From NCBI RefSeq assembly GCF_963921235.1, contig NC_086108.1, forward strand, positions 92,568,001-92,632,000: a DNA stretch of 64,000 bases, read 5' to 3'. Origin of the DNA: Mobula hypostoma (lineage: Eukaryota). Both the position numbers and the translations under genes were made by a program. The notes beneath the pieces were generated by a model, which was given only the letters and a program-made list of their open reading frames with translations, was not told the DNA's origin and did not search any database. Below, piece after piece: positions 1 to 64,000 of this stretch; position 1 is the first letter of the stretch; each line of letters opens with the position of its first letter.

Positions 1-1555
1 ATAACCATAATGAATTATATAAATAACAAAGAATTCTTCTTCATAGAACAAATTTACAATATTACTCAAATATTACTGAAATATTAAATATGCAGTAATT
101 CCTGTCCTGCTTAAATTTGTTTCTTTATTCTTTCAGCTCTATTCCACTCTTTAAGATACATTAAAAGTTTGACCCCAGTGCAGTTAAATGGGAACAACAC
201 TCATTGGTCCCCTGAGAAAAAGAAATCCTTCTCGAGTCTGTATTAAGTGGACAATCCCTTATTCTGAATCTATGCCTTGGAGTTGTAGGTTCCCTCATGA
301 GGGGAAATATCCTTTTCACATATCTGATCTGCTCTCATTTTTATATATGCCAAACTATAGGTCAAATCAAACTTTCCTCCTGGAACAATTTCTTCTCTAA
401 AGTAAGTATCATAGTAAGCGCTCCCCAAATTACCTTTATTGCAACTAAACCCCAAAACTCATCACTTTGTCGTGGTGGTGAGGCTTCTGAGTTCCTGAGA
501 TCCCGAGAGCGATACTGTCTGGAGTTAGCCATCTGGCTCTTAGTTCCTTTGTAAGGTCACCTATGGCAGTAAGGTCAAGAGGGAGGTTCCAGATAAAGAG
601 CGATCAAACCGAGACCTCAGTGGTGTAGCTGGTGGAGGATGATCCAATATCATATCAGCAGTGAGGATAGAGGAAGACTGCAGCAGTGAAGGATTCCCAA
701 TCATCCTGTATTCCACACCACTGGACCCTGACCCCATCTGTCAAGGACTATGTGGGGGCTACTCTTGCATAAAAAAGGTCACGTACTGGGATTCTCCACT
801 AAGGGAATCCAGACTAAAAGCAGATTATGTGAGTCCCGGATGGCCCGCTACAGCCACATGAGAACCCACCAACAGACAAACCCCTTAGCAGAATATCACA
901 CCTAACTGGAGTGATCGCACGACTGAGATTATATCCTAATGTTAAATAGAATATGGTTGAGCCTGATGCCTCAGATGCTGTCTCACCATTCCTTCTTTTA
1001 CATCCCACACCCTTAATAATAAAGGCCAACATTCCATGGCTTTCTGAATTACTTTCTATACCTGTACTTGAACATTGTGTTTCATGTAGAAGAATACTCG
1101 GAACCCCCCGTTCAATAGCATTCTATAATCTTAATTTCAAAAATCTTTTTTCAAAAGTTATTACTAAAGTAAACAACTTTGCATTTTCCACACATTACCT
1201 GAAGAATTTTTTTTCCTGCTCACTTAACTTTTCCATATCCTACTGCAGACTCTTTGTGCCCTCCTCATAATGAGCTTTCCCACCTTTTTTGGTACCATTT
1301 GATGACTATACAGCCAATCCCTTCATTTTAGCCATTCCAGAACTTTGAGCAAAAAACAAACTACTGGAGGTAGTGGTCCAGATGAAGGGTCTCGACTGGA
1401 AGCACCGACTATCCATTTCCCTCTCCCAGACCTGCCTGACCTTCTGAGTTCCTGTATTTGTTTCATGCTCCAAATTCCAGATTCAAGATTGCAGGTGTAG
1501 TGGACAGCGAAGAATGCGATCATGGCTTGCAGAGGGATCTGCATCAGCTGAATTG

Positions 1556-2680
1556 AATTGACTTTATTACTTACATCCTTCATGTACATGAGGAGCAAAA
1601 ATCTTTATATTATGACTCTGTTCAAATGTGTAATTATAGTAATATATAATAAATATTATGTACCATAGGATAGTCAATATAACATGGAAATACAATTGTA
1701 ACAGCGTGAATTAATCAGTCTGATGGCCTGGTGGAACAAGCTGTCCTGGAGCCTGTTGGTCCTGGCTTTTATGCTGTGATACCGTTTCCCGGATGGTAGC
1801 GGCTGGAACAGTTTGTGGTTGGGGTGACTCAGGTCTCCAATGATCCTTCGGGCCCTTTTTACATACCTGCCTTTGTAAATGTCCTGATAGTGGGAAGCTG
1901 ACACCTACCGATTTGCTGGGCTGTCCGCACCACTCTCTGCAGAGTCCTGCGATTGGTGGAAGTACAGTTCCCATACCAGGCAGTGATGCAGCCAGTCAGG
2001 ATGCTCTCAATCGTGCCCCTATAGAAAGTTCTTAGAATTTGGGGAGCCATACCAAACTTCTTCAACCGTCTGAGGTGAAAGAGGCACTGTTTTTCAACAG
2101 ACAGCTGGTATGTATCTTCAGTGATGTTTATGCTGAGGAACTTAAAGCTGTTCACCCTCTCAACCCCAGATCCACTGATGTCAATAGGGGTTAGCCTGAC
2201 TCCATTCCTCCTGTAGTCCACAACCAGCTCCTTTGTTTCTGCGACATTGAGGGAGAGGTTGTTTACTTGACACCACTGTGTCAGGGTGATGACTTCTTCA
2301 CTGTAGGCTGCCTCATTATTATTTGAGAATAGGCCAATCAGCGTAGTGTTGTCAGCAAATTTAATTAGCAGGGTGGAGCTGTGGGTTGCAACACAGTCAT
2401 GGGTAAAGGAGGGGACTTAGTGCACAGCCCTGAGGAGCACCTGTGTTGAGGGTCAGAGGGGCAGAGGTGAGGGAGCCCACTCTTACCATCTGCTGGTGAT
2501 CTGACTGGAAGTCCAGGATCCAGCTGCTCAAGGCGGGGTGAAGGCCGAGATCTCTGAGCTTCTTGTCAAGCCTGGAGGGAATTATGGTGTTGAGTGCTGA
2601 ATTGTAGTCTAAGAACAGCATCCCTCTTCTCCAGATGCGTAAAGACGGTAGGTAAAGCTGTGACTATTGCGTCCTCCGTC
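1556..2680 (-). mobile_element. Rex1/Babar-clade LINE, 5'-truncated and decayed RT plus 3' end
   Basis: Minus ORFs give LDYNSALNTIIPS, TGAPQGCALSPLLY, FYRGTIESILTGCITAWYGN and HPNHKLFQPLPSGKRY. Ends in an aataaagt-tcaattcaatt tail. Confidence 0.85.
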
Positions 2681-5600
2681 AATTGGCTAAATAAATGGGC
2701 TGAAAAATATCAGATGGATTTTAATGTAGGCAAGTGCGGGGTTTTGCACTTAGATGCAACCAACCATGGTAAGTCTAACACAGTGGACGGTAGGGCACTG
2801 AGGAGTGTGGTGGAACAAACGGATCTGGGAATACAAGTACATAATTCATTGAAAGAGGTGTCACATATAGTTAGGGTCGTAAAGAAAGCTTTTGGCACAT
2901 TGGCGTTCATAAATCAATGTATTGAGTTCAGAAGATGGGATGTTATGTTGAAGTTGTATAAGACATTAGTGAGACTTAATTTGGAGTGTTGTGTGCAATT
3001 TTGATCACCTATCTGCAGGAAGAATGTAAACAAGGTTGAAAGGGTGCAGAGAAAATTTACAAGGATGTTGCCAGGTCTGGAGAACCTGTGTTATAAGGAA
3101 AGATTGAAGAGGTTAGGGCTGTCTTTGCTACGTAGAAGATTGAGAGGATAGTTGATAGAGGTATGCTTGTTACATACACTTGTTAGGGTGCATTCTCCAG
3201 TTACCTTATAAGGTAACCATAGCCTTCAGCCAGGAGCAGATGTCATCAGGTGGTTCTCAACCTTCACCGAGTGTTTTGACCCTTAACCACGACACTCTGC
3301 AGTTGGTGGGCTGGCAGTGGTGGCCAAATCACTGCCCATCTGCTCCTGGCTTCCAGCTCCCCTCCTCTTGCCTACTCCAAATCCAACAAGAAGCTCGTTC
3401 TGCCTCTTCCCCCATCCTACAAGCTGCTTGTTTTTTGCTCCTTTCGTCCAGGCCCAGATCTGACAACAACCGCCATGCTGATTTGGCTGGGAAACCCCTG
3501 CAGCCGATCTCCACAGGGAACAACCATGCCTGCCATCCCTTGTCTTTACACTCCTGCAGTAAGGGCTGCTACTTCAAAACCTTCCTCTCGTGGGCCTCTT
3601 CCCATCCCTCCTCCCACGGCACAGTCAACTCAACCAGAATGATTTTCTTGTCTTCGGTTGACCACAGTACAATGTCTGGGCGTAGGGTTGTGTGCACCAT
3701 ATCCGGGAACTGCAACCTCCTTCCCACATTGACCCTCATCTCCCAGGACCTGGTCGTTAGCAGCAGATTGGGCTTTGGTTGTTTGGTTATAAAAGTCCTA
3801 GCTCCCTCTTTGATGAAGGTGATGGCCTTCCTCAAATCTGTGCCAGCCGTCCTCTTCTTGCATCTCTCCCGCTCTGGTGTGTCAGCAAGAGCCAGAAGCA
3901 CCTTATCATGGCGCCACCTATACCGTCCTTGAGTTAGAGCTGTTTTACACCCGGACAGTATATGAGCCAGTGTCCCCTTTTGACCACAGAGCTTACAGTT
4001 CGGGATCCTCTCTCTTCCCCCATGTGTACAGATGTAATGGCGAAGGAAGGGTGTCATACACGGATCGCAAGAGGAAGGAAATACGGAAGGGCTCCAGTCT
4101 CCATAACTCTGCCCATGAGATCTTGCGCTTAGGCAGATCCCATTTTGTCCAAGCACCCTGGGACCCTTGTTCCACTGTCTTTGAAATCCGCTTCTCTTCC
4201 TCACGGGTCCGTACTTCTGCCTGTACCATGTCTTGCCTGTTCCTTATGCTTGCGTTTCCCCACTTCCGGAAGTGGACTGAGCCGAGGCCTTGCCGCCCGA
4301 CGCAGGGGTTGCCAATGATATCTTACAGCTTCAGAGAACACACTGCCTCCTCCACAGCTGTGTTGGCTGCCCAGTTGCGCCCAGATCTGGTTGTAACACC
4401 TGCTTGCTTTACCAAGACGTCATTAGAATCTCTCAAGCTTAATAAAGCTCTGTATTTTGCCACCTTGAATTCCTCCTCAACAGATGACATGGGAAACTGC
4501 AGTTGCCCAGAATGAATGTAGAGGCCCACTGAAGAGAAGCTTGGGGGAACTCCCAACCATCTCCGCAGATGCTCGTTCATTTTCCTCTCGATGCCCTCTA
4601 CGGCAGTCACGGGGAACTCATAAAGTGTGAAGAGCCAGAGAAGCCTGGACAGAATGCCGTATTGGTACAGCTAGGTCTTGAATTTACCCGGAAGTCCGGA
4701 TTTGTCGATCTTCTTCAGCCATTGCTCTGTCTGCTTCACAGCGTTGGTGACATTGGCCCCATCTGTCAATGACACATCAAACCACTTCCCCAAGCATTTT
4801 ATCTGGTTATCTTCGATGGAAGGGATGACCTCACCCTGAACCTGGAGGCTAAACTTGCTAGTAACTTTGCCCTTTCTGATCACCATGCACTTGGACTTCT
4901 TGGCCTTGAAGGACATCCTCGCCCAAGTGGCTACATTACCCAGGGTTTCCAATACCCATCTTGCTTGGACACGTGACACAGTTGTTATAGTGATGTCGTC
5001 CATGAATCCTCGTATAGCCGGCTGAACAATGCCTGACTCCAGCGTCGGACCGCGGGTTACATGTTCTGCTGCTGACAATAGGAGGTTCATTCCCATAATA
5101 AATAGGGTGGGGGAGATGGTGCACCCTGTTGGAATCCTCTTCTGGAGGTCCTGCCAACTAGTTGTGAATTAGCTGATGTAAATCTGAGTTTGAATCCTCC
5201 TAGGTAGCTGGTGATCATTTCTCGAATAGCCACTGGGATGTAGTAGTGGTCGAGTCCTTCTAGGATGAGGTCATGTGGAATAGACTCATAGGCGTTCGCG
5301 AGGTCTAACCAGACAACTGTTAGGTCGCCTTTTTTCTGCTTGGTCTCATGGATCAAATGGCTGATCATTGAGGTGTGTTCCAGACACCCCGAAAAGCCTG
5401 GAATACTGCCTTTCTGGATGGATGTGTTGATATAACGGTTCTGCGTCATGTAAGAAGTCAGCCTTCTTGCGAGCACAGAAAAGAAAATCTTACATTCCAC
5501 ATCCAGGAGAGAAATTGTCCTAAACTGGGCAATTGTGGAAGAAACCTCTTCCCTTGGAATAAAGCATCCCTCTGCCAATTTCCAACTTGATGGAGTGGTA

Positions 5601-6225
5601 CCTATGGCCCAGATCTTTCTCATGACCTTCCACAGCCTCCGAAGAAGCTTTGGGCATTTCTTATACACCTTATAAGGTATACCGCTTGGGCCTGGGGTAG
5701 CTGATGCTTTAGCTTTCCGGATGATGTAGGCTCCTTCACATTCAGCTCAATTGATGGATTTTCTGGTCTACGCACAGCCCGATTGGTTCCTAGTCCCAAA
5801 CTCCTCCGTGGGTCGCTGTGTGCCTCCCGCAGGAACTCCTCTACCTCTGGCTTCAAGCTGGATAGTACACCAGATTTATGAGGGGCATAGATAGGGTAAA
5901 TGCAAACAGACTTATTCCACTGAGGTTGGGTGGAACTACAATCAGAGGTCATGTCTTAAGAGTGAAAGGTGAAATGTTTAAGGGGAACATGAGAGGAAAC
6001 TTTTTCACTCAGAGGGTCGTGAGAGTGTGGAATGAACTGCCAGCACTAGTGATCCAACCAAGCTCAATTCAACATTTAAGAGAAGGTTGGATGGGTACAT
6101 GGATTGTAGGTGTATGGAAGGCTAGTGTCCCGGTGCAGGTCATTGGGAATTGGCAGTTTAAATGGTTTTGGAATGGAATAGATGGGCCGAAGGGCCTGTT
6201 TCTGTGCTGTCTCTATAACTCTATC
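2681..6225 (+). mobile_element. CR1 LINE 3' fragment, split by the HERO-like element (pieces ~2681-3165 and ~5872-6225)
   Basis: WAEKYQMDFNVGKC...LYKTLVRLNLECCVQF, then LIEV, resuming after the insert as MRGIDRVNA...GNFFTQRVVRVWNELP. Confidence 0.88.
3166..5871 (-). mobile_element. HERO/R2-superfamily non-LTR retrotransposon with restriction-like endonuclease; frameshifted and 5'-truncated
   Basis: RT motifs QFRTISLL, WLDLANAY and GFMDDI; CCHC knuckle CKLCGQKGTLAHILSGC; RHDKVL; RLE motif RPDIVLW...IILVELTVPWEE. Confidence 0.88.
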
Positions 6226-6529
6226 TGCAATATCTCGTTTTCTCCTTCCATAATCTCAGTTCTGAGAAAGGATCTTTGACCTGAAATGTTAACCGTTTCG
6301 CTTGCGACAGATGTGGCCTGACCTGCTGAACATTTCCTGCCTTTTCTGTTTTTGTTCAGTTTGTTTGTTTGTCAATCCATCCATCATACTAATGTATTAC
6401 CCCTCCACCACCCACCCAACTCCCCTTCCACCCAGAGCTATGAACCTTTACATCGGGCAGTAACCATATCTTGAATATGAACTGATGCATTTTCTTCCAC
6501 TTTACCCATTTTAAACTTGAGGAAGAGGA

Positions 6530-7090
6530 ATGAATTAGTCAAGTACTGTTTCCCTTTCATAAAGCAACGTTGACTTCCATTGATTTTATAGTGCTTTTGA
6601 AAATACCCTGCAACTATTACCTAAATAATTCTGCAATTCAATACTACAGATGTTCAGCTAATTTTCTCAGAGTTTCTTAATTTCATTCTCTCTGTCTTGC
6701 TGCTTTCTCTAATAGAAGCATTAATTTTATGGATTTCCAATCCTGTGGGGCATATCTGGAATCTAGAGAATTTTGGAAAATCACTACTAATATTTCTCCT
6801 GTCTCTGCAGGCCTTTTTCTTTAAGACTCTAGGATGCCAGTCATCAGATCCTGCGGACTTGTCAACCTTTTGTCCCAATAACTTCATTGTAACTTTACTG
6901 ATTGTAGTTGTAAGTTCCAAGTTTTATATTCCAGGGCTTTTGTTTTACAGTTATTGGGAATCTTTTCCTGTCTTCTGCCACTGAGACAAATGCAAAGTAT
7001 TTGTTCAAAGTTCCTGCCGTCTTCTTACTTTCTATTATTAATTCTCCTGTCTAATTCTCTCAGGGACCAACGCTTCCCTTAGAGACTGTC
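6530..7090 (-). mobile_element. Old CR1 fragment
   Basis: Minus ORF KVDKSAGSDDWHPRVLK resembles the KSPGPDGLHPRVLKE motif of other CR1 copies in the window. Confidence 0.65.
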
Positions 7091-7949
7091 TCTTTACACT
7101 TAATTTATTCAGTTTATGTATTACTTTTCATACCTTGTTTTTATTTCTTGTCTTTACTGCTAGTGACCAGGTATCCACTTGGAATCTACCTGCTAACTAG
7201 TCTGCTATTTGGGACCTTATTATCTATATTTAATTTACACTGCATTACCCCACAGCCCTTACCAAAAAAGTCATTTTAGTTAAATGCGATTTTTCTTTAA
7301 ATACACACTGGCTGATCCTTATTGTTCAATTCCAATTCAATTTTCTCTCAGGTTGTCATTTCTGGTCTTTTCCCAGTGATGTTAAACTGACAAGACCACG
7401 ATTCCCAGATTAACCCTGTTTCCATTTTTCCATAATTTGAAATCCTCTAGTTCCCTGGCACCACCTCAGAGGGAGGGATAGTTTGCAACCAACATCTCTG
7501 CCATATCTAACTTTATTTCCCTCACATTCTTTAATCCATCCTGGCATGTACATTTAAGTATGAGTAATCTTCTCAGTACTTTCTCTATATCTATTAATCT
7601 TGGCTAGCACCCAAGGAAATTCCTCGTTTGTAACTTTAGCGAAGTTCGGTTCCTTGGCTAAGAGTATATTTAGTATGTTGGTCGTTTTTTTTGCCTCCAC
7701 TAGTAGTTCTCTGTTTTGGTTTCCAGTAGATGACAAGGCTCCCATGGTTGTTGGCAGCACCTTTTAACGAATGGTTCATGCTACACAGCAGATTTCTGAG
7801 GCACCCACACACAAAATGCTGGATGAACTCTGCAGGTCGGACAGCATCTTTGGAAAAGAGTAAATACTTGGTGTTTCAGGCCGAGACCCTTCTTCAGGAC
7901 CAGTTTTCTTAGACAATTTTATTTTCTTGTCTCAGATAGTATATTTATA

Positions 7950-8197
7950 TTTTTTGAGATACAGTGCAGAATAGGCCCTTATGGCCCTTCGAATGCATCC
8001 CCCTGAAATCCCCCATTTTAATCCTAGCCTAATCACAAGACAATTTACAAAGACCAATTCACCTACCAACCGGTAAATCTTTGGACTGTGGGAGGAAACC
8101 GGAGCACCCGGAGGAAACCCACTTGGTCACAGGGAGAATGTACAAATTCCTTACAGACAGCAGCAGTAATTGAACCCAGTTCGCTGATACTGTAAAG
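7950..8197 (-). mobile_element. V-SINE/HE1-like SINE; its 5' end is displaced to 12016-12055 by the hAT insertion
   Basis: Core ttggactgtgggaggaaaccggagcacccggaggaaaccc is shared with copies at 24113, 38180 and 62630. The sequence resumes after the ctgtaaag TSD. Confidence 0.75.
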
Positions 8198-8201
8198 CAG
8201 G

Positions 8202-9458
8202 CAACACACACAAAATGCTGGTGAACGCAGCAGGCCAGGCAGCATCTATAGGAAGAGGTACAGTTGACATTTCGGGCCAAGACCCCTCGTCAGGACTAAC
8301 TGAAAGAAGAGATAGTAAGAGATTGAAAGTGGGAGGGGGAAGGGGAGATCCGAAATGATAGGAGAAGACAGGAGGGGGAAGAATGGAGCTAAGAGCTGGA
8401 AAGTTAATTGGCAAAAGGGATACGAGGCTGGAGAAGGGAGAGGATCATGGGATGAGAGGCCTCGGGAGAAAGAAAGGGGGAGGGGAGCACCAGAGGAAGA
8501 TGGAGAGCAGGCAAGGAGTATTTGTGAGAGGGACAGAGAGAGGAAAAAAAAGGGGGAAATAAATAAATAAACAAACAAACAAACAAACAAACAAAGGATG
8601 GGGTAAGAAGGGGAGGAGAGGCATTAACAGAAGTTAGAGAAGTTAGTGTTCATGCCATGAGGTTGAAGGCTACCCAGACAGAATATAAGGTGTTGTTCCT
8701 CCAACCCGAGTGTGGCTTCATTTTGACAATAGAGGAGGCTGTGGATAGACATATCAGAATGGAAATGGGACGTGGAATTAAAATGTGTGGCCACTGGGAG
8801 ATCCTGCTTTCTCTGGTGGACAGAGCGTGGGTGTTCAGCCAAACGGTCTCCCAGCCTGCGTTGGGTCTCAACAATACATAGAAGGCCACGTCGGGAGCAC
8901 CGGACGCAGTATATCACCCCAACCAACTCACAGATGAAGTGTCGCCTCACCTGGAAGGACTGTCTGGGGCCCTGAATGGTGGTAAGGGAGGAAGTGTAAG
9001 GGCATATGTAGCACTTGTTCCGCTTAAAAGGATAAGTGCCAGGAGGGAGATCAGTGAGAAGGGATGGGGGGGTGGTGGGGGATGAATGGACAAGGGAGTC
9101 GAGTAGGGAGCGATCCCTGCGGAAAGCAGAAAGGGCGGGGGAGGGAAAGATTTACTTGATGGTGGGATCCCGTTGGAAGTGGCGGAAGTTACGGAGAATT
9201 GTATGTTGGACCTGGAGGCTGATGGGGTGGTAGGTGAGGACAAGGGGAACCCTATCCCTAGTGGGGTGGCGGGAGGATGGGGTGACAGCAGAGGTACGTG
9301 GAATGGGAGAGAGCAGAATTGACGGTGGAGGAAGGGAAGCCCCTTTCTTTAAAAAAGAAGACATCTCCTTCACCCTGGAATGAAAAACCTCATCCTGAGA
9401 GCAGATGCGGTGGAGACGGAGGAATTGAGAGAAGGGGAGACGGAGGATTGCGAGAAGA
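8202..9458 (-). mobile_element. Penelope-like element, 5'-truncated, GIY-YIG region plus terminal repeat
   Basis: RVPLVLTYHP, HFICELVGVIYCVRCSR, ETQRRLGDRLAEH, VATHFN and LGSLQPHGMN. Flanked by gtaaagcagg (8192-8201) and gtaaagaagg (9459-9468). Confidence 0.9.
8261..8298 (-). ncRNA. Minimal hammerhead ribozyme motif in Penelope terminal repeat
   Basis: Minus strand reads tagtc-CTGACGA-ggggtcttggccc-GAAAT-GTC-aactg. Stem I carries one mismatch. Confidence 0.6.
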
Positions 9459-9464
9459 GTAAAG

Positions 9465-12015
9465 AAGGGGTGGCCAACCTTTTACATTCCATGCGTCAAT
9501 TTTTTCATGCACGTGTTCAGATGCGCCATACAACTCCTGTACCCCCATTCAATTCTTGTAAAAATATGTTAATATAGACATATTTAGCATTTTTACTTGA
9601 TATATTGATTTAATATAAAAACAAGATAAACATTACTTACCTTAATGAGACTTTTGAGTCTGTTTTCATTTCGCCAAGCTTTTAATGTTTGGAGTTAAAT
9701 TAGTTACTGAGAGCAGCAGAGAATTATTCCAATTTGAATCAGCCAATTGCAACTTCATTTTGTTTTTAATCAATTTCATGGCTGAAAATGCTTGTTGACA
9801 TCTGTACGTTGTTCGGGAACGACAGATATAACTCTGGGCAAATTCTTAGTTCTGGAAAACGTTCACAGGGTAATGATCGCCAGAAATGAATCATGTCAGA
9901 AGCATTTGGGACTGAGGGAAGCTCATCAAATTTCATGTTCAATAATGAATTTGTTTTCAAGTCAGTAAGTTCCATTTATATGTTACTAGGCATTTTCATG
10001 ATTTTTTGTTCACTGAGTGAAAATGGGTTTATAAATGCGAGCATGCAGTCTTCTTCTTTAGCAAAATCAAGAAAATGACTTTCAAATGACTCTTGCAATA
10101 ACCTGATTTTTTAAAATATATTTTGTAAAATTGCTATTATCTTCAGCACATTCACTCTGCTCTTTTAAATGCGGAAACTGGCTCAAATCCTCATTTTCTA
10201 ACTGAGATGTGAACAGTTTTAACTTCATCTTGAATGCATTGATATCATTTACTAAGCTAGGAAACAGTTTATTCTTGCCCTGGAGTTTCAAATTTAGATC
10301 ACTGAGATGGCTGGTAACATCAACTAAAAATGCTAAATCAAATAGCCAATTGTTATCACATAAAAGGGCTCTTTCCTCAGGCAGCTCATTTTTCTCTTCT
10401 AGAAAACTATGAACAGTATTTTTCACTTTCCAAAATCTACTCAGAGCCTGCCCTCTAGAAAGCCAGCTCACCTCACAATGAAGGACGAGATCGCCATATT
10501 CTAAATCTAACATTTCACAATATTCTCTGAATTGTCATCTGTTTAATCCTCTTGCTCTAATTTTATTCACGCATTTCACAACCAGTAACATAACATACTG
10601 CAAATTTAAAGTTTTTCCACGCAGTGACTCTTGGTGTATAATGCAGTGATATTTCAGTAGAGGACGACCTAAAAAGTTTTTTGAAGCAAAGCTGTAGTCC
10701 CAGCGGCATTGACGGCGCTCCGTCAGTACAAACACTGATGAGTTTACTAGAATCTAGTTGTATATTTTCTAGGCATGATTTTACTTTGTCAAGTATGTCT
10801 GATCCTCTTGTTTTTCCATGAAGCGACTTAAGACCGATAAGTTCTTCAAAGATGCTAAAATTATCATCAGTTCCTCTTATAAAAATGCTTAACTGGGCTA
10901 CATCACATATGTCAGCAGATTCGCCCAAAGCTAAAGAAAAGAAAGTACAAGCGTGGACAAGGTCTTTCAGTTGCTCAGATACATTATGCCAGAGTTCTTC
11001 GGTGCGTCTCGTAACTGTTTGCTTTGACAGAGCAATTTCGTCTACTTTCCTTTCGATATTTTTATCACCAAGATATCTTGCAAATATTTGGAGACAAGAC
11101 TTAACAATTTCTTCTCCATCAGAGAAAGACTTACGTTTTTTTTGGCCAACGCTAAAGCAATTTCATGGGACGCTTCTGTCATCGCCAAACTTTCACAACT
11201 TCTTTTAAAAAGTATATTTTGTCTTCTTTTGATTTCTTCCTTTTTCTTAATCTTTCTGTAACTCAGACCCAAGCACTAGCTTCAGTTTTCCTTCTATTTC
11301 AGTCTGATGTTGTGTTTTATAGTGTCCACTAAGATCATGCCTTCTATTATGTGAGAAAGTGTTTTCACAAACAATGCACGACCGTTTTCCTGACCGACTC
11401 GCTATAAATAAGAACTCATTTTCCCACTGTTCATTGAATTCCTTCTTACTATCACTTTCTGCTTTTCTTTTGCACTGTGATGGGTAACTGAATGTAAAAA
11501 CAAGGTTTAAATTTTGAAGAAGTGCAAAATTGCAAATGTTCACAAAGGACGAACAAAGCTCAACTCCATAGCGCACGAGTGTCAATTGTAAACTGACTGG
11601 CAAAAACCTGCGACGCACCACTGGTGCAGACGCCTGGCGCCTCAGGATCAAACAAGTGTCAAATGTGTATTGAACAGTTATGGAATGACTGCAGAACAAA
11701 AGTCCTTCTTTCCTAGTTTGACTCATTGAATATTTTTTTAATTGAAAACAGATTAATGTGAAAGAAGATAACATTCGCCGAAAGATATGCACGAAATAAT
11801 AAAATCACTAGAAATAATTGCTAGGTTTTAGATTTATTCTCAGTAAAACCCATTTCTAGCTCTAAGCTACTTGAATTCCTGTTATAGATTTTTTTCCTAC
11901 AAATCGGTTATTGGTTAATACTTTTTGCATGAGTAGGCTTACCTTTTTATTATTATCACTGGGGTGCAATGTGCCACTTCTAATCATCCAATGCGCCAAA
12001 GGTTGCCCACCCCTG
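9465..12015 (-). mobile_element. hAT DNA transposon (SPIN/Buster/Charlie-like, GTF2IRD2-type transposase), full length but frameshifted
   Basis: TIRs aaggggtggccaaccttt and aaaggttgcccacccctg; 8-bp TSD ctgtaaag at 8190-8197 and 12016-12023. Protein motifs CIVC...HYKTQH, ESADICDVAQLSIFIRG, CTDGAPSM, HCIIHQE, EVSWLSRG and AFLVDVTSHLSDLNLKLQG. Confidence 0.92.
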
Positions 12016-13499
12016 CTGTAAAGCGTCGTGCTAATCACTACACTATCGTACCCCACTCCCCCCAATTTTCATATTTCTTAACAAAACTGTGCTGTAGTGC
12101 TGAGGAATTAATATGGAGCTCTTATTTTTTTGTCACATTTATATTTCAATTTCCAGCCTTGAAACAAATCCCAGATGAATGAAACAATATCTAATGTAGC
12201 TTAGGCAGGATTGAGGAACTTGTCAAGGCATTTATTATGTTAGAGGTACTTTGTAAATAGAAATTGTTAACATTACATATATTAATAATGTGATCCATTT
12301 CTTGCATGGTTTGAAATGTACACTTGAGAATCATGTTACCATTAAAGGTGTGTGAAACTTAGTACTCATTGTAAAATACTAGTCTGGAAAATATCCCTTG
12401 AGTACTTAGGCATTGCCGTCTGAAGAGTACGAATAAAAATAAGGACCACACATGTAACTACGGTCAGTTGAAATTGCATTTGCTGCTTTTTTTGCATCCA
12501 TGGATGCTGTTGATTCTTGACAGAGGTTTGGATTTTGAGTCCTTACCAAATGACATATGCATCTTGGCAGGGGTTTTGGCACGTTATCTGACCACAGGGA
12601 GACCCTGTAGCCAAACATGATTCTTATTCTCACTTAGAGACTGAAGAAATTTTTGAATGGGTGATATTGTAGCAGCAGTTTTTCCTTTGCTTTGAGGAAG
12701 GCAGCTGATGACCCTTTGATGTTTTAAGACCGTAGGACATGGGAGTAGAACAAGGCCATTCATCCGATTGAGTTTGGTCCTCCATTCCGTCATGGCTAAT
12801 TTATTTTTCTTCTCAACCTTGTTCTCCTGTCTTCTCCCTATAACCTTTGCTGCCTCTACTAATGAAGAACCTATCAATATCTGCTTTGAGAGGACCACTG
12901 GATTAAATTACTCATCTTGGACTTCTTTGACTTTCTTGGCATTGGACACAATCTCATTCTGAGCAGAGGGGCCCATGAAAGATTTCAGTACTGGATGTGC
13001 TTCATTTGCTCTGAATTTTATTACGCTGTTTTTGTGAAATATGTACAGTGTATGTCACCGTGTGCCACTCTGAAGTGTATTTTCTTGCAAGCATTCATAG
13101 AAGAACAAGGAAATGTAATAGAATTGTTGAAAAACTGCACAAAAACATTACTGACAAACATCCAGTGTGCAAAAGACACAAACTGTGCAAATACGGAAAA
13201 ATAACAATAATAATAAATAATACTGAGAACATGAGTTAGAATCCTTGAAAGTGAGTCCATAGGTTGTGGAATCAGTTCAGTGTCGAGGTGAGTGAAATTA
13301 TCCCCACTGGATCAGGAGCCCGATGGTCGAAGGGTAATAATGTTCCTGAACGTTGGGATGTGCTGAAAGGAAGTTCCCCAAGGTGTTTTAACCTTTGAAG
13401 TGTTACCACTGTTGCATTGTGGGAAATGCATTTTGTGCAGAGCAGGCTCTCACGAGTTTGTGTTGACCAACAAATTTGCTTTTCTGTTGTTAAACGAAG

Positions 13500-13750
13500 G
13501 TTAAGTATTGGGTGGGAAGAACTCAACTGCTCCTCCCTGCAGTGGTGCCAGGAGGTCTTTTGCATACACTTGTCAAAGCAAAGGCTTAATATTTCATACT
13601 AAAGCCACCACATTTAGCTGTGTGGCTTCCTCAGTACCTCACTTCAGTATCTTTTTTTATGTTGCTTGAGTTTCTGTTGGAGGCCTTTGAGGTCACAAAC
13701 TTCTAACCCGAAGGCAAGTATAGTACCCTCTGAACTAAGTTGGCTCATTG
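13500..13750 (-). mobile_element. Ancient Deu-domain SINE-like remnant
   Basis: Degenerate similarity to 21200-21545, 39600-39935, 51740-51930 and 58480-58740. Recognised from memory of the SacSINE1/AmnSINE-type layout. Confidence 0.4.
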
Positions 13751-15039
13751 TAAACCTTAACCCTGGGACTTTTGGTTGATTAATGTTGTGATTTAATACT
13801 TCCTTCACGCGCTCATACATTCAACTTTGTTACTTTTATTAATCGTTTCATACTAAACGTACTGTGGAATGAAACTAGCTGTTGATAACCTGTCAATAAG
13901 TCAACAACGGTGAATAGGGCACAAACTAGATTTTGATCTTTGGTATCCTGGGGGATTTTACTTCTCTCCAGCAAGTAATAGCTACTTGCCCCATTTGCCT
14001 CAGCACAGTGCTGGATAAAGAAGAGAATGGTTCCTTCTACTTGATGGCTATTTCCTGAATGTACTGGAAAATGCAGGTGTTGACAGTATTGACTTGAGGG
14101 TGGTCTAACTTGCTGAAATGTATATGTTAGCAGATGAATTAGGAGCATTCATAGGCCACCCACTCCAAGACCGCTCTACCCGTCATTGGTCAGATTATAA
14201 GCTCAACACTGCACTTACATCTACCTGTGATAACTTTTCACCCCTATGCTTATCAAATATCTATCAACCTCTTCCTTATTTCAAAACGTTTAATGACTCT
14301 TCGAAAAAGAGAATTCCAAATACTTACAAACCATTGAGAGAAAAATAATTTCACCCTCCTGTCTTTGCTAAGAGGGGGATTCACTTGTACTGGATCACCC
14401 TACAAGAGGAAATGTCCTCTCCACATCCATCCTCATAATATGCTCCAGAAATCCGTATGTTTCAATCAAATCTAGTGACTCTTAAAAATTCCAGTGTGTC
14501 TGACCATTTCTCATAAGACAACCCCCTTACTCTGGATATGAATCTAATAATGTTCTCTGAACTGCTTCCAGTTTATGAACATTCTGCCTTGTATTGACCT
14601 CCCTATATTTTACACAGCTCTCAAGATGTGGTCTCACCAAATCTGTCTACACTATACACTCTAGATGTGACCTCACCAGTGCCCTCTGTAAATGAAGTGA
14701 AACCTTCCCTACTACGCTATATATTTCTCACCTAGAGTCATATGGAAAAGAAGTATTAATAAAAAGATTTAAAAAGAAAGAAAAAAGGAAAAGAAGCAGC
14801 CAAGGTCTGAACCTTGCATGCCTACCATCGAATGCTCACCTATATTAAATTCATTTCCAGCACTTTTTTTAAAGATTAAAATTAGTTGTATTTGTCACAT
14901 GTACACCAAAACACATAACAAAATGTGTTGTTTATTTCCAAACAAATCAACGAGGATCCTGCTAGGCGGCCTGCAAGGTGTCAAAGTAGCCTGCCCACAA
15001 CTCACTGACCCTAGACGTACATCTTTGCAATATGGGAGC

Positions 15040-17767
15040 TTTATGTTTTAGGATACATGTTGTATAGAAAGGACAGGCAGGAAGGCAGAGGGGGTAGTGT
15101 TGCTCTGTTGGTAAAACATGAAATCAAATCATTAGAAAGAGCTGACATGGGATTGGAAGGTGTTGAATCATTGTGGATTGAGCTAAGGAACTGCAAGGGT
15201 AAAAAGACCCTGATGGGAATTGTACACAGACTCCCCAAACAGTAGTAAGGATGTGGCCTATAAATTACAACAGGAGACAGATAATGCATGTCAAAAGGGC
15301 AATGCTGCAATAGTCATGGGGTACTTCAATATGCAAGTAAATTGGGAAAATCAGGTTGGCGCTGGATTCCAGGAGGGGGAATTTCGAGAGTGCCTACAAG
15401 ATGGCGTTTTAGAATAGCTCGTGGTTGATCCCACTAAAGGATCAGCTGTTCTGGATTGGGTGTTGTGCAATGAACCAGAATTGATTAGAGAGCTTAAGGT
15501 AAAAGAACTCTTTGGGACAAGTGATCGTAATATGATCCTAAAATTTGAGAAAGAGAAGCTACAGTCAGACATATCAGTTTTATAGTGCAGTAAAGGGAAT
15601 TACAGAGGCATGAAAGAGGAGTTGGCCAGAATTGATCGGAAAAGAACACTAGCAGAGATGACAGCAGAGCAGCAGTGGCTGGAATTTCTGGAAGCAATTC
15701 GAAAGGCACAGGATATATAATCCCAAGAGGAGGACGTATTCTGAAAGAAAGATGACACAACCTTGGCTAACAAGAGAAGTCAAAGCCAACATAAAAGCCA
15801 AAGAGGGGGCATATAATACAGCAAAAATTAATGGGAAGTTAGAGGATTGGGGAGCTTTTAAAAACCATCAGAAGGCAACTTAAAAAAGTCGTTGAGAAGA
15901 TAAAGATGGAATATGTAAGTAAGCTAGCCAATAATATGAAAGAGGATGCCAAAAGTTTCTTCAGATACATGGAGTGTAAAAGAGAGGCAAGAGTAGATAT
16001 CAGACCACTGGAAAGCGATGTTGTATATGTAGTAATGGGGACAATGAAATGGCAGATGAACTGAATCACTTTGCATCAGTCTTCACCGTGGAGGACACTA
16101 TCAGTATGGTAGAAGTTCCAGATGTCAGGGGCCATGAAATGTGTGAAGTTACCATAGCTAGAGAGAAGGCTGTTGGGAAGGTGATATATATGAAGGTTGG
16201 TAAATCACCTTGACCAATTGTTGTGCACCCTAGGGTTCTGAAAGAGGTAGCTGAAGAGATCGTGAAGGCATTATCTTTCAAGAATCATTAGATTCTGGAA
16301 TGGTTCTGGAAGACTGGAAAAATGCAAATGTCACTCCACTCTTCAAGAAGGAATAGAGGCAGAAGAAAGGGAACTCTAGGCCAGTTAGTCTGACCTCAGT
16401 GGTTGGCAGGACTTTGGAGTCAATTATTAAGGATGAGGTCTCCAGGTATTTGGAGGCATATGATTAAATAGGCCGTAGTCACCATGGTTTCCTCAAGGGA
16501 AAATCTTGCCTGACAAGTGTGTTGGAATTCTTTGAAGAAGTAGCAAGCAGGTTAGACAAAGGAGAATCGATTGATGTTGTGCACTTTGATTTTTAGAAGG
16601 TCTTTGACAATATGCCACACACGAGGCTGCTTAACAAGTTACTAGCCCATGGTATTACAGGAAGGATTTTAGCATGGATAAAGCAGTGGCTAATTGGTAG
16701 GAGGCAAAGAGTGGGAATGAAGGGAGCCTTTCCTGGCTGGTCGCCGGTGACTAGTGGTGTTCCACAGGGGTCTGTGTTGGGGCTGATTATTTTTATGTTG
16801 TATGTCAGTGATTTGGATGATGGAATTGATGGCTTTGCGACAAAGTTTGCAGATGAAATGAAGATAGGTGGAGGGGCAGGTAGTTTTTGAGGAAGCAGAG
16901 AGTACAGAAGGACTTAGACATATTAGGAGAGTGGGTAAAGTGGCAGATGGAATACAGTGTTGGGAAGTGCATGGTCTTGCACTTCGGTAGAAAAAATAAA
17001 AGGGTTGATTATTTTCTAAATGGAGAGAAAATACAAAAAACTGAGATGCAAAGGGACTTAGGAGACCTTGTGCAGATTCCCTAAAAATTAATTTATGGGC
17101 TGAGTCTGGTGAAGAAAGCAAATGCAATGTTAGCATTCATTTCAAAAGGACTAGAATATAAAAGCAAGGATGTAATGTTGAGACTTTATAAAGCACTGGT
17201 GAGGCCTCATTTGGAGTATTGTGAACAGTTTTGGGCCTTAGAAAGGATGTGCTGAAACTGGAGAGACTTCAAAGGAGGTTTACGAAAATGATTCCAGGAC
17301 TGAATGGCTTGTCATATGAAGAGCATTTGATCGCTCTGGGCCTATGTTCACTGGAATTCAGAAGAATGAGGGTGACCTCATTGAAACCTATCGAATGGTG
17401 AAAGACCTTGATAGAGTGGATGTGGAAAAGATGTTTCCTATGGTGGGAGAGTCTGAGACTGGAGGGGACAGCCTCAGATAGGAGAGTGTCTTTTTAGAAT
17501 GGAGATGAGGAGGAATTTCTTTAGCCAGAGAGTGGTGAAACTGTGGAATTCATTGCCACAGGCTGGTGTGAAGGCCAAGTCTCTATGCATACTTAAAGCA
17601 GAGGTTACTAGATTCTTGATTGGTCAGGGCATAATGGATATGGGGAGAAGGCAAGAGACTGGGGCTGAGAGGAAAATTGGATCAGCCATGAAGAAATGGC
17701 AGGGCAGATTCGAATTGCCCAATGGCCTAATTCTGCTCCTACATCTTATAGTCTAATGGTCTTATGC
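15040..17767 (+). mobile_element. CR1 LINE, endonuclease through RT and 3' UTR, many stops
   Basis: YRKDRQEGRGGSVALLVK, ESLWIELRN, IVMGYFNM, SGVPQGSVLG, KFADEMKIGG and RNFFSQRVVKLWNSLP. Tail tcttatagtctaatggtcttatg. Confidence 0.93.
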
Positions 17768-17934
17768 TAACTCTTACAATAAACTATAATATACTGTTCT
17801 TATTTAAATATTTATGAAATATTGTGGATGTATCTGCCTCACTCAAACCTTGCAGATTTCAACTTCCCTTGGGTGGAAACTTAAATCGTCAGCTCCTCCC
17901 TCAACTCTTCTTCGATCTGTGCCAGTCACTCTTT

Positions 17935-18748
17935 AATTCAATTTAAAATTGTACATCGTTACTATTTGACAAAGGAGAGGCTGTCTAAAATGTTTCCTAA
18001 TGTTGATAGTCAGTGTGATAGATGTAAAACCAAGACAGCTACATTGACACATATGTTTTAGTCGTGTTCTGTATTGAAACATTTTTAGAAATCTATTTCC
18101 TCTATAATTTCTAAAATTTTAAAAATTAATTTACAAACTAATAAATTGACTGTTTTGTTTGGTATAATCCCTCAATATATTCATGATATTTCTCTATCAG
18201 ACCAACATGTAATTGCAATCGATACATTATTGGCCAGAAGGGCTATTTTGTTGAAATGGAAAGATGCCTCTGCTCCCACTTTGATACTTTGAGTGGTTCT
18301 CTCAGGTGATGCTTTGTCTTAGTTTGGAAAAAATCAGAAGTCAAACTTTTGATCCTCGATTTGATTTGAGAAAAGGGGTTCATTTGCCCATTACTATCAT
18401 CTGATTTGAGTTAATTAATATGGTTTCCTTCGGATTTTTGTTTAAATGGATTTGAGTTGGCGGATTGATGTTTTTCTTTTATGGAAGCTTGTATGGCGTA
18501 TAGCTCCGAGGTTGTGCTCCCAATGGGTTTTTTTTCCTCTTAGTAGGGGTTCTTCTTTTCTTTTTTTTCCAAAAAAAATTCTTAACACTTTATTTTTTCT
18601 TATTATTATTGATATATTGCTTAGCTTTGTTAATCAGTTATTTGCTAATTTAATTCTTCATTGTACATATTGACATATTGACTGGATTACCTTAATGTAT
18701 TTTTTTGTTGATCTTTAATAATAACTAATAAAAAAGATTTTAAAAATG
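17935..18748 (+). mobile_element. L1 LINE 3' fragment (ORF2 C-terminal Cys-rich region plus A-rich tail)
   Basis: Manual translation gives QFKIVHRYYLTKERLSKMFPNVDSQCDRCKTKTATLTHMF*SC. Ends aataaaaaaagattttaaaaa. Confidence 0.8.
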
Positions 18749-19812
18749 AACTCCTCCCTCCCCTTAGCTATAAACTCTGTTTATGGATACCCATCCTAAT
18801 CTATCATATATTTGCCTCAAGATGTATACATCAAGGAGGAACCCCTCAACTTTCTTTACTGCAAAAAAAAACTCGTCATCACTGAAACACTTGATCTGAG
18901 GCCACATCCTGGCGAATCTCCTTTGCTCTCCCTCCAGTGTAAGCATATCCTTACTATATTGTAGTGACTGTGACCTCAGATGACCCCACTAATGTTTTAC
19001 AGAGCCGTAGCAAAACCACCATCCTCTTGCATTGTAAGTCCGAGATAAAGAATCCGAGTTTTTCCATCTGCCTTCCTAACCACCTTATCTCTCTGTGCTG
19101 CTCTCGTCAAGGATTCCACTGTTGTTGAGTGGTTCTTAGTATCCTCCCACTTACTGTGTGAACCCTAGCTTTAGTAGCTCTCCCAAAATGCACCTCCTCA
19201 TATTTAAATTACGTTATTTTCCACCTGCCTTTTCTATGGCCATCCTACCAACCCTCTGATGTTATTTAGTAGCTAAAGGCTGTCGTTTGGACAAAAACAA
19301 AAATCCTTTATCGCGCTCTGCCCTGTATTACTAAGCCAATTAAAGACCCAATTTGCCAAATTGGCCTGGATCCCGGGTTTTCTTATGTTTTGGTCCACTG
19401 TCCCATGTGGGACCTTGTCAGAGACGTCACTAAACTACATGTAGCGACTAAAAACAAGCTAAAAGTCACTGAAAGGCTAAGTGAGGGAGTATCTCACTGT
19501 ATGACGTGCATCCAAGTAACTGAATTCCAAGTTGAAAAAGTAAGTGTTAGTCCTTTCTTACAAACCAACAGTAAAATCATTCGACTCTTCCGTAATTCGT
19601 GTAAAGGTAATTGGATAAGATTCAAAGATGAGCAGTCAGTGAAAAATATGTGCTCCTGACTCACCACCCCCTCTTCATGCCGCCATGCTGGTGAACAGGC
19701 GACTATATTCGTTGTATTTAACCGCCACCCAATTTCCCACGCTGCCTGCTAACAGCTGCCCAAACGCACATGGAATATAACCTTACCCTAGAGTGAGGAT
19801 GGGCTAGACAAA

Positions 19813-20161
19813 TACGAGGGGTGATTGATAAGTTCGTTGCCTAAGGTAGAGGGAGTCAATTTTAGAAAGCCTAGCACATTTATTTTTCAACTTAGTCCCC
19901 TCCTACATTTACACACTTAGTCCAGCGGTCGTGGAGCATACGGATCCCTTCTTTGTAGAAGTCGGCATCTTGGACCTCCAGAAAGTGGTCCACAGCAGGG
20001 GTGATTGATAAGTTCGTGGCCTAAGGTAGAAGGAGATGAGTTATTAACTTCAAACTTTCTGCATAATCACTCAAAGAGTTGAACTGCACGTGCACGTAAC
20101 GAGAGCTGTATAATATATCTCTTTCTAAGTTAGGCCACAAACTTATCAATCACCCCTTGTA
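19813..20161. mobile_element. Mariner-type MITE with TA TSD and an internal third TIR copy
   Basis: Ends are ta-cgaggggtgattgataagttcgttgcctaa and ttaggccacaaacttatcaatcaccccttg-ta. Internal direct copy of the TIR at ~19998-20036. Confidence 0.88.
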
Positions 20162-20474
20162 CAATGCAGATAGTCAATAGATACATGGCTCTTCCACTGC
20201 ACGTGGTTAACATGGAAACAACTTTGTCATTTTCAAGATTAACTTATTGTCAGAAAGTGTATAAATCACAAGTAGCCATAAAGCAAGAAAACTGAAAAAA
20301 AAAACAATTAAAGAAAAAAAGAATAAAAGTAAAAATAAAAATCATGCAATCAATTGAAGTGAACAACAGCAGCATTCCAAACCAAAACTGAGTCCTCAGA
20401 CTGAATCCCAGAGTAGGCCCAAAGCCTCATTTATCAGTTTATCATATTAGCAGGCACGGTGCACAGCAGCCCAT

Positions 20475-20698
20475 GGTCCTCTCTCCTCTCCTGTCAGGTT
20501 CTTTCTTCCCACCCACCTGGCTTCACCTATCGTCTTCTAGCTATCCTCCTTCCCCTCCCCCCACATTTTTGTTCTGGCATCTTCCCCTTTCCTTTCCAAT
20601 CCTGATGAAGGGTCTAGGCCTGAAACGCCGACAGTTTATTCATTTCCGTAGATGCTGCCTGACCTGCTGAGTTCCTCCAGCATTTTGTTTGTGTTGCA
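20475..20698 (+). mobile_element. Penelope 3' UTR and terminal repeat fragment with degenerate hammerhead motif
   Basis: Pyrimidine-rich UTR, then cCTGATGAagggtctaggcctGAAACgccgac and gatgctgcctgacctgctgagttcctccagcattttg. Confidence 0.8.
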
Positions 20699-21199
20699 TG
20701 AGATTCATTTTCTTGCAGGCACCCACAGGAAAACAAAGAAATACAATACAAGTCATGCAACTAACCAAAAAGAAAAAGTACCGAGAGCGAGAACTGCAGA
20801 GTCCCCTTGAGTGAGTTCACAGACTGTGGAGTATGTTCAGTCCTGAGAGGAGGGAAGCTGGTCCAGAGGCCCGGTAGTTGTAGGACAACTGTTTCTGAAC
20901 CTAGCAGCGTGGCATCAAACCTGTGAACTTGGCCCGGTAGCGAGGAGACGGGTCAAATGCAGCCAGGCGAGACGGACTCAGGTGGGGAACCTTGGCTGCC
21001 ACGGAGTAATGAGGCTGAAAATTCACTCTCACAGATTTTATGCTGGGGAGAAAAAAAGGTAAGTAAAGTAAACACACTTTTTAATCTACTTGCATTTTTT
21101 TGACACATGCATAAACGACATGGCCTTACGGTACAGAAAATCTCCCCTTTTCTAGGTACGTAATTCCTTCCCGTAGCTCAAGGGCTGCCTGTATAGAGA

Positions 21200-21545
21200 G
21201 AGTTGCATTTATATAATACCTACCTCAGTCCCAAAGTGCTTTGCAGTTAACTGATTGATAAATGAAATGCCATTCAATTGAAGCTGGGCAGTCTATTTGC
21301 ATACAGCAAGGCCCTGAAGTAGTGTAATCCCTGCAGTTACTTATAACGTTAGTTGAAGTTTTGCTAGGATGTTGGGGAGACACCTTCCCCAGCAGAGTAT
21401 CATGGAATCTATTAGAGAGGCAGCTGAGAGAGAAGGCTGGGCCTTGAGTTTATATCTCATGTGGCAGGTGGTGCCTTTGACACGTCCACTGGACTTGAGT
21501 CCCTGTGAGATGGGAAACTGTTCACCTACCAACCAGTGAAGCCTC
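21200..21545 (-). mobile_element. Ancient Deu-domain SINE-like remnant
   Basis: Contains cccaaagtgctttgcag and gggccttgagtttatatctcatgtggcaggtggtgcctttgaca; similar to other degenerate copies in the window. Confidence 0.45.
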
Positions 21546-24112
21546 AGCATTGCCTGTGGGACTTCAGAAATGAATGGGATCTGTGTCCTGTGCTCTCACA
21601 TGTGGAATGGCCGCGTATGAAGTAACTGCAGCCTGTTGGAAGGAAGTTGCTAACCTCCACAGCCCTGACAGAGAATTCGGGCTGTGGGGCTGGTGACTGT
21701 TCCCCAGTGATTTGCACTATTTAACCAGAACAGAAGTGCTGTGTTCGCAGGCTGCTCTCACAGACCTCTTGGCCAGCTGCCAGTCTCAAGACTGTAATGG
21801 GACCAGGTTTTCTTCTTCTCAGTGGGAGGACGGTGGGCTGAAACTAGAGACTAAACATGGGCTTCTATTTTTTTCTATTCAGCAGCCATTAATATTTTGT
21901 TGAGGTCTTAACCACTGGGGAGGTTGAAGCCGAGTGTCTGCAGGCCAGAGTCCATGTCCCCTGGTGGCTGGAGCTGGAAGCCTCTCCTGGGGTTAAAGTA
22001 CTGTGTATATGCCTAGGTGGGAGGGAGGAATGGGGCTTGTGTTTGCTACTGTTGTTTTGCCGAGTATTGTGGGCCTGCTACGTTGGCACTAGGATGTATG
22101 GCGATCCTTGTGGCTGACCCCAACACGGGCGTGTTGGTGGTAACGCAAACGGTTATTTCACTGTATGTTTCGGTGCACACACAACGAATGAAGTTGAATC
22201 ATTAATCTAATGGAACGTCAGTTACCTGCAAATGGCTGGTTTTGTTAGTTCAGCTGGTTCCTGTAAGATTAAGTTGTGACTCAGGACTGCATGCATTTTA
22301 TTAAATAAGGTTACAGCAATTGAGTAGAAATTTGCAATTAAATTGAAGTTCGTTTTTTTTGGTCAATTTTGACTACTGCTGCCCTGATTCACAGCAGTTT
22401 CATCATTAAGGAGTTCTTGTGTAAATAGAGTGGGAGTGTGTGGGGGGCATCTGGGTTGACAAGAGCAGTTTAAGCTCTTTGTTAGCTGTGAATTTACCAA
22501 GATTGCTAACCAAATAGTAATGACACTTCACTCCCTTCTAGGTTGCTGAGGCCTGGGGTCTGGGCTCCAGCGATCGGGAGTCTTAATTTAACAGCGGGTT
22601 TCTGTTTTCTTTGCTCTGCAGTCCGCTGGCTTCCTTTGAGTGAGGTTGTTTATATTTGAGTGTGGGAGCCAATAGCAGAGGAACTGCACGTCTGCAGCCC
22701 GCTGCATTCCTGTGGAGGAGAAACATCTTAACTGTATTATAACTAGCTGGGGAGGCAAACAATGAATTTATAACACAACTGAGCAAAGAGTCCGCAGCAT
22801 AAGCGGACACACTTCCTTTGGTTATATATCTGTTGAAGTCTACAAATGAAGATTTATTGGAGAGGGAACTTGTGTCTCAGATTTCACGATACTTGGATGA
22901 CTTCACTTTTGGGTTTGCTCTTCCCCTCTCTGTCTCTCTCTTTCCTTCTGCCTCCTCTTTTATCTCTCTGTCATTGTTCTATCTGTCTCTCTCACCCACT
23001 TAGACACAGAATGGAATAATTAATTTTCTCAGCAGTTGACTTCCCACTTCTTTTGCTGTTACTTTACCCCTGTTGATAGTTTCCCCATCCTTTTCCTTCC
23101 TTTCTGAGTTGCTCTCATGACTGTGTTGGTTCCAAGTTTGTAAAAGTTCTTTCACTCACAGGTCTTGTTTTAATTTTAAACGAGAAAGATTGTACAGATG
23201 CTGGAAATCCAGAGCAATGCACACAAAATGCTGAAAGAACTCAGCTGGTCAAGCAGCATCTATGGAGAGGAATAAACAGGCGACGATTCATGCAAGACCC
23301 TTCGTGCATTGAATCGAAAGCCTGCTTCTCACAGATGTTCCTCAACCCGATGAGATCCTCCAGGAGATTGGTGCTTCAGATTCCAGCATCTGCAGTCCCT
23401 TATGTCACCAACGTCCCGTTGAAGCTCTTCTGCACCCTATCCAAAGCCTCCACATCCTTTCTGTAATGTGGTGACCAGAACTGCCCTCACCTACTCGAAA
23501 TGTAGCCTCACCAAAGTTTCTTTCAAGTGAGATGTTAAATCGTCTGACCACTCAGAGATTTCCTTTTGGAAAAGATCACCAAGTCTTGTTTAATATTTAT
23601 CTTTTTATTGTTATTACTAAAAGGAAAATCCTGGTCAATACCCATTTGCCAACCTCACTATTGGCTGCAATATTCCCCATCGTGTAATACTTCAGGAAGC
23701 GTTTAATTGCCAGGAAATAGTCATTGAATAATACAGCCTCGAAACAGACCCTTTGGCCCAACTGGCCCATGCTGTCCACAACATCCTCCCTGTTAGTCCC
23801 AGCTGCCTGCATTCAGCCCATAGTCCTCCAAGCCCATCCCATATATGTACATTGTATATCTAAAGCCTCTTAAATATTTCAGTTATATCTATCTCAACCA
23901 CTTCTGCTGGCAGCTCATATCAGATTCTCACTACTCTATGTAAAGCAGGTACCTCTCAAGTCTATTTTAAATCTCATATCTTGTACCAGTGCCCTATAGA
24001 TTTGGACTCCCCACTCCTGGGGAAAGGCTATGACCATCCACCTTACCTATATCACTCGTGGTTTTATAAATTGCTGAGGTCATCCCTATTTCTCCTGTCT
24101 TCCAGGGAATGT

Positions 24113-24375
24113 GGGGCAGCATGAAAGTGTCGTGGTTCACCCAGCGCTGTGACCCGAGTACATGTGAGGAGTTTGTATGTGTGGGTTTCCTCCGGGTGCT
24201 CCAGTTTCCTCCCACAGTCCAAAGATGTACCAGTTGGAGGGTTAAATTGGTCATTGTAAATTGTCCTCTGAGTAGGCTAGGGTTAAATTGGGGGGGGGGG
24301 GTTGCTGGGCGGCGTGGCTTGAAGGGCCGGAAAGGCTTCTTCCGTTTCTTCCGTGCAATATCGCAATAAATAAAT
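24113..24375 (+). mobile_element. V-SINE/HE1-like SINE inserted in a minus-strand CR1 tail
   Basis: Core gtgggtttcctccgggtgctccagtttcctcccacagtccaaaga and an aataaataaa tail. Confidence 0.75.
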
Positions 24376-24849
24376 AGACAATCTTAAAAAAATCCAGCAT
24401 GGCCAACTGTTCTCTATAATTCAGGCCCGCTAGTCCAGGAAGCATGCTTATAAATCTTGACTGCACTCTCTCCAGCTTGACAATGTTTTTCCTATATCAT
24501 TGCCATATGCATTCATATCCAAATTATTTATATAAATAATAAACAGAGGTCCCAGCACTGAACCCAGGGGCACCCCACTAGTCACAAGTCAAGTGGCGGA
24601 CGTCCAGTTGAAATGCCCTGGTGTTGTGAAAGAAGCTATGTAAATGCATGCTGACAACTATCACAGTACAGGTGCTAAGAGTGGCTTGAAGTAACGGGAG
24701 CTTTTTGAGGAGTATCTGTTACTTGTATGTTTTTAAGTATGGTTTAATAACCGGATGTGTCTGCCAACTATTTACCAAAGAACTATGTTTTTGAACACCT
24801 GGTATTAGCTGTTGGCAGGCCACCCATTTCAGGTAGCCAGAGGCAACGA

Positions 24850-25600
24850 TTATGCTGCTGACGCATGACTGCATTGCTAGATCCAGTTCAAACCGAATCA
24901 TCAGGTTCGCTGATAACACAACAGTGGGTGGCCACATCAACAGCCATGACGGGACAGCGTACAGAGAGGAGGAAGAGTGGCTGGTGCGAGCACAACAGCT
25001 TGGGTCTCAACGCGGACAAGATCAAAAGATCAAAGAGATGATTATGGACTTTAGAAAGGTGTGGACTGACCGCTCCTCACTGCACATACATGGCTCCTTC
25101 GTAGAGAGTGTTAGGAGCACCAAGTTTCTGGGAGTGCACTTAATGAATGATCTCATCTAGTCCTTCCAACAACCACCTCTTTCCTCAAGAAAGCACAGCT
25201 AAGTCTCCACTTCCTGAGGATATTGAGGTGGGTGAGGCTCCCCCCTCCCCAATTCTGACCAGTTTTTACAGAGGCACCATTGAGAGTGTCCTGACCAGCT
25301 GCATCACTGTCTGGCACAGGAATTGCAAGGCACCTGACTAATGGATTATAAGGACTGCTGAAAGGATCATTGTAGTCTCTCTTCCATTCATCCAAGACAT
25401 TTATCAGGAGCACTGTATATGCAAGGCCTTCAGCATTGTCAGTGATCCCTCCCATCCCTCCCATCTCCCTCCCATCTTGATCCCCTACCATCAGGCAGGA
25501 GGTACTGTAGCGTTAGGACAAGGGCTGTTAGGATGGAAACAGCTTCTTCCCCCAAGCCGTGAGTCCACTGAACTCCCTGCCACCACCCAGGTCTCATCAT
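24850..25600 (+). mobile_element. Rex1/Babar LINE fragment
   Basis: THDCIARSSSNRIIRFADNTTVGG, KEMIMDFRK, KFLGVHL and FYRGTIESVLTSCITVWH. Confidence 0.82.
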
Positions 25601-27250
25601 GTATGAAGTGCCAGAACGTTTACATTTTAACATGTGTTGCAAATGCACCTAATTATTTGTTAATTTATTCAAGCATTTGTCTTACAAAACTGAAGAATTT
25701 AATTAACGATAGAAACAAGTATGTAAGCATGCAAGGTAGCTTTTGTGGAGGAAGAGAGAGAGTTAATGTTACAGTTCAGTGTTTCTCTATTTTCCACATG
25801 GCCTTCTCCTGCTTCTCCTTCTGGTGTTCAGATCCAGATTACTTTCACCCTCTATTGTCTCAATTCTGTCTGGATGCGTAGCGACATCTGGTCTGCACAT
25901 GGCCACAAGAATTTGCATAGAATTGTGGACACAGTACTGCGCAGGAGGAATTTATTTTAGCCGGAGGGTAGCGGATCTGCGGACTGTTCTGCCACAGACT
26001 TCGGCAGAGGCCAAGCCCGTGGGTAGAAGTTGATAGTTTCCTGATTGGTCCAGGCATCAGGGATATGGCGTGAAGGCAGGTGTGTGGGCTTGAGTGGGGT
26101 CCAGGGTCAGCTACGATGGAATGGCAGGGCAGACTCGATGGGCTGAATGGCCTAATTCTGCTCCTGTGTCTTATGGTCTTATCAGAGGAACTGGCTTCCC
26201 CTCAATGGACATTGTCTACACCTTTCTCTGCCTCAGTAAACCAGCCAGCATAATCAAAGACCCCACTCACCCTAGGCATTTTCTCTTCTCTTCTCTCTCT
26301 TCAGCTGAAAGATACAAAGGCCTGAAAGTGTATACGTACATCAGGATCAATGACAGCTTCTACCTGGCAGCTGATAGCAGACTCTTGAACAGACCTTTAA
26401 TCCAATAGAATGGACTCTTGGTGTCACAATCTGCCTCGCTGTGATCTTGCACTTTATCACGTACTTGCACTGCACCTTTTTGATAGCGTTTACACTTCCT
26501 TCTGCATTGTTATTGGCTTACCTTATTCTACATCAATGTACTGTGTAATGATTTGATCTCTATAAACAGAATGCAAGACAAGCTTTTCACTCTATCTTGG
26601 TACATGGGACAATAATAAACCAATACTAAATAAGCTTTCTGTCTAGAATTTTGAAAGAATAAAGTATTCTAATTCACTATTCAGTATTCCCTCGTTTAGA
26701 TATCAAAGCGCATATAGCATGAAAACAGGCCTTTCAGCACAACAGCTCTGTGGGAATTCTATTTATCCAATATTCCCATATTTCCAGATTCTACCACTCA
26801 TCTACACACTAGGGATAATTTACAGTGGGCATGCAAATGCATGCCTTTGGGATTCGAGTAGAAACTGGAGTACTTGGAGGATGCCAACATGATCACAGGT
26901 AGAAGAGAAATCGTGCCACACAGAAAGCACCAGGTTGAGACTGAACCCATGGGCTCACTTTCAAGGACTCCACAACACATGTTCTCTATACTATTTATAT
27001 ATTACTATTGCTTACATTTTTTTGAATTTGCATATTTTGGTTTCTTTTGCACAGTGGTTGCTCGTCAGTCTTTGTGTGTAGTTTTTCATTTATTCTATTG
27101 TATTTCTTTGTTCTACTATGAATGCCTGCCAGAAAATGAATCTCATGGTAGTATTTGGTGCAGTTTCCAGTGACGTGATCCAGAGATCATCACTCAGCAG
27201 GTCTCCAAGCAGCCAAACACCGCTCATTGGAATTGTGATGCAGGGCATTA

Positions 27251-28114
27251 GTCATAGTCATAGTCATACTTTATTGATCCCGGGGAAAATTAGTTTTCGT
27301 TACAGTTGCACCATAAATAGTAATAAAACCATAAATAGTTAAATAGTAATATGTAAAATTATGCCAGGAACTAAGTCCAGGACCAGCCTATTGGCTCAGG
27401 GTGTCTGACCCTCCAAGGGAGGAGTTGTAAAGTTTGATGGCCACAGGCAGGAATGACTTCCTATGACGCTCTGTGTTGCATCTCGGTAGAATGAGTCTCT
27501 GGCTGAATGTACTCCTGTGCCCAACCAGTACATTATGTAGTGGATGGGAGACATTGTCCAAGATGGCATGCAACTTGGACAGCATCCTCTTTTCAGACAC
27601 CACCGTCAGAGAGTCCAGTTCCATCCCCACAACATCATTGGCCTTACGAATGAATTTGTTGATTCTGTTGGTGTCTGCTACCCTCAGCCTGCTCCCCCAG
27701 CACACAACAGCAAATATGATAGCACTGGCCACCACAGACTCGTAGAACATCCTCAGCATCGTCCAGCAGATGTTAAAGGACCTCAGTTTCCTCAGGAAAT
27801 AGAGATGGCTCTGACCCTTCTTGTAGACAGTCTCAGTGTTCTTTGACCAGTCCAGTTTATTGTCAATTCGTATCCCCAGGTATTTGTAATCCTCCACCAT
27901 GTCCACCCTGACCCCCTGGATGGAAACAGGAGTCGCTGGTACCTTAGCTCTCCTCAGGTCTACCACCAGCTCCTTAGTCTTTTTCACATTAAGCTGCAGA
28001 TAATTCTGCTCACACCATGTGACAAAGTTTCCTACCGTAGCCCTGTACTCAGCCTCATCTCCATTGCTGATGCATCCAACTATGGCAGAGTCATCAGGAA
28101 ACTTCTGCAGATGA
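27251..28114 (-). mobile_element. Young Rex1/Babar LINE 3' fragment with (gactat)n tail
   Basis: 199-aa ORF KTKELVVDLRR...YKYLGIRIDNKLDW...SFLPVAIKLYN. TSD catta at 27246-27250 and 28115-28119. Confidence 0.9.
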
Positions 28115-30120
28115 CATTACGCGAGACAGTGCCAATACAAGAAACAAATACGTAGCAAATACCAATGCCGTGGTCACAAAGGAGGATTTTGCCATCATTC
28201 AATGTCTTCTAAGCTGGAGAAATACTAGGGCAAGAAGTTTCAAAGGCTAACAAAATCTACAAGGAGTTGATGATCCCATTCAAAGTTGACTTTACCACCG
28301 AGAGGTGGTATGTCAACGTATTTATCAACAATCTGTCAGTTAAGCTACAACTTGATACGGCGTTGGGCATCACCACTATCTCCAAACACATGTGGCGGGA
28401 ACTTGGGTCTCCACCAGCCACATCAACTCATGATTCCGCCTGCAGTGTGTCAGATGGAACACTGCAGCTGACTGATGAACTGCCCTGCACGGTGGGGCTG
28501 AACGGTAACCAAGTCAACAGCGTTTGTTACCTAATACACCAGCCTTGGCATTGACTGGACGGGCAAGCTTGAATTCTGGTGCATCCATCTGGATGAGGTC
28601 TATATGAAGATATTGGCCGTTCAAATCATGTCAGTCAACGCCATACCATTATCCGTATGTGAGACCATATAACAACCACTACAACAGCACAATGCAGCAG
28701 TGTTTCAAGATGGTTTAGGTTGCTGCACCAAATTACAAGCAGAATTCCATCTCGGTCCAGACACCAAGCCATTCTGCTGCCCAAAAGACCAGTACCATAA
28801 GCAACCTTGCCAATCATGGGGCAAGAGATAGATCGCCTGCAGCAAATTGGTGTGATCAAAGTTGTGGACTACTCAAATTGGGCATCTCCAATAGTTATTT
28901 ACAAGGAAGCCAATAGTACAGAGACGTTGCATGCAGACTTCTCAACTGGAGTTCAGACTGCGGCTCTGGAGACACACCAGTACCCATTACTGGTACCCGC
29001 AGATCTCTTTACAAAGTTGAATGGTGGTCACTAATCTGCAAAGTTGGACTTGGCTGAAGCCCACCTCCAGGTAGATGTGGCAGAAATGCACAGGAGCTTC
29101 TCACCATTTCAACACATAAGGGGTTGTTTTCCTTCCTCCGCCTGCCTTTGGGTGTAAAGGCAACTCCTTTAATTTTCCAACTGCTTATGGACACCATGCT
29201 GAGTGGTACTGATGGTGTTGCCGTTTACCTCAACGACATCATTATGGTGAGCATGGATCAGGCAGAACTATACCAATGCCTGGACCACAACTGCAAGACT
29301 GGACTGCAACTTCGAACAGAAAAATGCACCATCCTGGTGTCTTCAATCAAGTGTCTGGGTTTCATCATAGATGAGTATGGTCATCACCCAGATGTCGAAA
29401 ACACCACTTCTTTCTTAAAGATGCTTCCACCATCAGATGTCAGCAACTTGCGATGAATTCTGGGCATGATCAGTCATTATTCAGCATTCCTCCCAGCGAG
29501 GCACCGGCTGAGGGAGTCGCTCCAGGCCCTGCTCAATAAGGATGCCACATGGAAATGGTCCAAACAATGCCAAGAGGATTTTGATCAGGTGAAGAATATA
29601 CTGTCATCCGACCTTCTCTTGATGCATTTCAACCCAGAGTTTCCAACCATCGTTGTGACAGATGCATCCAAATACGGGGTGGGTGCTTTCATATCCCATA
29701 TTTTCTTCAATAATTCAGAAAAAGCTGTCATGTGTGCCGTCAGATCACTGACCACAGCAGAAAGGAACTATGGAAAAATTGAGAAGGATGCCTTAGGAAT
29801 CATCTTTGCTGTGAAGAAATTCCACAAGATGCTTCACTCTCCTTACCGATCACAAGCCACCATTGGGCATCTTGGGTCTAAAAATAGCATCCTGGTGTAT
29901 ATAGGAGGGCAGTGATGTTATTGGCCCACAATCAAGTACACGTCAGCCCAGGAACTTGATCAGGTAGCTGCCCTCTCTGGATTTATGAATCACCAGTTTA
30001 CTGAAAATAAAGACACAGTCGTGGCTGTGGTGTCAGTTGACCGCGGTCCACCAGAACGTATCAGATGCTGCTGAGGGTCTTCCAGTCACAGTTGTCCAGA
30101 TAAGAGCCAGGACACAGTTG

Positions 30121-31875
30121 TCGGCTATGTATGGAACCAAAAGAAATGGGGGAGATCTTAAATGGGTTTTTTGCGTCTGTATTCACTAAGGAAACTGGCA
30201 TGGAGTCTATGGAAATAAGGCAAACAAGTAGTGAGGTCATGGAACCTATACAGATTGAAGAGGAGGAGGTGCTTGCTACCTTGAGGCAAATCAGAGTAGA
30301 TAAATCCCCAGGACCTGACAGGGTATTCCCTCAGACCTTGAAGTAGACTAGTGTTGAAATTGCAGGGGCGCTGGCAGATATATTTACAATGTCAGTATTT
30401 GTGGGTGAGCTGCTAGAGGATTGGAGAGTGGCTCATGTTGTTCCATTGTTTAAAAAAGACTCTAAAAGTAATCCGGAAAATTATAGGCCGGTAAGTTTGA
30501 CGTCGGTAGTAGGTAAATTATTGGAAGGAGTACTAAGATTTAGGATCTACAAGTATTTGGATAGACAGGGACTTATTAGGGAGAGTCAACATGGCTTTGT
30601 GCGTGGTAGGTCATGTTTAACCAATCTATTAGAGTTTTTCAAGGAGGTTACCTGGAAAGTGGATGAAGGGAAGGCAGTGGACGTTGTCTACATGGACTTC
30701 AGTAAGGCCTTTGACAAGGTCCCGCATTGGAGGTTAGTTAGGAAGATTCAGTCGCTAGGTATACATGGAGAGGTAGTAAATTGGATTAGACATTGGCTCA
30801 ATGGAAGAAGCCAGAGAGTGGTAGTGGAGGATTGCTTCTCTGAGTGGAGGCCTGTGACTAGTGGTGTGCCACAGGGATCAGTGCTGGGTCCATTGTTAAC
30901 TGTCATCTATATCAGTGATCTGGATGATAATGTGGTAAATTGGATCAGCAAATTTGCTGATGATACAAAGATTGGGGGTGTAATGGACAGTGAGGAAGGT
31001 TTTCAAAGCTTGCAGGGGGATTTGGACCAGCTGGAAAAATGGGCTGAAAAATGGCAGATGGAGTTTAATACAGACAAGTGTGAGGTATTGCACCTTGGAA
31101 GGACAAACCAAGGTAGAACATACAGGGTTAATGGTAAGGCACTGAGGAGTGCAGTAGAACAGAGGGATCTGGGAATACAGATACAAAATTCCCTAAAAGT
31201 GGCGTCACAGGTAGATAGTGTGGTAAAGAGAGCTTTTGGTACATTGGCCTTTATAAATCAAAGTATTGAGTATAAGAGCTGGAATGTTATGATGAGGTTG
31301 TATAAGGCATTGGTGAGGCCGAATTTGGAGTATTGTGTTCAGTTTTGGTCACCAAATTACAGGAAGGATATTAATAAGGTTGAAAGAGTGCAGAGAAGGT
31401 TTACAGGGATGTTGCTGGGACTTGAGAAACTGAGTTACAGAGAAAGGTTGAATAGGTTAGGACTTTATTCCCTGGAGCGTAGAAGAATGAGGGGAAATTT
31501 GATAGAGGTATATAAAATTATGATGGTATAGATAGAGTGAATGCAAGCAGGCTTTTTCCACTGAGGCAAGGGGAGAGAAAAACCAGAGGACATGGGTTAA
31601 GGGTGAAGGGGGAAAAGTTTAAAGGGAACATTGGGGGGGGGCTTCTTCACACACAGAGTGGTGGGAGTGTGGAATGAGCTGCCAGATGAAGTGGTAAATG
31701 TGGGCTCACTTTTAATATTTAAGAGAAACTTGGTCAGGTACATGGATGAGAGGTGTATGGAGGGATATGATCCAGGTGTAGGTCAGTGGGACTAGGCAGA
31801 AAAATGGTTTGGCACAGCCAAGAAAGGCCAAATGCCTGTTTCTGTGCTGTAATGTTCTATGGTTCTATGGTTCTA
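30121..31875 (+). mobile_element. CR1 LINE, 5'-truncated, with 380-aa RT ORF (30389-31531)
   Basis: NYRPVSLTS, QHGFVRGRSCLTNL, DFSKAFDKV, GVPQGSVLGP and KFADDTK. Tail (ttctatgg)n. Confidence 0.95.
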
Positions 31876-32329
31876 ACAGCTGCAGATCCTCTTCTTCAGT
31901 ATATCTCCTCATACCTTGTTGACAGAAGGCCAGCCAAGGTTGAGGAAGATGTCATACTCTTTTACCAACATCATACATGCTCTCAACTGTGGACTCTTGC
32001 CTAATATTTGGAGATAAAATAGTGATGCCACAAATCAGTGTTCTATGGTAGCAAAGAATCTAAGTAGAGCCAATTCACAACCATGGCCTCAGCCTAGCAG
32101 ACCCGGGAGTCAAGTACATGTTGATTTTGCTGGCCCAATCAATGGGTGTATTGACCTTGTCCTGGTTGGTACCTATTCCAAATGGCCAGAAGTATTACCT
32201 GTGAATTCAACAATGACAGAAGCTACCAATCAACAGCTGCTGCAGATCCTCAGCCACTTCGTTTCTGACAAAGGCACTCAATTCAAATCACAGCAGTGTA
32301 CTGCATTCTGCTGGAACAGCTAGGCCAAC

Positions 32330-33886
32330 ACAAAGGCCTGAAGGTGGATAAGTCACCTGGCCCAAATGGACGACATCCCAGAGTCCTGAGAGAGGTTGCT
32401 GAAGAGATAATGGATGCATCAGTCAAGATCTTTCAAGAATCACTTGATTCTGGCATGGTCCTGAAGGACTGGAAGGTTCCAAATGTCACTCCATTCTTTT
32501 AAGAAGCGAAGAAGACCAAAGAAAGAAATTATAGGCCACACACATCAAAGTTACTGGCGAACACAGCAGGCCAGGCAACATCTCTAGGAAGAGGTACAGT
32601 TGATGTTTCGGACCGAGACCCTTCGTCAGGACTAACTGAAGGAAGAGCTAGTAAGAGATTTGAAAGTGAGAGGGGGAGGGGGAGATCCAAAATGATCGGA
32701 GAAGACAGGAGGGGGAGGGATGGAGCCAAGAGCTAGACAGGTGATTGGCAAAAAGGATATGAGAAGATCATGGGACAGGAGGCCCAGGGAGAAGGAAAAG
32801 GGGGAGTGGGGGGAAAACCCAGAGGATGGACAAGGGGTATAGTCAGAGGGAGAAAAAGGAGAGAGAGAGAAAGAATGTGTGTATATAAATAAATAACAGA
32901 TAGGGTATGAGGGGGAGGTGGGGCATTAGCAGAAGTTTGAGAAGTCAATGTTCATGCCATCAGGTTGGAGGCGACCCAGACGGAATATAAGGCATTGTTC
33001 CTCCAACCTGAGTGTGGCTTCATCTTTACAGTAGAGGAGGCCGTGGATAGACATATCAGAATGGGAACCATTCCCATTCTGATATGTCTATCCATGGCCT
33101 CCTCTACTGTAAAGATGAAGCCACACTCAGGTTGGAGGACTATTATCTAAATGGGAAGAAGGTTCAAACATCAGAGGTGCAGAGGGACTTGGGAATCCCC
33201 ATGCAAGACTCCCATAACGTTAATTTACAGGTTGAGTCTGTGGTAAAGGCAGCAAATGCAATGTTGGCATTTTTTCCAAGGGGAATAGAATATAAAAGCA
33301 AGGAGATAATCCTGAGCCTTTATAAGACTCTAGTCAGGCCTCACTTAGAATATTGTCAACAGTTTTGGGCCCCTTATCTCAGAAAGGATGTGTTGTCATT
33401 GGAGAGGGTCCAGAGGAGATTCCTGAGGATGATTACAGGAATGCAGTGATTAGCATATGAGGAGCGTTTGGCAGCTTTGGGCCTGTACTCAATGGAATTT
33501 AGAAGAATATGGGGGGATCTTATTGTAACCTATCAAATGTTGAAAGTACTAGATAGGGTGAATGTGGAGAGGGTGTTTCCTATGGTGGAGGTAGCGGAAC
33601 CAGAGGGCACAGCTTCAAATTTGAGGGGTGACCCTTTAGAACAGAGGTAAGGAGGAATATTTTTAGCCAGAGATTAGTAAATCTGTGGAATGCTCTGCCA
33701 CAGACTGCGGTGGAGGCCAAGTCTGTGGGTATATTTAAGGTGGAAGTTGGTCGCTTCCTGATTGGTCAGGGCATAGTAAGATATGGCAAGAAGGGAGGTG
33801 TATGGGGTTGAGTGGGATCATGATGAAAAGGTGGAGCAGACTCGATGGACTGAATTCTGCTCTTCTGTCTTATGGTGTTGTAGTCT
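32330..33886 (+). mobile_element. CR1 LINE with Penelope insertion and deletion of the RT core
   Basis: KVDKSPGPNGRHPRVLREV...NYRP, then jumps to DYYLNGKKVQTSEVQRDLG...LVRPHLEYC after the insert. Confidence 0.88.
32537..33139 (-). mobile_element. Penelope 3' fragment ending in a fold-back inversion
   Basis: Terminal repeat with tagtc-CTGACGA-agggtctcggtcc-GAAAC-ATC (32597-32634) and the GIY-YIG C-terminus. Inverted repeat arms at 32999-33067 and 33071-33139. Confidence 0.88.
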
Positions 33887-33946
33887 AATTATCCACAACC
33901 GCTCTTCGGCAGAATCATCCACAGTCCAACGGCCAAGCAGAGAGAC

Positions 33947-36480
33947 ATAGAACACTACAACATGCAAACAGGCCTTTCAGCCTGTCTAATCCACGCTGAA
34001 CCTTTAATCTGCTGAGTCCCATCAACCTGCACCAGACCATACCCCTCCTATCCATGTACCTATCCAAATTTCTCTTAAATATTAAAATCGAACTCACATC
34101 CACCACTCGCGCTGGCAGGTCATTCCACACTTTCACCGCCCTCTGAGTGAAGAAGTTCCCCATTATGTTCCCAGTAAACATTTAACCTTTTGCCTTTAAC
34201 TCAAGACCTCTGGTTGTAGTCTCACCCAACCTCAGTGGAAAAACTCCTGCCTGCATTTACTCTATCTATACCTCTCATAATTTTGTACACCTCTAACAAA
34301 TCTTCCCTCAATCTTCTCCATTCTAACCATTTCAACCGTTCCCTATAACTTGAGTCCACATGTCCCAGCAACATCCTTGGCCAGCTAGTGGCACAGTGAC
34401 ATCAGCGCCGGACTTCGGAGCGAAGGCTCCAGAGTTCGAATCCAAGTCGGGCCACCCCCCCCAACCCCCAAGCACGCTTTCCATCCGTGCCGGGTTGAGT
34501 GTCGAGCTAGCCACTCGGCCTCGTAAAAAAACAAAGGTCGAGTCCCGGTTAATTCGAAAGGAGACCAATCCTGACACTACGCGCCAGATAAGAATGGCTG
34601 ACTGTCTGGTGCAACATGCTAGGAAGGAAGCAACATCCTTGTAAATTTTCTCTGTACTTTTCTAAACTTATATACATCTTTTCTGTAGGTAGGTGACCAG
34701 ATCTGAACACAATACTCCAACTTAGGCCTCACCAACATCTTCTACAATTTTAACATAACATCCCAACTCCTGTATGCAGTACATTGATTTGTGAAGGCTA
34801 ATGTACCAAAAGCTTTCTTTGCAACCCTATCTACCTGTGATGACACTTTCAAGGAATTGTCTGTATTCCCAAATCTGTCTGTTCTACTGCACTCCTCAGT
34901 GCCTTATCTCTTACCATGTTAGACCTTCCCTGGTTGGTCCTATCGAAGTGCAACACTTCACACTTGTCTGCATTGAATTCCATGTGCCATTTTTTCAGGT
35001 AATTTCTCCAGCTGATGCAGATCCTGCTGAAAGCTCTGATAGTCTTCCTTGCTGTCCACTACATCCCAGTTTTGGCGTCATCCCCAAATTTGCTGATCCA
35101 GTTAACCACATTATCATCCAGATGACAAACAACAATGGACCCTGCAGCACTCCACTAGTCACAGGCTTCCAGTCAGGGAGGCAACCATTTACTAACCACT
35201 CACTGGCTTCTCCCACAAAACCAATGAATAATCCAATGTACTACCTCATCTTGGATGCCAAGTGACTGAACTTTCTTGACCATCTTACTATGCCGGACCG
35301 TGTCAAATGCTATGTTAAGGTCAATGTAGACAACATCCACTGCCTTGCTTTCATCAGTTTTCCTGGTAAGTTCCTCGAAAAACTTTATAAGGTTGGTTAG
35401 ATATGAGCTACCGTGCACAAAGCCATGTTGACTGTCCCTAATCAGTCTCTGTCTAATCAAATTCTTAAATATCCAGATGCTTGCTTGGAACACCTTCCAT
35501 CAACTTTCCCACAGCTGATGTCAGCCTCACTAGCCTATAATTTCCTGGCTTATTCTTAGAGACTTTCTCAAACAACGAAACATCTTTAGCTATCCTCCAA
35601 TCCTTCGGCACCCACCAATGGCTAAGGATGCTTTAAATATCTCTGCTGAGACCCCTGCAATTTCTGCACCAGTCTCCCACAGGGTTCGAGGGAGTACCTT
35701 GTCAGGCCCTAAGGATTTTATCCTCCCTAATTTGCTGCTGTGCCTCACATCAAAAGAATCTGTCCATTTCCCATTTAAATACAGATGCAAAAGATCCATT
35801 TAAGATCTCCCCCATCTCTTTATGCCCCACACATAGATTACCACTCTGATCTTCCAGAGGACCAATTTGTCCCTTGTTATCCTTTTGCTCTTAATATATC
35901 TGTAGAAGCAATTAGAATTCTCCTCCATTTTGTCTGCTAGAGCAACCTCCCATGCCTTCTTTTAGCCCTCCTGATTTTCTTCTTAAGTGCTCTCTTGCAT
36001 TCCTTATACTCCTTAAGTACCTCATTTGTTTCTGCCTGCCTATCTTAACTGGGGCCTCAATATTTCTCCAAAATCAAGGCTCCTTAAACCTGTTATCCTT
36101 GCCTTTTATTCTGACAGGAACATACAAACTGTGTACTCTCAAAATTTCACTTCTGAAAGCCTCCTACCAACCAAGTACACCTTTGCCAGAAAACAGCCTG
36201 TCCTAATCCTTTCTGGTACCATCAAAATAGACCTTTCTCCAATTCTGAATCTCAAACCAAGGACCAGACTCCTCCTTTTCCATCATTACCTTGAAACTGA
36301 AGGCATTATGATCAAGAGATGTAAATGCTTTCCTACACAAACTTCTGTCATCTGCTCTGTTTCATTCCCTAATAGGACATCTAGTATTGCACTCTCACTG
36401 CTTGGGACTTATAGGTACTCATTAAGGAAACTTTCCTGAACATATTTGGCAAATTCTTTTCCATCCAGCCCTTTAACAGT
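33947..36480 (-). mobile_element. CR1 LINE, decayed
   Basis: Minus ORFs KSLGPDKVLPRTL, SQHGFVHGSSYLTNL, AVDVVYIDLNIAFD and GNFFTQRAVKVWNDLP. Confidence 0.9.
34380..34628 (+). mobile_element. tRNA-derived SINE with 13-bp TSD
   Basis: A-box-like tggcacagtg and B-box gagttcgaatcc. TSD agcaacatccttg at 34367-34379 and 34629-34641. Confidence 0.88.
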
Positions 36481-36614
36481 AAGAAGAACTTAATGTCAAA
36501 TTGGGAATATAAAGGAGAAGAGGAAAAAAACACCATTGCTTAATGAATTTAATGTGCTTTTCTTGATTTGTGCATATTTTCCACTAACTTTCATATAAGT
36601 AACCTAGTACCTTC

Positions 36615-37975
36615 AAAGTTCAGAGTAAATTTGTTATCAAATATATATATTATATGTCACTATATATAACCCTGAGATTAATTATCTTTCAGACAGACTC
36701 AATAAATCCATAATAGAATAATAACTGTAACAGGATCAGTTAACTTGGGTGTTCAACCAGAGTGCAAAAGACAACAAACTGTGCAAGTACAAAAAGAAAG
36801 AAATAATAATATTAATAATAAATAAATAAGAAATAAATATTGAGATTATGAGATGAAGAGTTCCTGAAAGTGAGTTCATAGGATTGTGGGAACATTTCAA
36901 TGATGGATTAATTGAAGTTGAGTGAAGTTATCCCCTTTGGTTCAAAAGCCTGATGGTTGAGGGGTAGTAACTGTTTCTGAATGTGGTGGTGTGAGTTCTG
37001 AGGTTTCTGTACTTTCTTCCTGATGGCAGCAACAAGAAGACAGCATCCTTGGGTGGTGGGGGTCCCTGATGATGGATGCTGGTTTCCTGAGGCATTGTTT
37101 CATGTAGATATGCTCAATAGTGGAGAGATTTTTACCCATGATGGACTGGGCCGTATCCACTACTTTTTGTAGGATTTTCCATTCAAGCGCATTGGTGTTT
37201 CCGTACCAGGCTGTGATGCAGCCAGTCAGTATACTCTCTACTACACACCTATTGAAGTTTGTCAAAGTTTTAGATGTCATGCCAAATATCGCACACTCCT
37301 ATGGAACTAGAGGTGCTGCTGTGCTTTCTTCATAATTGCACTTACATGTTCAGCCCAGGACATGTCCTCCGAAATAATAACGTTGAGGAATTTAAAGTTG
37401 CTGATCCTCTGCTGAGGACTGGCTCATGGACCTCTGGTTTCCTTCTCCTGAAGTCAATAATCAGCTCCTTGGACTCGCTGATATTGTGTAAGAGGTTGTT
37501 GTTATGGCACCACTCAGCCAGAATTTTCAGTCTCTCTTCCATATGCTGATTCATCACCATGCTTTGCTTCGGCCCTTGTCAGTGGTGTCATCAGCAAACT
37601 TGAACATGGCATTGGATCTGTCATTTAGCCACGCAGTCATAAGTGTAAAGCGAGTAGAGCGGGGGGGACTAAGCACACAGCCTTGTGGTGCACCCGTGCT
37701 GATGGAGATCATGAAGGAGACGTTGTTGCCAATCTGAACTGACTGGGGTCTGCAAGTGAGGAAATAGAGAATCACATGCACAAGGAGGTATTGAGGCTAA
37801 GGTCTTGAAGCTCACTAATTAGTTTTGAGGGGATGATAGTACTGAATGCGGAGCTGTAGTCAATGAAGAGCATCCTGATGTATGCACCTTTGTTGTCCAG
37901 ATGTTCCATGGTTGAGTGCAGAGCGTCTGCTGTGGACCTAATGCTCCAATAGGTAAATTGAAGCGGATCCAAGTC
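36615..37975 (-). mobile_element. Rex1/Babar LINE fragment
   Basis: [45 protein letters not shown] and VVESILTGCITAWYGN. Confidence 0.88.
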
Positions 37976-38179
37976 ATTTCTAAAGATATATATAAATGAT
38001 ATTTATACTGATCTGCTATATGCCAAAAGAGAAATATGCCACAGGATATTCTGTCTCCTAATTTAATATTTAAATTAAGTTTCTCATCCACACACACCTC
38101 CCCCAGGCATGTCACAGCTGCTGAATTCACAGTAGGATATGGGTTAGTCTCTAAAACCGACCAAGATCTGATGGAAGAT

Positions 38180-38478
38180 GTGGGGCGACAAAATAGTGTA
38201 GCGGTTAGTGCAACACTACTACAGCTCGGAGCATTGGAGCTCAGAGTTCATTTCCGGTAAGGAGTCAGTAAATTTTCCCATGATCATGTGAGTTTCCTCC
38301 AGGTGCTCCAGTTTCCTCCCACAGTCTAAAGACATACCGATTAGTAGGTTAATTGGTCATTGTAAATTGTCCTGTAATTATGCTGGGGTTAAATAGGTTG
38401 GTTGCTGGGCAGTGAGTCTCATTAGGTTGGAAGGGTCTGTTTAGTGCTGTATCGCTAAAGAAAAAATAAATAAATAAA
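38180..38478 (+). mobile_element. V-SINE/HE1-like SINE
   Basis: tRNA-like head tagtgtagcggttagtgc...gagttcatttcc, V-type core and (aaat)n tail. Confidence 0.75.
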
Positions 38479-40056
38479 CATCTCCCCTGTTTCCCACTGC
38501 TTCCTGTTAGATAAAACATCCAAATGGGATAGGCCTCAGTGAAATTTAATTTCTCTCGAGAGTGCAGACAAGTTAGAGACTTGACAGTCTGCAGAATTTT
38601 CAGTGTTGGTGCAAGAGGAAGCTGTTGCCATGGTGATAAACCTATTAGTGCTCACCATTTGGCTTCCTTTGGCCTTAGGCTTCATAGATTGATTGACAGC
38701 TGATTTAGTTAATGCACTTGAGCAAGTTGTCTCACATGGCTGCTAAAGGTTTGGGCGAACAGTGACGCTTTGATCTGCAACAAAGACCATTGTTTTCCCC
38801 TTCCAGTTTCCTTCCCCCCACTCCTTCCTCCACACCTAAAGCTGATGACTCACTTTGGGGTAGGGTTTCAACAGCAGTGAAAGCTATTCATTCTTGTGCC
38901 AAACTCCAGACTCATCATATGGGACTCATGATCCAAACAGTGGAAGATGACGAGCACAAGTGGGTGTGTAGGATTATCTTTCCCAGTGGGCGCAGGACCT
39001 GAGGCAAAGTCCACACAAAGACACTGCCAGATCTCCTTGAATCAGAGGACTGTGAGAGAATGGAAAGAGATTATTCAGCCCATCGAGTCAGTGCTGACAT
39101 AACCCATTTCTTCATTATGCACACTTAGCCCAGAAAATTGTTCACCTTCAATTTCTCATCTAATTCTTTGAAAGCCTTTTCTGCCACTATAGTGAATTTC
39201 ATTTTACAACTATTCTACATACAGTGTATTTTTTAAAATCATCCTCTTTGCACCTTTTGGCCAAGATTTGAAGTCCATGATCAAGTAATGGGAAGAGATT
39301 CCCTCTGTTGATTCCTTCTGCAACAGTCAGGATTCTGTGAGTCTTTGACAATAACTCTGCAAAGTGTTACAAAATAGCAATGGCACAGAATTTGCTGTTT
39401 TGCATTTGCAGCAACAGTACAGTGTAAAGACATAAAAATTACTATAATTTGCAAAATTATTAAATACTTGCAAAAAAGAGTTAGTGTTCTTGGAACATAC
39501 AGAGAGCTGATAGCAGAGGGGAAGAAACTGTTCCTGATCGTTGAGTATGGGTCTTCAGGCTTTTGTTCCTGGTAGTAACAAAAAGAATCTTTCATTTGTG
39601 TACTGTCAGGCATTTTGCAGCCATTGAAATATCTCTGTTGTCTTTGCCTGTTGCATTATTGGATGTGTAGCAACTTCTATAAAGAGCAGAAAGGTGATGA
39701 ACAGGTGACCTTATTTCGTGAGAAGAGTTGATAGATGCTACGAAGGACACGCAACAGAACATCCCCTTTTTTCAGAGTGAGGTCATGTGATCTCCAGGAG
39801 CCACTGACGAAGAGAAAGAAGGCCTCTTTTCAAAGTCCCATTCATGAGCAGGGACATCCATCAGTGCAGGCCTCCCATAGCACTGCACTGGTGTCAGAAT
39901 CAGTTACCTGCTCTCGAGAATGGGACTGCAGCCCGGATGTTGTAGCTTCAAATTAAGGATGGTGCCCCAGATAAATAATTCATCTCAAGTTTGGGTAATG
40001 TCCCATCAGAACAAGTGGGCCAAGTCAGTCGAGTTTATGTACATGTAGGCACAGAT

Positions 40057-40374
40057 GGATGGCACTGGCACTGTGTGGGCACGTGGCCAAATGGTTAAGG
40101 CATTGGACTAGTGACCTGAAGGTCGTGAGTTCGAGCCCCAGCCGAGGCAACGAGCAAGGCACTTAATCACACATTGCTCTGCGACGACACTGGTGCCAAG
40201 CTGTATGGGTCCTAATGCCCTTCCCTTGGACAACATTGGTGTCGTGGAGAGGGGAGACTTGCAGCATGGGCAACTGCTGGTCTTCCATACAACCTTGCCC
40301 AGGCCTGCGCCCTGGAGAGTAAAGACTTTCCAGGCGCAGATCCATGGTCTCGCAAGACTAATGGATGCCTTTAA
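40057..40374 (+). mobile_element. tRNA-derived SINE with 11-bp TSD and 3' stem-loop
   Basis: A box tggccaaatgg and B box gagttcgagccc. Hairpin ctgcgccctggagagt/actttccaggcgcag. TSD taggcacagat at 40046-40056 and 40375-40385. Confidence 0.88.
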
Positions 40375-41844
40375 TAGGCACAGATTCAATGTGGCACAAT
40401 GTGAGCATGCAATGTTGACGCCAGAATGTGTGTCGACACCCAGCTCATCCTTGGGTTGTGCTGATTGTTAGTAGAAACGATGCATTTCACTGTGTGTCTC
40501 AATGTACTTGTGATAAGTAAATGAAGTTGAATCTGAAAAACTTGCATGCAGCAGCAGAATAAGCACATGGTATCACATACACAGCATTCATAAGAAGGAG
40601 GTTAACTTAAAGTTATACATAATTTTTACAAGAAGGAACAGAGCAATTTTTAAAAAATATCCATTGTAGTATCAAGTAGTTAAAGTGGCCATGGATTTGC
40701 TTTAGTGAGGTAGCAGTTAGGGTTGTGTAAGTTGGTTCAAGAGCCAAATGGCTGAAGAAAAGTCACTGTTCTTGAACCTGGTGGTTTGGGACTTCAGGGC
40801 CCTTCAGCCTGGTGATAACCGTGAGCAGATGGCAAGGCCCGGATGGTAGGGATCCTTGATGACAGAAGTAGCTTCTCCTTAAGTGGAAATGATCGTAGAG
40901 TTACACAGCATAGAAACCCCTTCAGCCCATCACAGCCATACTATCTCCTGCACTCACCTATACTAATCCCACTTACCTGAATTTGTGCGTAGCCGTTCAT
41001 CATTTTGACAATGCTTGTTATATTACTCTTTATTCTGGGGATGCAAGTTGATCAGCAGATGTCCCTTACCGTGTATGGTGCTGGATTGTCCTTGGGATTG
41101 GATTCTCCCAGCTTCCCTTGGTCTTGAAGGCCTCGGTTGGTTTAGTGGGTGGAGATATTGATCAGCCTGATGACTCGGGGGGGGGGGGGGGAGCGTTAAC
41201 TGTTTTTGAGTCTGATGGCCCTGATGTGGATGAGGTTGTGCATGATTTTCGACTAATTTGAATATGCAAAAGGTGATGCAGCAGCCAGAGAGCAGTTACC
41301 TGGTGGAATAAAACAAATTAAAGTTCACACACTTTCCTAAAATGGCTAGAAATACAAATTCTTCATTGCCAATTCTGCTTGGATATATTAAACGAGGGAT
41401 TATTGGCCAGCCCAGTCAGACAGACTATTTTCCGCAGCATGTGCTGGCTTTATAAAGTAAATGGGAAAATGGATGCCCTACCCTTGACCACCTTAATAAA
41501 TTGTTCATTCTTCTGGACTTCACTGCAACCCTAATCTGGGCTACATGTGATCAATGTTGGCAAACAGTAGAATAAGCAGATTTGCGGCAACTAACTTGAA
41601 AACTTGATTGATGGACTAAGTCACTGTCAGTGTGATGAGGAGAAAAATGCGTTCTTGATGGAAACCAAGCGTGGCAGTTTAATTTATCAGAAACTCAAGA
41701 TTCTGCAGATGCTGGAAATCCAGAATAACTCACACAAAATGCTAGAGGCACTCTGCACTTCAGGCAGCATCTGTAGAGTCGATATTTCGGGCCAAGACTC
41801 TTCAGCCCTGAGTTCCTCCAACATTTTGTGTGTGTTAATATATT

Positions 41845-44800
41845 AGGCCAGGTTATAACAACTGCGCTGTTTCAACAAAAAGCCAGGCTCAAGACGACCT
41901 GGAGACACCCCCGATCCAAACACTGGCACCTCCTGGACTACATCCTGGTGCGCCACAAGGATGTGTCGGATGTTCTACACACCAGGGTCATGCCGGGAGC
42001 AGATTGTCACACGGATCACAGACTGGTCAGGGTGAAAGTCAGACTGGTTATATAAGGAAAAGGGGACTGCGGTTGAAGAGACTCCAGGTGGATAAGCTCC
42101 TTGGCCGCCAAGATGTATTCCAGATCAAGCTAAAGGAGAAACTGAACAGCAAATGCACTGCAAGTGCAGACTCCAACACAGGAAAGAAATGGGAGCACCT
42201 AAAGACTGCCATCTGAGATGCAGCTGTCAAGGTAGTTGGGTACTCCTCAAGAAGAAACGAGGGCTGGTTTGGTGAAAATGACGTTGAACTCTGGAACCTG
42301 CTCCAGAAGAAACGCTCCTCCCATCAAGTGTTGCTGTCTATGCCCGACGGCCAAGCGGCCAAGGCAGAATACAATGCTACATGCAGCACTCTCCAAGCCA
42401 AACTGAGGCAGATGCAAGACAATTGGTGGACTGCCCTAGCAGAACGAATTCAGCACTATGCAGACACCGGCAACACTCGAGCCTTCTACGAATTGCTGCG
42501 TGCAGTGTATGATCCAACCCATCAGATTCAAGCCCCTCTACGCTCATCCGACAGCTCCAGCCTGTTGACCGTCAAGGAAGCCATCATGAGACGATGGACA
42601 GAGCACTATGAGAGCCTTTTCGGGAGCATCCATTGAAATGATGCCCCAGCATGAGATCAGGTTTAAGCTTGATGGCCCACCAACTCTGGACAAAGTCGAA
42701 GCCACTAGTTCCAAGCTGAAATGCCATAAAGCCCCAGGCATTGATGGGATCCCAGTGGAAGTGTACAAAATGGGTGGAGACATGCCGTTCACACCATGTT
42801 GGCAGAAAGGTTCAGTCCCAAATGACCTATGCGACACTGTAATTGTCTCTCTGTACAAGAGAAAGGGAGAAATCGGATTGCTCAAGCTACAGAGGTGTTA
42901 CCCTTCTGTCCGCCACCGGGAAGATCCTTGCCAGAATTCTCTTGGACAGAATCATCATTATCATTGCCGAAGGCAACGTCACAGGGAGCCAGTGTGGATT
43001 CAGGGTGAATGAGGCACACTCGACACGATCTCATCCTGCGCCAGATACAGCAGAGGTGTCATGGACTGTAAGTGACATTCATTGACCTGATCAAGGCCTT
43101 TGATACAGTCAGCTGCGATGGTCTCTGGAAGATTCTGTCGAAGCTCGGCTGTCCCCTGAAATTCCTCGCCATCCTGCAACCGCTCCATGAGGGTCAAAGC
43201 GGTCAGGTTAAACACAACAGCGACCTGCCTGACCCATTCCCCATCAGTACCGGCGTGAAACAAGGCTGTGTTTTGGCACCAACTCTCTTTGCCATCTTTT
43301 TCAGCATGATGGTACGGGAAGCGAAAGAGACCACCTTGGAGAGCATCTACATTCGACTCTGCACTGACGGAAATATCTTCAACCTCCGCTGCCTTCTCGC
43401 CAGAACAAAAACCATGCAACAGCCCAGTCTTGAGTTACCTCATGCAGACGACTGTGCTGTTCTCACGCACACAGAGGACGTGCTACAGGCTGCAGCCACT
43501 CAGTTTGCCAAGGCTGCAAGGGCTTTCGGGCGAACGGTCCGACTAAAGAAAACCATGATTCTCTGTCAGAAGCCCCCTCATGGTTTTTACAACCCACCTC
43601 GGGTAACCATTGCTGATCACCCCCTCACCCCGGTCGAGCAATTCACCTACCTGGGCAGTGTCATCTCCAGCAACGCTACAGCAATAAGGGACATTGACAT
43701 CTGACTCACCAGAGCCAGCAGCGTCTCTGGGTGCCTCCTGAAACATGCGTGGAAGATCCATCAGTTGCATCTGTCCACAAAAATCCAGGTGTTCAGGTCT
43801 GCCTTTGTCACAAGACTGCTATACATCTCCATCAGTTCAAGTACAGGTGCACATTCCTTTATCCGAAATTCTGAAATCCAAAAAGCTCCGAAAACCAAAG
43901 TTTTTTTTCGCCAACAGCTGACGTCACTCAGGTGTGACGTGGCAGCGCTAGCAGAGGCCGCCATTCCTCAGTTGTGGCTCAGCGCTCGTACTGGTTACAC
44001 GTGCATTTGCTGTTCACTGATATTTTGTGTTCACTGTTGACTTTGTGTTTACTTTCATTGTGAAAATGTCAAAAAGAGCTGCAGATACCCCTATGGGTAA
44101 CAATGAGAAAAAGAGAAGGAATCTTCTCTATCAATAACGCAGCAAGTGGAGTTACTGTAGAAGCTTGATCGTGGTGTGTCTGTGCGGCATCTTACTGAAT
44201 AGTGTCAGAACTACCACTGTATATGATTTAAGTAAACAGAAAGACAAGTTACTGAAGTTTTATAGTGACAGTGACAGTGACGAAAACCAATTTCCCCTGG
44301 GATCAATAAAGTATGACTATGACTACTTATTCCAATAAGTCATTTACCATGTGTTTGATTCGGTTCGTTTGAAGCTCTATATTTTTATGTTTTATTGAAT
44401 GTTTTTGTTGGAAATAAAATTTCTTCCTGTCATTATTCCCTAAACAATACAATGTAACAATTATTTACATAGCATTTACATTGTGTTAGGTATTATAAGT
44501 AATATAGAGATGATTTAAAGTATACGGGAGGATGTGCATAGGTTTGGTGCGCCGCTGGGTCTTAAAGTCCACCGCACTGAGATAGGTTAAATAAGGGACT
44601 TGAGCATACGTGTTTCTTGGTATCGGGGCAGGGGGGGGGGGCGGTCTGAAATCCGAAAAATTCTGAATTCCGAAATGCAACTGGCCCCCAGAGATTTCGG
44701 ATAAGGGATTGTGGACCTGTACTTCCGTCCTCACTGCCTCCGCTCCATCATGGGTATCAGCTGGCAGGATCATGTCTCCAACAACAAGATCCTGGAGAAG

Positions 44801-45270
44801 GCTCAACTTCGAAGCATTGAAGCCACTTTGCTGCTCAGGCAGCTCTGCTAGTTGGGCCATGTGTCTCGCATGGACAGCTCCAGGATACTGAAAGCAGTAC
44901 TCAATGGAGAACTCTCTCAGGGCAAGAGAGAGTACTGAGGCCTCACTTAAGAGGTACAAAGACCAACTTCAGCAGCAGCTCTCTCAGGGTAAATATCGAG
45001 GTCAACGAGTGGCAGCAGCTGGCTTGTGACAGGGACCACTGGAGAATGCTGATCCATGGAGCAGTCAAGAACTTTGAAGAATCCAGAACAGCGACTGATG
45101 AATAGAAGAGCAGATGCAGGAAGAATCCTTCTACGCAAGCGGCCACATCCCAGCAGTTCCCGTGTCCCGACCGCTCCAGAGTCTGCGGATCCAAATTGGC
45201 CTCAACAGTCATGCTGTTGCTTCAGAGGACTCTTCTTCCTTCCTGATCTTCACGAGCAAAGGACCAACTA
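41845..45270 (+). mobile_element. RTE (BovB-like) LINE, decayed, split by a Tigger element
   Basis: TTWRHPRSKHWHLLDYILVR, DCHTDHRLV, KAPGIDGIPVEVYK, FIDLIKAFDTV, GVKQGCVLAPTLF, ADDCA, FTYLGS and CLRSIMGISWQDHVSN. Confidence 0.9.
43842..44721 (+). mobile_element. Internally deleted Tigger/pogo DNA transposon with TA TSD
   Basis: TIRs caggtgcacattcctttatccgaaa and tttcggataagggattgtggacctg. Transposase N-terminus MSKRAADTPMGNNEKKRR...KLDRGVSVRHL...KQKDKLLKFYSDSD. Confidence 0.9.
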
Positions 45271-45355
45271 TCATTGTATGTGGACACTGCTCATCGAGCT
45301 GGGAAACGTGCTGTTTCATAACAATAAATTCTTGTGCCAAGAAATAGGTCAATTT

Positions 45356-46109
45356 TAAACAGGCATGGGTGGATGAACTGGGTATAGAACTGACAGAGGA
45401 GGTCTGGGATGAGTGTTTAAAAAGTATACATGATTGTTCGGTCAATGTCAGACACAGACTTATACAGTTTAAAACACTACATAGACTCCATTATTCCAAA
45501 GAAAAGTTGCACAGTTTCTACCCTGATGTTTCACCAGTTTGTAATAGATGTAAATCTGTGAACAGTAACTTGTCACATTCATTCTGGTCATGTTGTAAGC
45601 TTTATGCATACTGGAAAAGTATTTTTCACTGTTTCTCTGAGGCTTTTGGGAAGCGGTGGGAACCAGACCCGCTCATTGCCATCCTTGGAGCAGCAAGCCC
45701 CCTCTCTTCAGCCAATATGTATGAAAAAGCGGCTGTATTGTTTGGCATGGTGATTACTAAGAAGTTAATCCTGCAAATGTGGAAAATGGACTCCGACCCT
45801 ACATACGATCTGTGGCCGAGAGAACTGGCAAATACTTTACATTAGGAGACTGAGACTATGTAATGAGGACGGAGGGGACATCTTTGAAAGAATATGGGGC
45901 CCTGTATTGGACTTTCTTATGGGGTGAGGACTGAGGTTTTTTGGTGCAGTGCACCTCTGCCGTGTATGTTTTACTTTTGCCTTTATATTTTTCTCCAATG
46001 TGCTGCTCAATATTTAATTTGATTTTGTTATGGCTGTGGTTTTTGTGGATGTGCTGTTTTCTTTTTTGGTTTTTTTTGTAATAAATAAATAAAAAATAAT
46101 TTAAAAAAA
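45356..46109 (+). mobile_element. L1 LINE, 5'-truncated, with poly-A tail and 14-bp TSD
   Basis: 158-aa ORF with LIQFKTLHRLHYS and CNRCKSVNSNLSHSFWSC. TSD aaataggtcaattt at 45342-45355 and 46110-46123. Confidence 0.9.
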
Positions 46110-46954
46110 AAATAGGTCAATTTAGGTAACTAATTAAATGTCCTTTTTTTTGATAAAAAAGAAACTACTCTTGGATTTTAGCCAGTGTTTCAAGGAAGGA
46201 AGGGAGTGAACATCTGGCACATATCGATGACCTATCACAGTCTTTGGATGTCCCAAGGAGTTTTGTTGCTAGTTTCATAGCTCTGTTTCATTCAGGCTTA
46301 CATTTTGCTTGGCCACTGCTCTTCCTCAAGACCCTTTTGCAAAGTGTGCACCCCACACGCTTCAGCATTCCCTCATAACTGCACTAACCTGCCATCTCAG
46401 GTTGTGTACTTCAAATGAGGGGCAAGTTAATGGACACAGAGCAATGGCTGGCTCTTTCATAATTACTCATCTGGAACTTCCCACCCACTCTTGATTCCTT
46501 TGTTTTCTTTATTTTGATTCAGAGAATCTACCATTTGAATCACTGGTGCACAAAAAGAAATAAAAACAGAAAATACTGGAAACATTTAACAGGTCAGTCA
46601 TCATATGTAAAAAGAGAAACGGTTCAGGTCAAAGATCTGTCGTCGGATCTGAAAGATTAACTGATTTTCTTTCCACGGATACTGCCCAGCTGCTGTTTTT
46701 CCAGCTATTCCTGTTTTGTTTCAGACTTCCAATTTCTACAGTTCTTTTTACAAAAGAAAGCAATAAATTCTTCAGTGTGAAAGCTGGAATTTGAGAAGCA
46801 GGAAGCCAGTGTTCAATGCAGGTCCTTTAAAACATTAAGTTACTTTAACTAATTAGTGATCATTTGTGTATAACATAGTAATTGGTTAATTGAAGAGGTG
46901 ATGAAAGTGGGAATCCATATTCAAATAAAATAATTTTTAAAAACCTAGAATTTC

Positions 46955-48935
46955 AAGAGAAATTCTGCAGATGCTATAAATCCAAGTAATACACAAAAAT
47001 GCTGGAGGAACTCAGCAGACCAGGCAGCATCTAGGAAAAGATTGCAGTCAACGTTTTGAGCTGAGACCCTTCATTAAGACTGGAAAAAGATGAAAAATCG
47101 GATTAAGAAGGCGGGGGTGCAGAGGAAGAAACACAAGGTGATAGGTGAAACTGGGAGAGAGGGAATGGTGAAGTAAAGAGCTGGAAGTTGATTGGTGAAA
47201 GAGATACAGGGCTGGAGAAGGGGGAATCTGATAGGAGAGGAGAGAAGGCCATGGAAGAAAGAGAAGGGGGAAGAGCAACAGAGGGAGGTAATAGGCAGTT
47301 AAGGAGTTAAGGTGAGAGAGGAAAGCAGGAATGGGAATGGTGAAGGGGAAGAGGGAAAATTACCGGAAGTTCGAGAAATCAGTGTTCATGCCATCAGGTT
47401 GGAGGCTACCCAGACGGAATATAAGCTGTTGCTCCTCCACCCTGAGTGTGGCCTCATCGCGACAGTAGAGGAGGCCATGGATTGACATGTCGGAATGGGA
47501 ATGGGAAGTGGAATTTAAATGGGTGGTCACAGGAGGATCCCTCTTTTTCTTGCAGATAGAGCATAGATGCTTGGCGAAGCAGTCTCCCAATCTACATCTG
47601 GTCTCTACAGGAGACCACACTGGGAGCACTGGATACAGATGATGACCCTAACAAACTCGCAGGTGAAGTGTCCCCTCACCTGGAAGGACTGTTTGGGGCC
47701 CTGGATGGTAGTGAGGGAGGAGGTGCAGAGGCAGGTGTAGCACTTGTTCCGCTTGCAAGGATAAGTACCAGGAGGGAAATTAGTGGGGAGGGACAAATGG
47801 ACAAGGGAGCCATGAAGCGAGTGATCCCTGCGGAAGGCAGAAAGTGGAGGGGAGAGAAAGATGTTCTTGGTGGTGGGATCCCATTGGAGATGTTAGAAGT
47901 TACGGAGAATTTTGTGCTGGATGCGGAGGTTGGTGGGGTGGTAGGTGAGGGCAGACATGCAGGAAATGGAAGAGATGCAGTTGAGGGCAGCATTGATGAC
48001 GGAGGAAGGGAACCCCTTTTCTTTGAAGAAGGAGGACATCTCCTTAGTTCTGGAATGAAAAGCCTCATCCTGAGAGCAGATGTGGTGGAGATGGAGGAAT
48101 TGAGAGAAGGGGATGGCATTTGTTTACAGGTAACAGGGTGGGACGAGGAATAGTCCAGGTAGCTGTGAGAGTCAGTGGGTTTATAATAGACATCAGTAGA
48201 TGAGCTGTCTCCATAGATAGAGACAGTGAGATCGAGAAAGGGGAGGGAGGTATCGGAAATGGACCAGGTAAGTTTGAGGGCAGAATGGAAGTTGAAGGCA
48301 AAGTTGATGGAAGTCAATGAGCTCTGTATGGAGCTGTCGATGTACCATAGGAAAATGCAGTTGTCGACGTAGCATAGGAAAATGCAGTTGTCGACGTAGC
48401 ATAGGAAAAATTGGGAAGTGATACCAGTGTAGGCTTGGAACATAGACTGTTCCATGTAGCTGACGAACGGGCAGGCATAGCCGGGACCTGTGCGAGTGTC
48501 CATGACTACACCTTTTCTTTGAAAGAAGTGGGAGGAACCCAAGAAGCAATTATTGAGAGTGAGGACAAGTTCCGCCATATGGTGGAGAGTGGTGGTGGAG
48601 GGAAACTGGTTGGGTCTAGTGTCCAGAAAGAAATGGAGAGCTTTGAGGCTTTCCTGGTGGGCGATGGAGGTGTATAGGGACTGGGCATCCATGGTGAAAG
48701 TAAGATGCTCGGGGCCAGGGAACTTGAAATCATTGAAAAGATCAAGAACGTGTGAAGTGTCACAGATGTAGGTGGGAACGGACTGAACCGGGTGGATAAG
48801 TTCGGTGGGGCAAACAAGCAGAAACAATGGGTCTCCCTGGACAGGTAGGTTTGTGGATCTTGAGCAGGAGGTAGAAACTGGAGGTGCTGGGTGAGGGAAC
48901 TATGAGGTTGTCCTCCAGCATTTTGTGTGTGTTAC
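46955..48935 (-). mobile_element. Penelope-like element, longest copy (RT core plus GIY-YIG)
   Basis: TMDAQSLYTSI, LTLNN, YVDN/YIDS, LPFLDL, YYKPTDSHSYLDYSSSHP and ETRCRLGDCFAKH. Short inverted terminal-repeat piece at 48911-48935. Confidence 0.92.
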
Positions 48936-49264
48936 CTAATTATAGTGTTGCTTTAACCATTAAGGCATATTGTTCATAGTTATTGATAGGACACTTAACG
49001 TTTGGAAATTATTATTGAGACAGATAAAAACTCTAGGAACTACACACAAGAGATTCTGCAGATGCTGGAAATCCAGAGCAACAAACACAATGTTGAAGGA
49101 CATAAACAGTTCCTGATGTGGGGTCTTGGTTCGAAACGTTGACAGTTTATACCTGTCCTAAGGTGCTGCCTGACCTGCTGAGATCCTCCAGAATTTTTTC
49201 ATTTGTTGCTCCAAGAGCTAAAATTCTTTTATTAATAATAATAAAATTATAATAAATCTAATAA

Positions 49265-49900
49265 TTCCTCAGGAGTTTGCAGAGATTTGGCATGACATCT
49301 AAAACTTTGACAAACTTCTGCAGATGAGTTGTGGAGAGTATATTGACTGGCTGCACCACGGCCTCATGTGGAAACACCAATGCCTTTGAGTGGAAAACCC
49401 TGCAAAAGGTAGTGGATTTGACCCAGTACATCACAGGTAAAGCCCTCCCAACCGTTGAGCACATTGAGCTGTCATAGGAAATCAGCATTCATCATCCAGG
49501 CTATGCTCTTTTCTCGCTGCTGCCATCGGGTAGAAGGTACAAGAGCCTCAGGGCTTGCACCACCAGGTCCAAGAACAGTTACTTCCTCTCAACCATCAGG
49601 CTCTTGAACAAAAGGGATAACTGCACTCATTGCACCATCATTGAAATATTCCCACAACCAAGGATCTCACTTTTAAGGACTCTTTATCATCTCATTATTT
49701 CTTGTTCTCAATATTTATTGCTATTTATTTATATTTGCATTTGCACAGTTTGTTGTCTTCTGCACTCAAGTTGATCTTTCATTGATCCTGTTACAGTTAC
49801 AAATCTATAGATTTGCTGAGTATGCCCACAAGAAAATGAATTGTAGAGTTGTATATGGTGACATGTGTAAACTTTGATAATAAAATTTACTTTGAACTTT
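49265..49900 (+). mobile_element. Rex1/Babar 3' fragment
   Basis: ttggcatgacatctaaaactttgacaaacttc and ctgccatcgggtagaaggtac; same family as 36615-37975. Tail aataaaatttactttgaactttga. Confidence 0.8.
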
Positions 49901-52900
49901 GATACTGGGAGTCACTTACTTAAGATGAGATGGGGTAATTTGAAAGGAGATGTCAGGGCAACGTTTTTTTTTAAACAGAGGAGTGCTTGCTGCCTGGATT
50001 GTGCCACTAGGAGTGGTGATGGAAGTAAATACAGTAAGAGGCATTTAAGAGACTCTAGGTACATGAATGAGCCAAGAATGGAGCAGTGTGGACATTGCGC
50101 AGGCAGAAGAGATTAGTTTAGTTAGTTGTTTAATAGTTTAATTAGTTTGGTACATCACGCAGTCAGGCTACCGTCAGGCAGGAGACTACGCTACATAAAA
50201 ACAAGAATGGTCAGGCTGAGAAACAGCTTCCTCACTCAAGCCATCAGGTTTTTGAACTCCCTGCCATATCATTTTCGAAGTATCACGAGTTGCTTTGCTC
50301 TTCTCATTTCTATATACATTATATGGTTATATACATGTATATAGTTAAATGATAATTAACTTGACTTGCCAACATCACGGGCTGAAGGACCTATTCCTAT
50401 TCTGGACCGTTCTATGTTCTAAAGCAAGTTATGTACCTCAGATTATACCTGCGTAATTCTACAGTTAAATTGCTGTGTGGGAACACGTCTGAATTCCCCC
50501 TGCATGCTCAGCATGTCAACTGAAAATCCCAATGTTTGTTCCAATTTACTGTAATTCCAGGAAAATTTGCTTCTAGACATTTTATATTTTTGACTACATA
50601 GTTTCCCGGAGATGTTTCTAAAGCTGTCTGCCTTCCTGCAGAGAGTTTGTATGTTTTTTTTTGTTGGGGTTGTGGCACTATCTAACATTTCAAAATCCTG
50701 AGATCACAGGACTGCACACATAAACATCTTTAAGGAGGTCATGTCAGAGGTTCAGAAAAAGACCTTGAGCTTTCAGTGGAACCCATTCAAACCAGTAAAA
50801 TTGCCCATTCCTGCTTCTTGCACTGTTCTTTATTGCTGTGTAAACTTTAATATCTCTAATGAGTCGAGGCCAGAATTTTTAATGTACCAGGTCTCCTACC
50901 CTCTCCACTTTGCTCCCCACCTCCCCCCACCTCACTCCCCACTTCCCCCAACAACCTCTTAATTTACTGGAGTTTTTAATTGTGGATCTCTGTCTTCTGG
51001 AGTGTTTAAACTATTGTAAAAAGTAGAGGTTGTTTCTGCATACATACTGACTGACCTATAAATTGAGCAGAACGATCTGTTGGAAGCCTCTCATCTGAAG
51101 GTTCCTCCCTCTTTTCTTAATGAACATAGTTTTGGAAACAATAATATTTCTTCTCATGCAGAAAGGAAAGTAATCAAACAGCGACAGATATCAGAGCCAC
51201 AGAATCAAACACACACTGGAAAGGCAGGTTTAAGTGAATCCGCAAAAGGTGTGGCAAATTAATATAAGCAACACACATTAAAGAGACCCTTCGTCCTGAC
51301 GTAAACATCGACTGTACCTCTTCCTAGAGATGTTGCCTGGCCTGCTGCGTTCACCAGCAACTTTTATGTGTGTTGCTTGAATTTCCAGCATCTGCAGAAT
51401 TCCTGTTGTTGGCAAATTAATATTGTTGGATAGGGAGTGGAACTATTAATGGAAGAACCATCTGTTATTTGACTGCCTGAAATAAAAGGAGACACTCGCA
51501 ATATGCAAACTCATGAACCAAGCAAAGGAGTTTGCCACTCCACCACTGAACTTAATCACTCAAATCTGATCTGTCTCTCTAACTTTGTGTTAGTTTCTCC
51601 TCTGCACATTCCATGCCACTGCTTGGGTCTATGTTTAAATTTCTCCCACCTTTTTACAGCGAAGCTTGGATGATTGTAAGCTGTTAAGTACTGTATTTGC
51701 TGGTATCTTTGTATATGAAGCCTTTGCCTGGCTCTTGGTTGCTGTCAGTGTTAACTGGATGGCTCCTTGTCTCTGAATCAGTAGAGCGTATCATCACGTT
51801 TTACTCCCAAGGTCAAGCCTGACATCTCATAGCAGTACTGTTGGAGATGATGTCTTTCAGACGAATAAGTTACAGGCTCCATTATCCCTCTTAGAGGGAC
51901 CTTCTGAGGCACCATTTTGAAAAAGAGCAAAAATGTGTATCAACATCAACTTACAAACGAGAGAGTTAATTGCTCAGGGTTTACAGATGCTATAAGCACT
52001 GCGTAACATCAACTCTAATCAAACCCCTGACCAGAGAGATTCTGGACTCCAAGGTTCACAGAAACATTATGGGTCACTGATGGAGTGGTGCACAGTGAGT
52101 AGTGTTCTAGCCCATTAGTCAAGGCCTTAGCTGCTTATTTCAGAATCAGGTTTATAATCACTGACATATGGTGTGAAATTTGTTGTTTTGCTGTACAGTG
52201 TAGTACATCTAATACAATATAACTTGCAATAATATATATTAAAAAAGGGTGGAGTGGAAGAAGCAAATCTTAAAATATTAGGTGTGTGTCTTTGTGCTCT
52301 GTAACTCTTCCCTGATGTGGTAATGATAACAGGGCATTCATTCATAAACATATCTTTTTCCTTCAGAACGAGACCACTGAAGTTTATATATGACGAAAAT
52401 GGCCAAAAGAATTATTATCATCTGTATGTTATGTAGCTGGAGCACAAGACTTGCAGGGCGTTACACAATTAATCACATTCTTTTGCAAATGCAATAGCAT
52501 GTAGGAAGCTCCCACATACAGCAGTAAGTTAATGACCAGATAATCCGTTTCAGAGTAATCTAAAAGATAAAAGAAGTAATCAGCTAGAGGATCAATCCTG
52601 GGCCCAACATATTGATGCAATTACAAAGAATGAACACCATTTATATTTCAACAGGAGTTTGAGGAGAATTGGATTGTAAACAAAATCACTCGCAAATTTC
52701 TACAGATGTACCGTGGAGAACCTTCTAACTGGTGCATCACTGTCTGGTCTGGAGGGCCCGCTACACAGGATTGGAAAAAGCTGCAAGAAATTGTAAACTC
52801 TGCCAGCTCCATCATGGGCACAAGTCTCCCCAGCATCGAGAACACTTTCAAAAGAGAATTCCTCAAAAAGGTGGCATCCATCATTCAGGACCTCCTTCAC

Positions 52901-53068
52901 CCAGGCATGCCTTCTTCTTGTTGCTACCAACAAGGAGGAGGTACAGGAGCCTGAAGTCACACAATCTTTCAAAAACAGTTTCTTCCCCTCTGCCACCAGA
53001 TTTCCAAATGGACAGTGAACCTATAAACACTACCTCAGTATTTTACCCTCTCTTTTTGCACTACTTAT

Positions 53069-54804
53069 TTCTTTGGTTCTGTCTTCACTAAGGAGGACAT
53101 AAATAATTTTCCAGAAATAGTAGGGGACAGAGGGTCCAGTGAGATGGAGGAACTGAGCGAAATACATGTTAGTAGGGAAGTGGTGTTAGGTAAATTGAAG
53201 GGATTGAAGGCAGATAAGTCCCCAGGGCCAGATGGTCTGCATCCTAGAGTGCTTAAGGAAGTAGCCCAAGAAATAGTGGATGCATTAGTGATAATTTTTC
53301 AAAACTCATTAGATTCTGGACTAGTTCCTGAGGATTGGAGGGTGGCTAATGTAACCCCACTTTTTAAAAAAGGAGGGAGAGAGAAACCGGGGAATTATAG
53401 ACCGGTTAGCCTAACGTCGGTGGTGGGGAAACTGCTGGAGTCAGTTATCGAAGATGTGATAACAGCACATTTGGAAAGCGGTGAAATCATCGGACAAAGT
53501 CAGCATGGATTTGTGAAAGGAAAATCATGTCTGACGAATCTCATAGAATTTTTTGAGGATGTAACTAGTAGAGTGGATAGGGGAGAACCAGTGGATGTGG
53601 TATATTTGGATTTTCAAAAGGCTTTTGACAAGGTCCCACACAGGAGATTAGTGTGCAAACTTAAAGCACATGGTATTGGGGGTAAGGTATTGATGTGGAT
53701 GGAGAATTGGTTAGCAGACAGGAAGCAAAGAGTGGGAATAAACGGGACCTTTTCAGAATGGCAGGCGGTGACTAGTGGGGTACCGCAAGGCTCAGTGCTG
53801 GGACCCCAGTTGTTTACAATATATATTAATGACTTGGATGAGGGAATTAAATGCAGCATCTCCAAGTTTGCAGATGACACGAAGCTGGGTGGCAGTGTTA
53901 GCTGTGAGGAGAATGCTAAGAGGATGCAGAGTGACTTGGATAGGTTGGGTGAGTGGGCAAATTCATGGCAGATGCAATTTAATGTGGATAAATGTGAAGT
54001 TATCCACTTTGGTGGCAAAAATAGGAAAACAGATTATTATCTGAATGGTGGCCGATTAGGAAAAGGGGAGGTGCAACGAGACCTGGGTGTCATTATACAC
54101 CAGTCATTGAAAGTGGGCATGCAGGTACAGCAGGTGGTGAAAAAGGCGAATGGTATGCTGACATTTATAGCGAGAGGATTCAAGTACAGGAGCAGGGAGG
54201 TACTACTGCAGTTGTACAAGGCCTTGGTGAGACCACACCTGGAGTATTGTGTGCAGTTTTGGTCCCCTAATCTGAGGAAAGACATCCTTGCCATAGAGGG
54301 AGTACAAAGAAGGTTCACCAGATTGATTCCTGGGATGGCAGGACTTTCATATGAAGAAAGACTGGATGAACTGGGCTTGTACTCGTTGGAATTTAGAAGA
54401 TTGAGGGGGGATCTGATTGAAACGTATAAAATCCTAAAGGGATTGGACAGGCTAGATGCAGGAAGATTGTTCCCGATGTTGGGGAAGTCCAGAACAAGGG
54501 GTCACAGTTTGAGGATAAAGGGGAAGCCTTTTAGGACCGAGATTAGGAAAAACTTCTTCACATAGAGAGTGGTGAATCTGTGGAATTCTCTGCCACAGGA
54601 AACAGTTGAGGCCAGTTCATTGGCTATATTTAAGAGGGAGTTAGATATGGCCCTTGTGGCTACGGGGATCAGGGGGTATGGAGGGAAGGCTGGGGCGGGG
54701 TTCTGAGTTGGATGATCAGCCATGATCATAATAAATGGCGGTGCAGGCTCGAAGGGCCGAATGGCCTACTCCTGCACCTATTTTCTATGTTTCTATGTTT
54801 CTAT
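53069..54804 (+). mobile_element. Young 5'-truncated CR1 LINE
   Basis: Uninterrupted RT frame, a 3' stem-loop region and a (ttctatgt)n tail. Confidence 0.95.
53144..54565 (+). pseudogene. CR1 ORF2 reverse transcriptase fragment, 473 aa, no endonuclease
   Basis: All CR1 RT motifs intact (NYRPVSLTS, DFQKAFDKV, GVPQGSVLGP, FADDTK, RDLGV). Ends at a TAG where other copies read FFTQRVV. Confidence 0.9.
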
Positions 54805-55300
54805 TTAATTTTCTTTTTTATATTTACTTCTTATTGTAATTTATAATTTTTATTGCTTATTGCAATGGACTGCTACTGCAGAACAACAAATTTCACAACA
54901 ACTGCCAGTGATGTTAAACCTGATTCTGATTCTGTTTCTAACACACACAAAATGCTTTTGGAACTCAGTTCAGGCAGCATCTGCGGAAAGGAATACAGAG
55001 TCGACAGTTTGGTACGAGACCCTTCATCAGAATTCCTTTCAGTCACATTAATTGAAGGCTAAGTATTGATTATTGCACCTATAAACTCTGACAAGTATAT
55101 TTGTTGTTGAATGCACACCCTTTGCCAGTCTAATCTGTGCCAAACTATTATCTGCCTAGTCCCATTGGGCTGCATCTGGACTATACCCCTGCATACCCTC
55201 CCCCCCATCCATGTACCTATCCAAATTTCTCTTAAGTGTTGAAATAGAAACTGCATCCAAACTTCTGCTAGCAGCTCGTTCCACACGCACAATACTCTCG

Positions 55301-55812
55301 GAATCAGAATCAGGTTTATTATCACCTGCACGTGACGTGAAATTTGTTAATTTAGCAGCAGCAGTTCAATGCAACACATGATCTAGAAGAGGAAGAAAAA
55401 AATAATAATCTATGAATTACAGTATATGTATATTGAATAGATTAAAAATCATGCAAAAACAGAAATAATATATATTTAAAAAGTGAGATAGTGTTCACAA
55501 GTGCAGTGTCTATTTAGGAATCGGATGGCAGAGGGGAAGAAGCTGTTCCTGAATCGCTGAGTGTGTGCCTTCAGGCTTCTGTACCTCCTTCCTGATGGTA
55601 ACAGTGAGAAAAGGGCATGCCCTGGGTGCTGGAGGTCCTTAATAGTGGACGCTGCCTTTCTGAGACACTGCTCCCTGAAGATGTCCTGGGTAATCAAGAT
55701 GGAGCTGACTAAATTTACAACCCTCTGCAGCTTCTTTCGGTCCTGTGCAGTAGGTCCCCCATACCAGACAGTGATACAGCCTGTCCGAATGCTCTTCACA
55801 GTACGTCTACAG
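55301..55812 (-). mobile_element. Rex1/Babar 3' fragment
   Basis: GCITVWYGG...HPGHALFSLLPSGRRYRSLKAHTQRFRNSFFPSAIRFLN with a ctgattctgattc tail. Confidence 0.85.
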
Positions 55813-55986
55813 AAGTTCCCCCTCAGGTTCCCCTTAAACATTTCACATTTCATCCTTAACCTGTGACCTCTAGTTCTAGTCTCACCCAACCTCTGTGGAA
55901 AAGCCTGCTTTCATTTACCCTATCTTTACCCTTCACAATTCTGTGTGTCTCTATCAAATCTCCCCTCATTCTCCTATGCTCTGGAG

Positions 55987-56066
55987 CAGTGTTTCCTAAC
56001 CTGTGGACTCTGGACCCCTCGGTCAATGGTAGGGGTCCATAGTATAGAAAAGGTTGGCAACCCCTT
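55987..56066. mobile_element. Small hAT-type MITE
   Basis: Degenerate TIRs cagtgtttcctaacct and aggttggcaacccctt. Flanks ctctggag and ctctaggg match at 6 of 8 positions. Confidence 0.6.
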
Positions 56067-56139
56067 CTCTAGGGAATGAAGCCCCTAACCTATTCAATCT
56101 TCCCCTATAACGCAGGGACTCAGGTCCTGGCAACATGCT

Positions 56140-56786
56140 ACAAGTACCTGGGATACGAATTGACAATAAACTGGACTAGTCAAAGAACACTGAGGCTGTC
56201 TACAAGAAGGGCCAGAGCCGTCTCTATTTCCTGAGGAGACTGAGGTCCTTTAACATCTGCTGAACGATGCTGAGGATGTTCTACGGGTCTGTGGTGGCCA
56301 GTGCTATCATGTTTGCTGTTGTGTGCTGGGGCAGCAGGCTGAGGGTGGCAGACACCAACAGAATCAACAAACTCATTCGTAAGGCCAGTGATGTTGTGGG
56401 GATGGAAGTGGACTCTCTGATGGTGGTGTCTGAAAAGAGGATGCTGTCCAAGTTGCATGCCATCTTGGACAATGTCTCCCACCCACTACATAATGTACTG
56501 GGTGGGCACAGGAGTACATTCAGCCAGAGACTCATTCCACCGAGATGCAGCACGGAGCGTCATAGGAAGTCATTCCTGCCTGTGGCCATCAAACTTTACA
56601 ACTCCTCCCTTGGAGGGTCAGACACCCTGAGCCAATAGGCTGGTCCTGGACTTATTTCATAATTTACTGGCATAATTTACATATTACTATTTAGCTATTT
56701 ATGGATCTATTACTATTTATTATTTATGGAGCAACTGTAAGGAAAACCAATTTCCCCCGGGATTAATAAAGTATGACTATGACTAT
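56140..56786 (+). mobile_element. Young Rex1/Babar 3' fragment, same subfamily as 27251-28114
   Basis: The 123-aa ORF is nearly identical to the C-terminal part of the 27388-27987 ORF. (gactat)n tail. Confidence 0.9.
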
Positions 56787-57086
56787 GTAAATTTTGTCTG
56801 CACTCTTTCAATCTTACTGATATCTTTCCTGTAGTTAGGTGACCAGAACTCCACATAATGCTCCAAATTAGGCCTCACCAAAATCTTTTGCAACTTCACC
56901 ATAATATCCCAACTCGTGTACTCAGTACTTTGATTTTTGAAGGCCATTGTGCAAAAGCTCTCTTTATGACCCTGAGTTCCCAGATGCCTCTGTCTTGTCA
57001 AAGCCCTCAGTGCCCTGCCATTTACTGTGCAAGTCCTAATCTAGTTTTACCTCCCAAAGTGCAATACGTCTCACTTGTCTGCGTTA

Positions 57087-57125
57087 AGTTCCTGATGAAG
57101 GGTCTCGACCTGAAATGTTGACTGT
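57087..57125 (+). ncRNA. Minimal hammerhead ribozyme motif in a solitary Penelope terminal repeat (57087-57220)
   Basis: agttc-CTGATGA-a-gggt-ctcg-acct-GAAAT-GTT-gactg. Confidence 0.55.
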
Positions 57126-57476
57126 TTATTCATTTCCATAGTTGCTGCCTAACTTGCTGAGTTCCTCCAGCATTCTGTATGCGTTGCTCTGGATTTCCAG
57201 TACCTGCAGAATCTCTGCCGTTTTTCACCCTATTTTTCCAGCTCTTTAGATCCTGCTGCAAGTTTCGATGGCCTTTCACATTGTCCACTATGCCCGATCT
57301 TGGTGTTATTCGCAGACTTGCTGATTCCGCTTACTATTTTATCATCCAGATCATTGATCTAGATGACGCACAACAACGGACCCAGCACCGCTCTCTGCAT
57401 CACTCCACTAGTCAAGGGCGTCCAGTCAGGGAGGCAACCACCTACTACCTCTCTCTGGCTTCTCTCATGAAGCTAA

Positions 57477-58058
57477 TGAAACACTCCGGTTCCATCGGCT
57501 GTGCAAGTCTGGGGAAGACGATCTCTGGCCCCGCCAAATGTGTGAGGTTGAGGCGTGAGCCCACCCCAAAACCCTGTTTGTGTGGATGCTCGTGTTCATT
57601 ACCCTGTTACAAGTAAGTGCCACAAAATATCGGACAGTACACCACATACAACTAAAAGATTTAGCTTTGTAATTCTTAATTTGACTAAAGGGTTAGTAAA
57701 GAAAGAACAAAAAAAGAAAAGGGCCCATTTTAATGATACAGTCTAATGTGCACAAGTTGGAGCTCACGGTTTCCCCTTTACCGATCCTCCTTCGATTTCA
57801 CTTTGGGCTTCATCGAATCATGGCCCCGCTCCGGGTTGCATACTACGACCTCTTCTCTCTGGTATCTTCTCTCTTCATCTCCTTCACAAAAGCCGCAAGT
57901 CCAACCTTAGTGTCCCTCACCAGTGAAACCTCTCCTTATTCCAGCCGTCCTAATTGGATGGCACACAATCCTCCTATCTCTTATCTTCAGTAGTAACCCA
58001 AACAACCAGCTTGCACAGAACAGCCTAACAGTGCAAAAATATGAACCAGGGCATTACA
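57477..58058. mobile_element. Solo LTR (582 bp)
   Basis: TG...CA termini with imperfect inverted ends tgaaacactccggttc and gaaccagggcattaca. 4-bp TSD ctaa at 57473-57476 and 58059-58062. Interrupts a CR1. Confidence 0.8.
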
Positions 58059-59399
58059 CTAATGTCTAAACCACCTTACTACTTCATGCTGAATGCCAAG
58101 TGACCGAACCTTCTTGACCAAGCTCCTTGTCAAAAGCCTTGCTAAAGTCCATGTAGACAATAACTACTGCCTTGCTTTCAGCAACTTTCCTGGAAAAACT
58201 CTATAAGATGGGTTAGAGACGACCTACCATGAACAAAGCCACTTTGACTATCCCTAATCAGTTCCTGTCTATCCAAATACTTACATATCAGATCCTTCAG
58301 AATGCGTTCCAGTAACTTTCCCACGACTGATGTTGGGCTGATGCAGGTCACTGTGGGAAGGGATCATTTTGTCACATGGCTGATACTGTAATTGTTTCCC
58401 TTCTTGTGTTTCCATTTCGTGGCTGCACATGCTCCAACTTGTACCGAGAGTTATTTAAGAACACTGTGTATTTCCCTTTTGAGTGAGTACAATAGCATAA
58501 CAACAACACAACCCCACTACGGAGCTTTTCCTGCTCTTCAAAATAATACCAAAGGATTTATTGTGATTTAGTGCCAATGAACAAACTGCTTCATTTTCAC
58601 ATGGTGTCTCAAAGGTGGCAACTCTACAGCATTCTCTCAGCAAGGGTCAGGCTTTACTTTTAGTACATTCTCCCAGAGTGGCGCTTGAGCTCGCAGCTTC
58701 CTCCCGGTATCAAAGATGGTAACATAGGGCTACAGCTGAACGTAAAAGCCAAATTGGGGTCAGATCTCCAAATCTGAAACAAAAATACATACATTGACTA
58801 TGCAACACTTAATTATACAATCAAGTAACTAAATCTGATACCATTTAATTAGCAGGTCCATTCCCACTCAAGGAACTCATACCACTGAGATTAAGCCAAC
58901 ATCGTACCCTTTCTCAAGATAACCTGCGTTGGCTTTTTGAAGTATGTTAAGCTTCTAGAAAGAAAGAGCTTGCTTTCTTTCAGGACCATAAGTCACCTTA
59001 AAAAGCTAACCGATGGTTAAATTCCTTGAAGTATCGCTCGAACTCAGGAAGCACCATAACGGGAAAAATCTCGGTTTTACCTCCTGCATCTCTCTTGTCT
59101 CCTGAACTGGCCATTCATTTGAACCCAGCTTCATGTGGTCATCACTTCCCTTGCCACTCTTCATGGCCATGTTTTCCTCCCACGTTCCAAAAACGTAGGG
59201 CTTAGAGTTGGTAAGTTGTGGACATGGTACTTTGATGCCAGAAGTGTAGCAAGACTTGCAGGCTGCCCCCAGCACATCCTTGTGTTGTGTTGGTCATTGA
59301 CGCAAATGGCACATTTCGTTGTACCTTTCAATGTTTCGGTGTACGTCTGACAAATAAAGCCAATCTTTAACCTTTGACCTCCAAGAGAACTACAGACTT

Positions 59400-59735
59400 G
59401 TCGTGGTGTGGAGGCTTGCGTGTCTCAAAGATCTGGAGGGCTGTGATGGCTGGAGTCAGGACTTTTTGCTTTGGCTTTTGATGAGGTCTAAGACTTGGAG
59501 GTTCACCAAGTCCTCCAGGTTCGGGGGATTCAGCTCAGGGCTAACAATCCTGACTGATGAAACAAAATTGTTATGGAAACAGCGATGAAGAATCCTACAT
59601 CTGAGTGCAATGGTATTCCCAAGTCTCCATCTGGGACTTGCATGACGGACAGTAATGCATACCGAGAGGAAGCTGAAGATGGAGGGCCTACATTGCCGCC
59701 CGAAATGCCAGTGGCATAATGGACAGTAAGTAAGT
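59400..59735 (+). mobile_element. Short non-autonomous RTE-related element
   Basis: RTE-like 5' UTR motif gggctaacaatcctgact joined to a 3' end agatggagggcctacattgccgccc and a (taag)n tail. Recognised by pattern only. Confidence 0.5.
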
Positions 59736-59799
59736 TAATCTTTAAAGATTAGGACAGGACCATATACATGGTATTAGCAAACCTGTTTCCTCCTTTTCT

Positions 59800-61085
59800 A
59801 CGCAAACAACAGGAATTCTGCAGATGCTGGAAATTCAAGCAACACACATAAAAGTTGCTGGTGAACGCAGCAGGCCAGGCAGCATCTCTAGGAAGAGGAG
59901 CAGTCAACGTTTCAGGCCGAGACCCTTCGTCAGGACTAACTGAAGGAAGAGTGAGTAAGGGATTTGAAAGTTGGAGGGGGAGGGGGAGATCCAGAATGAT
60001 AGGAGAAGACAGGAGGGGGAGGGATGGAGCCAAGAGCTGGACAGGTGATAGGCAAAAGGGGATACGAGAGGATTATGGGACAGGAGGTCCGGGAAGAAAG
60101 ACAGGGGGGAGGGGACCCAGAGGATGGGCAAGAGCTATATTCAGAGGGACACAGGGAGAAAAAGGAGAGTGAGAGAAAGAATATGTGTATAAAAATGAGT
60201 AACAGATGGGGTACAAGGGGGAGGTGGGGCTTTAGCGGAAGTTAGAGAAGTCAATGTTCATGCCATCAGGTTGGAGGCTACCCAGATGGAATATAAGGTG
60301 TTGTTCCTCCAACCTGAGTGTGGCTTCATCTTTACAGTAGAGGAGGCCATGGATAGACATGTCAGAATGGGAATAGGATATGGAATTAAAATGTGTGGCC
60401 ACTGGGAGATCCTGCTTTCTCTGGCGGACAGAGCGTAGGTGTTCAGCAAAGCGGTCTCCCAGTCTGCGTCGGGTCTCGCCAGTATATAAAAGGCCACATC
60501 GGGAGCACCGGACGCAGTATATCACCCCAGCCGACTTACAGGTGAAGTGTTGCCTCACCTGGAAGGACTGTTTAGGGCCCTGAATGGTGGTAAGGGAGGA
60601 AGTGTAAGGGCATGTGTAGCACTTGTTCCGCTTACACGGATAAGTGCCAGGAGGGAGATCAGTGGGGAGGGATGGGGGGGACGAATGGACAAGGGAGTTG
60701 CATAGGGAGCGATCCCTGCAGAATGCAGAGAGACGGGGGGAGGGAAAGATGTGCTTCGTGGTGGGATCCCGTTGGAGGTGGCGGAAGTTACGGAGAATAA
60801 TATGTTGGACCCGGAGGCTGGTGGGGTGGTAGGTGAGGACCAGGGGAACCCTATTCCTAGTGGGGTGGCGGGAGGATGGAGTGAGAGCAGATGTACGTGA
60901 AATGGGGGAGATGCGTTTAAGAGCAGAGTTGATAGTGGAGGAAGGGAAGCCCCTTTCTTTAAAAAAGCAAGACATCTCCCTCATCCTAGAATTTCACGAA
61001 GGGTCTCGGCCTGAAACATTGACTGCACCTCTTCCTAGAGATGCTGCCTGGCCTGCTGCATTCACCAGCAACTTTTATGTGTGTT
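59800..61085 (-). mobile_element. Young Penelope-like element, 5'-truncated, with intact GIY-YIG frame and inverted terminal repeat
   Basis: 250-aa ORF 60232-60984 (FKERGFP, FTCKSAGVIYCVRCSRCGLLYTGETRRRLGDRFAEH, LQPDGMNIDF). 60996-61085 is the reverse complement of ~59842-59930. Confidence 0.94.
59901..59938 (-). ncRNA. Minimal type I hammerhead ribozyme motif, best-preserved copy
   Basis: Minus strand reads tagtc-CTGACGA-a-gggt-ctcg-gcct-GAAAC-GTT-gactg. Stem I agtc/gact, stem II gggt/gcct, palindromic ACGT stem III. Confidence 0.72.
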
Positions 61086-62021
61086 CCTCCTTTTCTACTG
61101 CCACTCTCCTTTGCTCCAAAACAAAAACAGTGAAATACACACCTATTTCCTCCCCAGTATCTCCAGATGTCTTTCTGGTGAATGTGGCAACGTTGCTCCT
61201 GCCTCTTCTGAATCAGAAAGAACCGATGTATATGCATAGAGGATGTTTGAAAAGTTGTTTTGTTTTCCCACAGGAATGAGGAATGGAGGTGTTTAGGGAA
61301 ACCTAATGGAAATTTCTAAAATTAGGATTTTTTTTTAAGGTAACTAACAGACAGCACCGATTGGTGTATGTGTAACAAGGGAGAGTTAAGTGAAGATTCT
61401 CCGTAGAAATAAGGAAGGGAAATAGAGATTATTTTTCATGCTCGGAGTTATTTATGCTGTATGAGCAGTAACTGAGGCAGAGGCTATAATACTAATTATG
61501 CATGCGACCTTAAATTCAGATATATAAATATATGCAGGGAATGCCATTGAGCCACATAGCTCGAACTGAAGAGATCTTATCCACACAAAGCCAAGTGGCC
61601 TTCTGTCCTGTTGTTTGCACGATCCTGCAGGAAATAATTTTAAATAGGATTATCAAAAGCCAGCAATTAAAACCAAACCATTTTAATTGGTCAAAGTTTA
61701 CTGTGGGCAGCTGGTCACAAGCAAGTAGGTGGTCATTCTTTGGTAACTCTGGTTTTCTTCCCCATTCCTCAGCAAAATTGATTGGAATTTCTGTTGAATA
61801 AGCTGAATTTTAGACCAGAAAAACAGGTTTACTTAGATATCAGGCTTCCAACCACAGCTTATAATTACCACACATAAGGGATAGGGAAGCAGTAGGATGA
61901 GTGTTCTGTCTGGTTTATCGAGACACCATGGACTGAACTAAACACATGTAAGCACCATCACAAAGAAGGCACACCAGCACCTCAACTTAGATTTTTGCAT
62001 GGATTTGGTATGTCAGCTAAA

Positions 62022-62360
62022 ACATAGAACATAGAAATCTACAGCACATTACCCAGCCCTTCAGCCCATAAGGTTGTGCTGACCATGTCACCTACTCTAG
62101 AAACTGTCTGGAATTTCCCTACCGCATAGCCCTTTAATTTTCTAAGCTCCATGTACCTAACAGTCTCTTAAAAGACCCTATTGCGTCCTTCTCCACCATC
62201 GCTGGCAGTACATTCCACCCACCCACCACTCTCTTTGTGAAAAACTTGCCTCTGACATCCCCCTTGTACCTACTCCCAAGCACCTTAAAACTGTTCCCCC
62301 TCGTGTTATCCATTTCAGCCCAAGGAAAAAGCTTCTGGCTATCCACACGACCAATACCAC
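62022..62360 (-). mobile_element. CR1 3' end
   Basis: RVDSQKLFP...GDVRGKFFTKRVVGGWNVLP with a (ttctatg)n tail. Confidence 0.85.
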
Positions 62361-63434
62361 AAATTTTTTTGCTGAACGATATCATATTTTGTAAAACAAG
62401 TACTATTATGTCTGTAGAGCATTACGAAATTTAATTCAACCCATTGACTACATTGTACTTTGTTTTAAACAAATGGGTTCAGAACATCTTGAACTATTAT
62501 GGAATTACGTACAAAGGACCATCAAATACATCTAAATTAATTAGTACTATGCAAAAACTTAGACAAACTTCTATAGATTCACAGTGGAGAGTATGCTTCT
62601 ATTTATCTGTTGGCATACACTTCAGAAAAGGCTGTTCCAGCCCTTTGGAGCTGTGCTGCCCTGCCTAATCACAGGACAATTTAAATTAACCAGCTAACCT
62701 CCCAACCGGTATGTCTTTGGACTGTGGGAGGAAACCAGAACACTGGGAGGAAAGCTGCATCCAGCAACTCTGAATTCTGAGGGAGTTAGAGTTTGATGAG
62801 GGACATGCCTAGAAGCTCTTCAACCTGAGGAGCAAGCAGTCTCTCTGAAACACACACAAAACATCGACTCTCTATTCCTTTCCAGAGATGGTGTCTGACC
62901 TGCTGAGTTACTCCAGCATTTCTTGTGTATACTCTGGGTTTCCAGCATCTGCGGAATCTCTCGTGTTTAGTCTCTCTGAAAGCTTCATTTGAAATGTGCT
63001 GCATGAGGTTTTGTTTGTTGATGTCATTACTTACTGGGAGCTGGAATGCCCCAGCAGACTCCGATAAAAGAAAAACTATTGTTGCTGTTGGAAGCTATTG
63101 GATAAATATTTGCAAAAAAAGGATTTATAAAGAATGGAGGGCAGCTTGAATTTCAGACAAATCCATATCACCCTTTCATCTGGTGAAAATTAACCTGTTT
63201 TAATGATAATGTTCTATTGAAAATCTATACCTGTTCTAAGGGTACTCAAGCAGAAAGTAGAGCAAGAAATTATATGAAAGGTGCCTTGTGATTTCTGCAA
63301 CATCCATTCGTTGTAGTGAGTGTGAAAGTTTCGGAGTGAGATTTATAGAGCATATGGTTGACAGACAGCACCAAAATTTCCGTGTATTACATAAGTACAG
63401 TTTGCCTTCTTTTGTACATTGGTGAGCCTTTGTC

Positions 63435-64000
63435 TGTTTAGAAACATAGAAAACCTACAGCACAATACAGGCCCCTTCAGCCCACAAAGTTGCGCCGAAC
63501 ATGTCCCTACCTTAGAAAGTACTAGGCTTACCCATAGCCCTCTATTTTTCTAAGCTCCATTTACCTATCCAAAAGTCTCTTCAAAGACCCTATTGTATCC
63601 GCCTCCACCACCATTGCCAGCAGTCCATTCCACGCACTCATCATTCTCTGAGTAAAAAACTTACCCCTGACATCTCCTCTGTACCTACTTCCCAGCACCT
63701 TAAACCTGTGTCCTCTTGTGGCAACCATTTCAGCCCTGGTAAAAAGCCTCTGACTATCCACACGATCAATGCCTCTCATCATCTTATACACCTCTATCAG
63801 GTCACCTGTCATCCTCCATCACTCCAAGGAGAAAAGGCTGAGTTCACTCGACCTGTTTTCGTAAGGCATGCTCCCCAATCCAGGCAACATCCTTGTAAAT
63901 CTCCTCTGCACCCTTTCTATGGCTTCCACATCCTTCCTGTAGTGAGGCGACCAGAACTGAGCACAGTACTCCAAGTGGGGCCTGACCAGGGCCCTATATA
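63435..64000 (-). mobile_element. CR1 3' end, running off the window
   Basis: GDLIEVYKMMRGIDRVDSQRLF...GKFFTQRMMSAWNGL. Confidence 0.9.

What the first reader, a model, noticed from the sequence alone, without database searches (positions are those of the whole stretch)
59901..59938. Minimal hammerhead ribozyme motif repeated about 10 times in Penelope terminal repeats
Seen: the Penelope-sense strand reads (t)agtc-CTGA(C/T)GA-a-gggt-ctcg-(g/a)cc(c/t)-GAAA(C/T)-GT(C/T)-gact(g). This is the hammerhead core in type I topology: stem I agtc/gact, a 4-bp stem II with a tetraloop, and stem III reduced to the palindrome ACGT. Copies lie at 59901-59938(-), 8261-8298(-), 32597-32634(-), 57087-57125(+) and 20598-20634(+), with degenerate ones near 1378, 6260, 7871, 47045, 49110, 55000 and 60996. 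Variation falls at the tolerant N7 position (C/T/A) and often keeps stem II pairing (gccc, gcct, acct). Known: Penelope-like elements carry minimal hammerheads thought to cleave as dimers. Inference: this genome holds a very large dispersed population of such motifs, some of which could cut host pre-mRNA.
Basis: partly seen in the sequence, partly recalled or inferred. Interest (0 to 1): 0.75.

Follow-up and report, generated by a model that had tools for sequence, protein, structure and literature searches.

The report
Penelope retrotransposon minimal hammerhead, mostly uncut
This is a real copy of the small hammerhead RNA motif already known from the end repeats of Penelope-like jumping genes, present over 50,000 times in this genome; nearly all copies run straight through the predicted cut site, so it is likely an ordinary, weakly active motif and probably no large threat to host messages.

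Summary
The motif is real: a minimal type-I hammerhead in the end repeat (pLTR) of a Neptune-type Penelope-like element, a kind published in 2014. One 32-base form occurs 51,609 times genome-wide. A full-length copy has pLTR, a 1043-aa RT/GIY-YIG frame, and pLTR. The hammerhead is conserved between an old and a young subfamily (2 of 36 columns differ, against 20 of 25 upstream), but so is a block downstream. Host-RNA cutting found no support: intact copies in 1.3 Mb of neurexin and CNTNAP-like introns lie 16 sense to 22 antisense, p=0.42 (weak test). Side result: 5' ends pile up at the hammerhead's 5' edge (30 of 100 versus 4 and 3 of 100). Only 61 of about 19,000 youngest copies start exactly at the cut site, a small excess over neighbouring positions (8-28). 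Templates were therefore almost always uncut. The scan noted this motif and the pile-up before, in this genome and in others. Interest is low.

The parts
59902..59937 (-). Minimal type-I hammerhead motif; predicted cut between 59906 and 59905 (GUU triplet); G10.1.U11.1 wobble
59850..59887 (-). Block +18..+55 after the cut site, as conserved between subfamilies as the hammerhead; forms part of a predicted hairpin upstream of the two 3' end sites
59802..59841 (-). About 40-base optional 'tail' between the two 3' end classes (about +64 and about +101); in full-length copies it overlaps the start of the open frame
60232..60993 (-). 5'-truncated end of the element's open frame: linker C-x4-C-x2-C finger and GIY-YIG endonuclease with CCHH residues
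   Evidence: (PF01541, E 1.5e-4)
60996..61083 (+). Inverted short arm of the same insertion; starts inside the core (lacks CUG) and ends at about +64
59787..59801 (+). Left copy of a 15-bp target-site duplication
61084..61098 (+). Right copy of the 15-bp target-site duplication
57078..57223 (+). Older-subfamily pLTR fragment; passes the loose intactness filter (3 of 4 stem I pairs, U.G at 15.2-16.2)
8180..8336 (-). pLTR end of a truncated copy; core kept, stem I closing pair broken
32527..32673 (-). pLTR end of a truncated copy; core kept, palindrome and stem I closing pair broken
20558..20706 (+). Older pLTR fragment; U16.1 changed to C, core broken
46954..47117 (-). Decayed pLTR at the end of an older element body; core broken
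7806..7903 (-). Decayed pLTR fragment; core broken
6223..6349 (+). Decayed fragment of an older type with U2.1-A1.1 in stem I
1375..1484 (+). Decayed pLTR fragment; core broken
49111..49214 (+). Decayed pLTR fragment with inverted partner at 49042-49100
54940..55033 (-). Decayed pLTR fragment
51303..51410 (+). Young short copy starting 7 bases before the cut site; no CUGA box

Best explanation
The motif is the minimal hammerhead that Penelope-like retrotransposons carry in their end repeats; it likely cuts only slowly, as a dimer or with the element's own protein, and the copy at 59901 is a passenger in a truncated, probably inert insertion. Shown here: the full element is pLTR, a 1043-aa RT plus GIY-YIG frame, pLTR, with two identical hammerheads 3513 bases apart and the cut site about 60 bases ahead of the first ATG. 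Copies end at about +64 or about +101 after the cut site, are 5'-truncated, and often carry an inverted second arm and a target-site duplication. Inferred: reverse transcription starts internally at those two sites, as shown in vitro for an Anolis element, and reads back through the uncut hammerhead. When it starts on the 5' leader it likely runs off near -32, which may be the start of the element's RNA, and leaves 95-140-base solo inserts. The large population of motifs is therefore a by-product of how the element is copied. Selection acts on master elements, and inserted copies decay.
For: Architecture. Copy number: (51,609; control 0); 403 fragments, 231 full-span and 45 intact in 1.404 Mb. 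Old (n=111) versus young (n=57) subfamily: 0 of 11 core columns and 2 of 36 motif columns differ (N7, 11.1), against 20 of 25 upstream and 6 of 14 in the linker. One compensatory change in an older type: U2.1 goes with A1.1 in 17 of 26 rows versus 55 of 205, p=1.7e-4. In old copies the core decays as fast as the downstream block (13.9% versus 12.9%). 3' ends cluster at +62..+71 and +87..+108. 5' ends: 30 of 100 at -38..-30, of which 21 at -33..-30, versus 4 of 100 upstream and 3 of 100 around the cut site; p<4e-6. 7 of 9 non-inverted short inserts shown have 10-15-bp duplications, 5 of them within 1 base of the 5' end. The active dimer is computed 10.5 kcal/mol less stable than two misfolded monomers for the youngest form. 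Literature: PMC4209133, PMC11167929.
Against: No cleavage was measured. There is almost no covariation: the stems are identical between the two large subfamilies, and the single compensatory change is one evolutionary event, partly confounded with CpG decay. The block at +18..+55 is as conserved as the motif (5 of 38; p=0.43), so conservation need not reflect catalysis. The youngest subfamily has G.U in place of the usual G10.1-C11.1. The 36-51-base motif folds no better than shuffles (z about 0.5). The RNA start at -32 rests on breakpoints and a recalled initiator consensus, with no RNA data.
Confidence: 0.75

Rival explanations
1. In this lineage the motif is vestigial as a ribozyme. It is kept because the same bases serve as promoter, splice acceptor or protein-binding site at the start of the element's RNA.
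For: The downstream block is equally conserved. The youngest subfamily changed U7 to C and C11.1 to U; C7 strengthens an inactive extension of stem I (monomer -10.0 versus -6.0 kcal/mol for the open form). More than 99% of youngest copies read through the cut site. The start of stem I reads as an initiator-like and a splice-acceptor-like sequence (recalled consensus).
Against: All 11 core columns are fixed across three clusters and the only changes fall at tolerated positions. The U2.1-A1.1 swap keeps stem I. 5' ends show a small excess exactly at the cut site. The homologous Anolis motif cleaves when the protein is added (PMC11167929).
Confidence: 0.17
2. One reading: dispersed copies cut host pre-mRNA often enough to matter, for example by pairing between two same-strand copies in one long intron.
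For: About 12 intact sense copies per Mb of intron (16 in 1.3 Mb). All fragments lie 165 sense to 198 antisense (p=0.093), and solo fragments 70:105 to 101:135 (p=0.01-0.03), while one LINE control is even (98:97). In the chromosome-1 neurexin alone, intact copies lie 3:10. A preprint reports related retrozymes under-represented in Xenopus introns (10.64898/2026.07.22.740005).
Against: Intact versus non-intact copies do not differ in orientation (Fisher p=0.73). The solo excess is strongest in fragments without the 5' core (14-17 sense, 31-33 antisense), and a second LINE control is more skewed (11:34). The other three genes give 13:12 for intact copies. Published monomers do not cleave and dimers cleave weakly (PMC4209133). 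No host exon was recognised in the window (not exhaustive).
Confidence: 0.06
3. On the side result only: the pile-up of 5' ends at -33..-30 comes from polymerase stalling, fold-back of the new DNA through stem I, or the splice-acceptor-like site, not from an RNA start.
For: The two stem I strands give microhomology, and many inverted junctions use it. A branch-point-like heptamer, pyrimidine tract and CAG precede the motif, and the intron of D. virilis Penelope ends at helix I (PMC4209133). Ends are also raised at -29..-18.
Against: 11 of 12 non-inverted ends in the listing fall at -33..-30. Target-site duplications abut the 5' end with no shared upstream exon.
Confidence: 0.4
4. The hammerhead look is chance within a repeat.
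For: No Rfam hammerhead hit; folding z-score about 0.5.
Against: Descriptor 40 hits versus 0 in shuffles, 39 of 40 within this family; the position in the pLTR just ahead of the open frame matches published elements.
Confidence: 0.02

Closest known systems
Minimal hammerheads (min-HHR) of metazoan Penelope-like elements (Cervera and De la Pena 2014, PMC4209133; Lunse et al. 2017, seen only as cited in PMC6765202)
   Same: Type I topology, 4-bp helix I, no helix III beyond a palindromic 15.2-16.2, an extra base between 9 and 10.1, location in both pLTRs, mostly solo copies, close opposite-strand pairs; reported in Xena, Poseidon and Neptune elements of fish.
   Different: At least 51,609 exact copies against about 4,000 (coelacanth) and 9,000 (Xenopus) in that paper, counted by a different method. 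Helix II is short (4 bp). The youngest subfamily has G10.1.U11.1 in place of G-C.
Poseidon element PAc of Anolis carolinensis (Frangieh et al. 2024, PMC11167929)
   Same: Hammerhead at the pLTR-ORF junction; two 3' end sites 30-40 bases apart; uncut RNA is the main template.
   Different: This element has the linker zinc finger of Neptune type. Its first ATG lies about 60 bases after the cut site instead of inside stem II. The pile-up of 5' ends at stem I is not described in the parts of that paper I read.
Neptune clade of endonuclease-positive Penelope-like elements (features as given in bioRxiv 10.1101/2021.04.23.441226)
   Same: C-terminal GIY-YIG with CCHH, linker CX2-5CxxC finger, partial tandems, inverted 5'-truncated partner, 30-40-bp tail.
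   Different: No tree was built, so the clade name rests on motifs.
Animal non-LTR retrozymes (10.64898/2026.07.22.740005)
   Same: Short non-coding, pLTR-related units with a type I hammerhead.
   Different: Copies here are dispersed truncations of an autonomous element with target-site duplications, not tandem arrays.

Membership tests
PLE minimal hammerhead | Core boxes CUGANGA, GAAA and U-H at 16.1-17 | tested here: met
   Focal copy; 0 of 11 core columns differ among three clusters
PLE minimal hammerhead | Type I topology with short helix I and a helix II hairpin | tested here: met
   4+4 pairs in the focal copy; both stems appear in the predicted fold
PLE minimal hammerhead | Palindromic 15.2-16.2 with no intramolecular helix III | tested here: met
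   ACGU self-duplex -3.1 kcal/mol; CG is the commonest state in both large subfamilies
PLE minimal hammerhead | [quoted passage not shown] | tested here: met
   A in 99 of 111 old and 54 of 57 young copies
PLE minimal hammerhead | G10.1-C11.1 pair (typical of the family, not part of the published descriptor text I read) | tested here: inconclusive
   G-C in the old subfamily (C in 71 of 111), G.U in the focal copy and the youngest subfamily; still a pair
PLE minimal hammerhead | Located in the pLTRs of a PLE | tested here: met
   Both pLTRs of L041
PLE minimal hammerhead | Self-cleavage as a dimer or with protein | not testable with these tools
   No raw RNA reads were offered; only an indirect, small excess of DNA ends at the cut site
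EN+ Penelope-like element, Neptune type | Single frame with RT and C-terminal GIY-YIG | tested here: met
   1043 aa; RVT_1 E 6e-5 and GIY-YIG E 0.002, both under Pfam's cut-off
EN+ Penelope-like element, Neptune type | CCHH motif in the endonuclease and CX2-5CxxC linker finger | tested here: met
   Read from the translation against the definition
EN+ Penelope-like element, Neptune type | pLTRs, inverted truncated partner, optional 30-40-bp tail, target-site duplication | tested here: met
EN+ Penelope-like element, Neptune type | Placement in the Neptune group on an RT tree | not tested
   No reference sequences were fetched
Non-LTR retrozyme | Tandem arrays of short non-coding units | tested here: not met
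   Window copies are dispersed singles or inverted pairs; several are attached to the end of the coding frame

The most novel reading that the evidence does not exclude
The genome holds a fossil record of this ribozyme's activity in the germ line. About a fifth of young copies start at the first bases of stem I, a likely RNA start, while only about 0.2-0.7% start exactly at the scissile bond, a 3-4-fold excess over neighbouring positions. That would mean roughly 1 cut template per 30-100 uncut leaders. The most amplified subfamily also carries two changes (C7, U11.1) predicted to damp folding into the active form, which may be what lets a host tolerate some 100,000 intact motifs.
Probability: 0.2. 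Interest if true: 0.5.

Novelty: new member of a known kind. Interest (0 to 1): 0.18.

Why it matters
As given, it matters little: hammerheads in Penelope end repeats have been in print since 2014, including in fish. What such motifs do in the cell is still open. This genome's copy number makes that question measurable from DNA alone: where reverse transcription ran off, how often at the cut site, and whether intact motifs are purged from the sense strand of introns. My partial tests say the RNA is copied uncut in more than 99% of cases and give no sign of host-level harm.

Tried and rejected
Rfam found no hammerhead family. No RNA holder was listed and all runs were contigs, so RNA ends could not be read. 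Laying 4 of 23 runs on one pLTR plus the open frame showed no GT..AG joint among the 15 joints printed (140 not shown); this is uninformative on splicing. A spliced upstream exon as the cause of the pile-up: no shared upstream sequence in the short inserts shown; 4 of the 20 loci fetched for this did not match my anchor and were dropped. Covariation: only pair 2.1-1.1 gave a clear signal; 10.2-11.2 gave p=0.03, and three other stem II tests gave none. Other hammerhead families in the 1.404 Mb sample: 1 descriptor hit outside this family, not followed. Host gene in the window: none recognised among unmasked frames of 65 aa or more, judged by eye, so the window's genic context is unknown. A single wide view of 5' ends was not obtained; they were sampled in separate short windows, and -29..-12 is covered only by the 72-hit block sample. 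Lunse et al. 2017 is not held. Text search of the supplements of PMC11167929 gave no hits, and their figures are not held. No homologue search, fold or tree was run.

Full report
Numbering. Position 0 is G1.1, the first base 3' of the predicted cut; stem I begins at -32. Counts from pattern listings are my hand counts. The first three listings show only the first 100 places of contig 1.

1. Observation. The motif at 59901-59938 (-) is as described. A profile grown from 7 natural copies gave 403 hits in 1.404 Mb (window, 40 kb of flanks, 1.3 Mb of introns) and 0 on reversed DNA. Of these, 231 span the motif, 62 keep the core and 45 pass an intactness filter. The window holds 21 fragments: 10 full-span, 4 core-intact, 2 intact. 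The focal copy has a GUU triplet, which I recall as less active than GUC. A homology-free descriptor gave 40 hits, 39 in this family, and 0 in three shuffles. Rfam does not see it.

2. Context. The focal motif lies about 295 bases after the stop of a GIY-YIG frame. It is the long arm of one insertion, 59802-61083, with an inverted short arm at 60996 and a 15-bp target-site duplication. A protein search gave 233,290 first-look candidates, 150 scored. Of 6 long-frame loci fetched, L041 is complete: 720-bp direct repeats, a 1043-aa frame, and two identical motifs 3513 bases apart. Its protein has RT motifs, a C-x4-C-x2-C linker finger and a CCHH GIY-YIG domain, the Neptune pattern as defined. One 32-place pattern matches 51,609 times in the 3.48-Gb genome, control 0. 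Scaling the non-random sample gives about 110,000 intact motifs and about a million fragments. The host is a vertebrate with three neurexin genes. 'Cartilaginous fish' is my recall and the earlier notes' label, not tested.

3. Conservation. Between the old (n=111) and young (n=57) clusters, 2 of 36 motif columns differ (N7 U to C; 11.1 C to U), against 20 of 25 upstream (p=1.5e-9; low-complexity, alignment uncertain), 6 of 14 in the linker (p=0.004) and 5 of 38 in the block +18..+55 (p=0.43). Clustering used 220 of 403 rows; a third cluster had 7 rows. In old copies the core decays at 13.9% against 12.9% for the block. In young copies it is 1.4% against 3.7%, but the block set still holds sub-lineage sites. 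An older type swaps C2.1-G1.1 for U-A (17 of 26 versus 55 of 205, p=1.7e-4), one event. The motif is thus kept in master elements, with neighbours kept equally, and decays after insertion.

4. Ends of copies. In 72 young hits, 3' ends cluster near +64 and +87..+108; 5' starts pile at -33..-27 (16 hits), with none at -6..+6. The two 3' classes match the two internal start sites and tail shown for the Anolis element. Listings: 30 of 100 break at -38..-30, 21 of them at -33..-30, one ambiguous row left out; 4 of 100 at -56..-46; 3 of 100 at -11..0; Fisher p=3.7e-6 and 7.8e-7 using 28. Of 9 non-inverted short inserts shown, 7 have 10-15-bp duplications and none shares an upstream exon. Stem I begins within a sequence fitting the recalled initiator YYANWYY and also a splice acceptor. 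I favour run-off at an RNA start (about 0.55) over stalling, fold-back or splicing.

5. Is there a trace of cutting? Exact 5' breaks genome-wide in the youngest subfamily (19,041 anchored copies): position 0, 61; -5, 21; -2, 8; +1, 14; +3, 13; +4, 28. Rows whose visible flank is not from the pLTR number about 18 at position 0 against about 6, 3, 4, 3, 4 (Poisson p=2.5e-7 against a mean of 4; spread between positions not modelled). I fetched 20 of the 61: 14 have unrelated flanks, 4 are long inverted arms and 2 are element-derived; 5 of the 14 have an 8-15-bp duplication within 4 bases. Against reading this as cleavage: many of the 61 use microhomology between the stem I strands, and 6 of the 14 carry 1-4 added bases that fit fold-back of the new DNA, which pools ends at 0 and +1. 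Without those the excess is about two-fold (p about 0.02). At most about 0.7% of copies came from cut RNA.

6. Folding. The monomer prefers an inactive extension of stem I (-10.0 versus -6.0 kcal/mol). The active dimer scores -9.5 against -20.0 for two monomers and -28.3 for the best dimer in the youngest form. The gap to two monomers is 10.5 for C7/U11.1, 9.1 for C7/C11.1, 6.9 for U7/U11.1 and 6.0 for one U7/C11.1 copy with other changes. These models ignore core tertiary contacts and bound protein.

7. Host pre-mRNA. In 1.3 Mb of introns from three neurexins and one CNTNAP-like gene (named by eye), sense to antisense counts are 165:198 for all (p=0.093), 16:22 for intact (p=0.42) and 149:176 for non-intact; intact versus non-intact p=0.73. 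After removing inverted partners at four distance cut-offs: 101:135 to 70:105 (p=0.03-0.01), intact 9:15 to 4:10 (not significant), and fragments lacking the 5' core 17:33 to 14:31. LINE controls gave 98:97, 11:34, 2:1 and 0:0; the element's coding body gave 14:17. The test is weak (38 intact copies, 4 genes) and shows no effect tied to an intact ribozyme.

8. Known work. PMC4209133 (parts 1-2 of 4 read) describes this motif type, its pLTR location, solo and opposite-strand copies, Neptune elements of fish, no monomer activity and weak dimer activity. PMC11167929 (parts 1-2 of 4) shows protein-assisted cleavage, insertion from uncut RNA, and no RNA reads ending at the cut site. I read the outline and Results part 1 of 2 of 10.64898/2026.07.22.740005, and passages of PMC6765202, 10.1101/2021.04.23.441226, PMC2377424 and PMC3846280. 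Lunse 2017 was seen only as a citation. Seven searches listed no title or abstract opening on 5' ends piling at the hammerhead; subscription papers, figures and preprint supplements were not visible and may bear on this. The scan has noted this motif many times in this genome (91 notes fit 'hammerhead') and the pile-up here and in two other windows of other genomes. I had the pile-up before those look-ups.

9. Verdict. A real feature, a new member of a known kind, with an unusually high copy number. The host-cutting inference is unsupported. Interest 0.18.

Noticed in passing
window 3159-5864 (-): Broken non-LTR element with RT pieces (PF00078) and a C-terminal segment that looks like a restriction-like endonuclease of HERO/R2 type (recalled); not among the repeats masked by 1.3 Mb of other sequence.
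   Followed up: no
window 9769-11804 (-): Broken DNA transposon with a Spin-doc zinc finger (PF18658), probably hAT-like.
   Followed up: no
window 28213-32320 (+): Broken LTR-retrotransposon-like pieces (RT and RNase H by Pfam; an integrase-like segment by eye), interrupted by a LINE RT frame at 30347-31531.
   Followed up: no
window 33017-33139: Long hairpin that scores weakly as microRNA families in Rfam; it is the head-to-head junction of two Penelope endonuclease fragments.
   Followed up: partly
window 40077-40139 (+): Weak tRNA-like match (22.7 bits), possibly the head of a SINE.
   Followed up: no
L041 3040-3095; window 59938-59965 (-): Branch-point-like heptamer, pyrimidine tract and two AGs directly before the hammerhead; the second AG is part of stem I. 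No spliced form was seen.
   Followed up: partly
G000, listing: 14 of 28 rows are 7 perfect head-to-head palindromes centred on a short self-complementary run at +4..+7, showing that local sequence steers junctions.
   Followed up: no
block C1_22.6, position 104011 (-) (G000 C1 near 22,704,000): One hammerhead-descriptor hit unrelated to this family, with a longer stem II.
   Followed up: no
introns sampled in L051-L180: The LINE family represented by window 27388-28116 lies 11 sense to 34 antisense (p=0.001), a stronger bias than the Penelope fragments.
   Followed up: no
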